Shown here piece by piece: positions 1 to 64,000 of a stretch of DNA of 64,000 nt (within the stretch, counting starts at the first letter, position 1; the number at the start of each line of letters is the position of its first letter). The notes below the pieces were generated by a model that ran no database searches, had not been told where the DNA came from, and saw only the letters and a list, made by a program, of their open reading frames with translations. Source of the stretch: Bacteroidota bacterium. GTDB taxonomy: Bacteria; Bacteroidota; Bacteroidia; AKYH767-A; 2013-40CM-41-45. The stretch lies in NCBI GenBank assembly GCA_004295015.1, contig SHNE01000033.1, positions 75,421 through 139,420 on the forward strand, in the 5' to 3' direction. The translations under genes were made by a program, and so were the position numbers.

Positions 1-1070
1 ACTTTCTTTGCGTTAACAGGAATCAAATTGCAGAGTATTGTACAACTTCCGGTACTTTAGGAAATCCCGTTACAATAGCCTTGACAGCAAACGATTTGGA
101 TCGGCTGGCTTATAATGAACATCAGTCATTCCTTACAGCAGGAGCAAGTTCTGATGATATTTTTCAGTTCATGCTAAGTCTTGACCGTCAGTTTATGGCC
201 GGCATAGCCTATTATTCAGGGGTGAGAAGACTCGGTGCCGGACTTGTGCGCGTTGGTCCTGGAAATGCAGCAATGCAACTCGATGCTATCAATCGTTTTC
301 AACCCACAATTCTAATTGCTGTACCTTCTTTTCTTATTTCAGTGATAAAGACCGCCAAAGAGAAAAATATTAATTTGAATAAAACTTCCGTGAAGAAAGT
401 AATTTGTATAGGTGAAAATATTCGGGATACAGATTTTGCATTCAATACTCTGGGAAAGAGAATTCGCGACGATTGGAATATTGAGCTTTATTCGACTTAC
501 GCTTCCACTGAGAAACAAACAGCTTTTACCGAATGCAGTCACGGAACAGGTGGGCATCACATACCTGAACTTATTATTTATGAAGTGTTGGATGAGAATA
601 ATAAAATGGTTGAGCCCGGACTTGCGGGTGAACTGGTTATTACAACGTTGGCAGTTGAAGGAATGCCACTCCTGAGATACAGAACGGGAGATGTTTGCAG
701 CTATCATATCGAACCTTGCCAATGTGGAAGGATGACTAGCCGATTAAGTCCGATAATCGGACGAAGGAAGCACATGATTAAATATAATGGTACGACTCTC
801 TATCCGCAGACGATTTATAACGTGTTGAACATTCAGGAAGATATTGAAGACTATGCGATCGTTGTGACAAAAAATGAACTTGGTACAGATAATCTGGAAC
901 TGGTTATAGCCGGCGATGAAAAATCACTACAACAAAACCTGAGTAAATTATTGCAGTCTGCCTTACGCATCGCACCCGCAATCCGCTTTACAGCTTTGGC
1001 AGAAGTTCAGCAACTTCAAATGCGAAATGCAGGTAGAAAACCGAATAAACTTATCGATTTGAGATCTTAG
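1..1070 (+). CDS. Phenylacetate-CoA ligase (PaaK)/coenzyme F390 synthetase-like adenylate-forming enzyme. 5' end truncated by the window edge.
   Basis: The reading frame stays open to nt 3 (…YCTTSGTLGNPVTIALTANDL), which matches the PaaK AMP-binding motif SSGTTGKP..YT..DL. The C-terminal region is PaaK-like. Confidence 0.6.
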   Translation, partial: FLCVNRNQIAEYCTTSGTLGNPVTIALTANDLDRLAYNEHQSFLTAGASSDDIFQFMLSLDRQFMAGIAYYSGVRRLGAGLVRVGPGNAAMQLDAINRFQPTILIAVPSFLISVIKTAKEKNINLNKTSVKKVICIGENIRDTDFAFNTLGKRIRDDWNIELYSTYASTEKQTAFTECSHGTGGHHIPELIIYEVLDENNKMVEPGLAGELVITTLAVEGMPLLRYRTGDVCSYHIEPCQCGRMTSRLSPIIGRRKHMIKYNGTTLYPQTIYNVLNIQEDIEDYAIVVTKNELGTDNLELVIAGDEKSLQQNLSKLLQSALRIAPAIRFTALAEVQQLQMRNAGRKPNKLIDLRS

Positions 1071-1168
1071 TGTATATTATTGAAATACAAGATAATATAG
1101 GTGTATATTTTTCCTGAAATTGATCACTGAGTTTATATTTCAAGCAATTTCTTTTTATATTTGCGGCC

Positions 1169-1184
1169 TTAACCAAATGGTTAA
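1169..1184. promoter_or_regulatory. Putative TetR operator: perfect 16-bp palindrome TTAACCA-AA-TGGTTAA, 4 nt upstream of the tetR ATG. An overlapping near-palindrome TGGTTAAACCA follows.
   Basis: Read directly from the sequence. The 7-bp inverted arms with a 2-bp spacer, overlapping the regulator's own start, are typical of TetR autoregulation. Confidence 0.5.
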
Positions 1185-1187
1185 ACC

Positions 1188-1817
1188 ATGGAAGTAAAGG
1201 AATTGAAAGATAAAAATGCAGAAGTGAAGATTCTGGACGCAGCCCGCAAGATTTTTCTTGAAAAGGGATTGGCAGGAGCACGTATGCAAGACATCGCCAA
1301 TGAAGCATGTTTGAACAAAGCATTGCTTCATTATTATTATCGTTCAAAAGAAAAATTATTTCAAACAATATTTCAGGATGAGTTGTTGAACTTCTTTAAT
1401 AACATGCAGGAGATAATGAATGCTCCTATCACTTTATTTGAAAAAATTGAGCTGCTTGTTGCGAAAGAAATTGATACGATGAATTCTTGTCCCCGTTTAC
1501 CCATTTTCATAATGAATGAATTGACGCAAGACCCGGATTCCTGCCTAATGAAAATGAAAAACATGGAAATGCATAAGTTGTATGCCAAATTCCGGAATGA
1601 AGTAGTGGCAGAGATCGAGAAAGGAACAATTAAAAAAGTTAATCCGGATCACCTCTTTCTAAATTTATTAGCCATGACAGGTTATCCTTTCATGGCCAAA
1701 CCTGTGGTTCAGGGATTGTTTGAATTGAATGAAGATGGCTACTCAGATTTTATAGAACAACATAAAAAAGACGTCAGTAAATTCATAATTGACTCCCTGA
1801 TTCCCATACCAAATTGA
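1188..1817 (+). CDS. TetR/AcrR family transcriptional regulator
   Basis: N-terminal HTH signature (…AARKIFLEKGLAGARMQDIANEACLNKALLHYYYRSKEKLF…), 209 aa. Confidence 0.85.
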   Translation: MEVKELKDKNAEVKILDAARKIFLEKGLAGARMQDIANEACLNKALLHYYYRSKEKLFQTIFQDELLNFFNNMQEIMNAPITLFEKIELLVAKEIDTMNSCPRLPIFIMNELTQDPDSCLMKMKNMEMHKLYAKFRNEVVAEIEKGTIKKVNPDHLFLNLLAMTGYPFMAKPVVQGLFELNEDGYSDFIEQHKKDVSKFIIDSLIPIPN

Positions 1818-1863
1818 ACATTGTTTACACACTGAAAATATCTTAACACTAAATTAATATTTT

Positions 1864-3189
1864 ATGAATCCTGAAATAAAACCTGCCGAAGGCAAACTTG
1901 GAATCCTCACTGTCGGATTAGGTGCCGTCTCCACAACTTTGATAGCCGGGGTATTGGCTATACGTAATGGAACTGATCTTCCAATAGGTTCTTACTCTCA
2001 ACTTGGAACCATTCGTCTCGGTAAAAGGACCGAGCACAGAAATCCGCTTGTAAAAGATTTTGTTCCACTCGCAAAAATGAATGACATTGTCTTTGGAGCC
2101 TGGGATATATTTGAAGATAATGCTTATGAATCTGCTATCACTGCCGGAGTTCTGGATGAACATAAGCATCTGCACGCCTTGAAGACTGAGTTGGAACAAA
2201 TCAAACCGATGAAAGCAGTTTTTGATGCGGCTTATGTCAGAAAGTTAAATGGGCAGCACATCAAAAAGCTCAAAACAAAAATGGAGCAGGCTGAAGCCCT
2301 TATCGAAGATATCAGAACTTTCAAGGCTACGAATAATTGCGAACGAACGGTGATGATTTGGTGTGCATCTACTGAAATTTACATTGAGCAAAGTCCGGTT
2401 CATCAGACTTTGGAAAAATTTGAAGAAGGTCTTCGTAATAACGACCCGGCCATTGCTCCATCGATGATTTATACCTATGCCTCATTAAAATCAGGAGTTC
2501 CATTTGCTAACGGTGCACCAAATTTGTCTTGCGACATTCCTGCAATGGAAGAGCTTGCACTATTAATGAATGTACCTATCGCAGGGAAGGATTTCAAGAC
2601 CGGCCAAACACTAATGAAAACAATTTTGGCACCCGGCCTAAAGTCACGTGCTCTCGGAATTCGTGGTTGGTTTTCTACAAATATTCTTGGAAACCGTGAT
2701 GGAGAAGTTTTAGATGATCCGGATAGCTTCAAAACCAAAGAGGTTTCAAAACTTTCCGTTCTTGAAAATATTCTTGAGCCCGGTTTACATCCTGAATTAT
2801 ACCGCGACCTGTACCATAAAGTGAGAATCAATTATTACCCTCCACACGGTGATAATAAAGAAAGTTGGGACAATATTGATATCACAGGATGGCTAGGATA
2901 CCAGATGCAGATAAAAATCAATTTCCTTTGTCGTGATTCAATACTTGCAGCACCCGTTGTACTTGATTTGGCTCTATTCCTCGATCTTGCACAAAGAGCT
3001 AAGATGAGTGGTATTCAGGAGTGGCTATCATTTTATTTTAAATCGCCGCAAACTGCAAAAGGGCTTCCACCACAGCATGATATTTTCAAGCAATTGATGA
3101 AATTAGAAAATACCCTCAGACACATTCAGGGTGAAGATCTGATTACTCACTTAGGGCTTGATTACTATGAGGAGTTTATTGAAGCCTGA
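1864..3189 (+). CDS. myo-inositol-1-phosphate synthase (inositol-3-phosphate synthase, MIPS)
   Basis: 441 aa with a MIPS-family NAD-binding N-terminus and catalytic core motifs (…FANGAPN…, …SYNHLGNRDG-like region). Confidence 0.85.
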   Translation: MNPEIKPAEGKLGILTVGLGAVSTTLIAGVLAIRNGTDLPIGSYSQLGTIRLGKRTEHRNPLVKDFVPLAKMNDIVFGAWDIFEDNAYESAITAGVLDEHKHLHALKTELEQIKPMKAVFDAAYVRKLNGQHIKKLKTKMEQAEALIEDIRTFKATNNCERTVMIWCASTEIYIEQSPVHQTLEKFEEGLRNNDPAIAPSMIYTYASLKSGVPFANGAPNLSCDIPAMEELALLMNVPIAGKDFKTGQTLMKTILAPGLKSRALGIRGWFSTNILGNRDGEVLDDPDSFKTKEVSKLSVLENILEPGLHPELYRDLYHKVRINYYPPHGDNKESWDNIDITGWLGYQMQIKINFLCRDSILAAPVVLDLALFLDLAQRAKMSGIQEWLSFYFKSPQTAKGLPPQHDIFKQLMKLENTLRHIQGEDLITHLGLDYYEEFIEA

Positions 3190-3644
3190 TGAATCGTGGC
3201 TTTGAAAAACTCAGTGCCACTGCATTCGGTATCGGATACCTGCCGCTTGCTCCGGGTACCTGGGCTTCTTTAGCTGCAGTAAGTCTCTGGTATTTTCTTC
3301 AGCAAAATATTGTCTTTACCGCAGGTCTTCAGTTGCTGGCAGTTTCAGCTTCAGTAATCATAGGAATCTGGAGTTCGGTTCGCCTGGAGAATGTATGGGG
3401 TAAGGATCCTTCAAAAATTGTCATTGACGAATGGGCAGGGATGTGGATCACTCTTTTATTCCTACCTGCCGACTGGAGAATTCTTATTTTGGCTTTACTG
3501 GTTTTCAGAATTCTGGATATTTGGAAGCCATCGATAATTAAAAGAGCTGAAGAAATCAAAGGTGGTTGGGGAGTGATGATGGATGATATTATTGCCGGAG
3601 TAATAGGAAATGTTCTGATCCGGATAGTTTTATGGATGATTTGA
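3189..3644 (+). CDS. PgpA-like phosphatidylglycerophosphatase A family protein, likely phosphatidylinositol-phosphate phosphatase
   Basis: PgpA motifs GTWAS, IDEWAGMW and DDIIAG. The start overlaps the MIPS stop (TGATG). Confidence 0.75.
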   Translation: MNRGFEKLSATAFGIGYLPLAPGTWASLAAVSLWYFLQQNIVFTAGLQLLAVSASVIIGIWSSVRLENVWGKDPSKIVIDEWAGMWITLLFLPADWRILILALLVFRILDIWKPSIIKRAEEIKGGWGVMMDDIIAGVIGNVLIRIVLWMI

Positions 3645-4087
3645 TGATACAAAAAAAGTCTTTTGTCGGTACTGTAATTTCTGGAGAAACTAAGCAAGGT
3701 GTTAAAACGACAAACTTTTTCACCTATTTAAGATCACAGTTTGTTGCACTAACAGCCACGGCATCTGATTTTGCACTGACTATATTTTTAAAAGAAATTA
3801 TCGGAATTTGGTATCTGAGTGCTGTAGGATTTGGGGCAGCTGTTGGTGCCCTGGTGGCATTTTGGCTGAACAGAAATTGGGTATTCAAATCAAAAAGAAA
3901 TTCAGTACGTATTCAGGCCTTTCGATATGCTGTGGTTGCCGCAGGAAGTTGGGTTTTGAATACCGGCGGTGTATATCTTCTAACTGAATCACTTGATATT
4001 TCGTATCTCTATTCGAAAATTATCGTTTCTATTCTTATTGGCCTCTCTTATAATTATATTTTGGCTAAAAGATTTGTGTTTGTATGA
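3632..4087 (+). CDS. GtrA family membrane protein (polysaccharide/lipid-linked sugar translocation family)
   Basis: About 150 aa with 4 TM helices and a GtrA-like conserved C-terminal segment (NYILAKRFVF). Overlaps the pgpA-like stop; an alternative start is at 3644. Confidence 0.7.
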   Translation: MDDLMIQKKSFVGTVISGETKQGVKTTNFFTYLRSQFVALTATASDFALTIFLKEIIGIWYLSAVGFGAAVGALVAFWLNRNWVFKSKRNSVRIQAFRYAVVAAGSWVLNTGGVYLLTESLDISYLYSKIIVSILIGLSYNYILAKRFVFV

Positions 4088-6651
4088 TGCGCCGATTGAC
4101 TGCAGTTATCCCCGTATTGATTCTTTTTATTCTGCCATTAATCATGACAGGACAGACAGTAGTTCCTTTTACCATCGTAAAAGGAGTGGTTACTGATGCT
4201 GAAACCGGGGAACCTTTACCATTTGTAAATATTCTTGCAGATGGTTCTAAAGCTATGGGGACAACCACCGACTTTAGTGGACAGTTTGTCCTCCAAAACC
4301 TTGAGCCATTTACAAAGATCCGTGTATCCTACCTGGGCTATAAAACTCAAACCAAGACTGTCCAAGCCTACAAGACTCAGAATTTTAATTTCAAATTGCA
4401 AAGAGAAACAAAGGAATTAAAGGAAGTAACGATCAAAGCCGGAAAACGTCGATACAGAAATAAAGATAATCCTGCCGTTCAATTAATTCAACTGGTCATT
4501 GATCATAAGGATGAAAACAGAAAGGATGCTGTGGACGCATATGAGGTAGAGAAGTATGAGAAAGTTCAATTTGCCCTCAGTAATATTACCGAGAAATTTA
4601 AAAACCGAAAATTTCTTAAAAAGTTTCAGTTCATTTTTGAGAACATCGATACTACCAGTCTTAAAGGAAAGGAGATTCTGCCTGTTTACCTGACTGAGAC
4701 AATTTCAGAATTATACTATAGAAAAGATCCAAAAGCGAATAAAGAGCTTGTGCAGGGTACTCGAAAAGTAAATTTCGATAAGTATTTTGATAACCAGGGA
4801 ATTTCGAAATTCATTCAATACCTGATTCAGGAGATAGACATCTACAAGAATAATATTACCATTCTAACGAATCAGTTTGTGAGTCCGATTTCTGACATCG
4901 CTCCAACTTTTTATCGATATTATATTCTGGATACCTTGATGATTGATACAACACGCTGTATTAAACTAGGTTTCTTTCCCAGAAATAAGTCAGATTTTCT
5001 ATTGCAGGGAGATTTATATATCACCCTTGATAGTAATTATGCCGTCAGACGAAATGAAATGGCTGTAAGTCCTGATATCAATTTGAATTTTGTTAAAGAA
5101 CTGAAAATTGCACAAGACTATAAACAGGCAAAGGCAGGAGAATGGATGCTTAATACCGATGAGATCGCCATAGACTTTGGCGTTGGTGCAAATGGTCTCG
5201 GCCTTTTCGGTCAGCGGTCGGTCTCCTATAAAGATTATATCATAGGTGAACCTAAAGAGGAGTCATTTTACAAAGAGATCGTCGAATTTATTCCGGATAG
5301 TATCTCTGATAGAGGAGATAAGTTTTGGGACGATTCCAGACACCTTGAACTGACAAAGTCAGAAGCCGGTGTTATTGCGATGATGGATACCATTCAAAAA
5401 ATTCCGGCATTTCGTCGGGCAATGAACCTTATGATTCTACTGGTTGCGGGATATAGAGATATAGGTGGTTTTGAAATTGGTCCTGTAAACACTTTTTATA
5501 ATTACAATCCGATCGAAGGTGTTCGTGTCCGCTTAGGTGGACGAACTACACAGGATTTCAGCAAAAGGCTGAACCTGGAAATGTATGGAGCCTATGCTTT
5601 TTTAGATGACCGTTGGAAGTATTATGCCGGGGCAACGTATGCTTTGAAAAAGAATTACAAATACAATGAGTGGCCTTTAAAAACAATGAAACTTTCTTAC
5701 CAGGACGATACCAAAATTCCCGGACAAGAGCTTCAGTTTGTTCAGGAGGACAATGTGTTACTGTCCTTTAAAAGGGGAGAAAACACTAAACTGCTTTACA
5801 ATAAGATTTTCAACCTGGAGTATTTGAATGAATTTAGAAATCATTTTTCTGTGGGACTTGGATTCAAGCGTTGGGAGCAAAGTGCTGCAGGTTCATTGTA
5901 TTTTAATCCTGTTGTGTATAACGATTTTCCTCAGACAGAAATTCCTTCACTCACCACTTCTGAAGTGATCGTGAATTTACGTTATGCGCCACACGAACAG
6001 TTCTATCAGGGAAAAACCTATCGCATACCAATGTTTAACCGTTATCCGATATTTTCTCTCAGAGTAGCAGCAGGATTTAAAGGTTTAGCGGGAGGGGAGC
6101 AGGATTACCAGAATATTTCCTTCAGTGTAATGAAACGTTTTTACCCTTCACCCATCGGTTATACAGATATGTTTCTTGAGTACGGACAGATTTTCGGAAC
6201 AGTCCCTTATCCCTTGCTTTCCATACACAGAGCAAATCAAACCTATTCTTATCAGTTACAGTCGTATAATCTGATGAATTTTCTTGAATTTGTAAGTGAT
6301 CGATATGTTGCTTTTAATATAGACCATTATTTCAATGGATTTATTTTCAATAAACTACCTTTACTAAAAAAATTGAAGCTACGGGAAGTTGTAACCATGA
6401 AAGTATTGTATGGTGGAATTTCTGATAAGAACCTGCCTGAGAATAATGCCTCCTTATACAAATTTCCACTTACAAATGATGGTCAAACGCTGACCCATAG
6501 CCTTGAGAAAAAGCCCTACATTGAAGCAAGTATAGGCATTGCCAACATATTTAAACTATTCCGTATCGATTTGATCAGAAGGTTTAGCTACCTTGAACAT
6601 CCCGGTGTTGATGAGATTGGTATCCGTGGAAGATTTAAATTTGACTTCTGA
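4084..6651 (+). CDS. DUF5686 protein with N-terminal carboxypeptidase-regulatory-like domain
   Basis: Signal peptide, a CarbopepD_reg-like beta-sandwich (…VKGVVTDAETGEPLPFVNI…), then a ~750-aa DUF5686-like body. ATGA overlap with the upstream gene. Confidence 0.7.
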   Translation: MMRRLTAVIPVLILFILPLIMTGQTVVPFTIVKGVVTDAETGEPLPFVNILADGSKAMGTTTDFSGQFVLQNLEPFTKIRVSYLGYKTQTKTVQAYKTQNFNFKLQRETKELKEVTIKAGKRRYRNKDNPAVQLIQLVIDHKDENRKDAVDAYEVEKYEKVQFALSNITEKFKNRKFLKKFQFIFENIDTTSLKGKEILPVYLTETISELYYRKDPKANKELVQGTRKVNFDKYFDNQGISKFIQYLIQEIDIYKNNITILTNQFVSPISDIAPTFYRYYILDTLMIDTTRCIKLGFFPRNKSDFLLQGDLYITLDSNYAVRRNEMAVSPDINLNFVKELKIAQDYKQAKAGEWMLNTDEIAIDFGVGANGLGLFGQRSVSYKDYIIGEPKEESFYKEIVEFIPDSISDRGDKFWDDSRHLELTKSEAGVIAMMDTIQKIPAFRRAMNLMILLVAGYRDIGGFEIGPVNTFYNYNPIEGVRVRLGGRTTQDFSKRLNLEMYGAYAFLDDRWKYYAGATYALKKNYKYNEWPLKTMKLSYQDDTKIPGQELQFVQEDNVLLSFKRGENTKLLYNKIFNLEYLNEFRNHFSVGLGFKRWEQSAAGSLYFNPVVYNDFPQTEIPSLTTSEVIVNLRYAPHEQFYQGKTYRIPMFNRYPIFSLRVAAGFKGLAGGEQDYQNISFSVMKRFYPSPIGYTDMFLEYGQIFGTVPYPLLSIHRANQTYSYQLQSYNLMNFLEFVSDRYVAFNIDHYFNGFIFNKLPLLKKLKLREVVTMKVLYGGISDKNLPENNASLYKFPLTNDGQTLTHSLEKKPYIEASIGIANIFKLFRIDLIRRFSYLEHPGVDEIGIRGRFKFDF

Positions 6652-6663
6652 AAATTTCGTTTG

Positions 6664-7386
6664 ATGACATTTAGAGATAAAGCTCAAAAATCACTGCATA
6701 GTATTCTTCATCCTATTGTGAAGGGGTTTATTGCCTTGGGATTAACTCCCAATATAGTTACTTCAATAGGTTTGTTGTTGAATGTGGGTGTAACTATTGT
6801 TTTTATTCAAGGAGCCGAGTATGGAGAGAGAACCGACCTGTCTTATCTGGGTTGGGCAGGTGCTTTAATACTCTTTGCCGGTTTGTTTGATATGATTGAT
6901 GGTCAGGTTGCACGCATCGGGAAAATGTCTTCTAAATTTGGGGCATTATATGATTCCGTTCTTGACCGCTACAGCGAACTTTTTATGTTTTTGGGTATTT
7001 GTTATTACCTGGTTGCTCATCATTATTTTATAAGCTCTTTGATCGGTTTTATTGCGATGATTGGTTCCATGATGGTTAGCTATACCCGTGCAAGGGCAGA
7101 AGGCCTGGGGGTTCCATGCAAGGATGGACTAATGCAAAGGCCTGAAAGAGTTATTCTCATTGGTGTTTCGGCTTTACTTTGCGGGCTCATTACTGAAAAT
7201 TCAGGTGGTCCGCAAAAGTGGAATTTTGAATGGTGGCCTTTTTATCCTCTCGAATCCATTTCAATTTTTGTAATTCCTCTTACCTTTGTAGCAATAATGG
7301 CAAATTATACTGCATTTCAGAGATTGTATACATGTTATGAATACCTGAAGCATAACGGGGATGGGAGAGATGTTTCTGAAAAGTAG
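6664..7386 (+). CDS. CDP-alcohol phosphatidyltransferase, likely phosphatidylinositol-phosphate synthase
   Basis: Motif D-G-x2-A-R-x8-G-x3-D-x3-D is present (DMIDGQVARIGKMSSKFGALYDSVLDRYSE). Multi-TM protein. Confidence 0.8.
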   Translation: MTFRDKAQKSLHSILHPIVKGFIALGLTPNIVTSIGLLLNVGVTIVFIQGAEYGERTDLSYLGWAGALILFAGLFDMIDGQVARIGKMSSKFGALYDSVLDRYSELFMFLGICYYLVAHHYFISSLIGFIAMIGSMMVSYTRARAEGLGVPCKDGLMQRPERVILIGVSALLCGLITENSGGPQKWNFEWWPFYPLESISIFVIPLTFVAIMANYTAFQRLYTCYEYLKHNGDGRDVSEK

Positions 7387-7963
7387 CATTCGAATTTGGC
7401 AGTCTGTTTTTCTGAAAGGCTTTCTGTTTTTTCTGGCGCCATTTGCAGCGCATGGAGCCTTTCAACTTAAACCGGAACTATATGGTGGTTGGAACTATCC
7501 AGTTCCACCGACAAATTCGAAGACATTATTTTATGTGCAGCGAAGCAATAACAATAATGCAATTGTTTACGAAATGAATTTAAATGCCGACAGCACAATC
7601 AACAGAGCAGAGCCTGTTCATGTTTATTGGATTCGCTATTCATCAGATTCAACGAAGGCCGAACTCACTTATATTCAGAAAAAGTATGCCTATGGAGTTA
7701 AAAGTGTGGAGATTGAAGGGAAAAGCGGACAGTTCATTTTGAATTTCGTATCTTATGATAAAAAGAAGTTTTACCTCGTAAAGTCAAGAGAAGGAAATAT
7801 GTATCAGGCATTAACTATGATTGACGGAAAGATGGCTGTATTGGAAAAAGTATTCATCCAACTCAACGGAGGGACTTTTTGGTTTCCCACAATCGATGAA
7901 ATTGTTTTGCATGGAAGGGATCCCTTAACCAAGGAGAAATTAGTAGAACATTTTATCCCGTAA
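7361..7963 (+). CDS. DUF4833-like secreted protein
   Basis: Signal peptide, then a region resembling DUF4833 (…LFYVQRSNNNNAIVYEMNLN…). Overlaps the upstream gene's end. Confidence 0.5.
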   Translation: MGEMFLKSSIRIWQSVFLKGFLFFLAPFAAHGAFQLKPELYGGWNYPVPPTNSKTLFYVQRSNNNNAIVYEMNLNADSTINRAEPVHVYWIRYSSDSTKAELTYIQKKYAYGVKSVEIEGKSGQFILNFVSYDKKKFYLVKSREGNMYQALTMIDGKMAVLEKVFIQLNGGTFWFPTIDEIVLHGRDPLTKEKLVEHFIP

Positions 7964-7964
7964 A

Positions 7965-8924
7965 ATGATTCAGGAGAAAGATACTGCAGTTACAGGAAAG
8001 TCAAGCTGGAAGGGAGTTTCGGCAGTAATGCTGCTTTCATTGATCTATCTGCTGTATTCATATTTCAGCATTGGAATAAGGAACGACCAGCTTATGTTGG
8101 TGGCAATGGTTAACGTGACTTACGTCTTGAATGGAGTTTGGCGCAGGTTTATTCTCGCTTTTTCTATCTTCATTGTCTATTGGATACTGTTTGATTCAAT
8201 GAAATTATTCCCCAATTATCATTTTTCTACGGTAGATATTGAGGGTCTGTATAATTTCGAAAAATCGCTTTTCGGTTTTCAGTCAAATGGTCAACTGATA
8301 ACGCCAAATGAATATTTCATCAGCAACCACAGTACTTTACTCGACATCATTGGTGCAATCTTTTATTTGTCATGGGTTCCTGCGCCATTAGCTCTTTCAT
8401 TTTATTTGTTTCAAAAATATCCGGCACAGTTTCTCCGCTTTTCTCTTGCCTTCTTTCTCACAAATATTATTGGCTTCATTATTTATTATCTGTACCCGGC
8501 AGCACCCCCATGGTATGTTCAGCTTCATGGTTTTGAATTGGACGAGTCAACAAAAAGCTATGCAGCTGGATTGATTCGCTTCGATACATGGAGTGGAACT
8601 AAACTTTTCCAGGATATGTATGCAAAGGGATCAAACGTTTTCGCTGCAATGCCTTCCTTACATTCTGCCTATCCCGTATTGGCTTTCTACTATTCAGCGA
8701 AATTCGGACATAAAAAATTATCCCTCATATTTTTACTTTTTGTTCTCGGAATATGGTTTTCTGCCGTTTACCTGACTCATCATTATATTTTGGATGTGAT
8801 TGCAGGATTGGCTTGTGCGGTATTGTCCATTGTACTTTTTGAAAAAGTATTACTAAAGAGTCCGAGAATCCGGAAATGGATTGCTGAGTATGAAAAATTA
8901 ATATCGAAGAGGCAAAGAGTATAG
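7965..8924 (+). CDS. PAP2-superfamily membrane protein, likely inositol-phosphoceramide synthase (Aur1/IPC-synthase-like)
   Basis: PAP2 motifs PSLHSAYPV and SAVYLTHHYILDVIAG. Multi-TM. Last gene of the inositol operon. Confidence 0.65.
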   Translation: MIQEKDTAVTGKSSWKGVSAVMLLSLIYLLYSYFSIGIRNDQLMLVAMVNVTYVLNGVWRRFILAFSIFIVYWILFDSMKLFPNYHFSTVDIEGLYNFEKSLFGFQSNGQLITPNEYFISNHSTLLDIIGAIFYLSWVPAPLALSFYLFQKYPAQFLRFSLAFFLTNIIGFIIYYLYPAAPPWYVQLHGFELDESTKSYAAGLIRFDTWSGTKLFQDMYAKGSNVFAAMPSLHSAYPVLAFYYSAKFGHKKLSLIFLLFVLGIWFSAVYLTHHYILDVIAGLACAVLSIVLFEKVLLKSPRIRKWIAEYEKLISKRQRV

Positions 8925-9019
8925 TCGGTAATTTTGGATATACCGCAAGAACTGATTTAAAAAAAAAATGCTTGCGGATTTTAAAATCAATCTTTCGGCA
9001 TTTTCAAGCCATTCCTGAC

Positions 9020-10192
9020 TTATAACATCGGATGTCTCTCGAATTTTTTCGTCCGGTTAAACAAATAACGGTAAGTTATCAGAATTCGCCCTTTCGTAGT
9101 TCCAAGGCTTTCAGCTATGGCATGCATTTTCGGATTAAAATCTCCAATCCATTGCATTTCATAGTTTTCATAATTTCTTTGGCTTTGAATAATTTTAGCT
9201 CCTTCAACGATCATATAAGTGTCGACACCTTTTCCCTGATGTTCAGGGACTACACCGAAAACAATTCCGATGAATTTATTTATTTTCATCTGCTTCAACA
9301 TCAGGAAAAATCTGAGCTTTTCAAGCAGCCCAAACTTTCCTCGAAGTTTCCCAAAGAGTTGATTTATGTCCGGCAGATTGACCCACATTGCCACAGGTTC
9401 ATTTTTATAATAAACATACCAGATAATTTTTTCATCGATTACAGGCTTCATCTTTTTAAAGAACATCTGAACCTGCTTTGCTTCTAATGCCTTGCCCTCG
9501 CCATGCTTGACCCATGCTTTATTATATACAGTTCGGAAGTCCTCAGCATATTTTTCTATTTGTGATTTCTTCAGGTATTCGGCGCGGTAATCCGGGTCTG
9601 CAGCAATTTTTGCATGCCTTTCGTAAAATTTATCCTGAAGAGTGACACGTACTTTCATGGCATAACACCATTGTTCAAAATAGGTCTGAAAGCCGTAAGA
9701 TTCGAAAAGCTCACGATAGTATGGAGGATTGTAATTGGTTTTGTAACCCGGAGAATAAAATCCTTCTATCAACAATCCCCACCAGCTGTCTCTTTCTCCA
9801 AAATTTATCGGACCATCCATGGCTTCCATTCCACGTTCTTTCAACCAGTCCTTTGCACGGTCAAACAGGAGATGTGCTGCAGTTTGATCATTGACGCATT
9901 CAAAAAAACCAATGCCACCAGTAGGTTGTTTCTCCTTTTTGGAAGTTTTATCATTGATGAATGCAGCAATTCTTCCTATACATTCTCCATTGTCGTTCCA
10001 CAATAGAAAGCGGGTACATCGTCCATGTCTGAAAAACTTGTTTTGTTTAGCGTCAAACACAGCATTCACATCCTTGTCTAAAGGCTGCATCCAGGCAGGG
10101 TCATTCGAATAGATTCGTGTTGGAAGACGGAGGAATTCCTTTCGGTCTTTCGGGCTGTTTATTTCGGTGATTTTCATAGCAGAATGATGCAC
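9020..10192 (-). CDS. GNAT-fold acyltransferase-like protein, possibly two tandem GNAT folds
   Basis: C-terminal acetyl-CoA-binding-like motif (…VPEHQGKGVDTYMIVEGA…). 390 aa. Confidence 0.4.
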   Translation of the reverse strand: MHHSAMKITEINSPKDRKEFLRLPTRIYSNDPAWMQPLDKDVNAVFDAKQNKFFRHGRCTRFLLWNDNGECIGRIAAFINDKTSKKEKQPTGGIGFFECVNDQTAAHLLFDRAKDWLKERGMEAMDGPINFGERDSWWGLLIEGFYSPGYKTNYNPPYYRELFESYGFQTYFEQWCYAMKVRVTLQDKFYERHAKIAADPDYRAEYLKKSQIEKYAEDFRTVYNKAWVKHGEGKALEAKQVQMFFKKMKPVIDEKIIWYVYYKNEPVAMWVNLPDINQLFGKLRGKFGLLEKLRFFLMLKQMKINKFIGIVFGVVPEHQGKGVDTYMIVEGAKIIQSQRNYENYEMQWIGDFNPKMHAIAESLGTTKGRILITYRYLFNRTKKFERHPML

Positions 10193-10340
10193 GAAAGTAT
10201 AAAAAGCGAAAGAAATTCTGTCTATTAATTTTAATACAGGCCTTCCTAAGCGATCGTTCGAAGCCGTAGTTGTGATCTTGAGTCAGATTGGAGCATTCAG
10301 GTAAAAGGATCAGAAAACCAAGACCACGGAAATAATAAAA

Positions 10341-10380
10341 CAGAGACAAAAAAAAGGCCGCTTTTTGGGCGACCTTTTTG
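10341..10380 (-). terminator. Putative rho-independent terminator downstream of dnaA
   Basis: On the minus strand: GGTCGCC-caaaaa-GCGGCC hairpin (6 bp with one G·U pair), followed by T9. Confidence 0.4.
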
Positions 10381-10396
10381 CAAAATAGTAATTCGT

Positions 10397-11833
10397 TTAT
10401 TTACCGTTGATGGCAATTTTCTTTTGAAGTTCCATCACACTGGCCTTGAATTTTTTATCCGTCTCAATCAGATTGTTTACCGTTCTGCATGCGTGTAATA
10501 CGGTAGCGTGATCCTTTCCTCCACAATGAGCGCCTATGCTGCTTAATGAAGACTTCGTGAGGCTCTTAGCGAAATACATGGCAATCTGGCGTGCCTGCAC
10601 AACTTGTCTCTTCCTGGTTTTAGATTTTAACATCTCGATAGGAAGTTCGAAATAATCACATACAACTTTCTGAATATAGTCGATCGATACTTCGTGAGTA
10701 GTGTTTTTCACGAATTTATCTATCATTTGCTTGGCAAGTTCCAGCGTGACAGCTTTCTTATTCAATGAAGCCTGGGCAAGAATTGAAATGAGAGCACCTT
10801 CCAGCTCGCGAACATTTGAGGTGATAGAGTAGGCGATGTATTCTACAATTTCTTTAGGGAGTTCAATACCATCAAGATACATTTTCTTGTTCAGAATGGC
10901 AATTCTGGTTTCAAGATCAGGCATTTGGAGGTCAGCGGCTAGTCCCCACTTAAAGCGACTCAATAAGCGCTGCTCCATACCTTGCAGATCTACAGGGGCT
11001 TTATCCGAAGTCAGGATAAGTTGTTTGCCTGTCTGATGCAGGTGGTTGAAAACATGGAAGAAAACATCTTGAGTCTTTTCCTTTCCTGCAAAAAACTGTA
11101 TATCATCTATGATCAGTACATCTATCATCTGATAAAAATGTACAAAATCATTTTGCTCATTATTTTTAACGGAATCAATAAACTGATGAGTAAATTTCTC
11201 GGAAGATACGTACAGCACTGTTTTTCCGGGGTGGTGATTCTTGATTTCAATGCCAATAGCATGTGCCAAATGCGTTTTACCCATTCCTACACCACCATAC
11301 AATAATAATGGGTTAAAGGATGTACCACCCGGCTTATTCGACACTGCATAGCCTGCAGAGCGGGCCAGTCGGTTACAATCTCCTTCGATAAAGTTCTCAA
11401 AAGTGTAATTAGGATTCAATTGAGATTCAACGTTAACCTTTTTCAATCCCGGAATTATGAAAGGATTGCGGATAGTGTTGTTTCCGGAAGTCATTGGTAC
11501 GTTAACCGGATTGTTTCTCAAATCCCCATGACCGCGTGTTGGAATTTTAACGGTATAGGGCTTAGCGTCAGTCTGGGTTTGTTCCATCACGATGCTGTAT
11601 TCAAGTCTGCCATCGTTTCCCAACTGTTGGCGGATAGTCTTGCGCAATAGTGTGATGTAATGTTCTTCAAGCCATTCGTAGAAAAATTGGCTGGGAACTT
11701 CGATTGTGAGGACCTTTTCGTCCAGTTTGATAGGTTTGATTGGCTCGAACCAGGTTTTAAAACTCTGAGCACTTACGTTGTCGCTTATTATTTGCAGACA
11801 TTTTTTCCATACACTGTCGTAAGTCTTCTCCAT
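10397..11833 (-). CDS. dnaA: Chromosomal replication initiator DnaA
   Basis: AAA+ Walker A (GGVGMGKTHL), a DnaA box-binding C-terminus and a canonical N-terminus MEKTYDSVWKKCL. The ORF-track start at 11920 looks like an upstream extension. Confidence 0.9.
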   Translation of the reverse strand: MEKTYDSVWKKCLQIISDNVSAQSFKTWFEPIKPIKLDEKVLTIEVPSQFFYEWLEEHYITLLRKTIRQQLGNDGRLEYSIVMEQTQTDAKPYTVKIPTRGHGDLRNNPVNVPMTSGNNTIRNPFIIPGLKKVNVESQLNPNYTFENFIEGDCNRLARSAGYAVSNKPGGTSFNPLLLYGGVGMGKTHLAHAIGIEIKNHHPGKTVLYVSSEKFTHQFIDSVKNNEQNDFVHFYQMIDVLIIDDIQFFAGKEKTQDVFFHVFNHLHQTGKQLILTSDKAPVDLQGMEQRLLSRFKWGLAADLQMPDLETRIAILNKKMYLDGIELPKEIVEYIAYSITSNVRELEGALISILAQASLNKKAVTLELAKQMIDKFVKNTTHEVSIDYIQKVVCDYFELPIEMLKSKTRKRQVVQARQIAMYFAKSLTKSSLSSIGAHCGGKDHATVLHACRTVNNLIETDKKFKASVMELQKKIAINGK

Positions 11834-11976
11834 AATTGTTTCCAAGAAAAATGTGTTTAGGTATTTGTGTTTCTTTTTTGTAGTTCTTTTTCCCCCTTGA
11901 AATTCAGGAACAAAAATCAAATTCTGTTCTTAAAATTTCGCTAACAAATATTCTTCAAAAAAAAGTAAAAAAAAAA

Positions 11977-12912
11977 TTATACTGCTCTTGTTTTTTCACT
12001 AATTTTTACAGAACATCCAAGCGCCTCATTCTTCCGACTGCGAACATCGAAATAATAATCGACACGACCAAGACGTATTCCTGCCCAGCCAACTTGTGCA
12101 ACTAAAATTTCTTTGTTTGATTTATTTTTGTATCTGACAGGTTCATCAAGAAAAGTGTGTGTGTGTCCTCCGATTATGAGGTCAATATACGAACTTTCCT
12201 GAGCTAGTACTTCATCTGAAATTTTCTTTTCGGAATATTTGTAGCCGAGATGAGATAAGCAAATAACCATATCGCACTTCAAGTTTTTCTTTAGCATGAG
12301 CGCTGTATCGTCCGCCATTTGAAGAGGATTACTGTAAATGGTGTTGCCGTAAAGTTTAGGGTCAACTAAGCCGGCCAGCTCTATTCCTATACCAATAACA
12401 CCTATTGTAAGTCCTGCCTTTTGAAAGATTTTATACGGAAGAACAGAATCGGCCATTGGCGTATCGCTGAAGTTATAGTTCAGATTCAGGAAGGGAAAGT
12501 TCGCATGCGGCAGTTGTTTTGCAAGTCCCTCAATTCCGTTGTCGAAATCGTGATTTCCAATGGTAGCAGCGTCATACCCCATTTCACTCATCAATTTAAA
12601 TTCCAATTCTCCTCCATATAAATTAAAGTAAGGTGTTCCCTGAAAAATATCTCCCGCATCAAAAAGGAGCACATTGGATTCCTTTGCCCTGATTTGCTTT
12701 ATCAGCGTCGCTCTTCTTGCCGCACCTCCCATACCCGGGTATTTGGGGTCATTCTTTGGAAAGGGGTCAATTCTGCTGTGAACATCGTTTGTATGCAAAA
12801 TAGTAAGCTTGATTATTTCATGCTTTGCAAAAAGTTCCAGTGGAGTGGAAGCAAGACCCAAAAAGGCTGCGCTTCCCATCAATGTTCGAATAAATTCTCT
12901 TCTGTTACTCAT
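11977..12912 (-). CDS. Metallophosphatase, the N-terminal catalytic domain of a 5'-nucleotidase/UshA-type enzyme. Tat-secreted.
   Basis: Twin-arginine signal SNRREFIRTLMGSAAFL. Metallophosphoesterase motifs (HTNDVHS, GDIFQG, GNHDFD). Confidence 0.75.
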   Translation of the reverse strand: MSNRREFIRTLMGSAAFLGLASTPLELFAKHEIIKLTILHTNDVHSRIDPFPKNDPKYPGMGGAARRATLIKQIRAKESNVLLFDAGDIFQGTPYFNLYGGELEFKLMSEMGYDAATIGNHDFDNGIEGLAKQLPHANFPFLNLNYNFSDTPMADSVLPYKIFQKAGLTIGVIGIGIELAGLVDPKLYGNTIYSNPLQMADDTALMLKKNLKCDMVICLSHLGYKYSEKKISDEVLAQESSYIDLIIGGHTHTFLDEPVRYKNKSNKEILVAQVGWAGIRLGRVDYYFDVRSRKNEALGCSVKISEKTRAV

Positions 12913-13663
12913 TGCGAATTCTTCCATCAAGGTTCACTCTGACTATTTCTTCTGTCTTTCCTTGAATGTATAAATGCTGGATAATTGCATCCCTGATTTT
13001 TATTGATGTTGATTCCCGCTTGCTTGCTTCCGATAAAAATGAAAAATTATCACCCCCGTTTGCAAGGTAATCAGATGTGAGAACCTTGTATGTTTTTGTA
13101 GAATCGAAAGCGGCGCCTCCAATCAGAATGTCAATTGCAGCTTTGTCCTTTATCGAAAACCGTAACCCGCTTACCGGAACACCACCCTTCGATGCCATGA
13201 AGTTAATTAATTTTTTCGTAAGTACAGCATCTAATGTTAAAATTACCAATTCATTTTCAAATGGCATCAACTCGAACACATCTCCCTTACTGATATTTCC
13301 CGCGGGCAATGATTTTCTCAAACCTCCATTATTAAAAAAAGCAAAGTCGATTGTTTTTCCATCTGAAGGTGAATATTCTCTTTTAATACTTTCAAAACAT
13401 AAGTCAGAAACAAAATTCCCTAATTTACTTTCAGGAATTCCTTTCTCCAGAGCTTCTGCACTTTGAGCCAGTATAATTCCCATGTCTGCTTCCATTTTCT
13501 CTGAATAGGGACGGATCTTTGTTTTCATCAATGAATCTTCAGGAATGCTGCTGCTATCTGATAATATATATTCAGATGTTTCTACCTTTGACAACTGATT
13601 GCCGGGTGAACAGGCTGCCAGGAGCAGGATGATAAATATGCCTGATTTAATTTTAGTAAACAT
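12905..13663 (-). CDS. 5'-nucleotidase C-terminal (substrate-binding) domain lipoprotein
   Basis: Lipobox LLLAAC-S. 5_nucleotid_C-like region. A separate ORF encoded upstream of the metallophosphatase. Confidence 0.7.
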   Translation of the reverse strand: MFTKIKSGIFIILLLAACSPGNQLSKVETSEYILSDSSSIPEDSLMKTKIRPYSEKMEADMGIILAQSAEALEKGIPESKLGNFVSDLCFESIKREYSPSDGKTIDFAFFNNGGLRKSLPAGNISKGDVFELMPFENELVILTLDAVLTKKLINFMASKGGVPVSGLRFSIKDKAAIDILIGGAAFDSTKTYKVLTSDYLANGGDNFSFLSEASKRESTSIKIRDAIIQHLYIQGKTEEIVRVNLDGRIRNE

Positions 13664-13746
13664 GGAGCTGACTTGCGTTTTACAGTATCTCAACAATATT
13701 AATTAATTTCTTGATTTGATAAAGATAGGATTTTAAAATACATTTT

Positions 13747-14151
13747 ATGTTCATCTCTGAAACACAAATTCGTGTACGTTACGCTGAAACTGACCAAATG
13801 GGTTATGTCTACTATGGAAATTATGCAACTTATTTTGAAGTTGCCAGGGTAGAGGCTCTTCGCGCTCTTGGATTTAGTTATAAAAAAATTGAAGACAGCG
13901 GGGTCATGCTGCCTGTAATGAATTACTCTATAGATTATCTCAAACCGGCATATTACGATGATTTACTGGTCATCAAAACAACCATTCGGGACTTGCCATC
14001 TGCACGAATTCGTTTTGAATATGAATCCTATAATGAAAGTGAGGTATTAATTAACAGAGCTTCTACTACCTTGGTCTTTATAAAGAAAAGCACCAATAGA
14101 CCATGTCCTGCCCCGGAAGATTTTATGAAAGCAATTTCTAAATACTTCTGA
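13747..14151 (+). CDS. Acyl-CoA thioesterase (4HBT/YbgC family)
   Basis: 134 aa with a hotdog-fold thioesterase signature (…RYAETDQMGYVYYGNYATYFEVARVEAL…). Confidence 0.75.
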   Translation: MFISETQIRVRYAETDQMGYVYYGNYATYFEVARVEALRALGFSYKKIEDSGVMLPVMNYSIDYLKPAYYDDLLVIKTTIRDLPSARIRFEYESYNESEVLINRASTTLVFIKKSTNRPCPAPEDFMKAISKYF

Positions 14152-14152
14152 T

Positions 14153-15067
14153 CTACTCTAAATGCTTCATCAGGTATTTGTACAGGCTTAACATTGCTTC
14201 AATGTCTTTTTTATGTACTTTTTCCTTCGCAGAATGTACATTTTGTTCAGCTGCGCCAATAAAACACCAGTCAACAGGATAAGGTTGCTTCTGGATTTCT
14301 GTTCCGTCGCTTCCTCCTGATCCTTCGACTTCAAGCTGAAAATTTACCTTGCTGAGCCCGGCAAGCTGTATAATTTTATTTACGAATGATCTTCTTGGTA
14401 TTCCGGTGTCTCGCATGGAAATGACTACTCCCTTACCCGGAAGTACGCCTTCAGTAATCCATGTAATATCGCTTATCAGACATTGACGAATGGCATATTT
14501 TTCAAAAAGAAATTTTAACAAAAAGGGGACGCTTCCTCCACCATGTTCTTCCCAACATGAAAAAACGATGGCTCCATGCTCAAGCTCTTCACAAACTTTT
14601 AAGGCATTCCACACCCCGAGTCTGTTGTCCATATAACAACATTGTACGTAATCATCATCTTCTTCCCAAACAGGTACATAGGAAAGATCAGTTCCTCTTT
14701 CGATTTGTCTTGATGACTTATAGCTTAAGTTTTCTTCCTCGTCGATTACTACTTCACATTCCACCGGTCCCTGACTATCGTTTCCATATAATTGTATACC
14801 TTTTTCTAGATGAGGGCCTCCGATCTTCACTAACTGGTTTTTATAACGAACTGTAAATCCTATATTATCAATATGGGCGAAAATGGCAGTACGAGGTTTG
14901 CCAAAGACTAATACAATGCAATTCTGGAATCCTTCACCCGAATATATTTCGGGTTGAAATTTCCAATTTGATTTTTCCTTTTCAATATAGTGTAGCAGAA
15001 ACTGTGTCATAGCATATTCATTACCGGATGGCGCATGAATCGAACACATTTCTTTTAATAGCTTCAT
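14153..15067 (-). CDS. M42 family metallopeptidase (FrvX/glutamyl aminopeptidase-like)
   Basis: 304 aa M42-like (…IFAHIDNIGF…, …EEHGGGS…). Confidence 0.7.
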   Translation of the reverse strand: MKLLKEMCSIHAPSGNEYAMTQFLLHYIEKEKSNWKFQPEIYSGEGFQNCIVLVFGKPRTAIFAHIDNIGFTVRYKNQLVKIGGPHLEKGIQLYGNDSQGPVECEVVIDEEENLSYKSSRQIERGTDLSYVPVWEEDDDYVQCCYMDNRLGVWNALKVCEELEHGAIVFSCWEEHGGGSVPFLLKFLFEKYAIRQCLISDITWITEGVLPGKGVVISMRDTGIPRRSFVNKIIQLAGLSKVNFQLEVEGSGGSDGTEIQKQPYPVDWCFIGAAEQNVHSAKEKVHKKDIEAMLSLYKYLMKHLE

Positions 15068-15095
15068 GTTTATTTTATTTATTTTAAGTTAAAGC

Positions 15096-16145
15096 TTAAT
15101 CCATTGCCGGAGAATAGATTTCCAATAGATCATTGTCTATAAATTCACTTGAAATCAACTGAGCACTGATTTTTGGTGACTTCGTACCCTTTTCAATAAA
15201 TTTGTCAGAAGTAAAAACCCTGGCTTCATCCCACTGATTTGAATCAATAAAGGTTTGAAGAAGTTTTTGCCCGCCTTCAATAATTAAAGATTGAATCGAC
15301 ATACTATATAGAGTATTGCATATACTTTCAGTAATACCTTTGTTAAAATCAATTTTAACGAATTCGAGCTTTCCCACTTTCTCGTCTTTTAGTTCGTTGA
15401 ATACTAAGGTGGAACAGCTTTGATTAAATAACTGTAGCTCTTTTGGTAAACGTAATTTTCTATCAAGCACAATCCGTAGTGCTTGCTTACCCGGCCAATA
15501 CCTCAGTGTTAATGCAGGATCATCGGTCAGCGCGGTATTGGTGCCGACCATTAACGCTTGCTCTTCGGATCTCCATCGATGTACCAGCCTGCCCGAATAT
15601 TCATTGCTGATCCTTCTGTTTTCTTTGGTAGGAAATTCCGGTGCAAGAAAATTGTCTTTGCTCTGTGCATACTTAAGAATTATGTAGGGCCTTTTTTTTG
15701 TATGAAAGGTAATGAATCGCTTGTTTAATTCAAGAGCCTCTTCTTTTAAGACATCGGTTAAGACTTCAATGCCGGATTCTCTTAGAATCTTAATTCCATT
15801 TCCTCTGACTTTTTCAAATGGATCTTCACAGGCTACAACAACTTTCTTTATGTTGTGAAATTTTATAAGGTCTGTGCAGGGGGGCGTCTTACCAAAATGT
15901 GAGCATGGTTCTAAATTAATATACAAGGTGCATTCATCAAGCGGGATATGGGGATTCCTGGTAATGGCATCTTTCACTGCGTTCACTTCGGCATGTTCCT
16001 TTCCAAAGACTTTATGATAGCCCTCTCCAATAATTTTGTCTTTATATACAAGCACAGCACCCACCAGCGGGTTGGGTGCAACATCTCCAAGGCCTTTTTT
16101 TGCCAATTCAATGCATCTCGACATGTACATGGAATGATTATTCAC
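15096..16145 (-). CDS. ribD: Bifunctional riboflavin biosynthesis protein RibD (deaminase/reductase)
   Basis: Cytidine deaminase zinc motif (HAEVNAV … PCSHFGKTPPC) plus a C-terminal reductase domain. Confidence 0.9.
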   Translation of the reverse strand: MNNHSMYMSRCIELAKKGLGDVAPNPLVGAVLVYKDKIIGEGYHKVFGKEHAEVNAVKDAITRNPHIPLDECTLYINLEPCSHFGKTPPCTDLIKFHNIKKVVVACEDPFEKVRGNGIKILRESGIEVLTDVLKEEALELNKRFITFHTKKRPYIILKYAQSKDNFLAPEFPTKENRRISNEYSGRLVHRWRSEEQALMVGTNTALTDDPALTLRYWPGKQALRIVLDRKLRLPKELQLFNQSCSTLVFNELKDEKVGKLEFVKIDFNKGITESICNTLYSMSIQSLIIEGGQKLLQTFIDSNQWDEARVFTSDKFIEKGTKSPKISAQLISSEFIDNDLLEIYSPAMD

Positions 16146-16210
16146 GCGCTCGAAATTAGTTTAATAAATAACATCAGAAAAGAAAGCATACGAAATCTTA
16201 TCTTCGTACC

Positions 16211-19229
<3,019 letters not shown>

Positions 19230-19232
19230 GTT

Positions 19233-19790
19233 ATGAGTCTTTCCAGAAATATCCGCTCCCGATTAGGGCAACTTCGTTTTTTAAAGGAGGTACAAAAACA
19301 TACTTACAAAGCTGAAGTTATTGGCTTCGATACAGCCTCCAGCATAGGAATTCTTTATGATGCAACGAATGAACGTGACTATGAAGCCGTCAAAGCCTAT
19401 GTTAAAACAGTTCGCGGTCAGTATAAAAAAGATATTCTCGCCATGGGATTTGTGGACAAAAAGAAACTTCCACCCGCACAATTTGCGCAGTATGGATTGG
19501 ATTTTTTCACCCGGAGTGATTTAGATTTTCGACTCATTCCCAATAACCCGATCGTAAAGAATTTTATCGAGCAAAAATTTGACATATTGATAAACCTGAA
19601 CAACGGCAGTTGTTTTCCTTTAAGATATATTGCAGCCTTGTCAAAATCACGTTTTCGGGTTGGCCGATATGATTCCAAAAGTACCTCCTGCTATGACATG
19701 ATGTTGAATTTGAAGGGTGAACCGGCTATTAAAGAAGTGATTGAAGAGACAGAACATTTTCTAAGGAAAATAAAACCAGAATTAGCATGA
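19233..19790 (+). CDS. Hypothetical protein, translationally coupled to dapA
   Basis: 185-aa ORF with a 4-bp overlap to dapA. No recognisable motif. Confidence 0.45.
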   Translation: MSLSRNIRSRLGQLRFLKEVQKHTYKAEVIGFDTASSIGILYDATNERDYEAVKAYVKTVRGQYKKDILAMGFVDKKKLPPAQFAQYGLDFFTRSDLDFRLIPNNPIVKNFIEQKFDILINLNNGSCFPLRYIAALSKSRFRVGRYDSKSTSCYDMMLNLKGEPAIKEVIEETEHFLRKIKPELA

Positions 19791-20659
19791 ACTTAAATTC
19801 TCTAAGAGGTACCGGCGTAGCATTGATTACACCTTTTCATAAAGATGGCCGTATTGATTTCAAGTGCTTTAAAAAACTTCTTGAACGCTGCATCGACAAC
19901 AAAGTGGATTACCTGGTCCCACTGGGCACAACAGGTGAAGCTGCAACCCTGACCAAAGATGAAAAGAATGCCGTGACTGATTTTGTCACCGAAGTCACAG
20001 ATGGACAGATTCCGATTGTTCTTGGAATGGGAGGGAATAATACACAGGAACTGTTGCAAACACTGGAGGATACCGACTTTTCTAAAATTGATGCCGTACT
20101 TTCAGTATCGCCATACTATAATCGACCTTCTCAGAGAGGAATTTACCAGCACTATAAAATGTTCGCCGCTAATTGTCCTGTTCCGGTAATACTATATAAT
20201 GTTCCTGCAAGAACAGGCAGCAATATGGATGCAGAGATCACCCTCGAACTTGCTCATGATGTAAAAAATATTGTAGGTATAAAGGAAGCCTCGGGCAATC
20301 TTGAAAAAGTAATGAAGATTATTAAAAACCGACCAAAAGACTTTCTTGTGATAAGTGGTGATGATGTTCTTGCATTGCCTATAATCGCATGTGGGGGAGA
20401 TGGTGTTATTTCTGTTTTTGCAAATGCATACCCCAAGGATTTTTCGGAAATGGTCAGGCAGGCTTTGGAAGGCAATTTTGATAAGGCTAAAAAACTACAC
20501 TATAAAATGCTTGATATGATGCATGCCATTTTTGTTGATGGTAACCCTTCCGGCGTAAAAGGCTTATTAAGCGTGATGGGAAGTTGTTCGGAGTTTGTTC
20601 GCTTACCATTGCTTCCGGTATCAAAATCTACGCTCAACCGATTTGAAGCAATGATCTGA
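19787..20659 (+). CDS. dapA: 4-hydroxy-tetrahydrodipicolinate synthase
   Basis: DapA/NAL family motifs (…LVPLGTTGEAATLT…, the active-site Lys region IVGIKEASG). Confidence 0.9.
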   Translation: MNLNSLRGTGVALITPFHKDGRIDFKCFKKLLERCIDNKVDYLVPLGTTGEAATLTKDEKNAVTDFVTEVTDGQIPIVLGMGGNNTQELLQTLEDTDFSKIDAVLSVSPYYNRPSQRGIYQHYKMFAANCPVPVILYNVPARTGSNMDAEITLELAHDVKNIVGIKEASGNLEKVMKIIKNRPKDFLVISGDDVLALPIIACGGDGVISVFANAYPKDFSEMVRQALEGNFDKAKKLHYKMLDMMHAIFVDGNPSGVKGLLSVMGSCSEFVRLPLLPVSKSTLNRFEAMI

Positions 20660-20733
20660 GTCCGCACTGAATTCAGCGACAAAGCTGTGCATCCGATTAT
20701 TTTCCTATCTTTAAAAGACCAAATGCATCTCTG

Positions 20734-21846
20734 ATGAAAAAGCTTTTTACACTCAGCCTGTTGATTTTCGCATTCGTATCACCTTCCGCTGCGCAAATAA
20801 CTATAGGAAGTGCCGATTTACCGCATGCTAATGATACATTTCGACTAAGTATAGGTCAAATAACTCCGGGCATAAATGCTACCTTGACCGGGCCTGCGTT
20901 TACATGGGATTTTTCGCAACTCATGCCTACAGGTCAGCGAGTAGATTCATTTATCGATGAAAGCGCCACCAGCACTGTTTTCTCAATTGTGTTTATTGAC
21001 AACTCATTTAATACCAACAGGGCTAATCAGGCTACCGGATCAGATGATTTTAGTCTTGGTACATTTATTAGTTTAACGGGGGTCTTTGACTTTTTTTATA
21101 ATTCAAATGCTTCTTACAAACAGGTTGGTTTAGGTGCCAATGTAAATGGGATTCCTTTGCCAATTAGCTTTTCTCCACATGATATTATTTACAAGTTTCC
21201 ATTGAACTATCCTTCTCTTGATTCTTCCGCTTCAGGATATGCCGTCGATTTAGTCAGCACCATTGGTGTTTACTATAAAGTAGACAAGACTCGAAAGAAT
21301 GATGTGGACGGGTGGGGGAGCCTGACTACACCGCTTGGAACATTTAATGTTCTCAGAGTACATACTACAATCGTTGAAAAGGACAGTTTGTACCTGGATA
21401 CTCTTGGCCTGGGTTTCAATCTTCCTACCATCACATCACATGAGTATAAATGGCTAGGAGCAGGTCAGGGAATCCCCTTACTGCAGATTAATACTACTGC
21501 AGCCGGAGCAATTACCCAAATTTTATATAAGGACTCAGTTCGATCGCTTGTAAATATTGCTGAGCTTGATCAGACCTTGGAAGATTTTAAAATCTATCCG
21601 AATCCGTCCCCGGGAACTTCGACCATTTCTTATTCTTTAAAACAGTCCTCATTGGTCGGAATGGAACTAATTTCTGTCGATGGAAAAGTTTTCAATGGAT
21701 TCAAAACTGAAAAGCAAATTTCCGGATTGCACACTTGCAAAATTAACTTCCGTGAACAGAACATCACTGCAGGGAATTATCTCGTTCGATTAGAGGTGGA
21801 TGGTAGGTCTTACGTACGACCTTTAATCATCACAGATTCCAAATAG
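20734..21846 (+). CDS. Secreted protein with T9SS C-terminal sorting domain (cargo of unknown function)
   Basis: Signal peptide. C-terminal KIYPNPSPGTSTISY…VRLEVDGRSYVRPLII matches a type-A T9SS CTD. Confidence 0.6.
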   Translation: MKKLFTLSLLIFAFVSPSAAQITIGSADLPHANDTFRLSIGQITPGINATLTGPAFTWDFSQLMPTGQRVDSFIDESATSTVFSIVFIDNSFNTNRANQATGSDDFSLGTFISLTGVFDFFYNSNASYKQVGLGANVNGIPLPISFSPHDIIYKFPLNYPSLDSSASGYAVDLVSTIGVYYKVDKTRKNDVDGWGSLTTPLGTFNVLRVHTTIVEKDSLYLDTLGLGFNLPTITSHEYKWLGAGQGIPLLQINTTAAGAITQILYKDSVRSLVNIAELDQTLEDFKIYPNPSPGTSTISYSLKQSSLVGMELISVDGKVFNGFKTEKQISGLHTCKINFREQNITAGNYLVRLEVDGRSYVRPLIITDSK

Positions 21847-21875
21847 CCTTTGACAAAAAATTAATCCGTAAATTC

Positions 21876-22364
21876 TTATTTGCTCTTTTTAAGAGCAATC
21901 ATTTTAATGGCAGTGATTGCTGCTTCCACACCTTTATTTCCGAGTTTCCCGCCTGCTCGTGCCAATGCCTGCTCCTGATTATCGGGTGTGAGAACGCCAA
22001 AAATAAAAGGAATCGAAAATTTAATACTTAGATCTGTTAGGCCTGATGCCACGGCCTGACAAATAAAATCAAAGTGTCTTGTTTCGCCCTGGATGACACA
22101 TCCGAGGCAAATGACAGCATCAAGATTTCCGTGTTCTGCAAGCCACTGAGCTGCTACTGTTAATTCATAACTTCCGGGAACAGTTGATTGAGAAATGTGA
22201 GATTCCTCACAACCATGATCCAATAAAGTCCGGATCGCACCTTGATACAAAGCATGGGTGATTTCCGGATTCCATTCCGACACAACAACTCCAATCCTCA
22301 TGCCTTTGGCCGAAGGAATGGTGGCCGGATCGTATGAACTTAAATTTTTTAGTATTGATGACAT
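21876..22364 (-). CDS. ribH: 6,7-dimethyl-8-ribityllumazine synthase
   Basis: 162 aa, lumazine synthase family (…RIGVVVSEWNPEIT…, …GCVIQGETRHFDFI…). Confidence 0.9.
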   Translation of the reverse strand: MSSILKNLSSYDPATIPSAKGMRIGVVVSEWNPEITHALYQGAIRTLLDHGCEESHISQSTVPGSYELTVAAQWLAEHGNLDAVICLGCVIQGETRHFDFICQAVASGLTDLSIKFSIPFIFGVLTPDNQEQALARAGGKLGNKGVEAAITAIKMIALKKSK

Positions 22365-22375
22365 GGTTTATAAAA

Positions 22376-22402
22376 AGAAAACCGGACAATGCCCGGTTTT
22401 AA
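22376..22402 (-). terminator. Hairpin with flanking T-run between the TPR gene and ribH
   Basis: AACCGG-acaatgc-CCGGTT, flanked by A/T runs on both sides. Confidence 0.35.
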
Positions 22403-22408
22403 GATTCT

Positions 22409-23092
22409 TTAATTGCTTCCCGCCAGGGCTTCGACTCTTGCGATATACTTATCTATTTGAGCTCCCTCAGTCGAAGTTGAGTAATCTTTCTTTATTTTTT
22501 CATATACACTTTTCGCACCCTTGTAATCACCCGTTGATTCAAGTGCTCCGGCCCATTTCATAAGCATGATGGGAGTCGAAAAGGTATTGCTGTTCTCCTT
22601 GGAAGCTTTTTCATAAAAAGAAATTGCTTCATCGGTATTTTTTAGTTCCATATAAGCATCGCCGATAGCTCCATAAACAACAGAACCACTCATCGCATCA
22701 GGAGCATCATATGCCTTTAGCGTTTCGATCGCTTTATCATATTCTTTCTGCTTCATATAGGCCATTCCAAGGTAGTAGCGTGCAATATTTCCTGAAGGAC
22801 TCACTCCATAATCCGAAGCCAGTTCTTCCAGTCCGGGATTGTTTCCATCACCATTTATGGCGAGGTTTAGTGAATCAGCAGTGAAATACTTTTCGGCATG
22901 AAACAACATGGCAGAAGCTTCTTTCTCCTTGCCGGCTACATATATTTTCTGATAGAAAAGATATCCGCCTACTGCTACCAATAGGGCTATGAGGATAATA
23001 CCCAGGCTTTTCTTGTTCTGGTCAACGAAATGTTCCGTTTTATTCACTACTCCGGACACATCAAAATCCGGTTCTTGCTTCTTTTCAGCCAT
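22409..23092 (-). CDS. Tetratricopeptide-repeat membrane-anchored protein (YfgM-like)
   Basis: N-terminal TM helix followed by TPR-like repeats. Likely start at MAEKKQEP. Confidence 0.55.
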   Translation of the reverse strand: MAEKKQEPDFDVSGVVNKTEHFVDQNKKSLGIILIALLVAVGGYLFYQKIYVAGKEKEASAMLFHAEKYFTADSLNLAINGDGNNPGLEELASDYGVSPSGNIARYYLGMAYMKQKEYDKAIETLKAYDAPDAMSGSVVYGAIGDAYMELKNTDEAISFYEKASKENSNTFSTPIMLMKWAGALESTGDYKGAKSVYEKIKKDYSTSTEGAQIDKYIARVEALAGSN

Positions 23093-23271
23093 TTTATTTA
23101 TTGTTTTTTCAAAAACAGGCTGCAAAAATAGCTTTTTTTCGATAACTCGCAATTTCTGACGTAAATTTGAGCTCAGGATTCCTTGTTTTCATCAATATTC
23201 TTCAAAAAGCCTTATTTCATTGGCCTTTGCTTAGGATGAACTTAATGATCCAAAACTCGTTTCTTAAAATT

Positions 23272-24129
23272 ATGCCATCTACTATCAAGTTAATTGAATG
23301 CCCGCGTGATGCTATGCAAGGCTGGACTCATTTTATTCCAACCGAAACAAAGGTCAACTACCTGAACACATTGCTGAAAGTGGGTTTTGACACCCTGGAT
23401 TTTGGAAGTTTTGTTTCTCCCAAAGCCATTCCTCAATTGAAGGATACAGCTGATGTTTTGTCTAAATTGGACTTGACTAACACGAAAACAAAATTGCTTG
23501 CCATCATCGCTAATCAACGTGGCGCCGAAGAAGCGGCATCCTATTCAGAAATCACTTATTTGGGTTTCCCATTTTCCGTGAGTGAAGAGTTTCAAAGGCG
23601 AAATACTAATTCAAGCATCGAAGAATCTCTGAGCCGTGTCAAAGACATTCAGGAACTTTGTCTTAAGAAGAATAAATCCCTTGTGATTTACATTTCTATG
23701 GGTTTTGGCAATCCCTACGGTGATCCCTGGAGCGCAGAGCTTGTAAGTTCTTGGGTGAAACGGCTTGCCCAAATGGGGATCTCCATAATAGCGCTGTCGG
23801 ATACCGTTGGCGTGAGTAATCCCGCCAATATCAAAGAGCTTTTTTCATACCTCATTCCGGAAATGCCAAATGTAGAATTTGGAGCTCATCTGCATTCTTT
23901 AAAAACCAACTGGGAAGAAAAAGTGCATGCAGCCTATGAATCCGGTTGTCGTCGATTCGACAGCGCAATGCGTGGTGTTGGAGGCTGTCCAATGGCAAAT
24001 GATGATTTGGTTGGTAATCTGGCTACTGAAAATTTGGTTTCTTATTTCAATGGCTTTAAGGCACTCAATTTAGATGAAAATTATTTTTCCAAATCAATGG
24101 AATTGGCCGGAAAAATTTTTCAGTCTTGA
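23272..24129 (+). CDS. Hydroxymethylglutaryl-CoA lyase family protein
   Basis: HMGL-like TIM barrel (…ECPRDAMQG…, …GAHLHSLKTN…, …GVGGCPMA…). Start at MPSTIKLIE. Confidence 0.75.
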   Translation: MPSTIKLIECPRDAMQGWTHFIPTETKVNYLNTLLKVGFDTLDFGSFVSPKAIPQLKDTADVLSKLDLTNTKTKLLAIIANQRGAEEAASYSEITYLGFPFSVSEEFQRRNTNSSIEESLSRVKDIQELCLKKNKSLVIYISMGFGNPYGDPWSAELVSSWVKRLAQMGISIIALSDTVGVSNPANIKELFSYLIPEMPNVEFGAHLHSLKTNWEEKVHAAYESGCRRFDSAMRGVGGCPMANDDLVGNLATENLVSYFNGFKALNLDENYFSKSMELAGKIFQS

Positions 24130-24427
24130 ACCATTCATTGTTATATAATTGAATTGCCACAAGCCGAATTTGCTTTTGAAAAACTGCTCTTTTAAAGTTT
24201 AAATCCGAATTTTCGTGAATATAAATCAGAAGAAAGTATGAAGAACTGATGGATTTTAAAATCTGCTTATGCTGAACCGCTTTTTCTGTTAATTTTGCAA
24301 ATAATCGGTCTGTTTAATCACTTATTTTGATTGAATAGATTCAATGGAGAATCTAATCACAAAAAATCTGTAATCTTTAGCCAAATCCATAACAACAAAA
24401 TAATAATCTTATCGTTTATTCCCCGGC

Positions 24428-26701
24428 ATGTCATTACTCATCAATCGTTACTTCCCCCTTTTATCAATTTTACTGCTTGTTCTGATCGCTTTTCCGCAAT
24501 CCGGGATGGCTCAATCTATCGGTCATGTTCAAATTAACGGAAAGATCCGTAAGGATAACCGGCCTGAAGGAGGAGTGACCATTCAAATTACTTCGCCGGG
24601 AGCCGCTCCTCAGACAGTTACTTCTAAGGACAATGGTACTTTCAACGTAAGTCTGGATTTTCAAAAAGAGTATACCATTTCTTTTTTAAAAAATGGTCTG
24701 GTTTCTAAAAGTGTCGAGTTTAACACCAAGGTTCCCCCGCAGGAGTTAGATATTATTATCCAAACAGAATTCAACATCGATCTGTTTGCCGATGTAGCCG
24801 GGATGTCTAAAACAACGGCGATGAATAAACCGGTTGCGAAATATTCTTACAACCCGACTTATGAGGACTTTGTCTTTGATGCAAATTATTCAAAACAAAT
24901 AAAATCAGAACAGGAGACTGCCAGAAAAGATGCTGAAGATCTTGCAAGAATACAGGAGCGTGCAAGACTTGATTCATTAAATAAAATTTGGAATGATTCA
25001 CTTGCGAAAGTAAAAGAAAAGGAAGCTAAGTTGCTTGCAAGTCAGGCTGAACAGGATAGGATAAAAAAAGAGCAGGAAAAAGCCAGACAAGATTCCATTG
25101 CGAGAGCACAAGCTGCCATGCAAGCCAGTGCTGCTTTAGCAGCCAAAGAAAAATCAAGACTCGATAGTATTCAACTGGCAGAGTCAAAAGCAAATGCCCT
25201 GGCTGCTGCTTTGGAAAAGGAAAGACAGGATTCACTTATTAGAGCCGCTGCTGAGCAAGCCCGGCTTAAGGCAATCGCCGATGCCAGAGACAAGGCAATA
25301 CAAGACTCTACTCTAAAGGCTCAGGCAGAACAGGAACGACAAGATTCACTCGCTCAACTCAGAGCAGAAGCTGCAGCCAAAGCTAAAGCAGAGGCCGAAG
25401 CAAAGGCGGAAGCAAAGGCCAAACAAGACTCACTCAACAGAATTGCAGCTGAGGCTGCTGCTGAAAAGGCAAGATTGGAAGAAGAGGCCAGGCTGGCTGA
25501 AAAGGCAAAACAAGATTCTATTTTAAAGGCAAAGGCAGAGGCTGCAGCCAAAGAGAAAGCAATGCAGGATTCTATCATATTTGCAAATGCCGCAGCAGAA
25601 AAGGAACGCTTGCGCAATGAAGCTGAAGCTAAAAGATTAGAACAATTCCGACAAGATTCTATTGCAAAGGCACAATTAGCTGAGAAATCCAGATTAAAAG
25701 CAGAGGCCGATTCAATAGCAAAGTTAGAACAGGATAAACTTGCTCAGGAAAAAGCCAGAAAAGATTCACTTGCATTAGTTGCAGCAGCCGAAAAAGCAGC
25801 TGAACAGGCAAGAAAGGATTCAATAGCACTTGCAGAGCAACAAGAAAAGGCAAGAATTAAAGCTGAAGCAGAGAATCTTGCCAAAGCTGAACAAGATAAG
25901 CTGGAAAGGGAAAAAGCCAGAAAGGATTCTTTGGCATTAATAGCTCAAAAAGAAAACGAAAGGAAGAAGGCTGAAGCGGATAGTATTTTTACTGCAACAG
26001 AAGCCGCAAAGGCATTAGCCCGCGCCAATGAACTAGCCCGACAGGATTCAATTTTACGAGCCCAAAAAGCAGAGCAAGAAAAAGTGCTGGCGGAAACCAA
26101 GGCAAGAGAAGAAGAACTGTTGAAAAAGAAAGCTGCCGAGGAAGAAGCAAAGCAAGCTGCTATCAAAGCAAAGGCAGAACAAGATGCTCAGTCGAAGGCT
26201 GAAGCAGACAGACTAAAGAAGGAAGAAGATGCCAGATTAAAATTGGCAGAAGAGCAAAAAGCGAAAGCAGAAGTAGAGCGCCTTGCTCAGCTGGCAGCGG
26301 ATAAAGCCCGACAAGATTCATTAGCACTTGCCAACCGACTTGAACAAGAGAGGCTGGAGGAGCAAAGGCAAAAGAAAGCATTGGCAGAAATTGAAGAGAA
26401 GAAAAGATTGCTTGCCAAAGCCGGTGAAACTGAAGATAAAACCAAGACAGCTCCTAAACCTTCTACGGTAGTTCCAAAAATTATTGACTCTGATTACCGC
26501 GATGGCTTAACTGAAGAAACAATCACGGAATCCAACAGGATCATTTACAGAACAGTTTTGAAAATGGATGGAAGTGCTTTCAATTATCAGAAGATAGTTT
26601 ATAATTGGGGTGGTATTTATTATTTTAAAAATGAAACCAGTATTACCCAATCTTTATTTGATCAGGAATTGAAGAATGCCAAAGCAACTCTCGGAAAATA
26701 A
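24428..26701 (+). CDS. Secreted protein with an N-terminal carboxypeptidase-regulatory-like domain, a ~550-aa Ala/Lys/Glu/Gln-rich coiled coil carrying repeated [RK][QK]DS[IL] motifs, and a C-terminal globular domain
   Basis: Signal peptide, CarbopepD_reg-like segment, a long low-complexity helical region and a ~100-aa C-terminal domain. Confidence 0.7.
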   Translation: MSLLINRYFPLLSILLLVLIAFPQSGMAQSIGHVQINGKIRKDNRPEGGVTIQITSPGAAPQTVTSKDNGTFNVSLDFQKEYTISFLKNGLVSKSVEFNTKVPPQELDIIIQTEFNIDLFADVAGMSKTTAMNKPVAKYSYNPTYEDFVFDANYSKQIKSEQETARKDAEDLARIQERARLDSLNKIWNDSLAKVKEKEAKLLASQAEQDRIKKEQEKARQDSIARAQAAMQASAALAAKEKSRLDSIQLAESKANALAAALEKERQDSLIRAAAEQARLKAIADARDKAIQDSTLKAQAEQERQDSLAQLRAEAAAKAKAEAEAKAEAKAKQDSLNRIAAEAAAEKARLEEEARLAEKAKQDSILKAKAEAAAKEKAMQDSIIFANAAAEKERLRNEAEAKRLEQFRQDSIAKAQLAEKSRLKAEADSIAKLEQDKLAQEKARKDSLALVAAAEKAAEQARKDSIALAEQQEKARIKAEAENLAKAEQDKLEREKARKDSLALIAQKENERKKAEADSIFTATEAAKALARANELARQDSILRAQKAEQEKVLAETKAREEELLKKKAAEEEAKQAAIKAKAEQDAQSKAEADRLKKEEDARLKLAEEQKAKAEVERLAQLAADKARQDSLALANRLEQERLEEQRQKKALAEIEEKKRLLAKAGETEDKTKTAPKPSTVVPKIIDSDYRDGLTEETITESNRIIYRTVLKMDGSAFNYQKIVYNWGGIYYFKNETSITQSLFDQELKNAKATLGK
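24900..26400. repeat. Low-complexity repetitive coding DNA (GCn/AAR/GAR codons with recurrent 'caagattca') inside the coiled-coil gene
   Basis: Seen in the sequence. Gives rise to several spurious antisense ORFs. Confidence 0.6.
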
Positions 26702-26872
26702 TTTTTTATTCTATTCCTGGACTGAAAAAATGTCAATTTGTTTTTAGGATGAAAGACTTTTTGTCGGACTAAAAATAAATTTTAGACAAAATGTCTGAAT
26801 TGTTTTCGGCATTTTACTAAAAAATGTAATGGCATGGATCTTGAAAAAAGCTTTCTGTATTAACTTAAAAAC

Positions 26873-26879
26873 AGGAGGT
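26873..26879 (+). promoter_or_regulatory. Strong Shine-Dalgarno (AGGAGGT) 5 nt upstream of the hsp20 ATG
   Basis: acAGGAGGTaaaaaATG. Other gene starts in the window lack SD sequences. Confidence 0.5.
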
Positions 26880-26884
26880 AAAAA

Positions 26885-27337
26885 ATGACACTCGTAAAAT
26901 TTAAAAACAACAATGGTTTCGGAAGAGAAAGTTATGTTCCTTCCATCTTTACAGATTTTTTCAATGATTATTTCACCGGTGATTTAAGTCCCCGTGCATT
27001 TAGCAGCACGGTTCCGGCTGTAAATATTCATGAATCTGACAATGAATTTTTTGTGGATCTGGCTGTACCGGGCATGAAAAAAGAAGATTTTAATATTGAA
27101 GTTGAGAATGGTATTCTCACTATCAGTGCAGAAAAAAAATCGGAGAAGAACGAAGAGGATGTTAAGTTTTCAAGAAAGGAATTCTCTTACTCTTCATTCA
27201 AAAGAACTTTTACTTTGCCTGATGCGGTAAATCCTGATAAGATTGCTGCGTCCTATGAAAATGGAGTCTTAGCCATGACACTTCCAAAGAAAGAAGAAAG
27301 TAAGACTAAGCCTGCAAAAGCAATTAAGGTTTCTTAA
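26885..27337 (+). CDS. Hsp20/alpha-crystallin family small heat-shock protein
   Basis: Alpha-crystallin domain (…VDLAVPGMKKEDFNIEVENGILTISAEKK…). Confidence 0.9.
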   Translation: MTLVKFKNNNGFGRESYVPSIFTDFFNDYFTGDLSPRAFSSTVPAVNIHESDNEFFVDLAVPGMKKEDFNIEVENGILTISAEKKSEKNEEDVKFSRKEFSYSSFKRTFTLPDAVNPDKIAASYENGVLAMTLPKKEESKTKPAKAIKVS

Positions 27338-27502
27338 AATGTTTCATGTTGTTGTACATACGGCTCAGAGATTTTCTTTGGGCCGTTTGTTTTTTGTTTC
27401 GGACCATGGAATAAAATACATTTGAGGGACTTATCAGGCAAGGAAAGCAGAACTATTTCCCTACCTTCGCTGCAAATAACAACAAATAAATAATTTGCAT
27501 CG

Positions 27503-28303
27503 ATGGACAGTTCAGTAAAGAAAGACAGGCCTGTAATTCTTGTAACCAATGACGATGGAATCACCGCACCCGGATTGCATGCTTTAGTCGATGCAGTCAA
27601 GGATCTGGGCGAAATAATTGTTGTGGCTCCGGATAGTCCTCAGTCAGGTATGGGTCACGCCATAACAATAAACCAGCCATTGCGATTGGATAAAGTGGAA
27701 GTGTATGGTACTCATCTTTGGTATCAATGCAGTGGCACACCTGTCGATTGCGTGAAAATTGCCATAGATAAAATTTTGCACCGAAAACCGGATCTGTGTG
27801 TTTCCGGTGTTAACCACGGCTCAAATTCATCGATTAATGTTATCTATTCAGGTACCATGTCTGCAGCTATGGAAGGTGCCATCGAAGGAATTCCCTCAGT
27901 GGGTTTTTCTCTCCTTGACTATGCTCTTGATGCTGATTTCAGCGCATCCAAAGTTGTAGCAAGGACAGTAGCAAAAAATATTCTTGCAAGTGGATTGCCC
28001 TCCGGCTCTCTGCTAAATGTAAACATTCCAAAACTTCAACTAAGCGAGTTAAAAGGTATGAAAGTCTGCCGTCAGGCTATGGCGAAATGGAGAGAAGAAT
28101 TTGACGAAAGGATGGATCCAAACAAAAGAAAATATTACTGGCTTACCGGAAAGTTTATTAACCATGATAAAGGCGAGGATACCGATGAGTGGGCCCTTGC
28201 AAACGGATATGTTTCTGTTGTGCCCGTCCAGTATGATTTTACTGCCCATCACGCTATTCCATTTCTTAATACTATGAGTTATGAACTTGAAAAGCTGGAC
28301 TAA
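27503..28303 (+). CDS. surE: 5'/3'-nucleotidase SurE
   Basis: N-terminal ILVTNDDGITAPGL motif. Confidence 0.9.
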   Translation: MDSSVKKDRPVILVTNDDGITAPGLHALVDAVKDLGEIIVVAPDSPQSGMGHAITINQPLRLDKVEVYGTHLWYQCSGTPVDCVKIAIDKILHRKPDLCVSGVNHGSNSSINVIYSGTMSAAMEGAIEGIPSVGFSLLDYALDADFSASKVVARTVAKNILASGLPSGSLLNVNIPKLQLSELKGMKVCRQAMAKWREEFDERMDPNKRKYYWLTGKFINHDKGEDTDEWALANGYVSVVPVQYDFTAHHAIPFLNTMSYELEKLD

Positions 28304-28580
28304 AGATTCCTTTCTATTGGGATTGATTGGTGGTGCAATTTCTTTGTATCTGTTCTTCCTCATCGTTTCCCAGATCAGACTCTTTATTGTAAGCTCAATG
28401 AATAACCCTTATCTGTTTGGTTCGCCCAGATCACAATTGATAGCAGTAGGACTGAACCTTATTTGTTTCCGCATTCTTATGATTAATATGGAAAGAGAAA
28501 AAACAGGAAAGGGTCTGTTATTTGTGACTGTTTTGGCAGTCTTCAGCTATTATATCTATTATTATATAATGAACCATTGA
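28281..28580 (+). CDS. Small hypothetical membrane protein
   Basis: 99-aa ORF with 2-3 predicted TM helices. Confidence 0.35.
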   Translation: MNLKSWTKDSFLLGLIGGAISLYLFFLIVSQIRLFIVSSMNNPYLFGSPRSQLIAVGLNLICFRILMINMEREKTGKGLLFVTVLAVFSYYIYYYIMNH

Positions 28581-28585
28581 CTTAA

Positions 28586-28879
28586 ATGATGAAACGATGG
28601 AGTAATACTATGTTGACCGGTTTGGTGATCGGAATCCTGGTTCCTATGATTAGTTTCCAGACATATGTATCCTTGTACCGGAAAGGAGAAACGTTGATTC
28701 AGGTTGTGGATCGTTTCATATTTTTAAATGTACTTACCCATGTGATGAGTTTGGCTTGCATCCCCAATTTGCTTGTGTTCTTTTTGTTTTTATGGACAAA
28801 CAATGAACGTTCTGCACACGGTGTAATTGGTGCGACAATTATTTATGCGTTGACGGTTGCTGTATTAATTTTTATTTGA
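28586..28879 (+). CDS. Small hypothetical membrane protein
   Basis: 97-aa ORF with TM helices. 4-bp overlap with lpxB. Confidence 0.35.
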   Translation: MMKRWSNTMLTGLVIGILVPMISFQTYVSLYRKGETLIQVVDRFIFLNVLTHVMSLACIPNLLVFFLFLWTNNERSAHGVIGATIIYALTVAVLIFI

Positions 28880-29997
28880 TGCGATACTATATTATTGCCG
28901 GTGAGGCTTCCGGTGACCTACACGGCGCCAATTTATTGAAGGAGCTCAATAAGCTTGACTCCTCTGCAGTTTTTCGTGCCTGGGGTGGTGATCTGATGAA
29001 GGGAGAAGGTGCAGATCTGGTAAAGCATTACCGTGACCTTGCATTTATGGGTTTTTCCGAAGTGATTCAAAACCTTCGTACTATTCTTGGAAATATTGCT
29101 TTTTGTAAGAAAGATATTTTAGCATATAAACCGGATGTACTTATTCTCATTGACTATCCTGGCTTTAATTTGCGTATCGCTGAATTTGCCCATGAACAGG
29201 GCATAAAAGTATTTTATTACATATCACCACAGATTTGGGCCTGGAAGCAAAGTCGTGTACATAAAATTAAAAAGTTTGTCGACCGAATGTTCGTCATACT
29301 TCCCTTTGAAAAGGAGTTCTATGCACGTTTTGCAATGAATGTGGATTTTGTGGGACACCCTTTACTTGATTCACTGGAACAGAAGAGAAACTCTTTTTCA
29401 TCCCTATCGGATTTTCGAAATAAGCATAAGCTTTCCGCAAAGCCAATAATAGCTTTGCTTCCCGGAAGTAGAAAACAGGAAGTAAGGGTAATGCTTCCTT
29501 TGATGTTATCTGTAAAAGAGTCATTTCCGGATTATCAATTTGTTATTGCGGGAGCCCCTTCTTTGTTGTCTGATTTTTATAAAGAAGTATCTAATGACCC
29601 TTCTGTAAAAATGATAAGTGATGTCACTTATGAGTTGATTTATCATGCAGAAGCTGCCTTGGTCACCTCCGGGACAGCCACCCTGGAAACTGCCTTACTC
29701 GGTACTCCCGAAGTTGTTTGTTATAAAGGAGGTAAAATTTCATATGCGATTGCCCGGAGTCTGATTAAAGTAAAATATATTTCTTTGGTAAATTTAATTA
29801 TGGATAAGTTAATTGTTACAGAGCTCATCCAGGACAAATTGAATACTAAGAATATCATTTCAGAACTAAAGTCTATCCTCGAGACGGAAGCTCGAACCAA
29901 GATGCTTAACGAATACTCTGAATTACTTAATAAATTGGGAGGGAGTGGAGCTTCTGCAAAAACGGCAGAACTGATGATTAAATATCTTAAAGGATAG
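28876..29997 (+). CDS. lpxB: Lipid-A-disaccharide synthase
   Basis: N-terminal YIIAGEASGDLHGANL motif. GT19 family. Confidence 0.9.
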   Translation: MMRYYIIAGEASGDLHGANLLKELNKLDSSAVFRAWGGDLMKGEGADLVKHYRDLAFMGFSEVIQNLRTILGNIAFCKKDILAYKPDVLILIDYPGFNLRIAEFAHEQGIKVFYYISPQIWAWKQSRVHKIKKFVDRMFVILPFEKEFYARFAMNVDFVGHPLLDSLEQKRNSFSSLSDFRNKHKLSAKPIIALLPGSRKQEVRVMLPLMLSVKESFPDYQFVIAGAPSLLSDFYKEVSNDPSVKMISDVTYELIYHAEAALVTSGTATLETALLGTPEVVCYKGGKISYAIARSLIKVKYISLVNLIMDKLIVTELIQDKLNTKNIISELKSILETEARTKMLNEYSELLNKLGGSGASAKTAELMIKYLKG

Positions 29998-30098
29998 ATC
30001 AGATTCTGTTTTCTTTGTTTTTTATTTTTTTTCATTTCTTATTTGATGTGTTTTTTTTAATCTTGAATACGAATTACTAGCAGCATTACCTTTCGCCC

Positions 30099-32210
30099 AT
30101 GCAAAGCGAAAGACTAACGGGAATAATCAGACTTCTTCCTGCATTTCTTGGAGGGATTTTTTTTTCGATGTATTTTCAGCCTGCTAATCAGTTTTTGTTG
30201 ATTTTGCTTCTTGTATCTCTGGCAGCTTTTGCGGCAGCTAATTTCTTTCTTAATGCACGCAACAGTTATTCGTACAGATGGCTAAGCGGAATTCTGATTC
30301 ACCTTTCAATTTTCACCTGTGCTGCTTTAGTAAGTTCATTAAAAAAGGAAATCACATTTAAAAATCATTTTTCAAAAAACATTCAAGCTGATGCTTTCTT
30401 AGCTGAATTGAGTGAGAGCCCATTGAACAAGGGGAATAATTTTCGCTTTGAAGTTGAAATTTCCACTTTAAAAATTGGATCAGATCTGCATAATGTCAAT
30501 GGAAAATGTCTGGTGTACGTTCGAAAAGATTCATCGTTGATCAATCTTGAGTATGGTGATCAGATAGTTTTTCTAAAAAGACCCCTTGATATCAAAGCTC
30601 CCTTGAATCCCGGTGCTTTTAATTTTCAGTCCTGGTTAAGAAACAAACAAATTTACCACCAGGTATTTTTAAAAAGTTCAGAGTTCATTATTATTCAGAA
30701 GGAGCAAGGATCGGCTTTCATGCGAACGGCAATTTCCTGGAGAAATTATTTGTTAAAAGCGATTCGAAAAGCCGGCATCACCGGGCAGGAAGAGGCTGTG
30801 TTATCTGCTTTGATTCTGGGACAGGATGATGAAATTGATTCTGAGCTTCGTCAAAGTTATTCAACTGCCGGTGTCATGCACATTCTGGCAGTTTCAGGAA
30901 TGCACGTTGGACTCATCTATGCAGCTCTGTGTTTACTTATCAGGTTTCCCGGGAAAAACAGAAAGTTCAAATGGATTAAGACAGTATTCCTCATTATTTG
31001 TCTATGGTTTTATGCTATGCTCACCGGCCTTTCTCCTTCTGTCCTGAGAGCGGCAATGATGCTGACATTTTTAGTTGTCGGGATTAGTTTAGGACGTTCT
31101 TCGAATCCTTTGAACATTCTTTCGGCTTCGGCAATATGTTTATTTATAATTTTTAGTCCGAACCTTATCCATTCGGCCGGCTTTCAGCTTTCGTATCTGG
31201 CAGTGGGTGGAATACTTTTTTTATATAAACCCCTTCATTCAATTTATATACCTAAAACGTGGCTTACATCTCAGATATGGAGCATTCTTGCCGTGTCATT
31301 GGTAGCTCAGGTAGCAACTTTTCCGCTAAGCCTTTATTACTTTCACCGTTTTCCAAATTACTTTTTGCTGTCTAATCTACTCGTGATTCCTCTTGGAACA
31401 GTTGTTATTTTTGGAGGAATTATTGTTTTGTTTTTTAGCTGGTGGCCATTTGTTTCTTTGTTTTTAGGTAAAGTGCTAAGCACGCTTATTTATATGCTAA
31501 ATAGTTCAGTCGCTTTTCTGGGAAATTTGCCCGGCTCCAGCACTGATTCTGTTTATTTATCTCTTGCTGGAATGAGTTTATTATATGTATCTATTATTCT
31601 TCTTACATATTATTTTTTGAAAGTTCGTCCATGGTATTTTCTCAGTTTTCTCTTAGTGATGCTTTTCTTTTATACCCTCTTGCTTACCACGAATTTTCGT
31701 TCCATGCAGCAAAAATTCATGTTGGTTTTTCATTGCCCAAAGCAAACTTATATTCAGTTTTTTCAAGGTCGAAATGTAATTTCAGTTTGTGACAGCTTGC
31801 TTGCGTCGAATGCAGCTTCCCGACAGCGTATTTCAGAAAACTTTATGTTGGAAAGGGGAGTTCTGAACGAATTGATCATTTCAAGTGAGAATGGGTTCAA
31901 TGAGTGCAGAATGTACCGTGATCTGATAATTAATTTGCCCTTTATACAGTTTGGAAAGGATAAATTGTTCCTGCTTTCAGGCAGTACTGCAAAGTATAAG
32001 CCGGACTCTGATTCGCTTGATTATGTTTTGGTAAGTTTAAATCCCAAAGTCAAACCCGAGTCATGGTTGGAAGGAGTTAAGTGCAAAACGCTGATAGTAG
32101 ACGCAAGCAATTCTCCCTGGAAAATCGAAGCCTGGAAGCTGGCATGCGAACGGAGGGGAATTTCTTTTATAAATGTAACTGAAAGTGGAGCTTTCATTTT
32201 AGAAAAGTGA
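30099..32210 (+). CDS. comEC: ComEC/Rec2 family DNA-uptake channel protein (no C-terminal MBL domain)
   Basis: DUF4131-like N-terminus plus a Competence domain with many TM helices. The C-terminus is not beta-lactamase-like. Confidence 0.8.
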   Translation: MQSERLTGIIRLLPAFLGGIFFSMYFQPANQFLLILLLVSLAAFAAANFFLNARNSYSYRWLSGILIHLSIFTCAALVSSLKKEITFKNHFSKNIQADAFLAELSESPLNKGNNFRFEVEISTLKIGSDLHNVNGKCLVYVRKDSSLINLEYGDQIVFLKRPLDIKAPLNPGAFNFQSWLRNKQIYHQVFLKSSEFIIIQKEQGSAFMRTAISWRNYLLKAIRKAGITGQEEAVLSALILGQDDEIDSELRQSYSTAGVMHILAVSGMHVGLIYAALCLLIRFPGKNRKFKWIKTVFLIICLWFYAMLTGLSPSVLRAAMMLTFLVVGISLGRSSNPLNILSASAICLFIIFSPNLIHSAGFQLSYLAVGGILFLYKPLHSIYIPKTWLTSQIWSILAVSLVAQVATFPLSLYYFHRFPNYFLLSNLLVIPLGTVVIFGGIIVLFFSWWPFVSLFLGKVLSTLIYMLNSSVAFLGNLPGSSTDSVYLSLAGMSLLYVSIILLTYYFLKVRPWYFLSFLLVMLFFYTLLLTTNFRSMQQKFMLVFHCPKQTYIQFFQGRNVISVCDSLLASNAASRQRISENFMLERGVLNELIISSENGFNECRMYRDLIINLPFIQFGKDKLFLLSGSTAKYKPDSDSLDYVLVSLNPKVKPESWLEGVKCKTLIVDASNSPWKIEAWKLACERRGISFINVTESGAFILEK

Positions 32211-32373
32211 ATACTGTTTGCTTGCAAGAGCGTACAATAAACAGGCTTTGAGAATTCAATTGTGATATCCGTTAAGTTCAAAGATCTTTAGCAAAGAATT
32301 CATAGAGGAGAACACGATTGTACGATGAGGTTGAAGATTTGATCTAGGGCAATTCTCCGCCTTAAATCAATTC

Positions 32374-33213
32374 TCATATCTCTTCCAGTTTGAAAGTAGC
32401 CTTCAGCTTAATACCTCTATCTGTATATTCGAGTATCCCGCATTCATTCAATGGGTCATGTTCAAAAAAGAGAGTGTAATTTTCATCAACAGCCATCTTG
32501 AGAAAAGGAGCTTTTTCTTCAAGTGTGAGGAGAGGACGAGTATCATAAGCCATGACATAAGGAAGAGGCACATGGGCTGCTGAAGGAATAAGATCGGCGC
32601 AGAAAACAACTTTGTTGTTTTTATAATTTAAAATTGGCAACATCATTGATTCAGTATGCCCATTTACGAGATGAACCCTGAATCCTTCAAAGAGATCTTC
32701 TCCCGGTTTTAAAAATTGTAAATGACCACTCTCCTGTATAGGTAGGATATTCTCCTTTAAAAAACTTGCCTTCTCCCTCGCATTCGGTTGAGTAGCCCAT
32801 TTCCAATGATTCTCGTTTGACCAATAAGTAGCATTTGGAAAACATAATTCAAAACCATCTTTTTTTGAATTCCATCGGACACTGCCCCCGCAATGATCAA
32901 AATGCAAATGAGTCAGGAAGACATCTGTAATATCATCGCGACTGAATCCGTGGCTTTTCAATGATTTGTCTAAAGTCTGATCACCATTCAAATAATAGTA
33001 GGAGAAAAATTTTGCATCCTGTTTATCACCGATTCCATTATCGATGAGAACGAGACGATCGCCGGATTCCACGAGCAAACAACGCATTGCCCAATTACAC
33101 ATGTTATTGCTGTCAGCAGGATTTAATTTGTTCCACATTGATTTGGGAACTACGCCAAACATTGCACCGCCATCCAGTTTAAAAAAGCCGGTATCAATCG
33201 TGTATATATTCAT
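32374..33213 (-). CDS. MBL-fold metallo-hydrolase
   Basis: HxHxDH motif (HLHFDHCGG). Confidence 0.75.
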   Translation of the reverse strand: MNIYTIDTGFFKLDGGAMFGVVPKSMWNKLNPADSNNMCNWAMRCLLVESGDRLVLIDNGIGDKQDAKFFSYYYLNGDQTLDKSLKSHGFSRDDITDVFLTHLHFDHCGGSVRWNSKKDGFELCFPNATYWSNENHWKWATQPNAREKASFLKENILPIQESGHLQFLKPGEDLFEGFRVHLVNGHTESMMLPILNYKNNKVVFCADLIPSAAHVPLPYVMAYDTRPLLTLEEKAPFLKMAVDENYTLFFEHDPLNECGILEYTDRGIKLKATFKLEEI

Positions 33214-33408
33214 ATGTTTTGCTTTGATGAATTAGCAAATTACTAATTTAGATTTAATATACAGTATTTTACTTCACAAAATTATTTATTCATTTTAGTT
33301 TTAGTTACATTCGTAATTATCTTCATTGTGAAATTGTTAGTAAAGGTGTGGAAATTCTGACTTTGACGGTTTCTAAGTAGCTGTCGGATCTTGTATCTTC
33401 GTGCTGTT

Positions 33409-34803
33409 ATGGGGAATTCTAAAACACAACGTATTCATTTCATTGCGATCGGTGGAGCTGCAATGCATAATACTGCTTTAGCACTTTTTCAAAATGGAGC
33501 TATTGTCAGCGGCTCAGATGATGAAATCGCCGAGCCATCTCGATCCAGATTGAAGCTTGCAGGATTATTGCCCGAGAAGGAAGGATGGTTTCCTGAAAAA
33601 ATTACTGAAGATATTGATGCAATCGTGCTTGGAATGCATGCGCGCCTTGATAATCCCGAATTGATCCGTGCAAATGAATTGGGACTAAAAATTTATTCCT
33701 ATCCGGAATACTTGTACGAACATTCTAAGGATAAATTGCGTGTTGTCATTGGAGGTAGTCATGGGAAAACAACCATCACATCCATGATTCTGTACGTGCT
33801 GAAAAAATGCGGAGTTAATTTTGACTATATGGTTGGAGCCAAGTTGGATGGTTTTGATACCATGGTTCGACTGTCTGATGCCCCTGTAATTATTCTTGAA
33901 GGGGATGAATACCTGGCTTCTCCCATTGACCCACGACCTAAATTTCATTTGTATAAAGCAGATATTGGTTTAATCAGTGGAATTGCATGGGATCATATGA
34001 ACGTTTTTCCGACTTATGAATCATATGTTGAACAGTTTAGGATTTTTGCAAATGCTCTTCCATCCAATGGCAACTTGATTTACTGCTCTGAAGATCCTGA
34101 AGTTAAAAAACTGGTTGAATCTTCAACTACCTCTGCTTACAAAATTCCTTATTCGATACCTGCACACACTATTGAAAATGGCATAAGCTACCTGGAGACA
34201 TCCAGCCATGAAAAGATTCCGCTTAAAGTATTCGGAGATCATAATCTCATGAATCTTGAAGGGGCACGAATAGTATGTTCACTTTTGGGAATTTCATATG
34301 AACAATTTTATAATGGCATTCAGGAGTTTCAAGGGGCCTCCAAAAGACTGGAGCTTTTAGCAATGAATGAACTTGTAGCTGTCTACAAAGATTTTGCTCA
34401 TTCTCCTTCAAAGCTAAAAGCAACCACTGATGCCGTTCGTTTGCAGTTTCCGGATAAGCAATTAATAGCCTGCATGGAGCTTCATACTTTTAGTAGCCTC
34501 AATGAAAAATTTCTTGATCAGTATCGGGATAGTATGAACTCCGCGGATATTGCCATTGTCTATTTTAATCCTAAAACCATAGAACATAAAAAGCTGGAAC
34601 CATTGACTGAGGAACAGCTTGTGAATGCGTTCGGAAGAAATGACTTATTGGTTTTTAAGGATAGTTTTAAGCTACATCAGTATTTGCTGACAAAAGATCC
34701 ACGGTATAAAGTGTTTCTAATGATGAGTTCAGGAAATTTTGATGGTCTTTCCCTTGAAGACCTGGCACGGGAAATAGCCGTGAACACTCTTGCCAACACA
34801 TGA
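33409..34803 (+). CDS. mpl: UDP-N-acetylmuramate:L-alanyl-gamma-D-glutamyl-meso-diaminopimelate ligase (murein peptide ligase)
   Basis: Mur ligase family with a Mpl-like N-terminus (IHFIAIGGAAMHNTALAL) and a P-loop GGSHGKTT. Confidence 0.85.
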   Translation: MGNSKTQRIHFIAIGGAAMHNTALALFQNGAIVSGSDDEIAEPSRSRLKLAGLLPEKEGWFPEKITEDIDAIVLGMHARLDNPELIRANELGLKIYSYPEYLYEHSKDKLRVVIGGSHGKTTITSMILYVLKKCGVNFDYMVGAKLDGFDTMVRLSDAPVIILEGDEYLASPIDPRPKFHLYKADIGLISGIAWDHMNVFPTYESYVEQFRIFANALPSNGNLIYCSEDPEVKKLVESSTTSAYKIPYSIPAHTIENGISYLETSSHEKIPLKVFGDHNLMNLEGARIVCSLLGISYEQFYNGIQEFQGASKRLELLAMNELVAVYKDFAHSPSKLKATTDAVRLQFPDKQLIACMELHTFSSLNEKFLDQYRDSMNSADIAIVYFNPKTIEHKKLEPLTEEQLVNAFGRNDLLVFKDSFKLHQYLLTKDPRYKVFLMMSSGNFDGLSLEDLAREIAVNTLANT

Positions 34804-34819
34804 AATGTTACATTTGATT

Positions 34820-35605
34820 ATGAAAATTAAAATCATTCTATTTCTGGGTTTACTGCTTTGTTCATCATTGATTTTATCTGCTCAGCAAACTCTTGTACAA
34901 GGGGAACCAACACTTGAAGATCGATTTCCAAAGCGAATCGGTGAACTTCGATTTTCAAAAACTACAGCTCACCTGGGCACTATTTTTAATAACGAAATTA
35001 AAGTTGACACAATATTATTGTTTAATGGTGGAGAGCAACCATTATCCATCGCTTTGGGTGAGAAACTTCCCGACTATCTGAAGGTAGAGCTATCGCCCTC
35101 TAAGTTAGAGCCGGGAAGCCAGGGAATTATCCTTTTACGCTATGATGCTAACTTCCGAAAGGAATTTGGTTTTCATTTCGAACGGGTTATTCTGCGAACA
35201 AATGACACAGAAATGGCAGAAAAGAATATTAATATAACCCTCAGCATAAAGGAATATTTTCCGCCGCCTGATCCTACGGATACTTTAATTTCTCAAAAGG
35301 CACGAACTCCGGAAAGCACTTATAATTTTGGTCGTATACAGCAAGGTGATAAGGCCAGGCATGATTTCGTGATTTATAATGATGGACAACGCGAACTCAA
35401 AATTCATCATGCAAAAAATGTATGTGGTTGTATAAAAACAAGTTTTTCAAAGAATTTGATTGCGCCCGGCGACAGCTCTATTGCGACAGTTGAGTTTGAT
35501 TCGTTTGGGAAAGAAGGATCCAATTCAAATGAGACCTTGATATTTCTCAATGATCCTGCTCAACCGGAAATTCGTTTTACCATTATGGGAGATGTATGGA
35601 AATAA
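34820..35605 (+). CDS. DUF1573 domain-containing secreted protein
   Basis: Signal peptide. Two DUF1573-like beta-sandwich segments including CGCIKTSF. Confidence 0.6.
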   Translation: MKIKIILFLGLLLCSSLILSAQQTLVQGEPTLEDRFPKRIGELRFSKTTAHLGTIFNNEIKVDTILLFNGGEQPLSIALGEKLPDYLKVELSPSKLEPGSQGIILLRYDANFRKEFGFHFERVILRTNDTEMAEKNINITLSIKEYFPPPDPTDTLISQKARTPESTYNFGRIQQGDKARHDFVIYNDGQRELKIHHAKNVCGCIKTSFSKNLIAPGDSSIATVEFDSFGKEGSNSNETLIFLNDPAQPEIRFTIMGDVWK

Positions 35606-35671
35606 GATTTATTAGTATAAAGTTCCTTTTTGGAATGATCAATTTTTAAATATGTAATTTATTTATTCTGA

Positions 35672-36604
35672 ATGAAAACGTTAATTCAAGTGTTTTTCTT
35701 TTTTTTAATTTGTCCAATGACTGTTCTAAAAGCTGAAGTTGCAACAACAGAAGGATATATTCCTGTGCAGGGAGGAAATCTTTTTTTTACCGGCATCGGT
35801 GAAGGCGAACCATTAGTATTGGTTCATGGTGGCCCTGGTTTGGATCATTCATATTTTCTGCCGCAGATGGAGCTGTTAGCAAAAAAGTACAAACTGATAT
35901 TCTATGATCAACGCGCTTGTGGAAAATCATCAGTCAATGTGGGTACTGAAACTCTCAATATGAATCAGTTTGTGGAGGATCTAGAGGCATTGAGAAAGTT
36001 TTTCAAGCTGGAAAAGATGAATCTGCTGGGACATTCTTTTGGTGGACTGATAGCCATGCGTTATGCAATTAAATATCCGGAGAATTTAAAGACTTTGTTA
36101 TTGATCAATTCCAGCGCAGCAACTTCTGCCTGGAGAGATTCGTCATTTAGCATGATGGTCAAAAGGAATGATCCGGAAACAACTGCCATTTCAGAAGCCC
36201 TCATGAAAACAGATGCATTCAAAAAGCGTGATCCTGATACTATGGCTTATTTTTTCAGACTTCTTTTCAAAAAGAGTTTTTATTTTCAGGAAAAGGTCGA
36301 AGAACTCACCTTGAAATTCCAGCCTAGCTATCCGGAAACAAGTTTGTTGATGAATCATTTGTACAATGACAGCAGTTTAATTTCTTATGATCTGAATTCT
36401 GATCTTAAAAAATTGAAGATGCCGGTACTTATTTTAGCTACTGAAGCTGATATTATTTCTCCTGTTGCAGTGTCGGAGCTCCATGAAAACATAAAGACCT
36501 CAAAATATGTCTTTATTGAAGAATGTGGTCACTTCCCATTTATAGAACAACCACAATTGTTTTTGAATGCCATTGACAGATTTTTTGGAAAAAAACAAGA
36601 GTAG
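35672..36604 (+). CDS. Alpha/beta hydrolase (proline-iminopeptidase-like), secreted
   Basis: Signal peptide. LVLVHGGPG… and a nucleophile elbow GHSFGG. Confidence 0.7.
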   Translation: MKTLIQVFFFFLICPMTVLKAEVATTEGYIPVQGGNLFFTGIGEGEPLVLVHGGPGLDHSYFLPQMELLAKKYKLIFYDQRACGKSSVNVGTETLNMNQFVEDLEALRKFFKLEKMNLLGHSFGGLIAMRYAIKYPENLKTLLLINSSAATSAWRDSSFSMMVKRNDPETTAISEALMKTDAFKKRDPDTMAYFFRLLFKKSFYFQEKVEELTLKFQPSYPETSLLMNHLYNDSSLISYDLNSDLKKLKMPVLILATEADIISPVAVSELHENIKTSKYVFIEECGHFPFIEQPQLFLNAIDRFFGKKQE

Positions 36605-36615
36605 TTTCCGGCCAT

Positions 36616-37995
36616 TTATAGCAGAGTGCCTGCCAGAATAAAATAGGCCAGTGTAAAATACAGAATCAAACCTGTTACGTCGACGAGAGTTGCAATAAAG
36701 GGGGCTGAAGAAACTGCAGGGTCAACACCAATTCTTTTCAATAGTAGTGGCAGGAGGGAACCGCTCAAAGTTCCAAAGAGCACAACACCGACAAGGGTGA
36801 TTCCAACTACAAGTCCGATTAGAAACCAATGTGGACCATAAAAATCTGAAAATAAGGTCCAGACTGCTACACGGAGGAAACCAATGGTTCCTAAGATTCC
36901 GCCTAAGGCTAAACCGCTGAAAAATTCCCTACGCATCACTCTCCACCAGTCGCTCAAAGTTACTTCTCCAAGAGCCATTGCACGGATGATGAGTGTTGCT
37001 GCCTGAGATCCGCTGTTACCTCCGGAGGATATAATTAGTGGGACAAATAAAGCCAGGACTACCGCCTTTTCAAGCTCATGCGTAAAAAATCCCATGGCAC
37101 TTGCGGTTAGCATCTCTCCAAAAAAGAGAACGATAAGCCAACCTGCCCGGGCGTTGATCATCCCTCGTATAGATACCTTTAAATAGGAATCATCCAGTGC
37201 CTCTGTTCCTCCGAATTTTTGGATGTCTTCAGTATCTTCTTCCTCGATAACGTCAATCACGTCATCAATGGTGATGATACCAAGGAGCAATCCTTTGAAA
37301 TCGGTGACAGGTAATGCTTCGCGGTTCGATTGCTTAAACAATTCAATGGCTGTTTCCTGGTCTGCCCGCGCGTCAAGTGAAATATATTGCTTGTCCATCA
37401 ACTCACTGATCTTGGTGTCCAGTGGAGAGAGGAGTAACTGATTCAGGCGGATATCATCCAATAAAAATCCTTGTGGATCGACCACATAAATGAAACTCAG
37501 GGTTTCAGAGGACTTGCCATATTTCCTTATATAATCAAGAACTTCCTGCACACTTGCTTCTTCCCGGACAGAAATATAATCCGGTGTCATCAATCGACCT
37601 ATACTGTCTTCAGGATATTGAAGTAGTTGACGTGCAGTCTTCCTTTCTTCTACTGTAAGGAGAGACAGGTACTTTTGTAATGATTCCTCCGGAAGCTGTT
37701 CGAAAAGTGCCGTACGGTCATCCGGAGAAATCTGGTTGAGCGTATGGCTTAGCTGTTCAATGCTGAAAGATTGAAGCAACTCAAGCTGAATGTCAAAGTC
37801 AAGGTTCTCAAAAGTCTTGATCGCCTTCTCCGCATCCAGTATTTGGAAGATTTTTTTAAAATCAATCTCTTTCGAGTCATTGATAAATTCAGCCAACTCT
37901 TCAGGCTGAATTGTAAGGCACAATTGCTTCAGCTTATAAAGATTGCCGGTAACCAATCGCTCGGCGAGGAGTTCTTTTTCGTCAACGTTGACCAT
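36616..37995 (-). CDS. mgtE: Magnesium transporter MgtE
   Basis: N-domain plus tandem CBS domains plus a C-terminal TM domain with GNSGSQ. Confidence 0.9.
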   Translation of the reverse strand: MVNVDEKELLAERLVTGNLYKLKQLCLTIQPEELAEFINDSKEIDFKKIFQILDAEKAIKTFENLDFDIQLELLQSFSIEQLSHTLNQISPDDRTALFEQLPEESLQKYLSLLTVEERKTARQLLQYPEDSIGRLMTPDYISVREEASVQEVLDYIRKYGKSSETLSFIYVVDPQGFLLDDIRLNQLLLSPLDTKISELMDKQYISLDARADQETAIELFKQSNREALPVTDFKGLLLGIITIDDVIDVIEEEDTEDIQKFGGTEALDDSYLKVSIRGMINARAGWLIVLFFGEMLTASAMGFFTHELEKAVVLALFVPLIISSGGNSGSQAATLIIRAMALGEVTLSDWWRVMRREFFSGLALGGILGTIGFLRVAVWTLFSDFYGPHWFLIGLVVGITLVGVVLFGTLSGSLLPLLLKRIGVDPAVSSAPFIATLVDVTGLILYFTLAYFILAGTLL

Positions 37996-38213
37996 GGGGG
38001 ATCATCCATTTTAAAAGATAATAGCTGAATTTGCTGCCGCAAGATAGGATAATCCGCTTAAAATAAACGCAATTTTGACCGAAAACCCGAACTTAATTTC
38101 CTGTGTTTTGACATTATCGTTCTTCCCGTCCACCCTCAGCTTGATTACTCCAACATATTTTCATTAACTTTATTAATCAATCTTGAAATTTTCTATCCGA
38201 TAAAAATCATTCA

Positions 38214-40589
38214 ATGCGATTTAGCTTTTTACTCCTTTTCATTTTTACTTCAATCATTGGTCAATGTCAACCGAATATCCAATGGCAGAAATGTTTTGGT
38301 GGATCAAATTCAGAATATTCTTCAAAAGCAATTCAGAATTCCTTAGGAGATTTCAGTATTGTAGGAGGGACAAATTCTGTTGATGGCCAAGTAACAGGTT
38401 TGCATCCGGGTTTATGCCAATTTTCTGATTGTTATGACATTTGGATTGTAAACCTTGATAGCAGTGGTAATTTACTATGGACAGAAACCTTTGGTGGAAC
38501 ATACGATGATTATGCTCAATCTGTCGTAAGTTCTCCCGATGGAGGAGTCCTTGTATGCGGAATCACCTATTCAAATAATGGCGACGTAAGCGGTAATCAT
38601 GGTGAATCTGATGTATGGTTACTGAAACTAGATTCAAGTGGTACTCTTGAATGGCAAAAGTGCTATGGAGGATCTAGTTTCGAAGGAGCAAAGGACATAA
38701 TATCAACATATGATGGCGGCTATGTTGTGATTGGATCATCTTGGTCAATAGATGGTGATGTACCTGGTAATCACCGTCCAAACCCTGGCCCTGGTGGAGC
38801 AACTGCAGATGTTTGGATTTTTAAATTGGATTCCGCTGGCACAATAGAATGGTCAAAAAATTATGGAAGTTTGGGTGACGATATAGGCTTTTCCATAGTC
38901 CAAACATTTGATAGTGGGTTTGCCTTTTTGGCAACTAGTGAAACTAGTGGAGGGGATGTAACTGGTGGAAATGGGTACAAAGATTACTGGCTTGGAAGAA
39001 TAGATAATTTGGGAAATTTTCTTTGGGGAGATTGTTTTGGTGGGAGGGGGTCTGATGAAGGGGTTGATCTAAAACAAACACCGGATAGTGGATTTGTTTT
39101 AATTGGAAAAACTGCCTCAACTGACGGTGACATTAGTTACAATCATGACTCAATACATTATGATTCATGGCTTGTACGAACTGATCAATTAGGGACATTG
39201 CTATGGGAAAAATCAATTGGAGGTACAAATAATGATGCCGGTAATTCAGTAATAGTACTTCCGGATTCCGGATTTCTGGTGTGCACAACAGCATACTCAA
39301 CAGATGGAGATATCACTGGGAGTAATGGTTCTACTGAGATACTTGTTTCTAAAATTAGTGATAGTGGCCAGATCTTATGGGGTAAATGCTTTGGGGGGTC
39401 AGGTTCGGAGGACAATGTGGATTTAATTGCATCTGAGGACGGTGGGTGGTTAATTATTAACGAATCCTATTCCAATGATGCCGATGTAAGTGGCAACCAC
39501 GGTGGAATTGATTTTTGGATTGCAAAACTATTTGAACCCTCTGTGTATGAAGCAGCAATTAAATTGAAACCCATAAATGGAAGTTGCACCCTCACAGATA
39601 CAGAAGAAGTAATTCTTCAGATCACCAATTTAGGGATACATGAGTTTTCAAACTTTCAGGCAAGTTATTCCATTAATGGTGGGAACCCCGTGCAAGAAAT
39701 TATTTCTGATACAATTTATCCCGGAGATACATTGTTATATCATTTTATTACCCGTGCAGATTTCATCCTTCCCGGGACGTATACCTTGCAGGCTAACGTG
39801 ATTGTAGTCGGTGATGGACATGCATTTAATGATGTGAGTACAATTAATGTTACTTCTATCTCTCATAATACAGTCCCTATGATAATGGGCTTTGAGAGTC
39901 AGGAATATTTTGGAGCGTATAAAAGTATTGACTTAGATGGAGATGGTCGCTCAGGTTCTTTGGATCTAGGCTACCCCCAAAATGGGAGTCAATGCTATGT
40001 CTTTGCGAGCTCCTTTCTTCCAAATCCAAATAATTGGCTTTGGACACCGTGTATTGATTTAAATGCATTAACCAATTATAAAGTAAGTGGATGGATGAAA
40101 GAATACGAGGTTATTCAACCATATAATCTAGAAATCTACATCAACCAAGAGCCTGACACAACAGGAGCTATCTTGTTAGGAACTGTTCTTACTCCAACGG
40201 ATAGTTCATACCATCCATTTCAATTTCCTTTCACTGTTAGCTCAGGTGGTATCTGGTATATTGGTCTAAAAGCGTATGCACAAAATTATGCACAAGCCGT
40301 GTTCCTTGATGATTTAGAAATTGATCTTTACACAGGAATTCAAGCACAGAAAGGCATTGAATTTTATACATTATATCCAAACCCATTCAAAGACAAAATT
40401 TATTTCAATCAAGAAAACTTCCTCAATGGGGAAATCACAATTTTCAACACGCTGGGAAAGCTGGTTTATACCGGCCAGCTAAAATCTCGCTCATCCATCG
40501 ATTTATCTTTTTTAAATGATGGCATTTATTTTCTGAAATACAATGATGAAAAAGTAACTCATATAAAAAAAATCATAAAACAGAATTAA
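38214..40589 (+). CDS. SBBP-type beta-propeller repeat protein with T9SS C-terminal sorting domain
   Basis: About 7 tandem ~50-aa repeats (W..K.FGG…D.…DGG..V.G.T.S.DGDV.GNHG..D.W..KLD..G.L.W) and a C-terminal Por_Secre_tail-like segment. Confidence 0.65.
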   Translation: MRFSFLLLFIFTSIIGQCQPNIQWQKCFGGSNSEYSSKAIQNSLGDFSIVGGTNSVDGQVTGLHPGLCQFSDCYDIWIVNLDSSGNLLWTETFGGTYDDYAQSVVSSPDGGVLVCGITYSNNGDVSGNHGESDVWLLKLDSSGTLEWQKCYGGSSFEGAKDIISTYDGGYVVIGSSWSIDGDVPGNHRPNPGPGGATADVWIFKLDSAGTIEWSKNYGSLGDDIGFSIVQTFDSGFAFLATSETSGGDVTGGNGYKDYWLGRIDNLGNFLWGDCFGGRGSDEGVDLKQTPDSGFVLIGKTASTDGDISYNHDSIHYDSWLVRTDQLGTLLWEKSIGGTNNDAGNSVIVLPDSGFLVCTTAYSTDGDITGSNGSTEILVSKISDSGQILWGKCFGGSGSEDNVDLIASEDGGWLIINESYSNDADVSGNHGGIDFWIAKLFEPSVYEAAIKLKPINGSCTLTDTEEVILQITNLGIHEFSNFQASYSINGGNPVQEIISDTIYPGDTLLYHFITRADFILPGTYTLQANVIVVGDGHAFNDVSTINVTSISHNTVPMIMGFESQEYFGAYKSIDLDGDGRSGSLDLGYPQNGSQCYVFASSFLPNPNNWLWTPCIDLNALTNYKVSGWMKEYEVIQPYNLEIYINQEPDTTGAILLGTVLTPTDSSYHPFQFPFTVSSGGIWYIGLKAYAQNYAQAVFLDDLEIDLYTGIQAQKGIEFYTLYPNPFKDKIYFNQENFLNGEITIFNTLGKLVYTGQLKSRSSIDLSFLNDGIYFLKYNDEKVTHIKKIIKQN

Positions 40590-40663
40590 CCAAACCCATC
40601 CCACAAATCCCAGTTCAGACTACCGGCTAATCTTACAATCAAAAAAATCCTATAAATCCCGGT

Positions 40664-40699
40664 AAAAAAGAGAGCCGTCGGCTCTTCTTCCGACGGCTC
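40664..40699 (-). terminator. Strong rho-independent terminator for the minus-strand 606-aa gene
   Basis: 10-bp perfect stem GAGCCGTCGG / CCGACGGCTC with an 8-nt loop. On the minus strand it is followed by TCTCTTTTTT. Confidence 0.55.
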
Positions 40700-40844
40700 A
40701 CACACGAAAACATGAACACAAAAACTCCAGCAAGAATAACGTTAAACAAGGGATTTTGTTCTATGAAAAGATCGTTCTGACAATTAAATGACAAAATTTA
40801 ACAATTATTAACCTCTTTGTAGTATGAACAACTACAAGATTCAT

Positions 40845-42665
40845 TCAAACTTGTAATTCGGAAGGTTCCGGAACCAACTCTTGTGCAATTGCACGACGAT
40901 GTTGGGCCAGGTCTTCAATGAAACTATCAATGTATGCTTTACTTTCCCTTTGAAAATCGGCAGAGAGTTTTTTATAGTATTCAATTCCCTCCAACAGATT
41001 GTTCTTGTAATTCTGCAGATGACGGTGCTGGATTTTATTCAGCTTACCTTGTCCATCTTTTATCTCTTGCTTGAAATGTTCAACGTAGAGCTTGAGTTCA
41101 TTCACAAACATGTTAGAACGTTTACCGGAGCCGAGAAGGTTTAGCCGTCCATAAATGTGATCAACCATTTCTTTCAATGAAAAGATTCCTGAAAAGTATG
41201 CCAGGTTAGGACCGGGGCATATGGCTACGGCATTAAGTTTATGAGGAGACTCAATATCATTTTTCAATCTGGCGGATTCTCCCAAGCCTTCGCAAAGACA
41301 ATCTTTCGCAACAATCTTTTCATATTGTTGATCGCGAATTTCTTGAGGTAACTGCAATCCATCGAGTTCTTTGAGTTTTAAATTCTGGTATTCACGGGAG
41401 GCTGTACAAATGGGCTTTTCCGTGAATTCTGTATTGGTTGAAAGATACTTCTTGTAACAGGGACTTCCGGGTCTGCCTTTCTCTATTCTTGCTTTACGTT
41501 GTATTTCTGAAGTGCTTTTTCGGAAGCTATGAATAGGAATTCCTAAAGGTGAGGAATGACTCAGGTAGTAATCATCTTTTTTGGCAGTAGCCAGTGCTCT
41601 CAAGGTTCGGTCATCAACATTCGTGGCTTCAGGTACCAATAGAAAAGGGCTTCCCCAACCGGTCGCATCTGCTTCAAAATAGTCTAACAAGAAATTATTT
41701 TCGTTCGCCGTTCCGATTCCTCCCTGTACAGTAATTTTCAATGATGTATCATCGGCCAGTTGATGCATGTCTTTAGCCGATAGATTTTTATTACAAAGCT
41801 CCATTAGCTCCTGTCGCAGAGTAAGCCTGTTCTGCTTGAATTCTTCGAGAATAGGTCCAAGTAGTTTGCCTTCAGTGGCAAAAGCATGCCCACCGCAATT
41901 CAAGCCGGATTCTATTCTATACTCTGAAATCCATACACCCTTCTTGGCCAGAATCTTTCCTTGGGTAATAGCAGATCTGTAATCACTCACCTTCAGAATG
42001 ATCTTCTTTTTTAATGTTGAATGTTTATCAGGAAAAAAATCGGCGAATGATTCTATGTAAGTATATAATAGCGGATTATACCCTGCAGATAAAACGACTG
42101 AAGAACTTAGATTGCTCAAAGCAAATCCGCGTAAAGCCGAAAGTGCATCAGAATATTCTCTACTCAATTCTTCTCCGGAACTACTGTAATTTATTCTGTC
42201 AGCCTTAGCCATAATGTTAACATCGATGGCACCTGCCTGAATACTTTGACGAAGTTGTTCCTGCAATTTTATTTTTTCAGCGCCTTCGTCGATTTCGAGC
42301 ATAGCAAGGAAGAGTTTCTTCAATGCAGCACTTTCAGGCAATAATTCGAAATATTTATAAATATCAGAGTCTTTATCAAATTCTTCTTTCTGAAGCGTCT
42401 CAATTTGTTCTTTCACCAGCTGTTCCATAAGATTGAGATATGCGCTGATTCGTTTGGCCCGAGCATCCTGGCTGCCACTTTTAATTTCATGGTATTCGAT
42501 ATTGTTTTTCTGACAATGAAAGCGGCGCATTTCCTCTACGAGTTCATCTTCGATAATGGAGACTACGGAATTGATTCCGTATTTGGCTACTTTTAAGGGA
42601 GTATCTATTGTAAATCCCAATCCCATAACCGGGATGTGAAAATTATGTGTCTTATTGGTTTGCAT
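40845..42665 (-). CDS. FMN-dependent NMO/FabK (nitronate monooxygenase / enoyl-ACP reductase II)-like TIM-barrel oxidoreductase with large insertions and a C-terminal extension
   Basis: Motifs align to the FabK/NMO family: PVMGLGFT (cf. GGMAWV), SGLNCGGHAF (cf. EAGGHIG), VQGGIGTA (cf. AAGGIADG). At 606 aa it is about twice the size of FabK. Confidence 0.45.
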   Translation of the reverse strand: MQTNKTHNFHIPVMGLGFTIDTPLKVAKYGINSVVSIIEDELVEEMRRFHCQKNNIEYHEIKSGSQDARAKRISAYLNLMEQLVKEQIETLQKEEFDKDSDIYKYFELLPESAALKKLFLAMLEIDEGAEKIKLQEQLRQSIQAGAIDVNIMAKADRINYSSSGEELSREYSDALSALRGFALSNLSSSVVLSAGYNPLLYTYIESFADFFPDKHSTLKKKIILKVSDYRSAITQGKILAKKGVWISEYRIESGLNCGGHAFATEGKLLGPILEEFKQNRLTLRQELMELCNKNLSAKDMHQLADDTSLKITVQGGIGTANENNFLLDYFEADATGWGSPFLLVPEATNVDDRTLRALATAKKDDYYLSHSSPLGIPIHSFRKSTSEIQRKARIEKGRPGSPCYKKYLSTNTEFTEKPICTASREYQNLKLKELDGLQLPQEIRDQQYEKIVAKDCLCEGLGESARLKNDIESPHKLNAVAICPGPNLAYFSGIFSLKEMVDHIYGRLNLLGSGKRSNMFVNELKLYVEHFKQEIKDGQGKLNKIQHRHLQNYKNNLLEGIEYYKKLSADFQRESKAYIDSFIEDLAQHRRAIAQELVPEPSELQV

Positions 42666-42856
42666 GTGGATGGAGGGATTCCCTTATTGAAAGGAGTCAC
42701 GCAAAAGTATGAAGATGAGCCATTTTAATGCCTGAGAAAGATCATATTCAGGACTGTGATATCGTTTCGATTGTTTAAATTATTGTTGAATATGGCAGGG
42801 AAAATTCGTCTCCTCGTGACGGGGAATTAATAACTTTGTAAAAAAATGAAGGTTTT

Positions 42857-43399
42857 ATGAATACATTCTCTCTCGGGATCGGTTCCCGCATTCGCCATAA
42901 GGAATTTGGAGATGGCGTGATCGTTCAGGTGAAACCGGAAGATTACACGATCACCTTTATGCAAAAAGGGATGCGTGAAATTGAAAGAACTTCCCCGGAT
43001 CTCGAAATCATTGATGCTAATGATCAGGATAATGATTTGGTGAGTTTGGCTGACATTGAGGTGCTGCTAGTCAATATTCTGAACAAGTATTCTGATATTC
43101 AGCAACGAGTAGACCTTGGACAGAAATGGATGGGAGGAAAAGTTATTCTGGAACCTGGCGATACTTCTATGAAATCTAAAGAGATTCCGATGGAAGTTTT
43201 CTTTAATAAAATTATTATGCTTCGTGATCGATTGCGGGTTCTCGAACAAAGGGTGAATTCTCATGATAAGTTAACGGAAGAAGATAAGGTTAATATGCAG
43301 CAATACATCACCAGATGCTATGGTTCTTTGACTACATTCAATGTGCTTTTCAAATATTCAACCGATAGTTTTGTAGGAGATAAAGGAAGCAAAGACTGA
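42857..43399 (+). CDS. Hypothetical protein
   Basis: 180-aa ORF divergent from the FabK-like gene. No recognisable motif. Confidence 0.4.
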   Translation: MNTFSLGIGSRIRHKEFGDGVIVQVKPEDYTITFMQKGMREIERTSPDLEIIDANDQDNDLVSLADIEVLLVNILNKYSDIQQRVDLGQKWMGGKVILEPGDTSMKSKEIPMEVFFNKIIMLRDRLRVLEQRVNSHDKLTEEDKVNMQQYITRCYGSLTTFNVLFKYSTDSFVGDKGSKD

Positions 43400-43529
43400 T
43401 TTGCTTCTGAAATTCTCAATTTGATAAAAACATATAAAACAGTCTACAAATATTTCGCAGAGTCTATTTGCACCTTTGCGTTTCTTTTAATCCAATATTA
43501 ATATCACTACACCGTCAGGAAAAGAAAAA

Positions 43530-45431
43530 ATGAATTATTTATCTGCTGAAAACCTGACAAAATCTTTTTCTGAAAAGATACTATTTGATTCCATTAGCTT
43601 CGGTATAGCCAAGGGTGAAAAGATCGCACTGGTAGCAAGAAATGGTGCCGGCAAAACAACCCTCATGCGGATTCTCGCCGGTTTGGAAAGTCCTGAAGGA
43701 GGTCAAGTAACCTTGAGAAACGATATCCGAATGGTTTATCTTGATCAGGATCCGCAACTAGATCCTGAGCTGACCATTCTTGAAAGTATTTTTCATGATG
43801 ATAGTCCGGTAGTGAAAGTCATAAGGGATTATGAGGCATGTCTTGAGAGAAATGAAGAAGATCCATCGGAAAGTGCACAAGCGGAATTGCACGAACTAAT
43901 CTCCAAAATGGAGGATGCAAATGCCTGGGACTATGAAGTTCGGGTACGTCAGGTTCTTTCTCAGCTGGATATTCATCACCTGAACCATAAAGTAAAGACA
44001 CTTTCAGGCGGACAAAGAAAACGAATAGCTCTGGCCAAAGTGCTCCTTGAACCGGCGGACTTGATACTGATGGACGAACCTACCAACCACCTTGATGTGG
44101 AAATGGTGGAATGGCTGGAAGATTATTTAACACAATCGAATTTATCCATCTTTATTGTTACACACGACAGGTATTTTCTTGATAATGTCTGCAATAAAAT
44201 AATGGAACTGGATCGTGGAAAATTGTATTCCTACGATGGAAATTTTTCCTATTTCCTTGAGAAAAAACTGGAAAGAGAAGTGAATGAGTCAAGTGAAATG
44301 GATAAAGCAAATAATATCCTTCGTACTGAATTGGAATGGATACGTCGTATGCCGAAAGCACGAGGTACTAAATCCAAATCAAGAGTTGATTCATTCTATG
44401 CTTTGAAAGAAAAAACAAGTGGGAAGAAAGTAGAAGAGAAAGTCAAGCTGGATGTGAAAATGAATCGCATCGGTGGAAAAGTTATTGAGTTGAAAAAGGT
44501 TTACAAATCATTCAAAGATCTTAAAATCCTGAATGGCTTCGATTATACATTTAAAACCGGTGAACGAATAGGGATTGTTGGGAAAAATGGTTGTGGAAAA
44601 TCTACCTTCCTGAATATGCTCGTAGGTCTTGAACAACCCGATTCAGGAAAGATTAATGTAGGTGAGACAATTGTTTTCGGATATTATTCGCAGCAGGGAT
44701 TGCATCTCAAGGAAGACAAACGCGTTATTGAAGTAGTAAAGGATTATGCCGAAGTAATTCAATTAAGTGATGGAACAAAAGTACAAGCATCTCAATTTTT
44801 GAATCTATTTCAATTTCCGCCTGATCAGCAGCACACTTTCGTTTCAAAGTTGAGTGGAGGAGAGAGAAGAAGGCTTCATTTGCTGACAGTACTTGTACGA
44901 AATCCCAATTTTCTCATTCTTGATGAGCCGACCAATGACCTTGATCTGATTACACTGGGTGTGTTGGAAGAATTCCTGCTTCATTACAAAGGATGTCTGC
45001 TCGTAGTAAGTCATGATCGATATTTCATGGATAAGCTGGTGGATCATATGTTTATTTTCGAAGGAGAAGGAAGAATTCGTGATTTCAACGGGACCTATAG
45101 TGATTACCATAAAGAAAAGGAATTAAAAGCCAGAGAACTGGCAAAGATGAAATCACAGGAGTCAAAGTCGGCAAAGGAGAAAGAAGCTACCGTTCTTCCT
45201 GCTGCCCTTGAGAAGAAGAAATTCACCTATAAAGAAAAACTGGAGTTTGAAACCTTAGAAAAGGAGATTGCTTCACTAGAAGCGGAGAAAGTTTCGCTGA
45301 CAAATCAAATGAGTGTTGATTCTGCAAACCACGAAGAGCTGAGAAACTGGGCTGAACGAATGGATGAAGTGATGCGTGCCATTGATGAAAAGTCGATACG
45401 TTGGCTTGAGCTCTCGGAAATGGCCGGTTGA
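43530..45431 (+). CDS. ABC-F family ATPase (EttA/Uup-like translation factor)
   Basis: Two ABC ATPase cassettes (Walker A GAGKTT / GCGKST, signature LSGGQ/LSGGE) with no TM domain. C-terminal coiled coil. Confidence 0.9.
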   Translation: MNYLSAENLTKSFSEKILFDSISFGIAKGEKIALVARNGAGKTTLMRILAGLESPEGGQVTLRNDIRMVYLDQDPQLDPELTILESIFHDDSPVVKVIRDYEACLERNEEDPSESAQAELHELISKMEDANAWDYEVRVRQVLSQLDIHHLNHKVKTLSGGQRKRIALAKVLLEPADLILMDEPTNHLDVEMVEWLEDYLTQSNLSIFIVTHDRYFLDNVCNKIMELDRGKLYSYDGNFSYFLEKKLEREVNESSEMDKANNILRTELEWIRRMPKARGTKSKSRVDSFYALKEKTSGKKVEEKVKLDVKMNRIGGKVIELKKVYKSFKDLKILNGFDYTFKTGERIGIVGKNGCGKSTFLNMLVGLEQPDSGKINVGETIVFGYYSQQGLHLKEDKRVIEVVKDYAEVIQLSDGTKVQASQFLNLFQFPPDQQHTFVSKLSGGERRRLHLLTVLVRNPNFLILDEPTNDLDLITLGVLEEFLLHYKGCLLVVSHDRYFMDKLVDHMFIFEGEGRIRDFNGTYSDYHKEKELKARELAKMKSQESKSAKEKEATVLPAALEKKKFTYKEKLEFETLEKEIASLEAEKVSLTNQMSVDSANHEELRNWAERMDEVMRAIDEKSIRWLELSEMAG

Positions 45432-45522
45432 TTTTTCTATTGTGAATAAATTCCCGAAATAATTATCGGATTAAGCCTGAACATTACGTTCTTTATTGTG
45501 GCTTTGATTCAATCTCTCCTTC

Positions 45523-46803
45523 ATGATAAAAGCAATTCTTAGAAACCGGGAAGCATTTAAGGTTTTTCAGTATCTTAATTTCAGAAGATTTATTTTTTCT
45601 AAATTTTTATTTTCTCTCGCACTCCAGATACAATTTGTAGTGTTGAGTTGGCATGTTTATGAGATCACAAAAGACCCCTTATCGCTCGGGCTTATTGGTC
45701 TCGCAGAAGCGATCCCTGCAGTTTCGTTGGCATTATTTGGCGGACATGTTGCCGATCGGAATGACAGACGAAAAATTATGGCCATAGTACAGTTTTGTAT
45801 GCTCCTTTGCTCTTTTGTTCTACTTGGTATTACACTTTATTTCAAGAATCTCCCGGCGGAATCACAATCTGCCCTTCCTTTTTACATAGTCATGTTTGTA
45901 ATAGGAATAATACGCGCTTTCTACAGTCCGGCACAGTTGCCACTTATGACCCAGCTAATTCCGCGTTCTGCTTATGCAAATTCTTCGGCATGGAGTAGTA
46001 CGGTTTGGCATATTGCTGTTGTTGTAGGTTCTTCAGTGGGTGGCTTGATGCTTGGTTTCCTTGGAAAAACATTTACCTATTCAAGTGTAATAGTACTCAT
46101 CGTGGCTGCACTTATACAGATGATTCGAATTCCACCTCAACCGGTGCAGGTAAGTGTTCTGAACGAAGGAATGAGAAAAAGTATAAAGGAAGGGATACGT
46201 TTTGTTTTTAAGAATCAGGCCATCGTTGGAGCGCTATTGTTAGATTTGATAGCTGTCTTGTTTGGTGGCGCTATGGCTATGTTACCAATATTTGCCAGTG
46301 ATATACTTGAAGTCGGAGAGAAGGGTTATGGCTTTTTAAGAGCTGCACCTTTTGCAGGTTCTGTGGTCATGGCACTATATATGACACGTTATCCGCCTCT
46401 TCATAATTCAGGCAGGAAACTGATGTTTTGTGTAGCCGGTTTCGCAGTATGTATGATTGTGTTCGCCTTAAGCAAGAATTTCTACCTGTCTCTTTTTATC
46501 CTGGCCTTAAGTGGTGGTTTTGATAATGTAAGCGTAGTTATTCGTTCTACAATTATTCAGTTGCTAACTCCGGACGAGATGCGTGGACGGGTATCATCTG
46601 TAAGTACCATGTTTATCAGTTCATCGAATGAAATTGGTGCATTTGAATCAGGCTTTGCGGCCAAGTTGATGGGATTAATTCCATCTGTAATTTTTGGAGG
46701 CGGTGTCGCTCTCCTGGCTGTGGGTGGCACGGCATTATGGATGCCCGGATTGCGGAAATTATCTTTGGATGAAATTGAAAAGGAAAGCAATAGCAAAGAC
46801 TGA
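45523..46803 (+). CDS. MFS transporter
   Basis: 12 predicted TM helices and an MFS-like motif (GGHVADRNDRRKIM). Confidence 0.85.
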   Translation: MIKAILRNREAFKVFQYLNFRRFIFSKFLFSLALQIQFVVLSWHVYEITKDPLSLGLIGLAEAIPAVSLALFGGHVADRNDRRKIMAIVQFCMLLCSFVLLGITLYFKNLPAESQSALPFYIVMFVIGIIRAFYSPAQLPLMTQLIPRSAYANSSAWSSTVWHIAVVVGSSVGGLMLGFLGKTFTYSSVIVLIVAALIQMIRIPPQPVQVSVLNEGMRKSIKEGIRFVFKNQAIVGALLLDLIAVLFGGAMAMLPIFASDILEVGEKGYGFLRAAPFAGSVVMALYMTRYPPLHNSGRKLMFCVAGFAVCMIVFALSKNFYLSLFILALSGGFDNVSVVIRSTIIQLLTPDEMRGRVSSVSTMFISSSNEIGAFESGFAAKLMGLIPSVIFGGGVALLAVGGTALWMPGLRKLSLDEIEKESNSKD

Positions 46804-46836
46804 TATGCTTTATTTTTCATTTATTTTTTTGTAAAT

Positions 46837-47346
46837 TTGAGTATAATCTTTCTCACTATGTTTATACCATCAAACGAAATGCCGCCACATTCGCGGGTGT
46901 GGGTTTATCAGTCAAGCCGACCTTTAACTGATTCCGAAGCAGAATTGATCATATCCAAAACGAATGAATTTGTAGAAACATGGACAGCACATAAAGCTGC
47001 TCTTAAGGCCAGCTTTGAGTTACGCTACAATCAATTTCTGATTTTAATGATTGACGAAAAGCAGGCAATGGCAAGTGGTTGCTCGATTGATTCATCTGTT
47101 CATTTTGTTAAATCTCTCGAGAAAGAGATGAATTTATCATTCTTCGATCGGCTTGTTCTGGCTTATTGGGCTGATGGAATTTTAAAACTTGTTTCCAAGG
47201 ATGAGTTTGAAAAGCGAATGGAAAAAGGTGAGATTAATGAAGATACAATTGTCTTCAATAACCTTGTTCAAAGTAAAATTGATTTAGACACTAAATGGGA
47301 AGGTCCACTCAAAAACAGCTGGCACAAGGCTTTGTTAGAGGTCTGA
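46837..47346 (+). CDS. Hypothetical conserved protein
   Basis: 169-aa ORF, soluble. Confidence 0.4.
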   Translation: MSIIFLTMFIPSNEMPPHSRVWVYQSSRPLTDSEAELIISKTNEFVETWTAHKAALKASFELRYNQFLILMIDEKQAMASGCSIDSSVHFVKSLEKEMNLSFFDRLVLAYWADGILKLVSKDEFEKRMEKGEINEDTIVFNNLVQSKIDLDTKWEGPLKNSWHKALLEV

Positions 47347-47411
47347 TTTTATTATTTGCAGTTGTAATTTCAGATTATGGGTGCTGGATTTATCTTGCCT
47401 AAATTTGTTCG

Positions 47412-47933
47412 ATGGATTCAATTATTGTAAGGGCTGTTTATCCTGAAGAGTACAAGCTCTTAGCGAAATTAGGACGTGAAACTTTTTACGAAACCTGGAA
47501 AGATTATAACACGGAAGCCGATATGCAGCTTTATCTGAAAGAGGCCTTCAGTGAGGAGAAAATTAAAATCGATTTGTTGAATGATGGCATTAATACTTTT
47601 TTATTTGCACTTGAAAATAATATTCCTGTCGCTTATGCTAAACTAAGAAACGACCGCACCTATTCCGAATTTGAAGGCACGAAAACGCTGGAGATGGAGA
47701 GGATATATGTAAGGAAGGAATACCAGGGTAAATCACCGGGAAGATTACTTATGGATGAAAGTATTAAAATTGCGGAAAACAACCATTGCGAGTGGATATG
47801 GCTCGGAGTAAATATCGATAATCATAGGGCAATTGCTTTTTATAAGCGCTATGGTTTTGAAATTTTCGGGACAAAAATGTTTAAGCTGGGTGATGCAGAG
47901 GATCAGGATTACCTGATGAAGAGAAAGTTGTAA
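47412..47933 (+). CDS. GNAT family N-acetyltransferase
   Basis: Acetyl-CoA binding region (…IAFYKRYGFEI…). Confidence 0.8.
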   Translation: MDSIIVRAVYPEEYKLLAKLGRETFYETWKDYNTEADMQLYLKEAFSEEKIKIDLLNDGINTFLFALENNIPVAYAKLRNDRTYSEFEGTKTLEMERIYVRKEYQGKSPGRLLMDESIKIAENNHCEWIWLGVNIDNHRAIAFYKRYGFEIFGTKMFKLGDAEDQDYLMKRKL

Positions 47934-47951
47934 AATGTTCTTTAATTGATA

Positions 47952-50513
47952 TTAGTTATCATAGAAGTCTTTTCTCTTGATGAGTTTTAAATCCTGAAGT
48001 ATTGGTGATTTCACATTGATTTGAAAATTATAACTCTCCTGGAATCCGAATGGAATCCAGTTCAGGCGCATTTCCCAGCAATGAAGATCCCTGAAAATAT
48101 TAACGCCAAAATTGGTGAAACGTCCTTCAACAAGATCATACCAACTGTTGAAACCGACTTTCCATTGAGGTGTCAGACTTAAATCTCCGTTTATACTGGC
48201 CGATTGATTTGTTTGTGATGATAAATTACCTTGACGTGAAAATGAGTAAGTATAGCTGACACTCAGGTTGTAAGGAATGTCGAAATCTACATACTCTTCA
48301 GGATGATTGTATATATAGTCGAGCTCCTGACGACTGTACTTGGTACTGGTTTTCTTTTTTTGTTTCGCCAGTGAAAAGCTCATCGATAAGTTGGCATTGG
48401 TCATACGAAAGAGTTTCCCGGTCTCATCATACAGGTATCGATCGTAGTCGATGTTGTTTTCATCAAAGGCGTAAGGATTAAAGGTTCCTCCGAAATTGAT
48501 GCCAATTCTATTGAATAATGTGGTTCTTCCGCTGATGCTCAAGGGGCTCCATTTCATTGAATCAGCTATGAGATTATAGTTTGTGCTTAGTCTAAAACTT
48601 TCCAATAGTTTGATTTTCTTTTCGGTGGCACCTGTATCTGATCTGGTACGCACTTTCATTTCCAGGTTATTATCGAGGCCAAATGAAAGTGATCCAAATT
48701 TGCCTCCTGAAGGTCCTCCATAAACTGAATTCTGGAACAGGGAATAGGTTAAGGTTCTTCCTGTGGTATCAGCTTGTATCGTTTTATAATACCCAAATTT
48801 CGACTGACTGAAATCCGGCCGATAGTTGAAAGAAGCAGTAGGAGTTAAGACGTGGCGTAGCGCAGAAACAGGTCCCTTTTTCATAAGGTACATTCCATAA
48901 ACTCTCGTAGAAAGTCCGGCACTCAACTGATAATCTCTTGCTGCTTTAAATTTATTTTCAACGATGGTATCAATTTTCCGGTTTTCAGAATTCCATTCAT
49001 ATTGGGTAGTTTTGAAATACCAGCGTTCAGAGTAGGTGGCAGATGGACTCAGCGTAAAAAACTTCAAGACCTTGAAGGAAGTGGATAAGGGAATATTATG
49101 CTGTATGCCATTCTTGAATTCTTTAAGACTTTCTTCTCTGAATAACAGTGTGTCTTTTGTCTGGATATAATTGGTCGCCCGAAGTGAATAGCTTGTTCCG
49201 ATTTTTTCGTACCACTTTTGCGCTCCAATAGCTTGTTTGCGTTTAAAGGGACTTATTCTGGAAACATTAAAGCTCACATCCGGTGCCGTAATCCGTATAT
49301 CTTTTGTAATAGTGTTCTGAGTATGATTTACAGATATTCCAAGATTAATCGGTTTGTCGGGAAATGATTTGGCGTAGGCAACAGACGATTGGAATGTGTT
49401 GGATAAAAAATTGTTCACCGATGAAATTGTGTTCTGATAGTATTTGGAAGAACCTGCACTTATGTTCGCATTGAATGATCTATATGGATTCGCCTTAGGA
49501 TCCTGGCTATGAGTCCAATATAAATGGAAGTCTTTTTGAGCATTATAGTCAGGAAGTTCTCTTTCACTGTTTATCGAATAGGCATAGCTCAGTCGTACAT
49601 TACCTGAATATCTGTATCTTTTTTTATATATTGAAGAAGCATCGATTGTATAGCTGCCTTTGGTATATAAGTCGGTGGTAAGTGCAAGGTTGAAGTGATC
49701 ATTAAAACCAAAATAATAACCAAGATGTTGGAAATAAAACCCACGTTCTGCCGACTCTCCGAAAGCCGGAAAAATTAAACCTGAAGCACGTCCTTTTTTA
49801 TTCGGGAAAAAACCGAAAGGTATAACCAAGGGAGTAGGTACTTGCTCAATTGTTAAGTAGGCAGGGCCGGTTACAATTTTATTGTTGGAAATAACTTTTA
49901 ATTTATTTGAAGAAATGGAATAATGTGGTGTGTCAAGGTTACAGGTAGTATACTGTCCATGTTTGATGAAGAAGTTGTTTGAAGGATCTTTTTTCACAAC
50001 CTCACCATGAATATATCCATCACCTTCCTGAGTAATTACATAAGATATTCTTCCTTTTTTCGTTTCAAAATTATAGCGGATGGCATTGGAACGAAATTCC
50101 TGGGCTCCCTGAGAATATTTCGGCGTTCCGCTAAGCTTGCCAAGACTATCCGGAGTACCTTCAGCGAAGAGTTCCTTAGCTGACATGTTGATCTTGATAT
50201 AGTTTGCTTCTAAATGGAGATCCTCATAATCTACTGTCGCCTGGCCGTATAAGTGCACGGTCTCATTCGCCAGATCAGCTACTATGGAGTCCTTTGCATG
50301 GTATTTGATCTTAGACTTGAGGGTGTTATCAGAGGAAATGAGAGTGTCAGCAGAAATAGTTAGGGAGTCGTTCAACAGGATTGTATCAGCTGAGGCAATC
50401 ACCACCGAATCCTGAACTATTGCCAAAGGCTTTGAACCAACAGCAAATTGTTGAAAAACAAGCAGGAACACCACGAAAAGCAGGGCTGATATTTTGGATA
50501 CTTGCGACAACAA
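47952..50513 (-). CDS. lptD: LPS-assembly protein LptD-like outer-membrane protein (OstA N-terminal domain plus beta-barrel)
   Basis: Signal peptide and an OstA/LptA-like beta-jellyroll N-terminus, followed by a ~650-aa region rich in alternating aromatic beta-strands. Confidence 0.65.
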   Translation of the reverse strand: MLSQVSKISALLFVVFLLVFQQFAVGSKPLAIVQDSVVIASADTILLNDSLTISADTLISSDNTLKSKIKYHAKDSIVADLANETVHLYGQATVDYEDLHLEANYIKINMSAKELFAEGTPDSLGKLSGTPKYSQGAQEFRSNAIRYNFETKKGRISYVITQEGDGYIHGEVVKKDPSNNFFIKHGQYTTCNLDTPHYSISSNKLKVISNNKIVTGPAYLTIEQVPTPLVIPFGFFPNKKGRASGLIFPAFGESAERGFYFQHLGYYFGFNDHFNLALTTDLYTKGSYTIDASSIYKKRYRYSGNVRLSYAYSINSERELPDYNAQKDFHLYWTHSQDPKANPYRSFNANISAGSSKYYQNTISSVNNFLSNTFQSSVAYAKSFPDKPINLGISVNHTQNTITKDIRITAPDVSFNVSRISPFKRKQAIGAQKWYEKIGTSYSLRATNYIQTKDTLLFREESLKEFKNGIQHNIPLSTSFKVLKFFTLSPSATYSERWYFKTTQYEWNSENRKIDTIVENKFKAARDYQLSAGLSTRVYGMYLMKKGPVSALRHVLTPTASFNYRPDFSQSKFGYYKTIQADTTGRTLTYSLFQNSVYGGPSGGKFGSLSFGLDNNLEMKVRTRSDTGATEKKIKLLESFRLSTNYNLIADSMKWSPLSISGRTTLFNRIGINFGGTFNPYAFDENNIDYDRYLYDETGKLFRMTNANLSMSFSLAKQKKKTSTKYSRQELDYIYNHPEEYVDFDIPYNLSVSYTYSFSRQGNLSSQTNQSASINGDLSLTPQWKVGFNSWYDLVEGRFTNFGVNIFRDLHCWEMRLNWIPFGFQESYNFQINVKSPILQDLKLIKRKDFYDN

Positions 50514-50583
50514 CAGGAGCTTTAAAATAGGAATTTTGACGCCAAAACTAAGGAAAAAATATCGTCCCGGATTTATTCATCTG

Positions 50584-51708
50584 ATGAAACTGACATGTCT
50601 TGTATGCCTGCTTCTGTGTAGCTCCTTTTCACCACCGTTAAAGACGCATTACTCTTTGAGTCGTGTTGTGATCGACGCCGGCCATGGTGGCCATGATTCA
50701 GGTTGTTTAGGCAGCAAATCCAAAGAGAAAGACATCGCTTTAAATATTGCGCTCAAACTGGGTGCTTACATCGAAGAGAACTTTCCTGATGTAAAAGTCA
50801 TTTATACAAGAAACAAAGATGTATTTGTCGAGTTGCACGAAAGAGCCACTATTGCCAACAACGCAAAAGCAGACCTTTTTATTTGTATTCATGCTAACTC
50901 TGCATGTTATTTTGACAAGAAAAAGAAAAAGGAGTTATGCAATAAACTCACACACGGTGCGGAAACCTGGGTGATGGGACTAAACAAGTCAGAAGCAAAC
51001 TTAGAGGTGTCTAAGCGGGAAAACGAAGTTGTGTTGCTCGAGAAGGATTACACTAAACAGTATGATGGATTTGATCCCAATAGTCCCGAAGCGAACATTA
51101 TTTTTTCTTTGTACCAAAATGCTTTCTTGGATCAGAGTCTAAAAATGGCTTCCTACATTCAACAAGAGTTCACAAAAAATGGAAGAAATAACAGGGGAGT
51201 GAAGCAAGCAGGTTTTCTTGTCCTGTATAAGACCACCATGCCCAGTATTTTAATTGAGACCGGTTTTTTATCTAATCCGGATGAAGAAAAATACCTTGCC
51301 TCTGACAAAGGGCAAACTGAAACTGCCCAGGCAATCTATCAGGCATTCAAGTCATATAAGCACAATGTGGAGATCGCCGCCTCGAGATCAGAAACGAAGA
51401 TCGAGAGTAAAACCGATAAAAAGATTACGGAATCCAATGATTTGTTATTCGGTGTTCAGATTCTACTTGCACCTAAGCCCTTGAAAAAAGGTGATCCTGA
51501 CTTCAAGGGTATCGAAAATGCTATCGAAGAATTGGATCGCGGTACTTATAAGTATACTGTAGAACGTTTTACAAGTTTAGACGAAGCCATTGATATGCAA
51601 GTGAAGATGCGCGAAAAGGGATTTAAAGATGCATTCATCGTTCCCTTTCATAACAAGAAGAGGATCAGTATGAAAGATGCACGGCAATTATTGGAACGGA
51701 CTAATTGA
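50584..51708 (+). CDS. N-acetylmuramoyl-L-alanine amidase (Amidase_3/AmiC family) with C-terminal SPOR-like domain
   Basis: VVIDAGHGGHDSG motif. Lipoprotein-like signal sequence (LVCLLLCSS). Start at MKLTCLV; the ORF-track start at 50494 overlaps lptD. Confidence 0.8.
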   Translation: MKLTCLVCLLLCSSFSPPLKTHYSLSRVVIDAGHGGHDSGCLGSKSKEKDIALNIALKLGAYIEENFPDVKVIYTRNKDVFVELHERATIANNAKADLFICIHANSACYFDKKKKKELCNKLTHGAETWVMGLNKSEANLEVSKRENEVVLLEKDYTKQYDGFDPNSPEANIIFSLYQNAFLDQSLKMASYIQQEFTKNGRNNRGVKQAGFLVLYKTTMPSILIETGFLSNPDEEKYLASDKGQTETAQAIYQAFKSYKHNVEIAASRSETKIESKTDKKITESNDLLFGVQILLAPKPLKKGDPDFKGIENAIEELDRGTYKYTVERFTSLDEAIDMQVKMREKGFKDAFIVPFHNKKRISMKDARQLLERTN

Positions 51709-51785
51709 AGGAAAATATTTACTTTTAAAAAAAATCTATCGGGTTTGAATTATTGTTTTCTTAGGCTCAGACAGATAATGTACGT

Positions 51786-52772
51786 ATGAAAGTATCAAAG
51801 GAAGTAAGAATCGGTTTTATTGTTATTGCAGGAGTTCTTCTCGCATATTGGGGTATAAATTTTCTAAAGGGAAGGGATTTTTTTACCAGCCGAACCCTGG
51901 TTTTTGCTGTGTACCACAGAGTTGACGGACTTGCTCCATCAAATGCCGTTTATGTTAATGGAATGAAAGTAGGCATGGTAAGAAAACTTACTCTCCTTCC
52001 TGATTTTTCTGGTCGTATTCTGGTAAGTCTTCAAATTAACAATGATTTAAAAATTCCCAGAAACTCTGAGGCAGAAATTTATGGTACAGATTTGCTGGGT
52101 TCGAAAGGAGTTCGAATAATTTTTGGGGATAGTAAGGAAGACCTGCAGGATGGAGACACACTGATTGCTGATATCCAAAAGAGTCTCACGGAAGAAGTAA
52201 ATGCCCAGGTAGCGCCCTTCAAACAGAAGGCGGAAAGTTTATTGTCTTCCATGGATTCTGTGTTACTCATTGTTCAGGCCGTCTTCAATGAGACAACCAA
52301 ACAGAATTTAAAGAACTCGTTTCAAAGTATTTCTAATTCTTTATCTTCTATTGAACATATCGCATCAAATCTTGATACAGTCCTTTCTCCAAAAGGGAGG
52401 CTGCAAAATATTCTGGCCAATGTCGAATCCATTAGTCTCAACCTGAAGAATAATAACGATAAGATTGAGGGAATACTAAGTAATTTTCATGCACTTTCAG
52501 ACACACTGGTTAAGTCGAATTTTGCCGGTACTGTCGAGAATGCCAGAAAAACACTTGAAGAAACTGCAGGGATATTTGCCAAGGTTAATAAAGGGGAAGG
52601 TTCTCTCGGGATGTTGGTGAATGATGATAGCTTGTATTCGCAATTGAATTCGTCTGCACGCGATTTGGATTTGCTGTTGCAGGATATCCAACTTAATCCT
52701 AAAAAATATCTGAGCTTTTCCGTTATTTCAATAGGAAGTGGTAAAAAAAGTAAAAAGACTACAGGGAACTAG
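51786..52772 (+). CDS. mlaD: MlaD/MCE-domain protein
   Basis: N-terminal TM helix plus an MCE domain (…VYHRVDGLAPSNAVYVNGMKVGMV…). C-terminal helical region. Confidence 0.8.
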   Translation: MKVSKEVRIGFIVIAGVLLAYWGINFLKGRDFFTSRTLVFAVYHRVDGLAPSNAVYVNGMKVGMVRKLTLLPDFSGRILVSLQINNDLKIPRNSEAEIYGTDLLGSKGVRIIFGDSKEDLQDGDTLIADIQKSLTEEVNAQVAPFKQKAESLLSSMDSVLLIVQAVFNETTKQNLKNSFQSISNSLSSIEHIASNLDTVLSPKGRLQNILANVESISLNLKNNNDKIEGILSNFHALSDTLVKSNFAGTVENARKTLEETAGIFAKVNKGEGSLGMLVNDDSLYSQLNSSARDLDLLLQDIQLNPKKYLSFSVISIGSGKKSKKTTGN

Positions 52773-52777
52773 ATTTT

Positions 52778-54085
52778 ATGTTTAGCCAAATCATTTTTAT
52801 TTTATTGTTGATTGCTTCTGTTTTTTTATTCTCGAAAAACGTTCGTCGTATTTCAAGAAATATTAAACTGGGAAGGGATCTTGACAGAAGCGATAAGTCT
52901 GCTCAGCGATGGAAAACAATGTTTATGGTTGCAATGGGACAAAGCAAAATGGTTGCAAGACCCATAGCAGGTATATTACACATTTTCGTGTATATTGGAT
53001 TTGTTATCATCAATATTGAAGTACTTGAAATAATTATTGACGGCATCACCGGAACTCACAGGGTATTCTCTTTTCTCGGACCACTCTACGATTTTTTAAT
53101 CGGAAGCTTTGAGATTCTTGCACTTCTGGTTCTTGTGGCTTGTGTGATTTTTTTGATACGAAGGAATATATTAAAATTGAAGAGGTTTTGGTCAAAAGAA
53201 ATGACTTCCTGGCCGCGTACAGATGCTAACCTTATTCTAATCACAGAGATTTTATTGATGTCAGCATTTCTGACAATGGATGCTGCCGATCAGATATTAC
53301 AATCAAGAGATTTCTCGCATTTCACACAGGCAGGTGCATTTCCGGTAAGTTCGTTGATGACAGGTTTTCTTTCATCCGTTTCAAGTGAAGGGTTATTCAT
53401 GATCGAACGATTATGTTGGTGGTTTCATATTATCGGGATTCTTGCCTTTTTAAATTATGTACCCTATTCAAAGCACTTTCATATTTTCCTTGCTTTCCCG
53501 AATACTTACTATTCCAATCTCAAAGAGAAGGGGAGTTTTACAAATATGGCAAGTGTTACCAGGGAAGTAAAATTAATGCTTGATCCCTCCGCTGTGCCAC
53601 CTGCAGAAAGTGCCGCCGCACCTGAACGATTTGGAGCCAAGGATGTGTTTGATCTTAACTGGAAGCAATTGATGGATGCATATTCCTGTACTGAATGTGG
53701 AAGATGTACATCTGTTTGTCCCGCTAATCAAACCGGGAAAGTTCTATCTCCGAGGAAAATAATGATGGATACAAGAGACAGACTTGAAGAGGCCGGCAAG
53801 GCTATAGATAAAAATGGTGCCGACTTCAGAGATGATAAATCTTTGCTTTCATATATTTCAGAAGAAGAACTTTGGGCTTGTACCAGCTGTAATGCATGCA
53901 CGGAAGCTTGTCCGGTTAATATTGATCCGCTTAGTATCATCATGGATATGCGTCGCTACCTGGTTATGGAAGAGTCGAAAGTACCTGCTGAATTAGGAGG
54001 AATGTTTAATAAAATTGAGAACAACGGAGCTCCATGGCAATTCGCGCAAGCTGATCGATTCAACTGGGCAAAGGATAATTCATAG
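52778..54085 (+). CDS. Membrane-anchored (Fe-S)-binding protein, HdrD/GlpC-like N-terminal half (NarI-like TM domain plus 2x[4Fe-4S])
   Basis: 5-6 TM helices, then CTECGRCTSVCPAN and CTSCNACTEACPVN ferredoxin motifs. Confidence 0.7.
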   Translation: MFSQIIFILLLIASVFLFSKNVRRISRNIKLGRDLDRSDKSAQRWKTMFMVAMGQSKMVARPIAGILHIFVYIGFVIINIEVLEIIIDGITGTHRVFSFLGPLYDFLIGSFEILALLVLVACVIFLIRRNILKLKRFWSKEMTSWPRTDANLILITEILLMSAFLTMDAADQILQSRDFSHFTQAGAFPVSSLMTGFLSSVSSEGLFMIERLCWWFHIIGILAFLNYVPYSKHFHIFLAFPNTYYSNLKEKGSFTNMASVTREVKLMLDPSAVPPAESAAAPERFGAKDVFDLNWKQLMDAYSCTECGRCTSVCPANQTGKVLSPRKIMMDTRDRLEEAGKAIDKNGADFRDDKSLLSYISEEELWACTSCNACTEACPVNIDPLSIIMDMRRYLVMEESKVPAELGGMFNKIENNGAPWQFAQADRFNWAKDNS

Positions 54086-54112
54086 AGCATTTAAGCAAAA
54101 AATCATCACAGA

Positions 54113-54898
54113 ATGGAATTTAAAATTGAAACGATGGCCGACTACGCTGCACGAGGTGAAAAACCCGAAGTGCTTTTTTGGGTTGGCTGTGCCGGAAGTT
54201 TCGATGAGCGAGCACAAAAAATAACCCGTGCAGTAGCGAAGATTCTTCATCATGCAGGAGTGCATTTTGCTGTTCTTGGTACTGAAGAATCCTGTACCGG
54301 CGATCCGGCAAAGAGAGCCGGTAACGAATTTCTGTTCCAGATGCAGGCAATGACAAATATTCAGGTTCTTAATGGATATGAAGTGACAAGGATAGTTACT
54401 GCTTGTCCTCATTGTTTTAACACACTTAAGAACGAGTATCCTGAACTAGGAGGGAACTACAACGTTTTCCATCATTCTGAACTACTGCAAAGTCTCATTA
54501 ACGAAGGCCGGCTTCAGGTTAAAGGCGGAAGTTATGCAGGGAAAAAGATAACTTTTCATGACCCTTGTTACCTCGGCCGGGGAAATTCAGTGTACGAAGC
54601 ACCACGTGAAGTAATCGAAAAACTGGATGCCGCACTTTCTGAAATGAAACGTTCACGTGCCAAAGGATTTTGTTGTGGGGCCGGAGGAGCTCAGATGTTT
54701 AAAGAGCCTGAACAAGGATCGAAGGATGTTAACATTGAGAGGACAGAAGAAGCATTAGCATTAAAACCAGATGTGATTGCAGTCGGATGTCCGTTTTGCA
54801 TGACAATGATGACAGACGGAGTGAAGCATTTCAATAAGGAAGCAGAGGTAAAAGTCATGGACATTGCCGAACTTATCGCAGCGGCCAACGACCTGTGA
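54113..54898 (+). CDS. CCG-domain (cysteine-rich) Fe-S protein, HdrD/GlpC/LutA-like C-terminal half
   Basis: Two CCG motifs (CPHCF…HDPCYLGR; CCGAGG…GCPFCM). Confidence 0.7.
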   Translation: MEFKIETMADYAARGEKPEVLFWVGCAGSFDERAQKITRAVAKILHHAGVHFAVLGTEESCTGDPAKRAGNEFLFQMQAMTNIQVLNGYEVTRIVTACPHCFNTLKNEYPELGGNYNVFHHSELLQSLINEGRLQVKGGSYAGKKITFHDPCYLGRGNSVYEAPREVIEKLDAALSEMKRSRAKGFCCGAGGAQMFKEPEQGSKDVNIERTEEALALKPDVIAVGCPFCMTMMTDGVKHFNKEAEVKVMDIAELIAAANDL

Positions 54899-54929
54899 TT
54901 TTAATTGATAGGGTATCTTCTCTCCCCAA

Positions 54930-55940
54930 TCATATTCCTTTTATTCTTTCTACCAGAGATCGTATTCCATCTCTTTTTGATGCATCAATCCGTCCTTGTT
55001 GGATCAACAAATCATTGTTTGCGTTTTCATTCAGATAATATCTGAAAACAAACGGAACCTGTGGCGATGACCAACCGCCTATCTGACCAAAACGAAGATC
55101 GCTGAACTGTACAGTATCACCTTTTTGTTCAATGGTATAATAGCCTGCCGAGAAGCGTATTAGTTTTTGAACTTCCTCATTATCCTTGTAGGCGATTAAG
55201 AGAGAATCTCTTCTCGGATAAAAGTTAAATGTGAGATCCTTACTCTTGTCAAAGACCGAATAATAAGCAATTTCATAACCATCGTCGGTATTTGCAACGA
55301 TATACCAAAGAAAATTATTCAACGGAGTAGGAGTGCTGAAATAATCAGTAGTCGAAATTGATTTCTCCTGAAAATTATCACGTGAAATTTTGTCGACCTG
55401 AAATTTATGAAATAGTGCATAGCCTATATAAATAGTACTGATCACAAGAGCAAAATTTGCCCACTTCATCCGATGTAAATTTGTTTTCTTCAGAATCAGA
55501 AGTGCAATGGCTGAAATAAGTAAGGCAATTGTATAAAAGGGATCAGCAACAAAAAGTACGTTGAACGAAACGCGATAATGGCTAAACGGCTCAAACCAGC
55601 CGGTACCATAAGCTGTGAGAGCATCAATAAAAAGGTGAATGAGAATTCCGCTTCCCCATATCAGAAGCCAATCTTTATACTGCATTCCCGAAGCAGCATA
55701 TTTTTTTCTGAACAGCCATGCCAAAGCAGGAGCAGCGAGAAATAAGAAAAGTATGGAATGAGTAAAACCACGATGTGCAAGTAAAGAATCGGCCTGGTTC
55801 ATCCAGATTCCTGTAATAACATCAATGTCAGGGACGTTATTGGCTATTGCCCCCCACAACATTGCTTTTTTGCCTATTTTCTTTCCGGCAATAGCTTCAC
55901 CAAGACAAGCTCCTAATACTGTATGTGTTAATGAATCCAT
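54930..55940 (-). CDS. Membrane-bound metal-dependent hydrolase (YdjM/DUF457 family)
   Basis: MDSLTHTVLGA…HRGFTHS motif, TM helices and a C-terminal extracytoplasmic domain. Confidence 0.6.
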   Translation of the reverse strand: MDSLTHTVLGACLGEAIAGKKIGKKAMLWGAIANNVPDIDVITGIWMNQADSLLAHRGFTHSILFLFLAAPALAWLFRKKYAASGMQYKDWLLIWGSGILIHLFIDALTAYGTGWFEPFSHYRVSFNVLFVADPFYTIALLISAIALLILKKTNLHRMKWANFALVISTIYIGYALFHKFQVDKISRDNFQEKSISTTDYFSTPTPLNNFLWYIVANTDDGYEIAYYSVFDKSKDLTFNFYPRRDSLLIAYKDNEEVQKLIRFSAGYYTIEQKGDTVQFSDLRFGQIGGWSSPQVPFVFRYYLNENANNDLLIQQGRIDASKRDGIRSLVERIKGI

Positions 55941-55995
55941 ATCCTGCTTTTGGCAAAAAATCCTGCTAAATTATTCATGTAAATCTAAAATAATT

Positions 55996-56003
55996 TAACT
56001 TTG
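55996..56003 (+). promoter_or_regulatory. Candidate Bacteroidota -7 promoter element (TAACTTTG matches TAnnTTTG) upstream of slyD
   Basis: TAACTTTG lies 15 nt upstream of the ATG in a divergent intergenic region. Confidence 0.25.
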
Positions 56004-56018
56004 TAAAAAATTTATACA

Positions 56019-56510
56019 ATGAATGTAGCCGAAAATAAAGTGGTAACTGTCACCTACATATTGCATGCAAACCTTCCATCTGAAGAAAAGCAGCATATTG
56101 AAACGGCAGACGCAAGCCGTCCATTAAGTTTTATGCATGGTGTAGGTATGATGATTCCCGGATTTGAAAAAGGCCTTGAAGGCATGAAAACCGGCGACAG
56201 TTTTAATTTTACTATTGAAGCAGCTGAGGCTTATGGGGAGAATGATGAAACGGCAATCATAAAGTTGCCCATCGAAATTTTCAAAGTGGAAGACAAGATA
56301 GACTTCGATGTATTGAAGGTCGGCAATATGCTTCCTATGAGCGATAATCAGGGAAACACAATGAATGGAAAGGTTGTTGGTTTTGATGATACCATGGTTA
56401 CTATGGATTTTAATCATCCTCTTTCAGGGCATCAGCTTCATTTCTCCGGAGAAATTATTGAGATTCGTGAAGCTTCAGCAGAAGAGATCGAACACGGTCA
56501 CGTTCATTAA
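56019..56510 (+). CDS. slyD: FKBP-type peptidyl-prolyl cis-trans isomerase (SlyD-like, His-rich tail)
   Basis: FKBP domain with an IF insertion. C-terminal EIEHGHVH. Confidence 0.85.
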   Translation: MNVAENKVVTVTYILHANLPSEEKQHIETADASRPLSFMHGVGMMIPGFEKGLEGMKTGDSFNFTIEAAEAYGENDETAIIKLPIEIFKVEDKIDFDVLKVGNMLPMSDNQGNTMNGKVVGFDDTMVTMDFNHPLSGHQLHFSGEIIEIREASAEEIEHGHVH

Positions 56511-56537
56511 TCGTGGCTCAGTTCTAACTTATATAAA

Positions 56538-56570
56538 AGAAAAACCGCTGTACACAGCGGTTTTTCTTTT
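56538..56570. terminator. Bidirectional rho-independent terminator between the convergent slyD and DUF3127 genes
   Basis: AAAAACCGCTGT-aca-CAGCGGTTTTTCTTTT: a perfect 9-bp stem flanked by A-run and T-run. Confidence 0.6.
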
Positions 56571-56605
56571 ATATGAAATTTGTAAGTTTCGTTTTATATA
56601 AAGGC

Positions 56606-56959
56606 TTAAAAAGGAAGATCATCTTTCTCTCTTGGAGGATGTGTTTCGTATTCAGGTTCGCGCTGACTTGAATTTCCGCTCCCTGCACCTTTTTCTATTT
56701 TCCATGCTTCCAGAGAATTAAAGTATTTAATTTCTCCTTGTGGACTTGTCCATTCTCTTCCACGGAGGTTAAAGTGAACCGTTATAGCATCACCTTGATT
56801 TGCTCCATCCAACAGGTTGCATCGATCTTGTGTCAATTGAAAGCTGATGAATTGAGGGTATTGTGAAGAATTATCCTCCAATACAAATTCTCTCTTTTTG
56901 AAACGGTCGTTTACTGCTGTTGTTTCCTTTAAGACTTTGAGTGTTCCGCTTACTTGCAT
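56606..56959 (-). CDS. DUF3127 domain-containing protein
   Basis: 117 aa. The N-terminus MQVSGTLKVL…REFVL…Q…SFQL is typical of DUF3127. Confidence 0.65.
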   Translation of the reverse strand: MQVSGTLKVLKETTAVNDRFKKREFVLEDNSSQYPQFISFQLTQDRCNLLDGANQGDAITVHFNLRGREWTSPQGEIKYFNSLEAWKIEKGAGSGNSSQREPEYETHPPREKDDLPF

Positions 56960-57168
56960 AATTGTTATAATTTAGGACAAATGTACGAAAATTGATCTTG
57001 ATACTCTCATGCTTTCCCGCTTGTTAATAAATTTTTCCCGGATTATTTCTTCTATTTTAGTCAAAATGAACAGAATTGATGCACCTCGTAATCCGTGAAA
57101 AGTGTAAAGAGGGCATCAGCCCGGGATTTATTTTTTCCTATATTTAAACTCATAAAAAAATTACTCTC

Positions 57169-59004
57169 ATGAAGAGACTGATACTTCCGCTTCTGTTTTG
57201 TTTGAGTATCTCCGGATTTGCTCAAACATTTTCGAACACGACGCCAACTCCGATACCGAATACAAATACGGATATTTCTATCCCTATTTATGTCATTGGT
57301 ATCCCGAACGTAATAGATTCTTCTTTTGGAATTGGTGCCGTTTGTTTGAATATTTCGCATCAGTTCACAGCCGATTTAGTTGTCAAATTAAAATCTCCAA
57401 GTGGAACAATTATCATTCTTGCCGATTCAAAAGGAGGAAGTTCAAACGGTTACCCGGGAACATGTTTCCAGGAGAATGCCACGGATGGCTGGATAAATCT
57501 GGCCCCAACACCTTTTACAGGCTCGTATTATCCACAACAGTCGCTCAACTTATTTAACACAGGTGAAAATCCAAATGGAACATGGGAATTGATTCTTCGG
57601 GATGTATTCACTCCGTCAGATACAGGATCATTTCAGTATATCAACATCACATTTATGTTTAATCCTCCGGCAGATCCGGCATCCGGCGGAGGGCCTTGCA
57701 GTGCTTCAAATCCTGCCGCTTGTCAATGCCCGGATGGTGTATTAACGAATTGTGATTTACTGCCTGATATGACGGCATCTGCTCTTTGTATTCAAAATGA
57801 TCATCAGGAATATCCCGGAAATATTACCCTGGCAAATGCCACACCTAACATAGGCTACGGACCTTTGGAGATTCATGGGTCAGGGACTTGTTATTGCGAT
57901 ACTGTTCCGGTTTCCTGTTCAACTTCTGTTTGTCCTGATGGATCTGCTGTCAAGGAATTGATCATTCAACGCGTTTATCACAGAGATAACGCTTCAATGA
58001 CTTATTACGATCGTCCTGCAGGTACTATGAGTTATCATCCTACTCATGGCCATGTGCATGTAGATAATTGGGCAGAGTTTACTCTTCGTCGCGGTACCTC
58101 TGATCCTGATGCTCGCAATTGGCCGGTGATAGGTGAAGGAACGAAAGTCAGCTTTTGCCTGGTTAATCTGGGAGATTGTGACAGCGATTTTGGGTATTGC
58201 GTAGACTCAATCGGTCAGTCATTGCACAAAGCAGATATTCCGAATTCTGATTTTGGTACTGTATCAGGATGTAGCCGTGATCAGGGAATTTATGTTGGTA
58301 ACCTGGATATTTACAGTTCGGGATTAAATGGAATGGGAATTATTCTTCCACCTAACACCTGCAATGGAGATTATTACATCGTTTCTATTACCGACCCCCA
58401 AAATAACATGCTTGAAATGAACGATGACAATAATTGGGTTGCGGTTCCAATAACTCTTACCCAACAAAGTGCAGGATCATTTCCTGCTACAGGATATATG
58501 TATACCGTGAATGGGAACTCTGCAAACCTCGTTGCCAATGCTGTCGGTGCAGATTCATTAGTTTGGAGTTGGGGCGATGGTTCAGTGAATGACGTAACAA
58601 CAAACATTTTGCTGACACATACATTTCCTGCTGCCGGTGATTATATTGTTACTCTGACTGCTTATAATCAGTGCGGACCAACGGTTACGATAGATACCGT
58701 TGTTATTCTGCCTATTAATACAGGAATTTCAGAAAATGAAAAATTATTCTCCTTGAAAGTATTTCCTAATCCTGCCAAGAATTCCTTTACACTTTCTTAT
58801 GTTCTTGGCTCTTCAGATGATATCACATTCTCTTTGACTGATGTTAGAGGACGTATCATTTTGGAAGATCATTATGCAAATCAGTTAGCCGGAAAACATG
58901 AAAGTAATTTTGATACACAGAACTTAGGAATGAGTCCCGGGGTATATAATCTTAAATTAATGACATCCAATATTATACAAACAAAAAGGATTGTTATTCA
59001 TTGA
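57169..59004 (+). CDS. Secreted multidomain protein: proprotein-convertase P-domain, lysyl-oxidase-like catalytic domain, PKD domain and T9SS C-terminal sorting domain
   Basis: P-domain-like N-terminus. LOX-like Cu-site YHPTHGHVHVDNWAEF (cf. WHSCHQHYHSMDEF) and EGTKVSFCLVNLGDCDSDFGYC (cf. [24 protein letters not shown], with the LTQ Lys conserved). PKD (WGDGS…TLTAYNQCG). T9SS tail. Confidence 0.6.
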   Translation: MKRLILPLLFCLSISGFAQTFSNTTPTPIPNTNTDISIPIYVIGIPNVIDSSFGIGAVCLNISHQFTADLVVKLKSPSGTIIILADSKGGSSNGYPGTCFQENATDGWINLAPTPFTGSYYPQQSLNLFNTGENPNGTWELILRDVFTPSDTGSFQYINITFMFNPPADPASGGGPCSASNPAACQCPDGVLTNCDLLPDMTASALCIQNDHQEYPGNITLANATPNIGYGPLEIHGSGTCYCDTVPVSCSTSVCPDGSAVKELIIQRVYHRDNASMTYYDRPAGTMSYHPTHGHVHVDNWAEFTLRRGTSDPDARNWPVIGEGTKVSFCLVNLGDCDSDFGYCVDSIGQSLHKADIPNSDFGTVSGCSRDQGIYVGNLDIYSSGLNGMGIILPPNTCNGDYYIVSITDPQNNMLEMNDDNNWVAVPITLTQQSAGSFPATGYMYTVNGNSANLVANAVGADSLVWSWGDGSVNDVTTNILLTHTFPAAGDYIVTLTAYNQCGPTVTIDTVVILPINTGISENEKLFSLKVFPNPAKNSFTLSYVLGSSDDITFSLTDVRGRIILEDHYANQLAGKHESNFDTQNLGMSPGVYNLKLMTSNIIQTKRIVIH

Positions 59005-59024
59005 AAAAACTTATGATGATATCT

Positions 59025-59059
59025 AATGCCTTGAATAATCCTCAGGGCATTTTTTTTTG
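59025..59059 (+). terminator. Rho-independent terminator after the LOX-like gene
   Basis: AATGCC-(15-nt loop)-GGCATT followed by T9. Confidence 0.45.
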
Positions 59060-59133
59060 TCTATTTTTGAGCATTAAATATTTCTAAAATCCCGGCTTTA
59101 AATCGGAGTTGAAATTCCTTTAAGCTAAAAGAC

Positions 59134-60522
59134 TTGATCTTTATCATGAAACAAAAAAACGTTTTTTTTATTTTGATTCCTTTTTTCGTATTGCTTAGTC
59201 ATTTCAGTTTTTCCCAGGTTTCATTATTGTGGAAGGATCCCATCAAAACATCCTTGAACAGTGTGAATCAGGCAGTCTTAATGGAAATGGATAAGCTTGG
59301 AAACTGCTATGTGGTAGGGATAACCTGGGTAGCTGATTCGACCAAGGATATCTTGATCATGAAATTTGATCCAAATGGTGCAGAAATTTGGCGACGTTTT
59401 TATGATGGGCCGGCACACAATGATGATATCGCTATAACAGCTTGTCTGGACCACTACGGTGATATTATTGTTTCCGGTACAAGTAAAGATGAGAAAGGAA
59501 ACGTGGATATATGTTTAGTCAAATTTTCGAATGAAGGCGTACCGGTTTTCAGCCGGACAATGGATGGAGGATCATTCTTGTTTGATGCTCCTACATCAGT
59601 TACTTGTGATCCTATAGGGAATATTTTACTTGGTGGCTATGTAACCAGTCCGGATTCAGGACTAAACCTTGCCCTATACCGGTTTTATCCTGACGGTCAG
59701 TTATCCTGGTTCCGAACTTCCGGTACCACAAATATGGACATTGCCAATACATTGGTAGCAGACGACTCCTGTAATGTATATGTGGGCGGAACCTACAATT
59801 CATCGATACGTACCTCTGACATGCTGATTCAAAAATATGACTCCGCAGGTAATAAGAAATGGGAATATATCTATGATGGAACACTTTCAATGGGAGATGC
59901 AATCTTCCATATGGCTGCAGATGATTCAACAAATTTGTATGTCACAGGATACCTGAACCATGGAAGTGAACGATCTGACATTCCTATTTTCAAATTAAGT
60001 CGAAATGGAGAGTTGCTGCAGGAGAATATATTTTTTGGAGGAATGACTGATTGTATCAGCAAGCAATTGTTTGTCGACAAAACCGGTTGCTTCATTATCG
60101 CACAACAAAGTGATTACATGAGAGGAACAACTGCTACAATCGCCCTTCATTACAACAAAGCAGGGGAGCAGACCTTATTTCTGAAGAATGAGAAAGGTAT
60201 ACGTTTTGGCAAGATAGTTTCGTTAAACGGAACTGCTTTGATTCTTGGAACAGGACTCATAAGACCGGAGAACACGCTGATTCCATTTATTGCCGAAACG
60301 GATACCTCCGGTGAAATCGAATGGCAATATGCTGATTCAAGCATAGCAGGACTTTCACATATGTTGGATTACAGGGTGCGAGGCAACAAACTTTATTTTC
60401 TCGGAGATGATACCGGTGAAGCCACCGGAACCATAACCTTGTTTTGTTATCAATTAAAAAAAGAAGCAGCAGGTAAAAGAAAACCTGTTAAAAAAGCGAA
60501 TGGCACATTACGCAAAAATTAA
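59134..60522 (+). CDS. SBBP beta-propeller repeat protein, secreted, no T9SS tail
   Basis: Signal peptide. Repeats of …DG…D.a.ai..d..G.i.vsGt…D…vKf…G…w… resemble SBBP. Confidence 0.5.
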   Translation: MIFIMKQKNVFFILIPFFVLLSHFSFSQVSLLWKDPIKTSLNSVNQAVLMEMDKLGNCYVVGITWVADSTKDILIMKFDPNGAEIWRRFYDGPAHNDDIAITACLDHYGDIIVSGTSKDEKGNVDICLVKFSNEGVPVFSRTMDGGSFLFDAPTSVTCDPIGNILLGGYVTSPDSGLNLALYRFYPDGQLSWFRTSGTTNMDIANTLVADDSCNVYVGGTYNSSIRTSDMLIQKYDSAGNKKWEYIYDGTLSMGDAIFHMAADDSTNLYVTGYLNHGSERSDIPIFKLSRNGELLQENIFFGGMTDCISKQLFVDKTGCFIIAQQSDYMRGTTATIALHYNKAGEQTLFLKNEKGIRFGKIVSLNGTALILGTGLIRPENTLIPFIAETDTSGEIEWQYADSSIAGLSHMLDYRVRGNKLYFLGDDTGEATGTITLFCYQLKKEAAGKRKPVKKANGTLRKN

Positions 60523-61918
60523 CGCAACACACCTTTCCGAACTGGTGGAGATTGTTGGACAGGGAAATGTTTTTACTGATTCCGAAGTTCTCATCGATAA
60601 TTCGCATGATTACACAGAAGATCTTCGGTTTTTACCTGAGGTAGTGGTTAAACCAAGGACAGCGGAAGAAATATCTTCGATTCTTAAACTTTGTAATCGG
60701 GAAAATATCGCTGCAACTCCCAGAGGAGCGGGAACAGGATTAAGTGGCGGAGCTCTGCCAGTCCATGGCGGCATTGTAGTGAGCATGGAAAGATTCAACT
60801 CTATTCTCAACATTGATGAAAGAAACCTTCAGGCGCTTGTAGAGCCGGGGGTTATCAATCAGGTATTTCAGGAAGCTGTGAATGAAAAAGGATTGTTCTA
60901 TCCTCCTGATCCGGCGAGTAAAGGCAGTTGTTTTCTGGGAGGTAATTTGGCTGAATGTGCAGGCGGACCAAAAGCCGTAAAATACGGGGTAACGAAAGAC
61001 TATGTTTTGAATACAGAAGTTGTACTCCCGACCGGAGAAATTATTTGGACCGGCGCGAATGTTTTGAAGAATTCCACGGGCTATAATTTGACTCAGCTTT
61101 TAATAGGTAGTGAGGGAACTCTTGGTATCATTACAAAAATAGTATTCCGTTTGATCCCACTTCCCACTGAGAATCTATTAATGTTGGTTCCCTTTCGGGA
61201 TGCCGGCAAAGCATGCGAAGCAGTGAGTGCTATTTTCAGAGCAGGATTAACTCCATCTGCATTGGAATTTATGGAAAGAGATTGCATTGAGTTTGTGATG
61301 AAGCATACTGAAGTAAAGATCCCGCTCCCGGCAGGAATTCAGGCGCATTTACTAATTGAAGTAGATGGAATGGATAAAGAGGTCTTGTTTAAAGACTGCG
61401 AGAAAATATCTTCGATTTTGGAGCAATATGATTGTGAAGAAGTACTCTTTGCTGAATCATCGCAACAAAAAGCAGAGCTATGGAGAGCAAGAAGATCTGC
61501 AGGTGAAGCTGTAAAATCTCATTCAATATATAAGGAGGAGGATACAGTTGTTCCAAGAGCTGAATTGTCAAAGCTTTTATCCGGAGTAAAAATGATCGGA
61601 AAGAAATACGGATTCCGGAGTGTTTGTTATGGTCACGCAGGGGATGGAAATCTGCATGTCAATATCATCAAAGAGGATATGACAGATGAAGATTGGAATA
61701 CTAAAGTGCCTCAGGGAATCCGGGAAATATTTGAACTTTGCGTTTCATTAGGAGGAACGATTTCAGGTGAGCACGGGATAGGTTATGTACAGAAACCATA
61801 TCTTAATATTGCCTTCAATGAATCTCAATTGAATCTTATGAGAGGGATAAAAAAACTTTTCGATCCGAATGGTATTTTAAATCCCGGAAAAATTTTTAGC
61901 GATTCTTATGCGGAATAA
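60500..61918 (+). CDS. FAD-linked oxidase (GlcD/D-lactate dehydrogenase-like)
   Basis: FAD_binding_4 (…RGAGTGLSGGA…) plus a C-terminal FAD-oxidase domain. Confidence 0.85.
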   Translation: MAHYAKINATHLSELVEIVGQGNVFTDSEVLIDNSHDYTEDLRFLPEVVVKPRTAEEISSILKLCNRENIAATPRGAGTGLSGGALPVHGGIVVSMERFNSILNIDERNLQALVEPGVINQVFQEAVNEKGLFYPPDPASKGSCFLGGNLAECAGGPKAVKYGVTKDYVLNTEVVLPTGEIIWTGANVLKNSTGYNLTQLLIGSEGTLGIITKIVFRLIPLPTENLLMLVPFRDAGKACEAVSAIFRAGLTPSALEFMERDCIEFVMKHTEVKIPLPAGIQAHLLIEVDGMDKEVLFKDCEKISSILEQYDCEEVLFAESSQQKAELWRARRSAGEAVKSHSIYKEEDTVVPRAELSKLLSGVKMIGKKYGFRSVCYGHAGDGNLHVNIIKEDMTDEDWNTKVPQGIREIFELCVSLGGTISGEHGIGYVQKPYLNIAFNESQLNLMRGIKKLFDPNGILNPGKIFSDSYAE

Positions 61919-62717
61919 AGTTGTCATCATAACAGGATCTACGAGCGGCATTGGTAAAGCACTCGCTGAAAAGTTTGGTCGTGAAGGAGCCAAGGTTGTG
62001 ATTAGTGGAAGGCAGTTAGACCAATTGCATGAAAATGCAGCATCCATGATAAAAGCAGGAGCACACGTGCATGTCGTTCCCGCTGACGTAAGTAAAGAGG
62101 AGGACTGCAAGCGACTCATTGCAGAAACAATTTCAAAATATGGTCAGATTGATGTCCTGATTAACAATGCCGGTATTTCCATGCGGGCTCTTTTTTCTGA
62201 AGTCAGTTTGGATGTGATAAGGCAAGTGATGGATATAAATTTCTGGGGTGCAGTGTATGCAACAAAGTATGCACTTCCACATCTGTTAAAAACTCAAGGG
62301 AGTGTGGCAGGAGTTTCATCAATTGCCGGTAAAAAAGGATTACCGGGTCGATCAGGATATTCCGCTTCGAAATTTGCTCTTGAGGGATTTTTAGAGACGA
62401 TACGAACAGAAAATCTGAAGAATAATTTACACGTTTTGGTTGCTTGTCCGGGTTTTACTTCATCAGGTATAAGAGCAAAATCGCTATCAAAAGATGGAAC
62501 AGCTCAAGGTGAATCTCCCCGCGATGAGAAAAGTATGATGTCTGCCGAAGAAGTTGCAGGGAAAATTTATTTGGCCGTCAAGAATAGAAAACGGGACCTG
62601 ATTCTCACACCTGAAGGAAAGTTATCTGTATTTCTGAATAAATTTTTTCCCTCTTGGATGGATAAAGTGGTTTACAATCACATGGCCAAAGAGCCGGATT
62701 CTCCTTTCAGCAAATAA
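61908..62717 (+). CDS. SDR family oxidoreductase
   Basis: TGSTSGIGKALA Rossmann motif. YxxxK (YSASK). Confidence 0.85.
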   Translation: MRNKVVIITGSTSGIGKALAEKFGREGAKVVISGRQLDQLHENAASMIKAGAHVHVVPADVSKEEDCKRLIAETISKYGQIDVLINNAGISMRALFSEVSLDVIRQVMDINFWGAVYATKYALPHLLKTQGSVAGVSSIAGKKGLPGRSGYSASKFALEGFLETIRTENLKNNLHVLVACPGFTSSGIRAKSLSKDGTAQGESPRDEKSMMSAEEVAGKIYLAVKNRKRDLILTPEGKLSVFLNKFFPSWMDKVVYNHMAKEPDSPFSK

Positions 62718-62721
62718 AATT

Positions 62722-63120
62722 TTACTGGACAATAATTTTTACTTTGCCGGCACTTATCAGGTGGTCCTGATCGTCGTAAACGTAAACAACATAATCGCCT
62801 TCTTTATAAAAAGTGACTTCCTTCTTAAACCAGGTCCATGTTGGATCAACCGGAACACGAATGGAGTTTTCAAAAGTTTCTTTTTGGGTGGTAGGGTTTA
62901 CCCAGTATACGTCAAAAAGTACAAACCTTGAATTTACCTGGCCGGGCATTCTTACCATTAGCTGAAAATATCCTCCCGAATTTCCTATAGTAAATACCTC
63001 ACTGGCGCCGGTTATTTTTCCGTTGACATCTACGTTTTCACAAAAACTCAACTTTTGTGCAGACAGAGTAGGAGTGAGATAAAGAAAAAATAAAAGGAGA
63101 ATGCTGTAATGGCTTTTCAT
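62722..63120 (-). CDS. Hypothetical secreted protein
   Basis: Signal peptide MKSHYSILLLFFLYLTPTLSAQ. About 130 aa. Confidence 0.4.
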   Translation of the reverse strand: MKSHYSILLLFFLYLTPTLSAQKLSFCENVDVNGKITGASEVFTIGNSGGYFQLMVRMPGQVNSRFVLFDVYWVNPTTQKETFENSIRVPVDPTWTWFKKEVTFYKEGDYVVYVYDDQDHLISAGKVKIIVQ

Positions 63121-63181
63121 GGCTGAGCCTGTCAAAATGTTAACTGATTAATCACTTAAGATACAATTTTTAATCCTTCTG

Positions 63182-64000
63182 TCAAAATTTTACATTCACT
63201 CTTAAATTCAATTGTCGGCCGGTAAGGTAGTTAGGCACTGCGTATCGGTTGGCGTTGCTTACATCTGTTATCCAGGTATATGAAGCAACATTACTAACCT
63301 GTAAAAGGTTGAATACTTCTAATCCGATCCAAAGCGATTGCAGGTGTGTGCTGATACCTTTCTTTTTAGTTCGAGGAATTTCCTCGCCAATTATTTGCTT
63401 AGAGAATCCGATATCAACACGACGATAGGTTGGCATTCTGAGAATATCATTGTAGCGTTCATTGCCGGGAGGGCCAAAAGGCAAGGCTGTTCCAAAATGC
63501 AGACTTAAAGACATTTTATAAGTTGGAAATTTGGGCAGGTAATCCTGAAAGAATAAACCAAAAGTAAAGCGTTGGTCAGTGGGACGAGGGATGTATCCGG
63601 CTTCAACTTTAACAGTGTCATTGATAATATAAAAGTCTCCGTCAAGGTCTTCCTCAGTCTGAAGAAAGGAAATACTTGCCCAGGATTCTACACCGGGTAC
63701 AAACTCCCCAAACAAGCGCAAGTCTGCACCTCTTGCATAGCCTGTCGAACTGTATTCCGGGAGATAGCGAATTCTTAAATTGTCAATTTTATATGGGATA
63801 AGGTTTTTCAGGATCTTATAATATACTTCCGATGTCAATTTAAATTCTCGTCCTAAAGCAAGAAAAGTATAATCGCTTCCGGCAACAATATGTATTGATT
63901 GCTGAGCCTTTATGTCAGTATGAATATTGCCCTCCTGATCTCTTAACTCCCGATAGAATGGAGGTTGATAATAATAACCTCCTGCAAGTCTGAATGCTAC
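63182..64000 (-). CDS. Outer-membrane beta-barrel, TonB-dependent-receptor-like C-terminal portion. The N-terminus lies beyond the window end.
   Basis: The frame stays open to nt 64000. C-terminal …GRQLNLRVNVKF (terminal Phe) with an alternating aromatic beta-strand pattern. Confidence 0.5.
   Translation of the reverse strand, partial: VAFRLAGGYYYQPPFYRELRDQEGNIHTDIKAQQSIHIVAGSDYTFLALGREFKLTSEVYYKILKNLIPYKIDNLRIRYLPEYSSTGYARGADLRLFGEFVPGVESWASISFLQTEEDLDGDFYIINDTVKVEAGYIPRPTDQRFTFGLFFQDYLPKFPTYKMSLSLHFGTALPFGPPGNERYNDILRMPTYRRVDIGFSKQIIGEEIPRTKKKGISTHLQSLWIGLEVFNLLQVSNVASYTWITDVSNANRYAVPNYLTGRQLNLRVNVKF

Follow-up and report, generated by a model that had tools for sequence, protein, structure and literature searches.

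We confirmed seven open reading frames at positions 1864-8924 on the + strand of the 64-kb window (the whole stretch of DNA analysed, 64,000 nucleotides), each abutting or overlapping the next, and they probably represent a version of the Bacteroidota inositol-lipid operon that incorporates two envelope proteins, which may act in lipid delivery. The core inositol-lipid pathway is very probably encoded here, judging by orthology with Bacteroides thetaiotaomicron. This core is already known biology, and the accessory pair, DUF5686 and DUF4833, is plausibly a candidate lipid-delivery module.

Gene order and flanking regulator

The operon begins with the gene for myo-inositol-3-phosphate synthase (MIPS; 1864-3189), which shares a TGATG junction (1-nt overlap) with the gene for a PgpA-family phosphatase (3189-3644). 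The gene for a small GtrA-family membrane protein (3632-4087) follows with an overlap of 13 nt, or of 1 nt with the alternative start ATG at 3644 that gene callers choose, and overlaps in turn by 4 nt (ATGA) with a DUF5686 gene (4084-6651), whose product has a signal peptide. Nine nucleotides further on lies the gene for a CDP-alcohol phosphatidyltransferase, the predicted PIP synthase (6661-7386; the gap is 12 nt counted from the ATG at 6664). Its end overlaps a DUF4833 gene (7361-7963) by 26 nt, or 17 nt counted from an alternative ATG at 7370, and a single nucleotide separates the latter from the gene for a putative PAP2_3/AUR1-like phosphoinositol-(dihydro)ceramide synthase (7965-8924). 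Coordinates and junctions re-read from the sequence agree with an earlier sequence-only reading, which had described seven same-strand genes that overlap or nearly abut. Every Pfam family predicted in that reading was matched above its gathering score, the threshold for family assignment, placing the 441-aa protein in the MIPS family (PF07994, 339 bits; PF01658, 113 bits) and the 241-aa protein among the CDP-alcohol phosphotransferases (PF01066, 66 bits). Scans for sigma-70 promoters and terminators gave matches at or below chance level; the sigma-70 model is unsuited to Bacteroidota promoters.

This arrangement is not chance. The order recurs in three assemblies of this organism (itself an uncultured MAG) that are independent of one another, in about 64-67 of 80 DUF4833-containing loci and in the cultured Aurantibacillus circumpalustris. 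The 80 loci include Chitinophaga, Pedobacter, Cyclobacteriaceae, Mucilaginibacter, Chryseolinea and Flavobacteriales MAGs, and intergenic spacing is as tight across these related loci.

A TetR-family gene on the same strand (1188-1817; PF00440, 49.5 bits), 46 nt upstream of MIPS, encodes a candidate regulator of the operon; its place upstream of MIPS is conserved in the closest relatives only (L004, L006-L008). Three nucleotides before its start codon stands a perfect palindrome, TTAACCAAATGGTTAA (1169-1184), that occurs once in the window. The match alone is weak, a degenerate pattern being expected 0.43 times per window by chance; it is position and conservation (same position in loci L001-L004 and L007, a centre variant in L008) that make the palindrome a candidate TetR operator.

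Core pathway and its probable lipid product

In B. thetaiotaomicron, inositol lipids are made by the cluster BT_1522-BT_1526, flanked by BT_1527 and BT_1521 (Heaver 2022, PMC9246714; Sartorio 2022, PMC8791184). When the two loci were compared for synteny, five genes of the window (MIPS, PgpA-like, GtrA, PIP synthase and PAP2) proved to be orthologues of BT_1526-1522, in the same relative order and with identities of 33-59%. MIPS shares 59% identity with the B. thetaiotaomicron-type enzyme; its best match among solved structures is 7nwr (561 bits, E 1.8e-167), named in the output just 'Inositol-3-phosphate synthase'. The PgpA-like protein (PF04608, 144 bits; 43% identity) scores 97 bits against the true PgpA equivalog, whose cutoff is 226, as expected for a diverged function; by sequence it is the BT_1525 orthologue and a predicted PIP (phosphatidylinositol-phosphate) phosphatase, and PIP accumulates when BT_1525 is knocked out (PMC9246714). 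The PIP synthase, orthologous to BT_1523, passes the PIPSynBT1523 equivalog (NF052561, 355.3 bits versus a cutoff of 350), has a complete catalytic motif (D-x2-DG-x2-AR...G-x3-D-x3-D) that is invariant across four lineages, and finds its best solved matches in the bacterial PIP synthases 6h53 and 5d91. The assignment of these three genes to the B. thetaiotaomicron route, already made in the sequence-only reading, is thus borne out by the MIPS identity, the BT_1523 equivalog and the BT_1525 correspondence. By orthology, MIPS would convert glucose-6-phosphate to inositol-3-phosphate in the cytoplasm, as shown in B. thetaiotaomicron; at the inner membrane, on its inner face, PIP synthase would combine inositol-3-phosphate with CDP-diacylglycerol to yield PIP; and the phosphatase would remove the phosphate to give phosphatidylinositol (PI).

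GtrA (PF04138, 72 bits; 33% identity) occupies the relative position of BT_1524. It had been counted among the genes with no established role in the pathway, an appraisal that we revise, as BT_1524 lies within the characterised operon and its knock-outs are published: one showed no lipid change by TLC (Heaver et al. 2022, PMC9246714), and in a second study inositol phosphoceramide (IPC) went down and PI up (PMC8791184). We suggest that GtrA may help PI to reach the periplasmic leaflet, the side of the AUR1-type active site.

There the AUR1-like PAP2 protein would, by orthology, transfer phosphoinositol from PI to dihydroceramide, giving IPC. The suggestion that this protein extends the pathway to IPC is supported. 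It matches PF14378 (99 bits) and PF01569 (32 bits), and the only solved structures related to it are those of fungal AUR1 IPC synthases (E 6.5e-19, residues 58-293). Its alignment with the BT_1522 model runs from end to end, it shares 41% identity with the B. thetaiotaomicron-type protein, and its PSLH and HHYxLDV motifs are invariant. Two observations count against this part of our explanation. The protein scores 296.6 bits against the PI-dihydroceramide synthase equivalog NF052609, whose cutoff is 480, and the 64-kb window contains no Spt (serine palmitoyltransferase), reductase-like or hydroxylase gene. Ceramide might then be absent, and the enzyme might pass phosphoinositol to another acceptor or be a lipid phosphatase. 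We consider this very unlikely: besides the identity, the AUR1 relationship and the motifs, the match to NF052609 covers positions 5-304 of 305, and many Bacteroidota are known to carry their sphingolipid genes at separate sites. The B. thetaiotaomicron-type protein reaches 560.5 bits; the Pedobacter orthologue scores about the same as ours (321 bits) yet clusters with a bona fide Spt, so the cutoff appears simply to leave out the whole clade to which this protein belongs.

The genes joined to the operon elsewhere point the same way. In Pedobacter, Chitinophaga and Cyclobacteriaceae, the inositol operon follows three genes, in the order true Spt, soluble GNAT-like, SDR/epimerase-family (reductase-like), and a hydroxylase is also joined to the seven-gene order; this association supports IPC as the operon product. 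In the window, a 385-aa soluble GNAT-like protein is encoded on the - strand (9020-10177), convergent with the operon. Its match to PF00583 is weak (E 0.0015; 19.2 bits against a cutoff of 20.7), and it has neither a hydrophobic segment nor a solved relative found by sequence. It is, however, 27-29% identical (E 3e-38) to the GNAT-like gene that stands between Spt and the reductase-like gene in the Pedobacter and Chitinophaga superclusters, and is possibly a ceramide-synthase-like acyltransferase. Its membership of the system is uncertain, as it is not clustered with Spt or CerR and adjoins dnaA even in relatives without the operon, which counts against membership.

DUF5686 and DUF4833 as envelope proteins

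The DUF5686 protein (PF18939, 185 bits; PF13715, 70 bits) belongs to the BT_1527 family. Its model, of moderate confidence (pLDDT 72.8, pTM 0.47), starts with a beta-sandwich (about residues 30-105) that corresponds to the N-terminal carboxypeptidase-regulatory-like (NTE) domain of SusC, followed by an alpha/beta domain (about 130-390), a helical segment (393-454) and a C-terminal 16-strand Omp85-like barrel (about 479-855) with the C-terminus ...RFKFDF; the plug domain and 22-strand barrel of TonB-dependent transporters are absent. The top structural matches, Sam50, BamA, TamA, Toc75, CdiB and FhaC, are all protein translocases or insertases. On the strength of these matches, we predict an outer-membrane Omp85-like barrel rather than a soluble secreted protein. 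At the sequence level, the protein matches neither Omp85 nor LolA families: Pfam finds only CarbopepD_reg and DUF5686 and no POTRA, in place of which the model has the beta-sandwich and alpha/beta domain; the isolated barrel half does not match PF01103 even at E<=10; and the conserved L6 VRGF/Y motif of Omp85 is missing. A different loop (R716-D739), between predicted strands 11 and 12, is strongly conserved.

DUF4833 (PF16117, 148 bits versus a gathering score of 23.1) belongs to a family of about 1,900 representatives at 50% identity. Its model, an N-terminal signal or anchor helix and then an all-beta domain predicted to be periplasmic, is confident, yet has no analogue among solved structures. 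In 37 of 71 loci DUF4833 forms part of a fusion with PIP synthase, and one other protein (P0410) combines it with a fatty-acid hydroxylase; a signal-peptidase-like site, ANA|Q, is retained in the fusion linker, where DUF4833 could be cut free. Searchable literature contains no mention of DUF4833 and no experiment bearing on either protein. By sequence comparison, DUF4833 is the sole operon member without a counterpart in the B. thetaiotaomicron locus. For DUF5686, the BT_1527 family member sits beside the B. thetaiotaomicron operon.

We propose that the beta domain of DUF4833 would work in the periplasm, either secreted or attached to lipid enzymes of the inner membrane, that DUF5686 would be an outer-membrane barrel with non-POTRA periplasmic domains, and that after synthesis the two would most likely deliver anionic inositol lipids to the outer membrane or insert them there. 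Such a delivery role for the pair is possible rather than probable, and it is doubtful that they form a dedicated trans-envelope route in which DUF4833 handles the lipid and passes it to the barrel for insertion. They are nevertheless candidates for the step that carries inositol lipids to the outer membrane; if such a dedicated route exists, an Omp85-family protein would handle lipids instead of proteins, and bacterial sphingolipids would have their missing transport step to the outer membrane. Several findings count against our explanation: the moderate DUF5686 model with its lack of a sequence match, the unchanged lipids of the BT_1524 knock-out of Heaver et al., and the fact that IPC is produced and sent to vesicles in B. 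thetaiotaomicron (PMC8791184) with no DUF4833 in the locus. In some loci, the pair is kept under purifying selection with no neighbouring inositol genes, and its function could therefore be independent of inositol lipids.

This persistence, together with the translocases among the structural matches and the possible release of DUF4833 at the linker site, would suit a protein-handling pair, in which the barrel, in the manner of two-partner secretion or BAM/TAM, secretes or assembles either DUF4833 or some other protein. Inositol lipids would then be linked to the pair through co-regulation only, or through a need of the handled protein for anionic lipids. We regard this as distinctly unlikely, given the lack of POTRA domains in the Pfam searches and the model, the repeated fusion of DUF4833 to inner-membrane lipid enzymes, and the way DUF5686 stays linked with inositol genes across very distant lineages and is found, as reported previously, near both types of inositol cluster (PMC9246714).

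The fusions themselves could instead mean that DUF4833 serves the IPC synthase, PIP synthase or hydroxylase from the periplasmic side as an accessory or regulatory subunit that stabilises or activates the enzyme, with no part in transport and with a separate role for DUF5686. Fungal Aur1 works with a partner, Kei1, solved AUR1 entries bear the name 'catalytic subunit', and the DUF4833 gene always lies between those for PIP synthase and the hydroxylase or PAP2. However, B. thetaiotaomicron-type enzymes work without DUF4833; the active sites of PIP synthase and PgpA face the cytoplasm, on the opposite side from the DUF4833 domain; and DUF4833 is maintained by purifying selection, with DUF5686 or by itself, in loci that lack PIP synthase, PAP2 and hydroxylase. 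A subunit role is accordingly improbable, to much the same degree as protein handling.

Least likely of all is a role of the accessory genes in glycosylating the head group, or in anchoring a glycan or capsule to the inositol lipid. GtrA-family proteins are otherwise tied to lipid-linked glycan synthesis (PMC9246714, PMC8791184), and capsule preparations of B. thetaiotaomicron contained traces of inositol (PMC9246714), but glycosylation is without support here because no glycosyltransferase lies in or next to the operon. Of the three functions first suggested for the accessory genes, glycosylation thus falls away, and flipping and export are the readings that the evidence favours.

Comparison with known systems

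Beyond the five shared genes, the B. thetaiotaomicron cluster also has a DUF5686 gene on the same strand. That gene, BT_1527, lies directly upstream of MIPS, whereas its relative here stands between GtrA and PIP synthase; the window has the extra DUF4833 gene, between PIP synthase and PAP2; neither the window nor any of the 80 DUF4833 loci contains the LPG_synthase_TM 'flippase-like' gene (BT_1521); and PAP2 falls below the NF052609 cutoff that the B. thetaiotaomicron-type protein passes. With the actinobacterial and archaeal PIP-synthase route, the operon shares a CDP-alcohol phosphatidyltransferase with the DG-x2-AR...G-x3-D-x3-D motif, and an inositol phosphate substrate followed by dephosphorylation. 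It differs in that the phosphatase is of the PgpA family, the pathway goes on to a sphingolipid and the genes are coupled to those of envelope proteins.

The Spt, soluble GNAT-like and SDR trio of Pedobacter, Chitinophaga and Cyclobacteriaceae resembles the Caulobacter ceramide genes Spt-bCerS-CerR (Stankeviciute et al. 2022, as described in PMC11087976 and PMC11334938) and comprises candidate equivalents, whereas the window has just the GNAT-like gene, 27-29% identical and on the strand opposite the operon. According to the literature, the sphingolipid-producing Bacteroidota studied so far do not carry the three genes together. Fungal AUR1 is the only solved relative of the PAP2 protein, in which the His/His/Asp motifs are conserved, but the bacterial enzyme is shorter and its gene adjoins DUF4833, of unrelated fold.

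The predicted DUF5686 barrel resembles the Omp85 superfamily (BamA, TamA, Sam50, Toc75, FhaC/CdiB). Unlike these, it has no POTRA domain or PF01103 match, its periplasmic part consists of a SusC-type NTE beta-sandwich and an alpha/beta domain, and its genomic partners are lipid enzymes rather than protein substrates. To our knowledge, those Omp85 members that have been characterised act on proteins, moving or inserting them, and not on lipids, which counts against our explanation.

A seven-gene operon with a known enzymatic core

Seven open reading frames lie on the forward strand at 1864-8924, where the sequence-only reading had placed them, and in a Pfam profile search of the seven every family predicted there gave a match above its gathering score. 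They encode, in order, MIPS, a PgpA-like phosphatase, GtrA, DUF5686, phosphatidylinositol-phosphate (PIP) synthase (PIPS), DUF4833 and a PAP2 protein resembling AUR1 inositol phosphoceramide (IPC) synthases. The MIPS/PgpA junction reads TGATG and the GtrA/DUF5686 junction ATGA; the PgpA-like gene overlaps GtrA by 13 nt (1 nt if GtrA starts at ATG 3644), 9 nt separate DUF5686 from PIPS, PIPS overlaps DUF4833 by 26 nt, and a single nucleotide lies between DUF4833 and PAP2. The same proteins in the same order were present in three independent assemblies, the gene calls of which start GtrA, PIPS, DUF4833 and PAP2 slightly later; the long PAP2 frame is supported by an NCBIfam profile match that begins at residue 16. 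The G+C content of the region, which comes from an uncultured Bacteroidota MAG, is about 38-41%. Scans of the operon for sigma-70 promoters and terminators returned matches at chance level, the sigma-70 pattern being ill-suited to Bacteroidota promoters.

A TetR-family gene (1188-1817, +) ends 46 nt upstream of MIPS, and 3 nt ahead of its start is a perfect palindrome, TTAACCAAATGGTTAA (1169-1184), that is kept in the close relatives L001-L004 and L007 and has a variant centre in L008. This palindrome is a candidate operator for autoregulation or for control of the operon. Further upstream is a flexirubin-type acyl-CoA ligase gene, present as its 3' part (81-1070, +; FlxY-like, NF053551 468 bits, below the cutoff of 520), which is truncated by the left edge of the window and encodes 427 aa in L001. 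On the other side, dnaA (10397-11920, -) lies about 1.5 kb past the operon, with metallophosphatase and 5'-nucleotidase genes after it; relatives keep this neighbourhood, and the operon is therefore near a probable replication origin. The window also holds ordinary Gram-negative envelope genes, for LpxB (28876-29997), an LptD_2-family protein (47952-50513, -) and an MlaD-domain protein (51786-52772), and type IX secretion C-terminal sorting domains are found on two of its proteins (20734-21846 and 38214-40589).

We compared the operon with the characterised cluster of Bacteroides thetaiotaomicron, in which BT_1526 is MIPS, BT_1523 PIP synthase, BT_1522 an AUR1-like phosphatidylinositol (PI)-dihydroceramide synthase and BT_1524 a GtrA-family membrane protein (Heaver et al. 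2022, PMC9246714; Sartorio et al. 2022, PMC8791184), and in which BT_1525 is a PgpA-like PIP phosphatase, because PIP accumulates in its knock-out (PMC9246714). The genome-specific portion of a published BT_1526 deletion primer served to retrieve B. thetaiotaomicron-type contigs from human-gut metagenomes; their PIPS (394.7 against a cutoff of 350) and PAP2 (560.5 against 480) pass the NCBIfam equivalogs for BT_1523 and PI-dihydroceramide synthase, respectively. The five core genes have the same order on one strand in these contigs and in the window, with identities of 59% (MIPS), 43% (PgpA-like), 33% (GtrA), 51% (PIPS) and 41% (PAP2). The window PIPS is itself a BT_1523 equivalog (355 against 350), carries the D-x2-DG-x2-AR...G-x3-D-x3-D motif and has bacterial PIP synthases as its best solved relatives. 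MIPS gave a match of 561 bits to the solved structure 7nwr, which we take to be that of BT_1526.

The window PAP2 retains both motifs, PSLH and HHYxLDV, and among solved structures it is related only to fungal AUR1 IPC synthases, yet it scores 296.6 bits on the PI-dihydroceramide synthase equivalog, below the cutoff of 480. A different activity would be one reading of this score. The Pedobacter orthologue also falls short (321) and is clustered with a serine palmitoyltransferase (Spt) scoring 736 on its own equivalog (cutoff 640), so the cutoff would exclude the whole non-Bacteroidales clade. On these profile comparisons the sub-cutoff score probably does not signal a different function, and we regard a change of activity as very unlikely. 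The arrangement is real and the proposal of an inositol-lipid operon is supported; its core is already known biology.

GtrA belongs to this core. It had been listed with the genes that have no established role in the pathway, which does not hold for GtrA as part of the characterised operon. Knock-out of BT_1524 gave no change by TLC in one study (Heaver et al., PMC9246714) and lowered IPC and raised PI in the other (Sartorio et al., PMC8791184). On the strength of the latter phenotype, GtrA would be the best candidate for translocation of PI. A single frame joining GtrA and DUF5686 (P0163, 971 aa, Chitinophagaceae MAG JAQBNU010000068) was found at one locus, L027. We treat it as an isolated case or a mistaken call, probably due to a frameshift or the loss of a stop codon and not a real fusion.

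DUF5686 and DUF4833 as pathway-linked envelope proteins

DUF5686 and BT_1527 are of one family. The counterpart of DUF5686 in the B. thetaiotaomicron-type locus is an 850-aa protein with PF18939 and PF13715, 34% identical over the full length and encoded on the MIPS strand, about 110 nt upstream of that gene. Homologues of BT_1527 (as 'carboxypeptidase-regulatory-like domain protein') and of BT_1521 have been recorded in the vicinity of the BT-like cluster and also of the alternative NTP-transferase/HAD inositol cluster (PMC9246714); our literature search found no experiments on BT_1527. The B. thetaiotaomicron-type loci have no DUF4833, nor does the literature searched mention it. This version of the operon is new in having DUF5686 inside it and in carrying the undescribed DUF4833 as well. 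When DUF5686 was searched by sequence and profile against solved structures, its N-terminal domain alone gave matches, and its middle and barrel halves, each scanned alone against Pfam (E<=10), returned DUF5686 only.

We next examined 80 DUF4833 loci from reference genomes. DUF4833 was accompanied by DUF5686 in 74 of them, PIPS in 71, PAP2 in 69, MIPS and PgpA in 67 each and GtrA in 64; the gene order was nearly always that of the window and the spacing as tight. PIPS and DUF4833 form a single frame, confirmed with Pfam, in 37 of the 71 loci with PIPS, in Chitinophaga, Pedobacter and others (for example, L070 9176-10465 and L035 9185-10459). Past the last PIPS helix these fusions continue with a charged linker and then a further hydrophobic helix that ends in ANA|Q. 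The C terminus of PIPS is cytoplasmic in solved PIP synthases, which would place the fused DUF4833 domain in the periplasm. One representative (P0410, 498 aa) joins DUF4833 to a fatty acid (FA) hydroxylase; P0339 is another example of a fusion protein. Since DUF4833 is thus fused with two distinct lipid enzymes of the inner membrane from this cluster, a periplasmic module associated with the pathway is favoured over a subunit dedicated to PIPS. An accessory-subunit role for DUF4833 could also be read from the fusions, but we consider it improbable.

Four loci (L017, L018, L020 and L028) keep only DUF5686 and DUF4833; the five enzyme genes are absent there, the flanks are common to a full-operon lineage (L084), and the upstream position is taken either by a two-component system or by a gene for a TonB-type barrel. 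Both genes are intact, with dN/dS between L017 and L018 of 0.044 for DUF5686 and 0.070 for DUF4833. In relatives of the window organism (L009-L012, L086 and L087) the locus has DUF4833 alone, beside dnaA and the gene for a 385-aa protein that, in the window, is convergent with the operon (9020-10177, -). Judged by this gene content, the DUF5686/DUF4833 pair behaves as a module. DUF4833 without any partner gene was also seen in L067 (CAVXOV010000029, labelled Candidatus Saccharibacteria), probably a mis-binned Bacteroidota contig.

BT_1521, an LPG_synthase_TM 'flippase-like' gene, is co-regulated with BT_1522-1526 according to published tables, and its counterpart directly follows PAP2 in the B. 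thetaiotaomicron-type contig (L094 7833-8762). No BT_1521 homologue was found in the window or in the 80 DUF4833 loci. The BT_1521-like gene and DUF4833 thus appear complementary in distribution between the B. thetaiotaomicron-type locus and these loci.

A possible route across the envelope

The MIPS, PIPS, PIP phosphatase and IPC synthase steps have been demonstrated elsewhere and would proceed here by orthology, with PI formed at the cytoplasmic face. In enzymes of the AUR1 and PAP2 types the active site is on the side opposite the cytoplasm. Since the Caulobacter ceramide reductase is also periplasmic (Klein laboratory), PI would have to be translocated. IPC is abundant in outer-membrane vesicles (PMC8791184), so the products must also reach the outer membrane, and the Klein laboratory reports that no flippase or transporter has been identified for bacterial sphingolipids.

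No envelope proteins other than DUF4833 and DUF5686 show a consistent link to the pathway. The former would be periplasmic and coupled to inner-membrane enzymes; the latter would be an outer-membrane barrel with periplasmic domains, and its homologues lie near both biosynthetic routes (PMC9246714). Because of this consistent linkage we tentatively prefer a role for the two in the delivery or insertion of inositol lipids, although this reading falls short of an even chance. A barrel with a periplasmic partner, kept in loci that lack the enzyme genes, could instead be a protein-translocation pair; given the link to the pathway, we think this unlikely. Head-group glycosylation, suggested from the sequence, found no support because the operon has no glycosyltransferase, and attachment of glycans by the accessory genes is highly improbable.

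Inositol lipids and sphingolipids of Bacteroidota affect host immunity, antimicrobial-peptide resistance and gut fitness (PMC9246714) and make up much of the lipid of outer-membrane vesicles (PMC8791184). Two specific and testable candidate proteins for delivery or insertion, a problem of envelope transport, emerge from the locus and its relatives. B. thetaiotaomicron, a genetically tractable species, has a member of one of the two families, that of BT_1527, and the full arrangement has cultured carriers in Aurantibacillus, Pedobacter and Chitinophaga. The value of the analysis lies in naming these candidates and in the comparative results on fusions, reduced loci and a sphingolipid supercluster.

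The sphingolipid supercluster

In L030-L083 the operon is part of an IPC supercluster of 10-11 genes (for example, L070 1134-12603 and L035 1036-12064), carried by Pedobacter, Chitinophaga, Cyclobacteriaceae, Chryseolinea and Ohtaekwangia. The order is Spt, a GNAT-like gene (373-395 aa), an SDR/epimerase-family gene (329 aa), MIPS, PgpA-like, GtrA, DUF5686, PIPS (or PIPS::DUF4833), FA hydroxylase and PAP2, and the Spt passes its NCBIfam equivalog. Among the 80 DUF4833 loci, Spt is present in 47, the GNAT-like gene in 58, SDR in 48 and FA hydroxylase in 45. That these genes join the operon supports hydroxylated IPC as the product in this clade; no homologues of Spt, SDR or hydroxylase were found within the 64 kb of the window. 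In Aurantibacillus circumpalustris (CP121197.1), a second gene set (L128 1171-4530) diverges from the seven-gene operon and comprises an MFS transporter, a phosphopantetheinyl transferase, a 407-aa protein with a weak Omp85 match, a 373-aa GNAT-like gene and a second PAP2_3; it may be a second sphingolipid head-group system.

The 385-aa protein of the window is soluble, has a sub-threshold GNAT match and no solved relative, and belongs to a very large, highly conserved Bacteroidota family that is unannotated and has no recorded Pfam domain. GNAT-like homologues lie upstream of MIPS in about 50 loci. We downgraded the gene as a candidate eighth operon member, and its membership is uncertain: the protein is only 27-29% identical to the supercluster GNAT-like protein (E 3e-38), and its close orthologues adjoin dnaA with no operon nearby (L086, L124-L126). 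Its adjacency to the operon may be coincidental. It was also rejected as BT_1521, which is an LPG_synthase_TM membrane protein. By homology, a ceramide-synthase-like acyltransferase is possible.

[quoted passage not shown] In the sphingolipid-producing Bacteroidota studied so far, the Spt, bCerS and CerR genes have been stated not to be co-located. In contrast, many environmental Bacteroidota carry a single cluster that runs from Spt through to the IPC synthase.

Follow-up and report, generated by a model that had tools for sequence, protein, structure and literature searches.

Recurrent O-glycosylation sequons in a predicted helical rod of an exported Bacteroidota protein

Introduction

What is the meaning of a tripeptide, Asp-Ser-Ile/Leu, that recurs again and again along a low-complexity protein of an uncultured Bacteroidota bacterium? 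The question is raised by an open reading frame at positions 24428-26701 (+) of the window, i.e. of the whole stretch of 64,000 nt that was analyzed. The frame starts with ATG and encodes a protein of 757 aa. The original prediction guessed that Asp-Ser might be a repeated modification site; the known meaning of DS[IL] as a glycosylation sequon was overlooked.

The general O-glycosylation sequon of the Bacteroidota is D-(S/T)-(A/I/L/V/M/T) on non-cytoplasmic proteins (PMC12871550; PMC8550257). Almost all such sites are occupied, and motifs introduced by engineering are glycosylated as well (PMC12871550; PMC8550257; PMC8729774). Sequons can also be glycosylated across species (PMC12871550). The system adds an oligosaccharide to the Ser/Thr of the sequon on the periplasmic side and is widespread; its function and the oligosaccharyltransferase are still unknown (PMC12871550). 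The D-S-[I/L/T] tripeptide of the predicted rod is exactly this sequon.

Results and discussion

The gene and the architecture of its product

The following features were annotated:

23272..24129, + strand: HMGL-like (hydroxymethylglutaryl-CoA-lyase-like) gene; NCBIfam NF004283, 192.8 bits, under the cut-off of 246
24290..24297, + strand: possible Bacteroidetes-type -7 promoter box TAATTTTG, 131 nt before the ATG; read by eye from the sequence
24428..24511, + strand: predicted signal peptide, aa 1-28 (MSLLINRYFPLLSILLLVLIAFPQSGMA, then Q); type I cleavage, Gln29 exposed
24524..24877, + strand: N-terminal beta-sandwich module, aa 33-150; CarboxypepD_reg/transthyretin-like domain with a conserved extension
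24881..26395, + strand: helical rod, aa 152-656; AF2 helices, charge pairing, no Gly/Pro
24971..26323, + strand: 18 predicted O-glycosylation sequons D-S-[L/I/T]; sequon definition from PMC12871550
26396..26503, + strand: flexible linker, aa 657-692 (contains AGETEDKTKTAPKPSTVVPKIIDSDYRDGLTEE); AF2 pLDDT 36-49, without secondary structure
26504..26701, + strand: C-terminal domain, aa 693-755, and stop codon; five-strand beta meander and C-terminal helix (AF2)

All example peptides and the C-terminal sequence of the original prediction were recovered in the translated frame. The proposed order of signal peptide, beta-sandwich, helix and globular tail was confirmed, but the helix comprises about 505 residues (aa 152-656) and not 550, and the tail, which had been put at about 100 aa, is only about 65 aa long (693-755), with a disordered linker (aa 657-692) in front of it. 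The linker contains Lys, Thr and Pro and is variable across the homologue alignment. The rod is rich in Ala, Glu, Lys, Leu, Gln and Arg and does not contain a single Gly or Pro. The sequons are located at aa 182, 190, 222, 246, 268, 293, 306, 334, 363, 381, 410, 428, 446, 464, 500, 518, 540 and 630.

The view that the architecture does not match a described family was upheld, as NCBIfam yielded no matches and Pfam yielded only a sub-threshold match to CarboxypepD_reg. The PDB sequence search also had no matches. Homologues bearing a source name are all called 'hypothetical protein', with one exception. A distant match, P0069, carries the source label 'membrane protein involved in colicin uptake'. 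The product of 24428-26701 is probably an exported envelope protein of a family that has not been described previously.

The element TAATTTTG was matched to TAnnTTTG, which we take to be the Bacteroidetes -7 consensus. No clear -33 element was seen near it, and a sigma-70 scan gave scores no better than shuffles. That TAATTTTG is the promoter box of the rod gene is weakly suggested.

The head had been described as a carboxypeptidase-regulatory-like beta-sandwich. The protein's own match to PF13620 (aa 35-97, E 1e-3, 19.7 bits) is below the Pfam cut-off of 32.3, but homologues have Pfam PF13620 matches, and the fold agrees. The N-terminal module was modelled by AF2 with a pLDDT of about 90, and Foldseek matches in the PDB, at E-values of 3e-5 to 3e-2, include the NTE domains 9hfj and 6ytc of SusC, transthyretin-like proteins and the carboxypeptidase-like domain of teneurins. 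NTE domains of SusC transporters are periplasmic, and the resemblance of the head to them fits a periplasmic setting of the rod protein. The extension of the module has the conserved pattern FN.DLF...KPVAK.SYNPTYEDF.

The C-terminal domain has the signature Y.K..Y.WGG..YFKN..IT...F..E and reached a pLDDT of 90.2 in the AF2 model (alignment A2). It matched no Pfam family and no PDB sequence, its fold had no significant match in the PDB or BFVD, and a profile search for named relatives yielded only short unnamed fragments. The domain profile matches 1,465 protein clusters, and in nearly all of the best 150 of these no more than about 10 residues separate the domain from the C-terminus. The tail is a small beta-meander domain, modelled with confidence, of a large uncharacterized Bacteroidota family. 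In the wider superfamily, a signal peptide and a CarboxypepD_reg head are combined with a middle part of helical repeats, either TPR or rod.

Wherever the title of a homologous locus gives a plausible organism name, the locus belongs to a Bacteroidota MAG, and the Bacteroidota origin is also backed by a protein with a T9SS type A sorting domain in the window and by neighbouring housekeeping genes that are typical of Bacteroidota. Two homologous loci are titled 'uncultured Bifidobacterium sp.' and are probably mis-assigned bins.

Recurrence of the motif

Between aa 182 and 630 there are 17 DS[IL] motifs and, at aa 293, one DST; 13 matches to the strict pattern [RKQ][QKL]DS[IL] were counted. When aa 161-660 were shuffled 5000 times, DS[IL] appeared 0.19 times on average and 3 times at most, the strict pattern had a mean of 0.018, and the observed counts were never reached. 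Recurrence above composition is therefore evident, and DS[IL] is about 90-fold over the shuffle expectation. For the full sequon D[ST][AILVMT], 18 occurrences compare with 1.6 expected from the protein's own composition. The resulting density of 2.38 sequons per 100 aa is the highest in the window (median 0.33). Neighbouring motifs are 8-36 residues apart, except for a single interval of 90, and a spacing of 18 (or 36) occurs six times. The extended consensus around the sequon is A-R-E-K-A-R-Q-D-S-[IL]-A-[KR]-[AV].

The excess over the shuffles bears on the kinship to TolA or FimV that had been proposed, i.e. an ordinary spacer in which the motif would be a by-product of low complexity. The Ala/Lys/Glu-rich helical composition resembles that of TolA domain II, and the label of P0069 refers to colicin uptake. 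However, no TolA or FimV model of Pfam or NCBIfam matched at E<=1, and FimV features (LysM domain, FimV core and C-terminal motifs) had no match in either database. In addition, the signal peptide appears to be cleavable and not an anchor, and tolQ, tolR, tolB and pal are absent from the neighbouring genes. This explanation is already largely refuted and very improbable.

Selection on the sequon

In 39 family members, 592 D[ST]x tripeptides were found, and 92% of them have an allowed third residue, compared to an expectation of 40%. The third residue is Leu in 34%, Ile in 33%, Thr in 17% and Val in 5% of the cases, while Ala, although the commonest residue, accounts for only 2%. DS[ILVMT] occurs 529 times in the 39 members and ES[ILVMT] only 8 times, although Glu is more common than Asp. 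A hydrophobic residue follows D-S in 92% of the cases, but E-S, K-S or A-S in only 10-34%. Across 26 homologues, 16 of the 18 sequon columns are kept in 58-100% of the proteins, with flank identities of 0.15-0.7; the other two columns have values of 0.31 and 0.04, the latter at a site that is gapped in 96% of the homologues. Orthologues in 50 species-level genomes have a median of 16 sequons (range 4-29). Taken together, these alignment statistics reveal selection acting on the sequon in the rod family, and the guessed modification site coincides with the known O-glycosylation sequon.

The conservation extends beyond the known sequon, with Lys at position -4 in 86% and Arg/Lys at position -2 in 55% of the motifs. 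The Ser:Thr ratio is 576:16 in the family, far beyond what the sequon needs, as the known usage has only a 'slight preference' for Ser (PMC12871550). Both observations point to an additional structural constraint or to repeat ancestry. They also favour a rival explanation, in which K-A-R-Q-D-S-[IL] would be purely structural and unmodified, either as a polar clamp or register motif of a bundle or through an intrahelical K(-4)...D(0) salt bridge. R-x-D equals the RxD motif of left-handed coiled coils, as a passage of PMC6555100 has it. The commonest spacing of 18 residues equals five turns, and at 3.6 residues per turn, ten consecutive motifs (aa 363-540) point into a sector of 80 degrees. However, the spacings are broad in the family, and a calculation from their histogram puts only about 39% of them in the range of +/-40 degrees, compared to 28% expected. 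One-face display is therefore not a firm constraint, and a strictly periodic display on one face, which fits the ten motifs, was rejected for the family. Furthermore, acceptance of Thr and avoidance of Ala at the third position fit a sequon better than a helix core, Glu hardly ever replaces Asp, an amphipathic seam for a bundle is missing, as is hydrophobic periodicity, heptad or other, and the same head and tail occur with rods without any DS. A structural role would also be compatible with glycosylation. As the sole explanation it is unlikely.

Sequon usage in the window was also compared between open reading frames. Those with signal-peptide-like or TM-like N-termini have 0.52 sequons per 100 aa, compared to 0.30 for the others (p 0.012), and observed/expected ratios of 1.88 and 1.30, respectively. 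This enrichment is expected for an organism that uses O-glycosylation. A glycosylation locus of the LFG type was not found within the 64,000-nt window.

Physical nature of the rod

The original prediction of a long helical rod is supported by the Gly/Pro-free stretch and by the AF2 model, which predicts helices at aa 152-252, 291-425 and 489-656, with low confidence at the joints between them. The term 'coiled-coil' had to be abandoned. In the best frame, the occupancy of a/d positions was 2.51 of 8, compared to 2.52 in shuffles, and it fell below the shuffles when Ala was counted. A periodicity of 3.5 residues is absent from the rod, no Fourier peak exceeded the shuffles, and the hydrophobic moment is lower than in shuffles. 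A canonical coiled coil was thus rejected by the heptad-frame and Fourier tests. In contrast, 151 opposite-charge pairs at i,i+3/4 were counted versus 88 +/- 7.5 in shuffles (z 8.5). Such pairing is also a feature of single alpha-helices and of TolA domain II, and the rod has the appearance of a single helix with paired charges. Its composition is 36% Glu, Lys and Arg, 25% Ala and 14% Leu and Ile. A repeat of helix caps or hairpins, with DS opening each new helix, was also rejected, since the DS motifs lie within uninterrupted helices in the AF2 model.

Members of the head-and-tail superfamily exist that have Ala/Glu/Lys rods or TPR arrays and not a single DS. DS is thus not needed for the rod to exist.

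An extended helix of 505 residues (about 76 nm) would exceed the usual width of the periplasm, so that it would have to be kinked, run parallel to the wall or be extracellular.

Export and localization

Ala28-Gln29 is located behind a hydrophobic core, both residues are nearly invariant in 26 homologues, and the site conforms to the Bacteroidetes Q-rule for signal-peptide cleavage (PMC5837995). The signal peptide does not contain a lipobox Cys. These features are those of a non-cytoplasmic protein with a putatively cleavable signal peptide.

The protein had been termed a fibrous cell-surface protein. As a rival explanation, a surface fibril or adhesin stalk would cross the outer membrane, and the C-terminal domain would be a novel sorting or anchoring signal. 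The position of this domain at or near the C-terminus in nearly all of the best 150 of 1,465 clusters is similar to that of sorting domains, a straight rod would reach beyond the periplasm, and a T9SS cargo protein is encoded nearby in the genome (TIGR04183 match). Laminin_G_3 and HYR domains, typical of surface proteins, are present in one relative, and this would also fit. However, TIGR04183, PF18962 and the type B CTD model do not match the rod protein, and its modelled tail of five strands and a helix differs from the T9SS CTDs, which are 3+4 sandwiches of seven strands (PMC11285876). The candidate class of T9SS cargo was rejected on these two grounds. In two proteins that share the sequon-rich rod, the C-terminus is formed by an OmpA peptidoglycan-binding domain scoring above the Pfam threshold, which places these relatives in the periplasm. 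O-glycosylation aims mainly at periplasmic domains, and in P. gingivalis the abundant surface proteins are poor in O-glycosylation sites while periplasmic domains are rich in them (PMC8729774). A surface location is unproven and a surface stalk quite improbable; a periplasmic location of the rod protein appears more likely.

Gene context and variation

In about 72 of 78 related loci, the gene directly before the rod gene, in the same orientation, is an HMGL-like homologue, and this pairing persists even at loci where all other neighbours differ. The glycosylated-rod model does not explain it. The neighbours of the rod gene are HMGL-like, Hsp20, SurE and LpxB genes. In the wider superfamily the neighbours are not conserved and gave no hint of function; apart from the HMGL-like pairing of this subfamily, only a UvrA/PBP2/RodA neighbourhood recurs, among the OmpA-ended relatives.

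The repetitive DNA had been regarded as a likely substrate for length variation, which was not borne out. TRF found only two tiny arrays, and the DNA copies of the repeat are short and only 60-90% identical. The identical 757-aa protein is encoded in three other metagenome assemblies, which are collinear and have 0-4 synonymous changes and no indels. Protein length differs only between species (490-935 aa). A hypervariable repeat locus was thus rejected.

Proposed function and significance

The best reading, which we consider probable, is that of a hyper-O-glycosylated, probably periplasmic helical rod. Because the rod bears 18 copies of the sugar-attachment tripeptide of the phylum, the protein is probably a heavily glycosylated 'bottlebrush'. 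Its plan would be head, rod, linker and tail. After Sec export, type I cleavage would generate a mature N-terminus at Gln29. At the sequence level, the rod would be stabilized chiefly by i,i+3/4 salt bridges within the helix and not by a coiled-coil core. The general O-glycosylation system would attach oligosaccharides to the sequon Ser residues on the periplasmic side and generate a rod with as many as 18 O-glycans at intervals of 18-36 residues (about 2.7-5.4 nm), i.e. a bottlebrush glycoprotein. Its role is probably structural; fixed by both terminal domains, it could serve as a glycan-decorated spacer or scaffold. The glycans may contribute to hydration and the physico-chemical properties of the periplasm, and they could shield the exposed helix against proteolysis. 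Glycosylation, localization and spacer role are thus what we infer for the rod protein. As the repeat unit is built on the sequon, with a median of 16 conserved sites, the glycans themselves, presented densely along a rigid rod, would be the functional payload and not a stabilizing decoration.

A wider reading is more speculative and, on balance, doubtful. The protein might be a bacterial analogue of mucins or proteoglycan cores, with a single-helix rod that evolved around the sequon and a tail of a new fold. The two conserved terminal domains that hold the rod would define a superfamily of bridging proteins of the Bacteroidota envelope, comprising more than 1,400 clusters, in which the middle part (TPR array, plain rod or sequon rod) can be exchanged. 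If this were true, the superfamily proteins could set envelope spacing or hydration, and the rod would be a natural, highly multivalent substrate for tracking down the O-oligosaccharyltransferase. 

Independently of this wider reading, with a median of 16 sites in at least 50 species, the rod family would be the most extreme predicted O-glycosylation substrate described. The many sites would give a large mass shift, and the rod would therefore be a convenient reporter substrate, which could help to dissect sequon recognition, including the use of sequons within helices. The C-terminal domain marks a large uncharacterized superfamily of envelope proteins.

Comparison with known systems

TolA domain II is an Ala/Lys/Glu-rich helix of an envelope protein with terminal domains on either side, and the rod shares this long Ala/Lys/Glu-rich stretch and its placement. 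In contrast to TolA, the rod protein has no uncleaved anchor, TolA C-terminal domain, tol-pal context or model match.

SAH (ER/K) domains typically have a much higher charge content than the 36% Glu, Lys and Arg of the rod. The rod resembles them in its i,i+3/4 charge pairs, the lack of a hydrophobic seam and the lack of Gly/Pro, but differs also in its 25% Ala and 14% Leu and Ile and in the AF2 model, which splits it into three helices. SAHs serve to link domains, either rigidly or as springs (PMC5812594; PMC5347031).

The stalks of trimeric autotransporters (RxD/YxD motifs) are similar in that an R-x-D triplet recurs along a long helical stretch, and according to a passage of PMC6555100, which cites Alvarez 2010, the RxD motif supports left-handed coiled coils. 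In contrast, the rod has neither heptad/pentadecad periodicity nor an autotransporter anchor, and the phylum is different.

The rod protein shares CarboxypepD_reg and helical-repeat modules with periplasmic OmpA-family proteins of the PorE/PG1058 type, and some of its relatives have an OmpA tail. PorE is a multidomain periplasmic protein of the OmpA family with CarboxypepD_reg and TPR modules. It has many predicted glycosylation sites (PMC8729774). Unlike this type, the rod protein lacks an OmpA domain, a beta-propeller and a lipobox, and its tail has another, unassigned fold.

The known O-glycosylation substrates, such as the Tannerella forsythia S-layer proteins TfsA and TfsB and the periplasmic domains of PorE, PorW and LptD, belong to the same phylum, are exported and have the exact sequon. 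Known Bacteroidota glycoproteins have about two sites each (257 and 312 sites in 145 proteins; PMC8729774 for part of these data), and 10, 7 and 7 sites are reported in the literature for the most modified Prevotella intermedia proteins. In contrast, the rod has 18 predicted sequons along one predicted helix and within a repeat unit, and the number rises up to 29 in orthologues and to about 30 in the OmpA-ended relatives.

Domain architecture and helix type of the rod protein

The rod gene (window 24428..26701, + strand, ATG start) encodes a protein of 757 aa with the following parts:

Signal peptide: MSLLINRYFPLLSILLLVLIAFPQSGMA before cleavage, then Q; no lipobox (from the N-terminal sequence)
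Head, aa 33-150: beta-sandwich, AF2 pLDDT about 90
Rod, aa 152-656: without Gly or Pro; 79% A/E/K/L/Q/R
Linker, aa 657-692: disordered
Tail, aa 693-755 (window 26504-26692; a 65-aa domain): five-strand beta meander and C-terminal helix; signature WGG..YF

Ala28-Gln29 was almost invariant in an alignment of 26 homologues and fits the Q-rule described for substrates of Bacteroidetes signal peptidase I (PMC5837995). The head scored under the threshold of Pfam CarboxypepD_reg, while homologues do match PF13620. Fold matches of the head model were the teneurin carboxypeptidase-like domain, transthyretin-like proteins, and, from SusC transporters, the N-terminal extension domains 9hfj and 6ytc. The tail model (pLDDT 90) was built from an alignment of 32 sequences.

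For the rod, AF2 predicted three long helices (152-252, 291-425, and 489-656) with low-confidence joints of the same composition. A canonical coiled coil, as proposed in the original prediction, was rejected because neither heptad nor Fourier analysis exceeded shuffled sequences. In the best frame, hydrophobic occupancy of the a/d positions was 2.51 of 8 versus 2.52 in shuffles, and it was lower than in shuffles when Ala was counted. At no period, including 3.5 and 3.6, did a peak in the hydrophobicity spectra exceed shuffles, and the mean helical hydrophobic moment was below that of shuffles (z -2.6). In contrast, 151 opposite-charge pairs at i,i+3/i+4 were found versus 88 +/- 7.5 in shuffles (z 8.5). 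The rod shares this charge pairing and the missing hydrophobic periodicity with charge-stabilized single alpha-helices (SAHs). Classic SAH domains have a higher charge content and a lower Ala content than the rod (36% E+K+R, 25% Ala), and therefore, the rod is termed SAH-like on the basis of its sequence. The charge-paired helical character also recalls TolA domain II. The known roles of SAHs are those of rigid connectors or springs (PMC5347031, PMC5812594).

The repeated motif as the Bacteroidota O-glycosylation sequon

All peptides quoted in the original prediction were found in the protein. DS[IL] occurs 17 times across aa 182-630, and one further DST is present at 293; the consecutive spacings are 8, 32, 24, 22, 25, 13, 28, 29, 18, 29, 18, 18, 18, 36, 18, 22, and 90 residues. 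The motifs lie within the AF2 helices and not at the breaks. Shuffling of aa 161-660 yielded 0.19 DS[IL] on average and never more than 3, and the stricter [RKQ][QKL]DS[IL] was observed 13 times versus a shuffle mean of 0.018. Thus, the reported recurrence is real and far beyond expectation from composition.

The general O-glycosylation system of Bacteroidota acts on non-cytoplasmic proteins at the sequon D-(S/T)-(A/I/L/V/M/T). The third residue is mostly L, I, V, T, A, S, or M, Glu can almost never stand for the Asp, occupancy is in general nearly full, and engineered sequons become glycosylated, also across species (PMC12871550; PMC8550257; PMC8729774). The rod motif D-S-[I/L/T] is this sequon; the earlier guess of a repeated modification site is right in kind and now has a precise name. 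Across 39 family members, an allowed third residue was present in 92% of 592 D[ST]x tripeptides versus 40% expected (L 34%, I 33%, T 17%, V 5%), and Ala accounted for only 2% although it is the most abundant residue. The non-conforming cases were mostly a conserved DSD, not a sequon, at the beginning of the tail. The family contains 529 DS[ILVMT] versus 8 ES[ILVMT], though Glu outnumbers Asp, and a hydrophobic residue follows D-S in 92% of cases versus 10-34% for E-S, K-S, or A-S.

In 26 homologues with 33-55% overall identity, 16 of the 18 sequon columns were complete in 58-100%, and the remaining two at 0.31 and 0.04 (the latter aligned to gaps); identity of the flanks in the rod was only 0.15-0.5. 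Orthologues in 50 species-level genomes have 490-935 aa and 4-29 sequons (median 16). The rod protein has 18 sequons versus 1.6 expected from its own composition, and its density is the highest in the window (2.38 per 100 aa versus a median of 0.33). Window ORFs with signal-peptide- or TM-like N-termini have 0.52 sequons per 100 aa versus 0.30 in the rest (p 0.012, with a crude classifier), the same signature of enrichment in exported proteins that a published review used for organisms having the O-glycosylation system. Taken together, the family data fit selection on exactly D-(S/T)-(A/I/L/V/M/T).

The second-highest density in the window was found for a 328-aa ORF (51786-52772, + strand) with a TM-like N-terminus and 5 sequons (1.5 per 100 aa).

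The main alternative is that the motif is purely structural, although both roles can hold together. The extended consensus over 600 instances is A-R-E-K-A-R-Q-D-S-[IL]-A-[KR]-[AV], and the sequon does not account for Lys at -4 (86%), Arg/Lys at -2 (55%), or the Ser:Thr ratio of 576:16 at the second position of D[ST]x. Possible explanations are that the repeat units share a common ancestor, that K(-4) and D(0) form a salt bridge within the helix, or that the motif is an RxD-type polar one of the kind reported to support left-handed coiled coils (PMC6555100). A purely structural role is weakened by the lack of bundle-forming periodicity in the rod and by superfamily members that have the same head and tail but Ala/Glu/Lys rods or TPR arrays without any DS.

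Family, localization, and length variation

A search of the protein database yielded about 38 close homologues. In a one-genome-per-species collection, a relative is encoded in at least 130 candidate stretches, and 78 loci were kept. Nearly all of these loci come from MAGs of uncultured Bacteroidota, with a best match of 70% identity and Ca. Pollutiaquabacter aromativorans as the sole named species fitting the lineage. All source-named homologues are "hypothetical protein" except the distant P0069 ("membrane protein involved in colicin uptake"). The original view that this architecture belongs to no described family was supported. For the tail, no Pfam family, no sequence relative in PDB, and no significant structural match in PDB or BFVD were found. 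With the tail profile, 1,465 clusters at 50% identity were matched, 619 of them at E<=1e-10. Among the best 150 of these hits, in proteins of 60-2282 aa, nearly all place the domain at the C-terminus or no more than about 10 residues away from it. Four of 6 long tail-domain proteins scanned contain a CarboxypepD_reg head and TPR repeats. The tail (P0077-P0215 among the matches) is a candidate new domain family.

The sequon rod is a mobile module. Two homologues, P0043 (locus L005 6001-9177; 1058 aa, 29 DS dipeptides, 28 being DS[ILVM]) and P0057 (locus L086 4658-8491; 1277 aa, 35 DS, 31 being DS[ILVM]), each have two CarboxypepD_reg heads and end in an OmpA peptidoglycan-binding domain above the Pfam threshold. 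Both genes lie downstream of uvrA; the P0043 gene is followed by one 173-aa ORF and then PBP2 and RodA genes, and the P0057 contig ends before the position where these would be seen. These relatives point to the periplasm as the site of rods of this type, in agreement with O-glycosylation targeting mainly periplasmic domains (PMC8729774); the originally suggested cell-surface location was not supported. In a third homologue, P0052 (locus L088 5001-7094), a Laminin_G_3 and HYR head is fused to a sequon rod and a WGG-type tail; its gene clusters with Ig_7, NAGPA, and RHS/YD-shell genes.

The repetitive DNA had also been proposed to be length-variable, which found no support. It lacks the structure of a clean tandem array: only two small arrays were detected by TRF (12 nt x 2.9 and 18 nt x 2.7), and the dispersed motif-coding copies (29-78 nt) are 60-90% identical. 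The identical 757-aa protein is encoded in three other metagenome assemblies, at loci collinear with the window and with 0-4 synonymous substitutions. Repeat number differs between species (50 species-level genomes), but rapid variation was not seen in this small sample of three assemblies. In a comparison of near-identical strains (L089-L091) with window 23428-27701, 700 nt of the HMGL-like gene had 6-7 substitutions and the 2274-nt rod gene only 0-4, all synonymous.

Gene context

The rod gene has housekeeping genes as its neighbors (RibH, a TPR/TM protein, an HMGL-like gene, Hsp20, SurE, LpxB, and ComEC), including directly upstream:

23272-24129, + strand: HMGL-like (HMG-CoA-lyase-like) gene, NCBIfam match below cut-off

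This gene immediately precedes the rod gene, in the same orientation, in about 72 of 78 related loci (L001-L083), also in distant loci sharing no other neighbor, but not in more distant superfamily members. The pairing is striking, with no functional link apparent. At window 24290-24297, 131 nt before the ATG, TAATTTTG fits the Bacteroidetes -7 promoter consensus TAnnTTTG; this would suggest that the rod gene has its own promoter despite its conserved upstream partner.

A 247-aa (or 227-aa) protein with one TM segment and TPR repeats (22409-23152, - strand) weakly resembles Tol-Pal YbgF/CpoB (TIGR02795, 47 bits, cut-off 90), and many related genomes show synteny of its gene with RibH. Two small hydrophobic ORFs of 99 and 97 aa without Pfam match (28281-28580 and 28586-28879, + strand) lie between surE and lpxB, and ORFs of the same size occupy this position in loci L001 and L003.

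Comparison with known systems

The proposed TolA/FimV-like identity was rejected, as no model matched, the signal peptide looks cleavable, and tol-pal genes are not nearby. The protein was not recognized as T9SS cargo either: it has no type A or B CTD match, and its tail (five strands and a helix) differs from the seven-strand sandwich of the T9SS CTD (PMC11285876). In summary, the motif observation and the modification-site guess of the original prediction stood, whereas coiled coil, TolA/FimV likeness, surface location, and length variation were not supported.

In every feature that can be checked by sequence, the rod protein looks like a Bacteroidota O-glycosylation substrate. We consider it fairly probable that it is an exported, probably periplasmic protein with a transthyretin-like head, a novel tail, and, between them, an SAH-like rod carrying up to 18 predicted O-glycans. 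Published glycoproteomes contain on average about two sites per glycoprotein, and the most modified proteins of Prevotella intermedia have 10, 7, and 7, compared with the 18 sequons of the rod protein. The rod protein belongs to an undescribed protein family and would represent an extreme form, encoded by repeats, of an already known modification system.

Follow-up and report, generated by a model that had tools for sequence, protein, structure and literature searches.

Gene and domain layout

Within the window, the whole 64-kb stretch of DNA analysed here, which comes from an uncultured Bacteroidia bacterium, the forward strand carries a complete gene for a 611-amino-acid (611-aa) protein. 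A 32.5-kb metagenome contig from SRR8466246 has the same gene call and encodes an identical protein. The gene and the segments of its product are as follows.

57169..59004, + strand: complete gene, 611-aa protein (open reading frame list; ATG start, stop codon within the range)
57169..57222, + strand: Sec signal peptide, residues 1-18 (MKRLILPLLFCLSISGFA), predicted cleavage before Q19 (inspection)
57232..57663, + strand: proprotein-convertase-type P-domain, residues ~22-165, a beta-sandwich with no protease attached (PF01483, furin fold match)
57664..57696, + strand: Pro/Gly-rich linker PPADPASGGGP, residues 166-176 (low pLDDT in both models, variable in the alignment)
57697..58473, + strand: lysyl-oxidase-like catalytic domain, residues 177-435, with 13 invariant cysteines
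58489..58743, + strand: PKD domain, residues ~441-525 (Pfam PKD and PKD_4)
58759..59001, + strand: type-A T9SS C-terminal sorting domain, residues 531-611 (PF18962, TIGR04183)

From N to C terminus the protein thus has a signal peptide, a furin-type P-domain, a central Cys-rich domain, a PKD domain and a type-A T9SS sorting tail. The original prediction had placed a lysyl oxidase (LOX) domain behind a furin-type P-domain at 57169-59004, together with a PKD domain and a T9SS sorting tail, and the P-domain, PKD domain and tail were all confirmed by scores above their Pfam cut-offs. Residues 1-18 have a basic n-region, a hydrophobic core and an A-Q junction, and Q19 is kept in at least 90% of aligned relatives; cleavage before Q19 would fit the Bacteroidetes Q-rule as outlined in PMC5837995. 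PF01483 (P_proprotein) matched residues 58-161 with 37.2 bits (cut-off 21) and was found in 49/49 relatives, and comparison of the full-length model with the furin P-domain superposed ~155-160 columns (Foldseek probability 1.00). PKD (26.7 bits, cut-off 23.5) and PKD_4 (27.9 bits, cut-off 27) both matched residues 462-506, and the family profile detected solved PKD domains from ColH and an archaeal S-layer protein at E 3.6e-13. The sorting tail, likewise found in 49/49 relatives, was recognized by Por_Secre_tail (PF18962, residues 531-610, 39.6 bits against a cut-off of 27) and by the NCBIfam model for T9SS type A sorting domains (TIGR04183, 44.2 bits against a cut-off of 23). No CARDB domain matched the protein above the Pfam cut-off.

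Assignment of the central domain to the LOX family

The Pfam model for lysyl oxidase (PF01186) matched residues 286-434 with 18.6 bits (E 0.0016), 1.8 bits short of the 20.4-bit cut-off. Among 49 full-length relatives, however, 29 matched PF01186 at E<=0.01 (best 2.8e-8), and other proteins with the same central domain scored 33-35 bits. A significant PF01186 match, which had been proposed as a check on the assignment, was therefore narrowly missed by this sequence but obtained with its close relatives, and is superseded by the fold and profile evidence. Searches of the PDB with the single sequence (phmmer) and with a domain-only profile found no match, and a full-length profile reached LOXL2 at E 0.14 only. 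Sequence-only searches of the PDB are too insensitive for this domain, and a fold search was needed. The predicted model of the central domain has the LOX catalytic-domain fold, with LOXL2 as its unique fold match.

A closer relation was found to a catalogued LOX homologue from Rudanella lutea, Rudanella_lutea_518835221, which we located by sequence motifs in the supplementary sequences of PMC4448552. BLASTP aligned it to residues 37-433 with 37% identity over 411 aa (E 4e-79). On the evidence of sequence and predicted model, the central domain is a true but distant LOX-family catalytic domain.

Active-site and calcium-site residues

We aligned the 611-aa protein through intermediate sequences to human LOX (bridging alignment A3). 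The motifs that correspond to functional sites of LOX and LOXL2 are listed here.

58033..58071, + strand: copper-binding motif YHPTHGHVHVDNW, residues 289-301, with H293, H295 and H297 as predicted Cu ligands
58144..58146, + strand: K326, predicted LTQ lysine, within EGTKVSFCL (invariant)
58312..58314, + strand: Y382, within DQGIYVGNLDIY, predicted to be the LTQ tyrosine and, in the precursor, the fourth metal ligand
57760..57771, + strand: LPDM motif, residues 198-201, counterpart of 'PDL' in LOX/LOXL2 (A3)
57838..57864, + strand: ATPNIGYGP motif, residues 224-232, counterpart of 'RVKNQGTSD' in LOX (A3)
58414..58434, + strand: EMNDDNN, residues 416-422, counterpart of the LOXL2 Ca-binding loop E722-x-D724-x-x-N727-N728

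Two peptides had been put forward as the Cu-binding His cluster and the region of the LTQ lysine. Both were located in the translation (YHPTHGHVHVDNWAEF, residues 289-304; EGTKVSFCLVNLGDCDSDFGYC, residues 323-344) and aligned exactly as proposed. H293, H295 and H297, invariant in 49/49 relatives, align with LOXL2 H626/H628/H630 and LOX H292/H294/H296; the Cu-ligand roles of the LOXL2 histidines are described in PMC5899467. K326 aligns with LOXL2 K653 and LOX K320. The search for an LTQ tyrosine, another check suggested beforehand, led to Y382, which is invariant in 49/49 relatives and aligns with LOXL2 Y689 and LOX Y355, its LDIY context lying opposite WDMY in LOXL2 and YDTY in LOX. A second candidate, Y375 (in GIY), was rejected; the aligned site is Thr in LOXL2 and Phe in three relatives. 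The His-x-His-x-His motif and the LTQ lysine are conserved, and so is the LTQ tyrosine, which the original prediction had left open; every catalytic residue of LOX is, as far as alignment can tell, intact in the central domain. The spacing from K326 to Y382 is 56 residues, compared with 35-36 in LOX and LOXL2, and LTQ formation is therefore not guaranteed.

Residues at the Ca site also correspond. D200-M201, E416, N418, N421 and N422 sit at the positions of LOXL2 D549, L550, E722, D724, N727 and N728 (LOXL2 Ca ligands as listed in PMC5899467); D200, which matches the ligand D549, is invariant across A3, as are E416 and N422, while N421 is invariant within the family. The motif ATPNIGxGP lay opposite a gap in a global hhalign alignment and was considered as family-specific. 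This was rejected on the basis of A3 and of the Acanthamoeba LOX, which has TATPNIG; both equate the motif with 'RVKNQG' of LOX, and N227 and G229 are invariant from the 611-aa protein to human LOX.

Comparison with known systems

Identity of the central domain to human LOXL2/LOX (PDB 5ZE3, PF01186) is only ~20%. It is longer, with ~260 residues compared with ~200 in LOX, and the extra segments comprise a C-x7-C-x-C-x7-C knot (177-195), an insert at 238-262 and ~20 residues between K326 and Y382. It has 13 invariant cysteines, whereas LOXL2 has 10 in a different pattern. On its N-terminal side it is joined to a P-domain, in place of the propeptide or SRCR repeats of human LOX/LOXL2, and the predicted T9SS signal would give it an export route unlike theirs.

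The R. lutea homologue, from the same phylum, shares the P-domain and LOX core but ends after the LOX domain, lacking the PKD domain and T9SS tail. It appears in PMC4448552 as a phylogeny catalogue entry only, without discussion or characterization. The one prokaryotic LOX-family protein for which we found activity reported in the literature is archaeal. Described as cryptic, it was refolded in a Cu-dependent manner, is BAPN-sensitive, and oxidizes lysine, polymers, many primary amines and amine antibiotics. It resembles the 611-aa protein in being prokaryotic and in having a signal peptide and, as described, is set apart by a different architecture with no P-domain, PKD domain or T9SS tail. 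It is the best guide to the possible activity of the 611-aa protein. We know of no prokaryotic LOX with an established physiological role. LodA and GoxA have a different fold from LOX and carry a cysteine tryptophylquinone cofactor rather than LTQ. They belong to an unrelated family and are a functional analogue for one possible role, with no homology implied. As outlined in PMC4417212 and PMC3948610, they are secreted amino-acid oxidases of marine bacteria with a protein-derived quinone cofactor, and LodA oxidizes the epsilon-amine of lysine, releases H2O2, and has roles in antagonism and biofilms.

Distribution and prior record

LOX domains had been called rare in bacteria. The results contradict this: LOX had already been recorded in five bacterial phyla, Bacteroidetes among them (Grau-Bove et al. 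2015, PMC4448552), and we found the LOX-like domain at 263 loci in GTDB species genomes. Two copies lie in the complete genome CP185379.1. The domain profile detected 3409 representative clusters at E<=1e-3, some of them CARDB-like repeat proteins, and 218 at E<=1e-30. A near-complete LOX-like domain was present in 128 of the best 147 representative clusters, and a P-domain accompanies it, before or after, in 47 of these 128. The pairing of P-domain and LOX recurs as the core of this subfamily, and the 611-aa protein is a member of a large Bacteroidota branch of the LOX family, made up of multi-domain proteins that mostly carry a T9SS tag.

The combination of domains was thought to be undescribed, and this is not supported. 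The P-domain-LOX core was already present in the R. lutea sequence of the PMC4448552 dataset, and the fusion occurs in hundreds of database entries; PF01186 is on record for about half of the 120 relatives listed, nearly always together with PF01483, a PKD family and PF18962. Our literature search, on the other hand, found no paper that discusses the P-domain-LOX architecture, ties LOX to T9SS or characterizes any Bacteroidota LOX. This is not a new kind of enzyme, given its canonical active site and the bacterial LOX homologues, one with a P-domain, catalogued by 2015. In source databases the relatives go under names such as 'T9SS sorting domain-containing', 'PKD domain-containing' or 'proprotein convertase family'. 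Their catalytic domain escapes standard annotation, and recognizing the LOX domain corrects the annotation of hundreds of proteins.

Genomic neighbourhood and gene copies

Two features lie immediately downstream of the LOX-like gene.

59025..59061, + strand: terminator-like hairpin and T-run just past the stop codon, a 10-bp stem followed by TTTTTTTGTC (consensus scan, pattern match only)
59146..60522, + strand: SBBP beta-propeller gene, 458 aa, with a signal peptide and a Lys-rich C-terminal tail (SBBP 22.8 bits, Pfam)

The ATG start of the propeller gene at 59146 was taken from the gene call at locus L081. In the window, the LOX-like gene appears to be monocistronic, and the propeller gene is the sole neighbour offering a functional clue; the YdjM, FKBP/SlyD, DUF3127, GlcD-like FAD oxidase and SDR genes next to it in the window are syntenic in close relatives only, with no functional link. 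An SBBP propeller gene directly follows the LOX-like gene at loci L001, L003-L008 and L051. It does so as well in 13 of 16 LOX-like copies in a metagenome-assembled genome, palsa_967, which has at least 16 copies in all, mostly in T9SS-cargo cassettes with the propeller protein and often a C10 protease. The propeller gene is a conserved neighbour of the LOX-like gene, and its product is possibly a partner of the LOX-like enzyme. At most loci with 43-49% identity, the downstream gene encodes instead some other T9SS cargo protein or an H+-pyrophosphatase, which is unrelated. Only in the window's syntenic clade does the propeller have the Lys-rich tail; the palsa_967 partners have a T9SS tail in its place.

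No further copies of the LOX-like gene were found within the 64-kb window. Two more genes with the same T9SS tail (20734-21846 and 38214-40589) are present, and a working T9SS is therefore implied; scanning 10 of the window's larger open reading frames against Pfam revealed no T9SS components among them. Low lysine content is seen also in the proteins of these two genes (3.8% and 4.6%), although less marked than in the LOX-like protein, and as the same trend extends to them it is weak evidence.

Predicted mechanism and function

We consider it likely that the 611-aa protein is a secreted, Cu-dependent LOX-family amine oxidase with an LTQ cofactor. The Sec signal peptide would be removed before Q19, and the all-beta protein would fold in the periplasm, where the 13 invariant cysteines of the LOX domain may form disulfides. 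Cu2+ would bind at H293, H295 and H297 and, with O2, Y382 would be oxidized and cross-linked to K326 to yield LTQ; the residues and the fold are observed here, and the chemistry is carried over from LOXL2. The type-A C-terminal domain, a signal that is present, would then guide the protein through the T9SS, after which the tail may be removed and the protein anchored at the surface or released. Outside the cell, the enzyme would turn primary amines into aldehydes, NH3 and H2O2; its substrates are most likely the lysine side chains of peptides or proteins, along with related amines. The P-domain and PKD domain are beta-sandwich modules with no catalytic function, and they probably serve to bind or position substrate.

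Many relatives are named 'subtilisin-like proprotein convertase family protein' by JGI, and the P-domain, which is shared with furin and kexin, is real. Searches with Pfam found no Peptidase_S8 or other protease domain in the protein or in its 49 relatives, however; the subtilisin domain to which the P-domain of furin and kexin is joined is not attached here, and the only other large domain has the LOX fold. The convertase reading is refuted by these results, and the name is a misnomer that arose from the P-domain match: despite it, the domain content indicates that the 611-aa protein is not a proprotein convertase. The likeness to LOX could also, in principle, be a coincidence of short motifs rich in His and Cys, given the single-sequence Pfam score below the cut-off and the empty single-sequence and domain-profile searches of the PDB. 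Chance would hardly account, however, for relatives that match PF01186, a fold that matches LOXL2 and motifs that align to the copper site and LTQ lysine, and this explanation too is refuted, because fold, profile-profile alignment, pairwise homology to a published LOX homologue and invariance of the functional residues across the family agree independently. A non-catalytic adhesin or structural surface protein, in which the LOX-like beta-sandwich is only a metal-binding or binding module among Ig-like domains, we consider improbable.

It is also conceivable, though unlikely, that an active LOX-type enzyme cross-links the cell's own surface or matrix proteins, much as collagen and elastin are cross-linked, with the secreted propeller as substrate or scaffold. 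The aldehydes through which such cross-links form are the product of LOX chemistry (PMC5899467). The propeller gene adjoins the LOX-like gene in the window, at the syntenic loci and in most of the diverged palsa_967 copies, so that the pair has been kept through duplication, and within the window's clade a Lys-rich tail is conserved at the C terminus of the propeller. That tail is a weakened candidate for the substrate, however, since it is limited to one clade and replaced by a T9SS tail in the amplified cassettes. The window-clade propeller has no T9SS tail and may miss the compartment of the LOX-like protein, a terminator-like hairpin separates the two genes, and at 43-49% identity the downstream gene is mostly not a propeller.

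For this protein, the interpretation we find most reasonable is that it oxidizes amines or cross-links proteins outside the cell. Its biological role is probably extracellular protein processing, whether to release nitrogen as a nutrient, to cross-link surface or prey proteins, or to act in H2O2-based antagonism. In keeping with this, one genome has amplified the gene inside T9SS-cargo cassettes, and a C10 cysteine protease is part of several of these. This opens up the ecological hypothesis of extracellular amine oxidation coupled to secreted proteases. A more speculative extension, which we rate as a long shot, is that the LOX-like oxidase forms the heart of an undescribed Bacteroidota T9SS-exported toolkit, with the beta-propeller partner, the C10 protease and an Omp28-like protein, that attacks extracellular proteins chemically or cross-links them covalently and is diversified into at least 16 copies in some lineages. 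If so, the outcome might be a cross-linked surface matrix, or prey or host proteins that are immobilized and digested; this would be the first physiological role for a bacterial LOX, and prokaryotes would have independently turned LOX chemistry on proteins outside the cell. In animals, lysyl oxidases have a central place in the biology of the extracellular matrix. The bacterial protein, soluble and naturally secreted, would make a tractable LOX with which to study structure and the biogenesis of LTQ; our PDB searches gave a single LOX-family structure, that of a Zn-bound precursor.

Anatomy of the LOX-like protein

The open reading frame at 57169-59004 (+) appears at exactly these coordinates in the ORF list of the window and encodes 611 amino acids, and both peptide strings quoted in the original prediction were found in it, at residues 289-304 and 323-344. 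Gene calls on a 32.5-kb contig of metagenome SRR8466246 include an identical protein with the same neighbours. The protein is laid out as follows.

Residues 1-18: signal peptide, MKRLILPLLFCLSISGFA, followed by Q19, assigned by reading the sequence
Residues about 22-165: P-domain (P_proprotein at 58-161, 37.2 bits against a cut-off of 21)
Residues 177-435: LOX-like domain (Lysyl_oxidase, PF01186, at 286-434, covering profile positions 77-198 of 204)
Residues about 441-525: PKD domain (PKD and PKD_4 at 462-506, both exceeding their cut-offs)
Residues 531-611: type IX secretion (T9SS) tail (Por_Secre_tail at 531-610, 39.6 bits against a cut-off of 27)

At least 90% of relatives keep Q19, and the TIGR04183 type-A sorting domain scores 44.2 bits in the tail. 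Together, the signal peptide and a sorting domain above cut-off agree with the proposed T9SS export, which is predicted from sequence. The full-length AlphaFold model (mean pLDDT 86.2, pTM 0.64) contains four well-folded all-beta domains, connected by linkers of low confidence around residues 171-180 and 511-530; among its Foldseek matches are furin (about 155-160 columns at a probability of 1.00), LOXL2 and PorU. Domain scans detected no protease domain in the window protein or in 49 relatives. The name 'subtilisin-like proprotein convertase', given by JGI to many relatives, derives from the P-domain alone and is ruled out as a description; it hides the LOX-like catalytic domain.

Assignment of the central domain to the LOX family

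By itself, the window protein does not give the significant PF01186 hit that was expected: its score of 18.6 bits (E 0.0016) lies 1.8 bits under the cut-off of 20.4. Because of this shortfall, several independent tests of the assignment were made. Among the 49 aligned relatives, 29 do match PF01186 at E<=0.01, the best at E 2.8e-8. A database search returned 917 relatives, of which the best 120 are mostly full-length, share 45-90% identity and the same architecture, and have PF01186 recorded in roughly half of cases. The LOXL2 reference sequence (PDB 5ZE3) was taken from a PDB search and then compared locally with the family profile using hmmsearch and hhalign, which aligned the two with 93.5% probability over 122 columns. 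The window protein is also 37% identical over residues 37-433 (E 4e-79) to Rudanella_lutea_518835221, a sequence from the supplement to Grau-Bove et al. (2015; PMC4448552). Family context, the LOX fold of the domain, profile alignment, Rudanella homology and the active-site residues described below all bear out the LOX identity, and the protein is a divergent, multi-domain, T9SS-tagged member of the family with a canonical site.

Catalytic and metal-site residues

H293, H295, H297, K326, Y382 and 13 cysteines of the LOX domain are invariant in the 49 relatives. To these we added a bridging alignment of the window domain, two relatives, Rudanella, Deinococcus pimensis, Amycolatopsis methanolica, Acanthamoeba, LOXL2 (the verified 5ZE3 sequence) and human LOX, whose sequence was validated by a 2.6e-66 match to 5ZE3. 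The residues invariant in this alignment are exactly D200, N227, G229, H293, H295, H297, K326, C330, G377, D380, Y382, G400, Y402, E416 and N422. In LOXL2, the metal is bound by H626, H628, H630 and Y689, the cofactor lysine tyrosylquinone (LTQ) is made from K653 and Y689, and Ca2+ is bound by D549, L550, E722, D724, N727 and N728 (PMC5899467). The metal site and LTQ pair align with window H293/H295/H297, Y382 and K326, and the Ca2+ site with D200-M201, E416, N418, N421 and N422, so the full set of copper, LTQ and calcium residues is present. The original alignments of the copper-binding histidine cluster and the LTQ lysine, which fall in the same columns, are therefore correct; the LTQ tyrosine, which had been left open, is Y382, in LDIY (WDMY in LOXL2, YDTY in LOX). 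Y375 was ruled out as the cofactor tyrosine, being aligned to Thr and replaced by Phe in three relatives.

The window domain differs from animal LOX in several respects. Identity is about 20%, the domain is ~60 residues longer, including a C-x7-C-x-C-x7-C segment at 177-195, and the Lys-to-Tyr spacing is 56 rather than 35-36, or about 20 extra residues. LOX H289, the 'first' His in the copper motif of animals, has been described as absent from bacterial LOX (Grau-Bove et al., 2015; PMC4448552); its counterpart here is H290 (window 58036-58038), and it is kept in 44 of the 49 relatives.

Distribution, architectures and annotation

Searched against representative clusters (50% identity level), the domain profile matched 3409 at E<=1e-3, 1168 at E<=1e-10 and 218 at E<=1e-30. 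The raw count is inflated, because some of the weaker and multi-stretch matches are CARDB-like repeat proteins whose similarity is limited to the C-terminal third of the profile. Several giant library proteins of 1600-3400 amino acids (P0169, P0213, P0223, P0227, P0235, P0242 and others) match only profile positions about 210-270, 12-25 times each; their CARDB-like repeats have two features in common with LOX, the C-terminal sandwich strand and the E-x-x-x-x-N-N Ca-loop motif. A near-complete LOX-like domain is present in 128 of the 147 best newly retrieved representatives, and its pairing with P-domains and T9SS tails recurs across them.

Architectures among the 128 clusters with a near-complete LOX-like domain
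T9SS tail of the same type: 80
P-domain on either side of the LOX domain: 47
P-LOX-PKD with or without tail (the window architecture): 22
P-LOX alone: 10

Pfam scans revealed further combinations: CUB-LOX-P, GEVED-P-LOX-PKD-tail and LOX-P-Ig-PKD-tail. In the library proteins P0124 and P0125, the LOX-like domain occurs together with CUB domains and P-domains. The CUB domain is a module typical of extracellular proteins in animals, one of which is the protease responsible for activating animal LOX.

The nearest genomes are MAGs of uncultured Bacteroidia, and a relative with 62% identity is encoded by Candidatus Pollutiaquabacter aromativorans, a member of the order Ca. Pollutiaquabacterales. The view that LOX domains are rare in bacteria was overstated: GTDB species genomes hold 263 loci, nearly all in uncultured Bacteroidota, and LOX was already reported from five bacterial phyla, including Bacteroidetes, by Grau-Bove et al. 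(2015; PMC4448552). The same study found simple architectures in all but three prokaryotic LOX sequences, and the Rudanella homologue is evidently one of these exceptions. With that homologue in a published dataset, the novelty claimed for the domain combination was likewise too strong. The literature searched yielded no paper that connects type IX secretion with a LOX or characterises a Bacteroidota LOX; the multi-domain, T9SS-tagged form is undescribed in the searchable literature, though widespread in Bacteroidota databases. The catalytic domain has been overlooked in annotation, since public names of relatives ('subtilisin-like proprotein convertase family protein', 'PKD domain-containing protein', 'T9SS type A sorting domain-containing protein', 'hypothetical protein') ignore LOX. 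The only characterised prokaryotic LOX found in the literature, the archaeal Haloterrigena enzyme (HTU-LOX), is an active, BAPN-sensitive amine oxidase of relaxed specificity.

Genomic neighbourhood and proposed function

G+C content is about 39% throughout the window, which carries ordinary chromosomal genes (NAD-dependent DNA ligase, LptD, ComEC, an ABC-F protein). The LOX-like gene is divergent from a DUF3127 gene upstream; its other neighbours encode YdjM, an FKBP-type isomerase, an SBBP beta-propeller protein, a GlcD-like FAD oxidase and an SDR, and this block is syntenic in seven relatives' loci (L001 and L003-L008). Directly 3' lie:

59025-59051: terminator-like hairpin
59146-60522 (+): SBBP beta-propeller gene, a neighbour kept in the syntenic clade and in copies from the peat MAG palsa_967

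The last 23 bases of the propeller gene (60500-60522) also belong to the start of the FAD oxidase gene, which in turn overlaps the SDR gene at 61908-61918; these overlaps suggest that the three genes are co-transcribed. The hairpin parts the LOX-like gene from this trio. Elsewhere in the window, ORFs 24428-26701 (+) and 40845-42665 (-), of 757 and 606 amino acids, gave no hit to Pfam at E<=1e-5. The products of 20734-21846 (+) and 38214-40589 (+) both end in a type-A T9SS tail, and the rest of each (about 285 and about 720 residues) matches no Pfam family at the same threshold.

The palsa_967 genome contains at least 16 P-LOX-PKD-tail gene copies on separate, non-syntenic contigs (L009, L010, L012-L024, L026). 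The propeller follows 13 of the 16, and two of the other three lie at contig ends. Many copies belong to a cassette of co-oriented T9SS cargo genes that recurs, whole or partial by copy:

Gene 1: Omp28-like protein, T9SS tail
Gene 2: LOX-like protein
Gene 3: SBBP propeller, T9SS tail
Gene 4: C10 peptidase with Inhibitor_I69 prodomain, T9SS tail
Gene 5: BNR/sortilin-like propeller, T9SS tail

Among ten palsa_967 copies, pairwise identity is 72-84% for the LOX proteins and 49-67% for their propeller partners. In more distant loci, the 3' gene encodes either another large cargo protein of the T9SS or an unrelated H+-pyrophosphatase; the LOX-like gene therefore has no universal partner.

We favour the reading that the protein oxidises amines or peptidyl lysine outside the cell, working beside secreted proteases and binding proteins. 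By analogy with the biochemistry of LOXL2 and HTU-LOX, K326 and Y382 would form LTQ through Cu-dependent self-processing, and the enzyme would then convert primary amines to aldehyde, NH3 and H2O2 by oxidative deamination. Established T9SS biology predicts export across the outer membrane, removal of the tail and attachment to the surface or release. A weaker variant is cross-linking of the cell's own matrix with the propeller as substrate. In the window's clade, the propeller carries a signal peptide, lacks a T9SS tail and ends in a Lys-rich tail of ~20 residues conserved in composition, not in sequence; against this variant, the Lys-rich tail is confined to that clade, and the propellers of the amplified palsa_967 cassettes have a T9SS tail in its place. 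Among the 43 window ORFs of at least 200 amino acids, the LOX-like protein has the smallest share of lysine (2.1% against a median of 7.3%), with only three lysines in the LOX domain (K262, K326, K354), one of them catalytic (family median for the domain, 1.1%). Low lysine content would fit an oxidase of peptidyl lysine, as in the favoured reading, but is only a hint, because other T9SS cargo proteins in the window are also lysine-poor. A TPR histidine kinase and a LuxR-type regulator are encoded near two of the palsa_967 loci.
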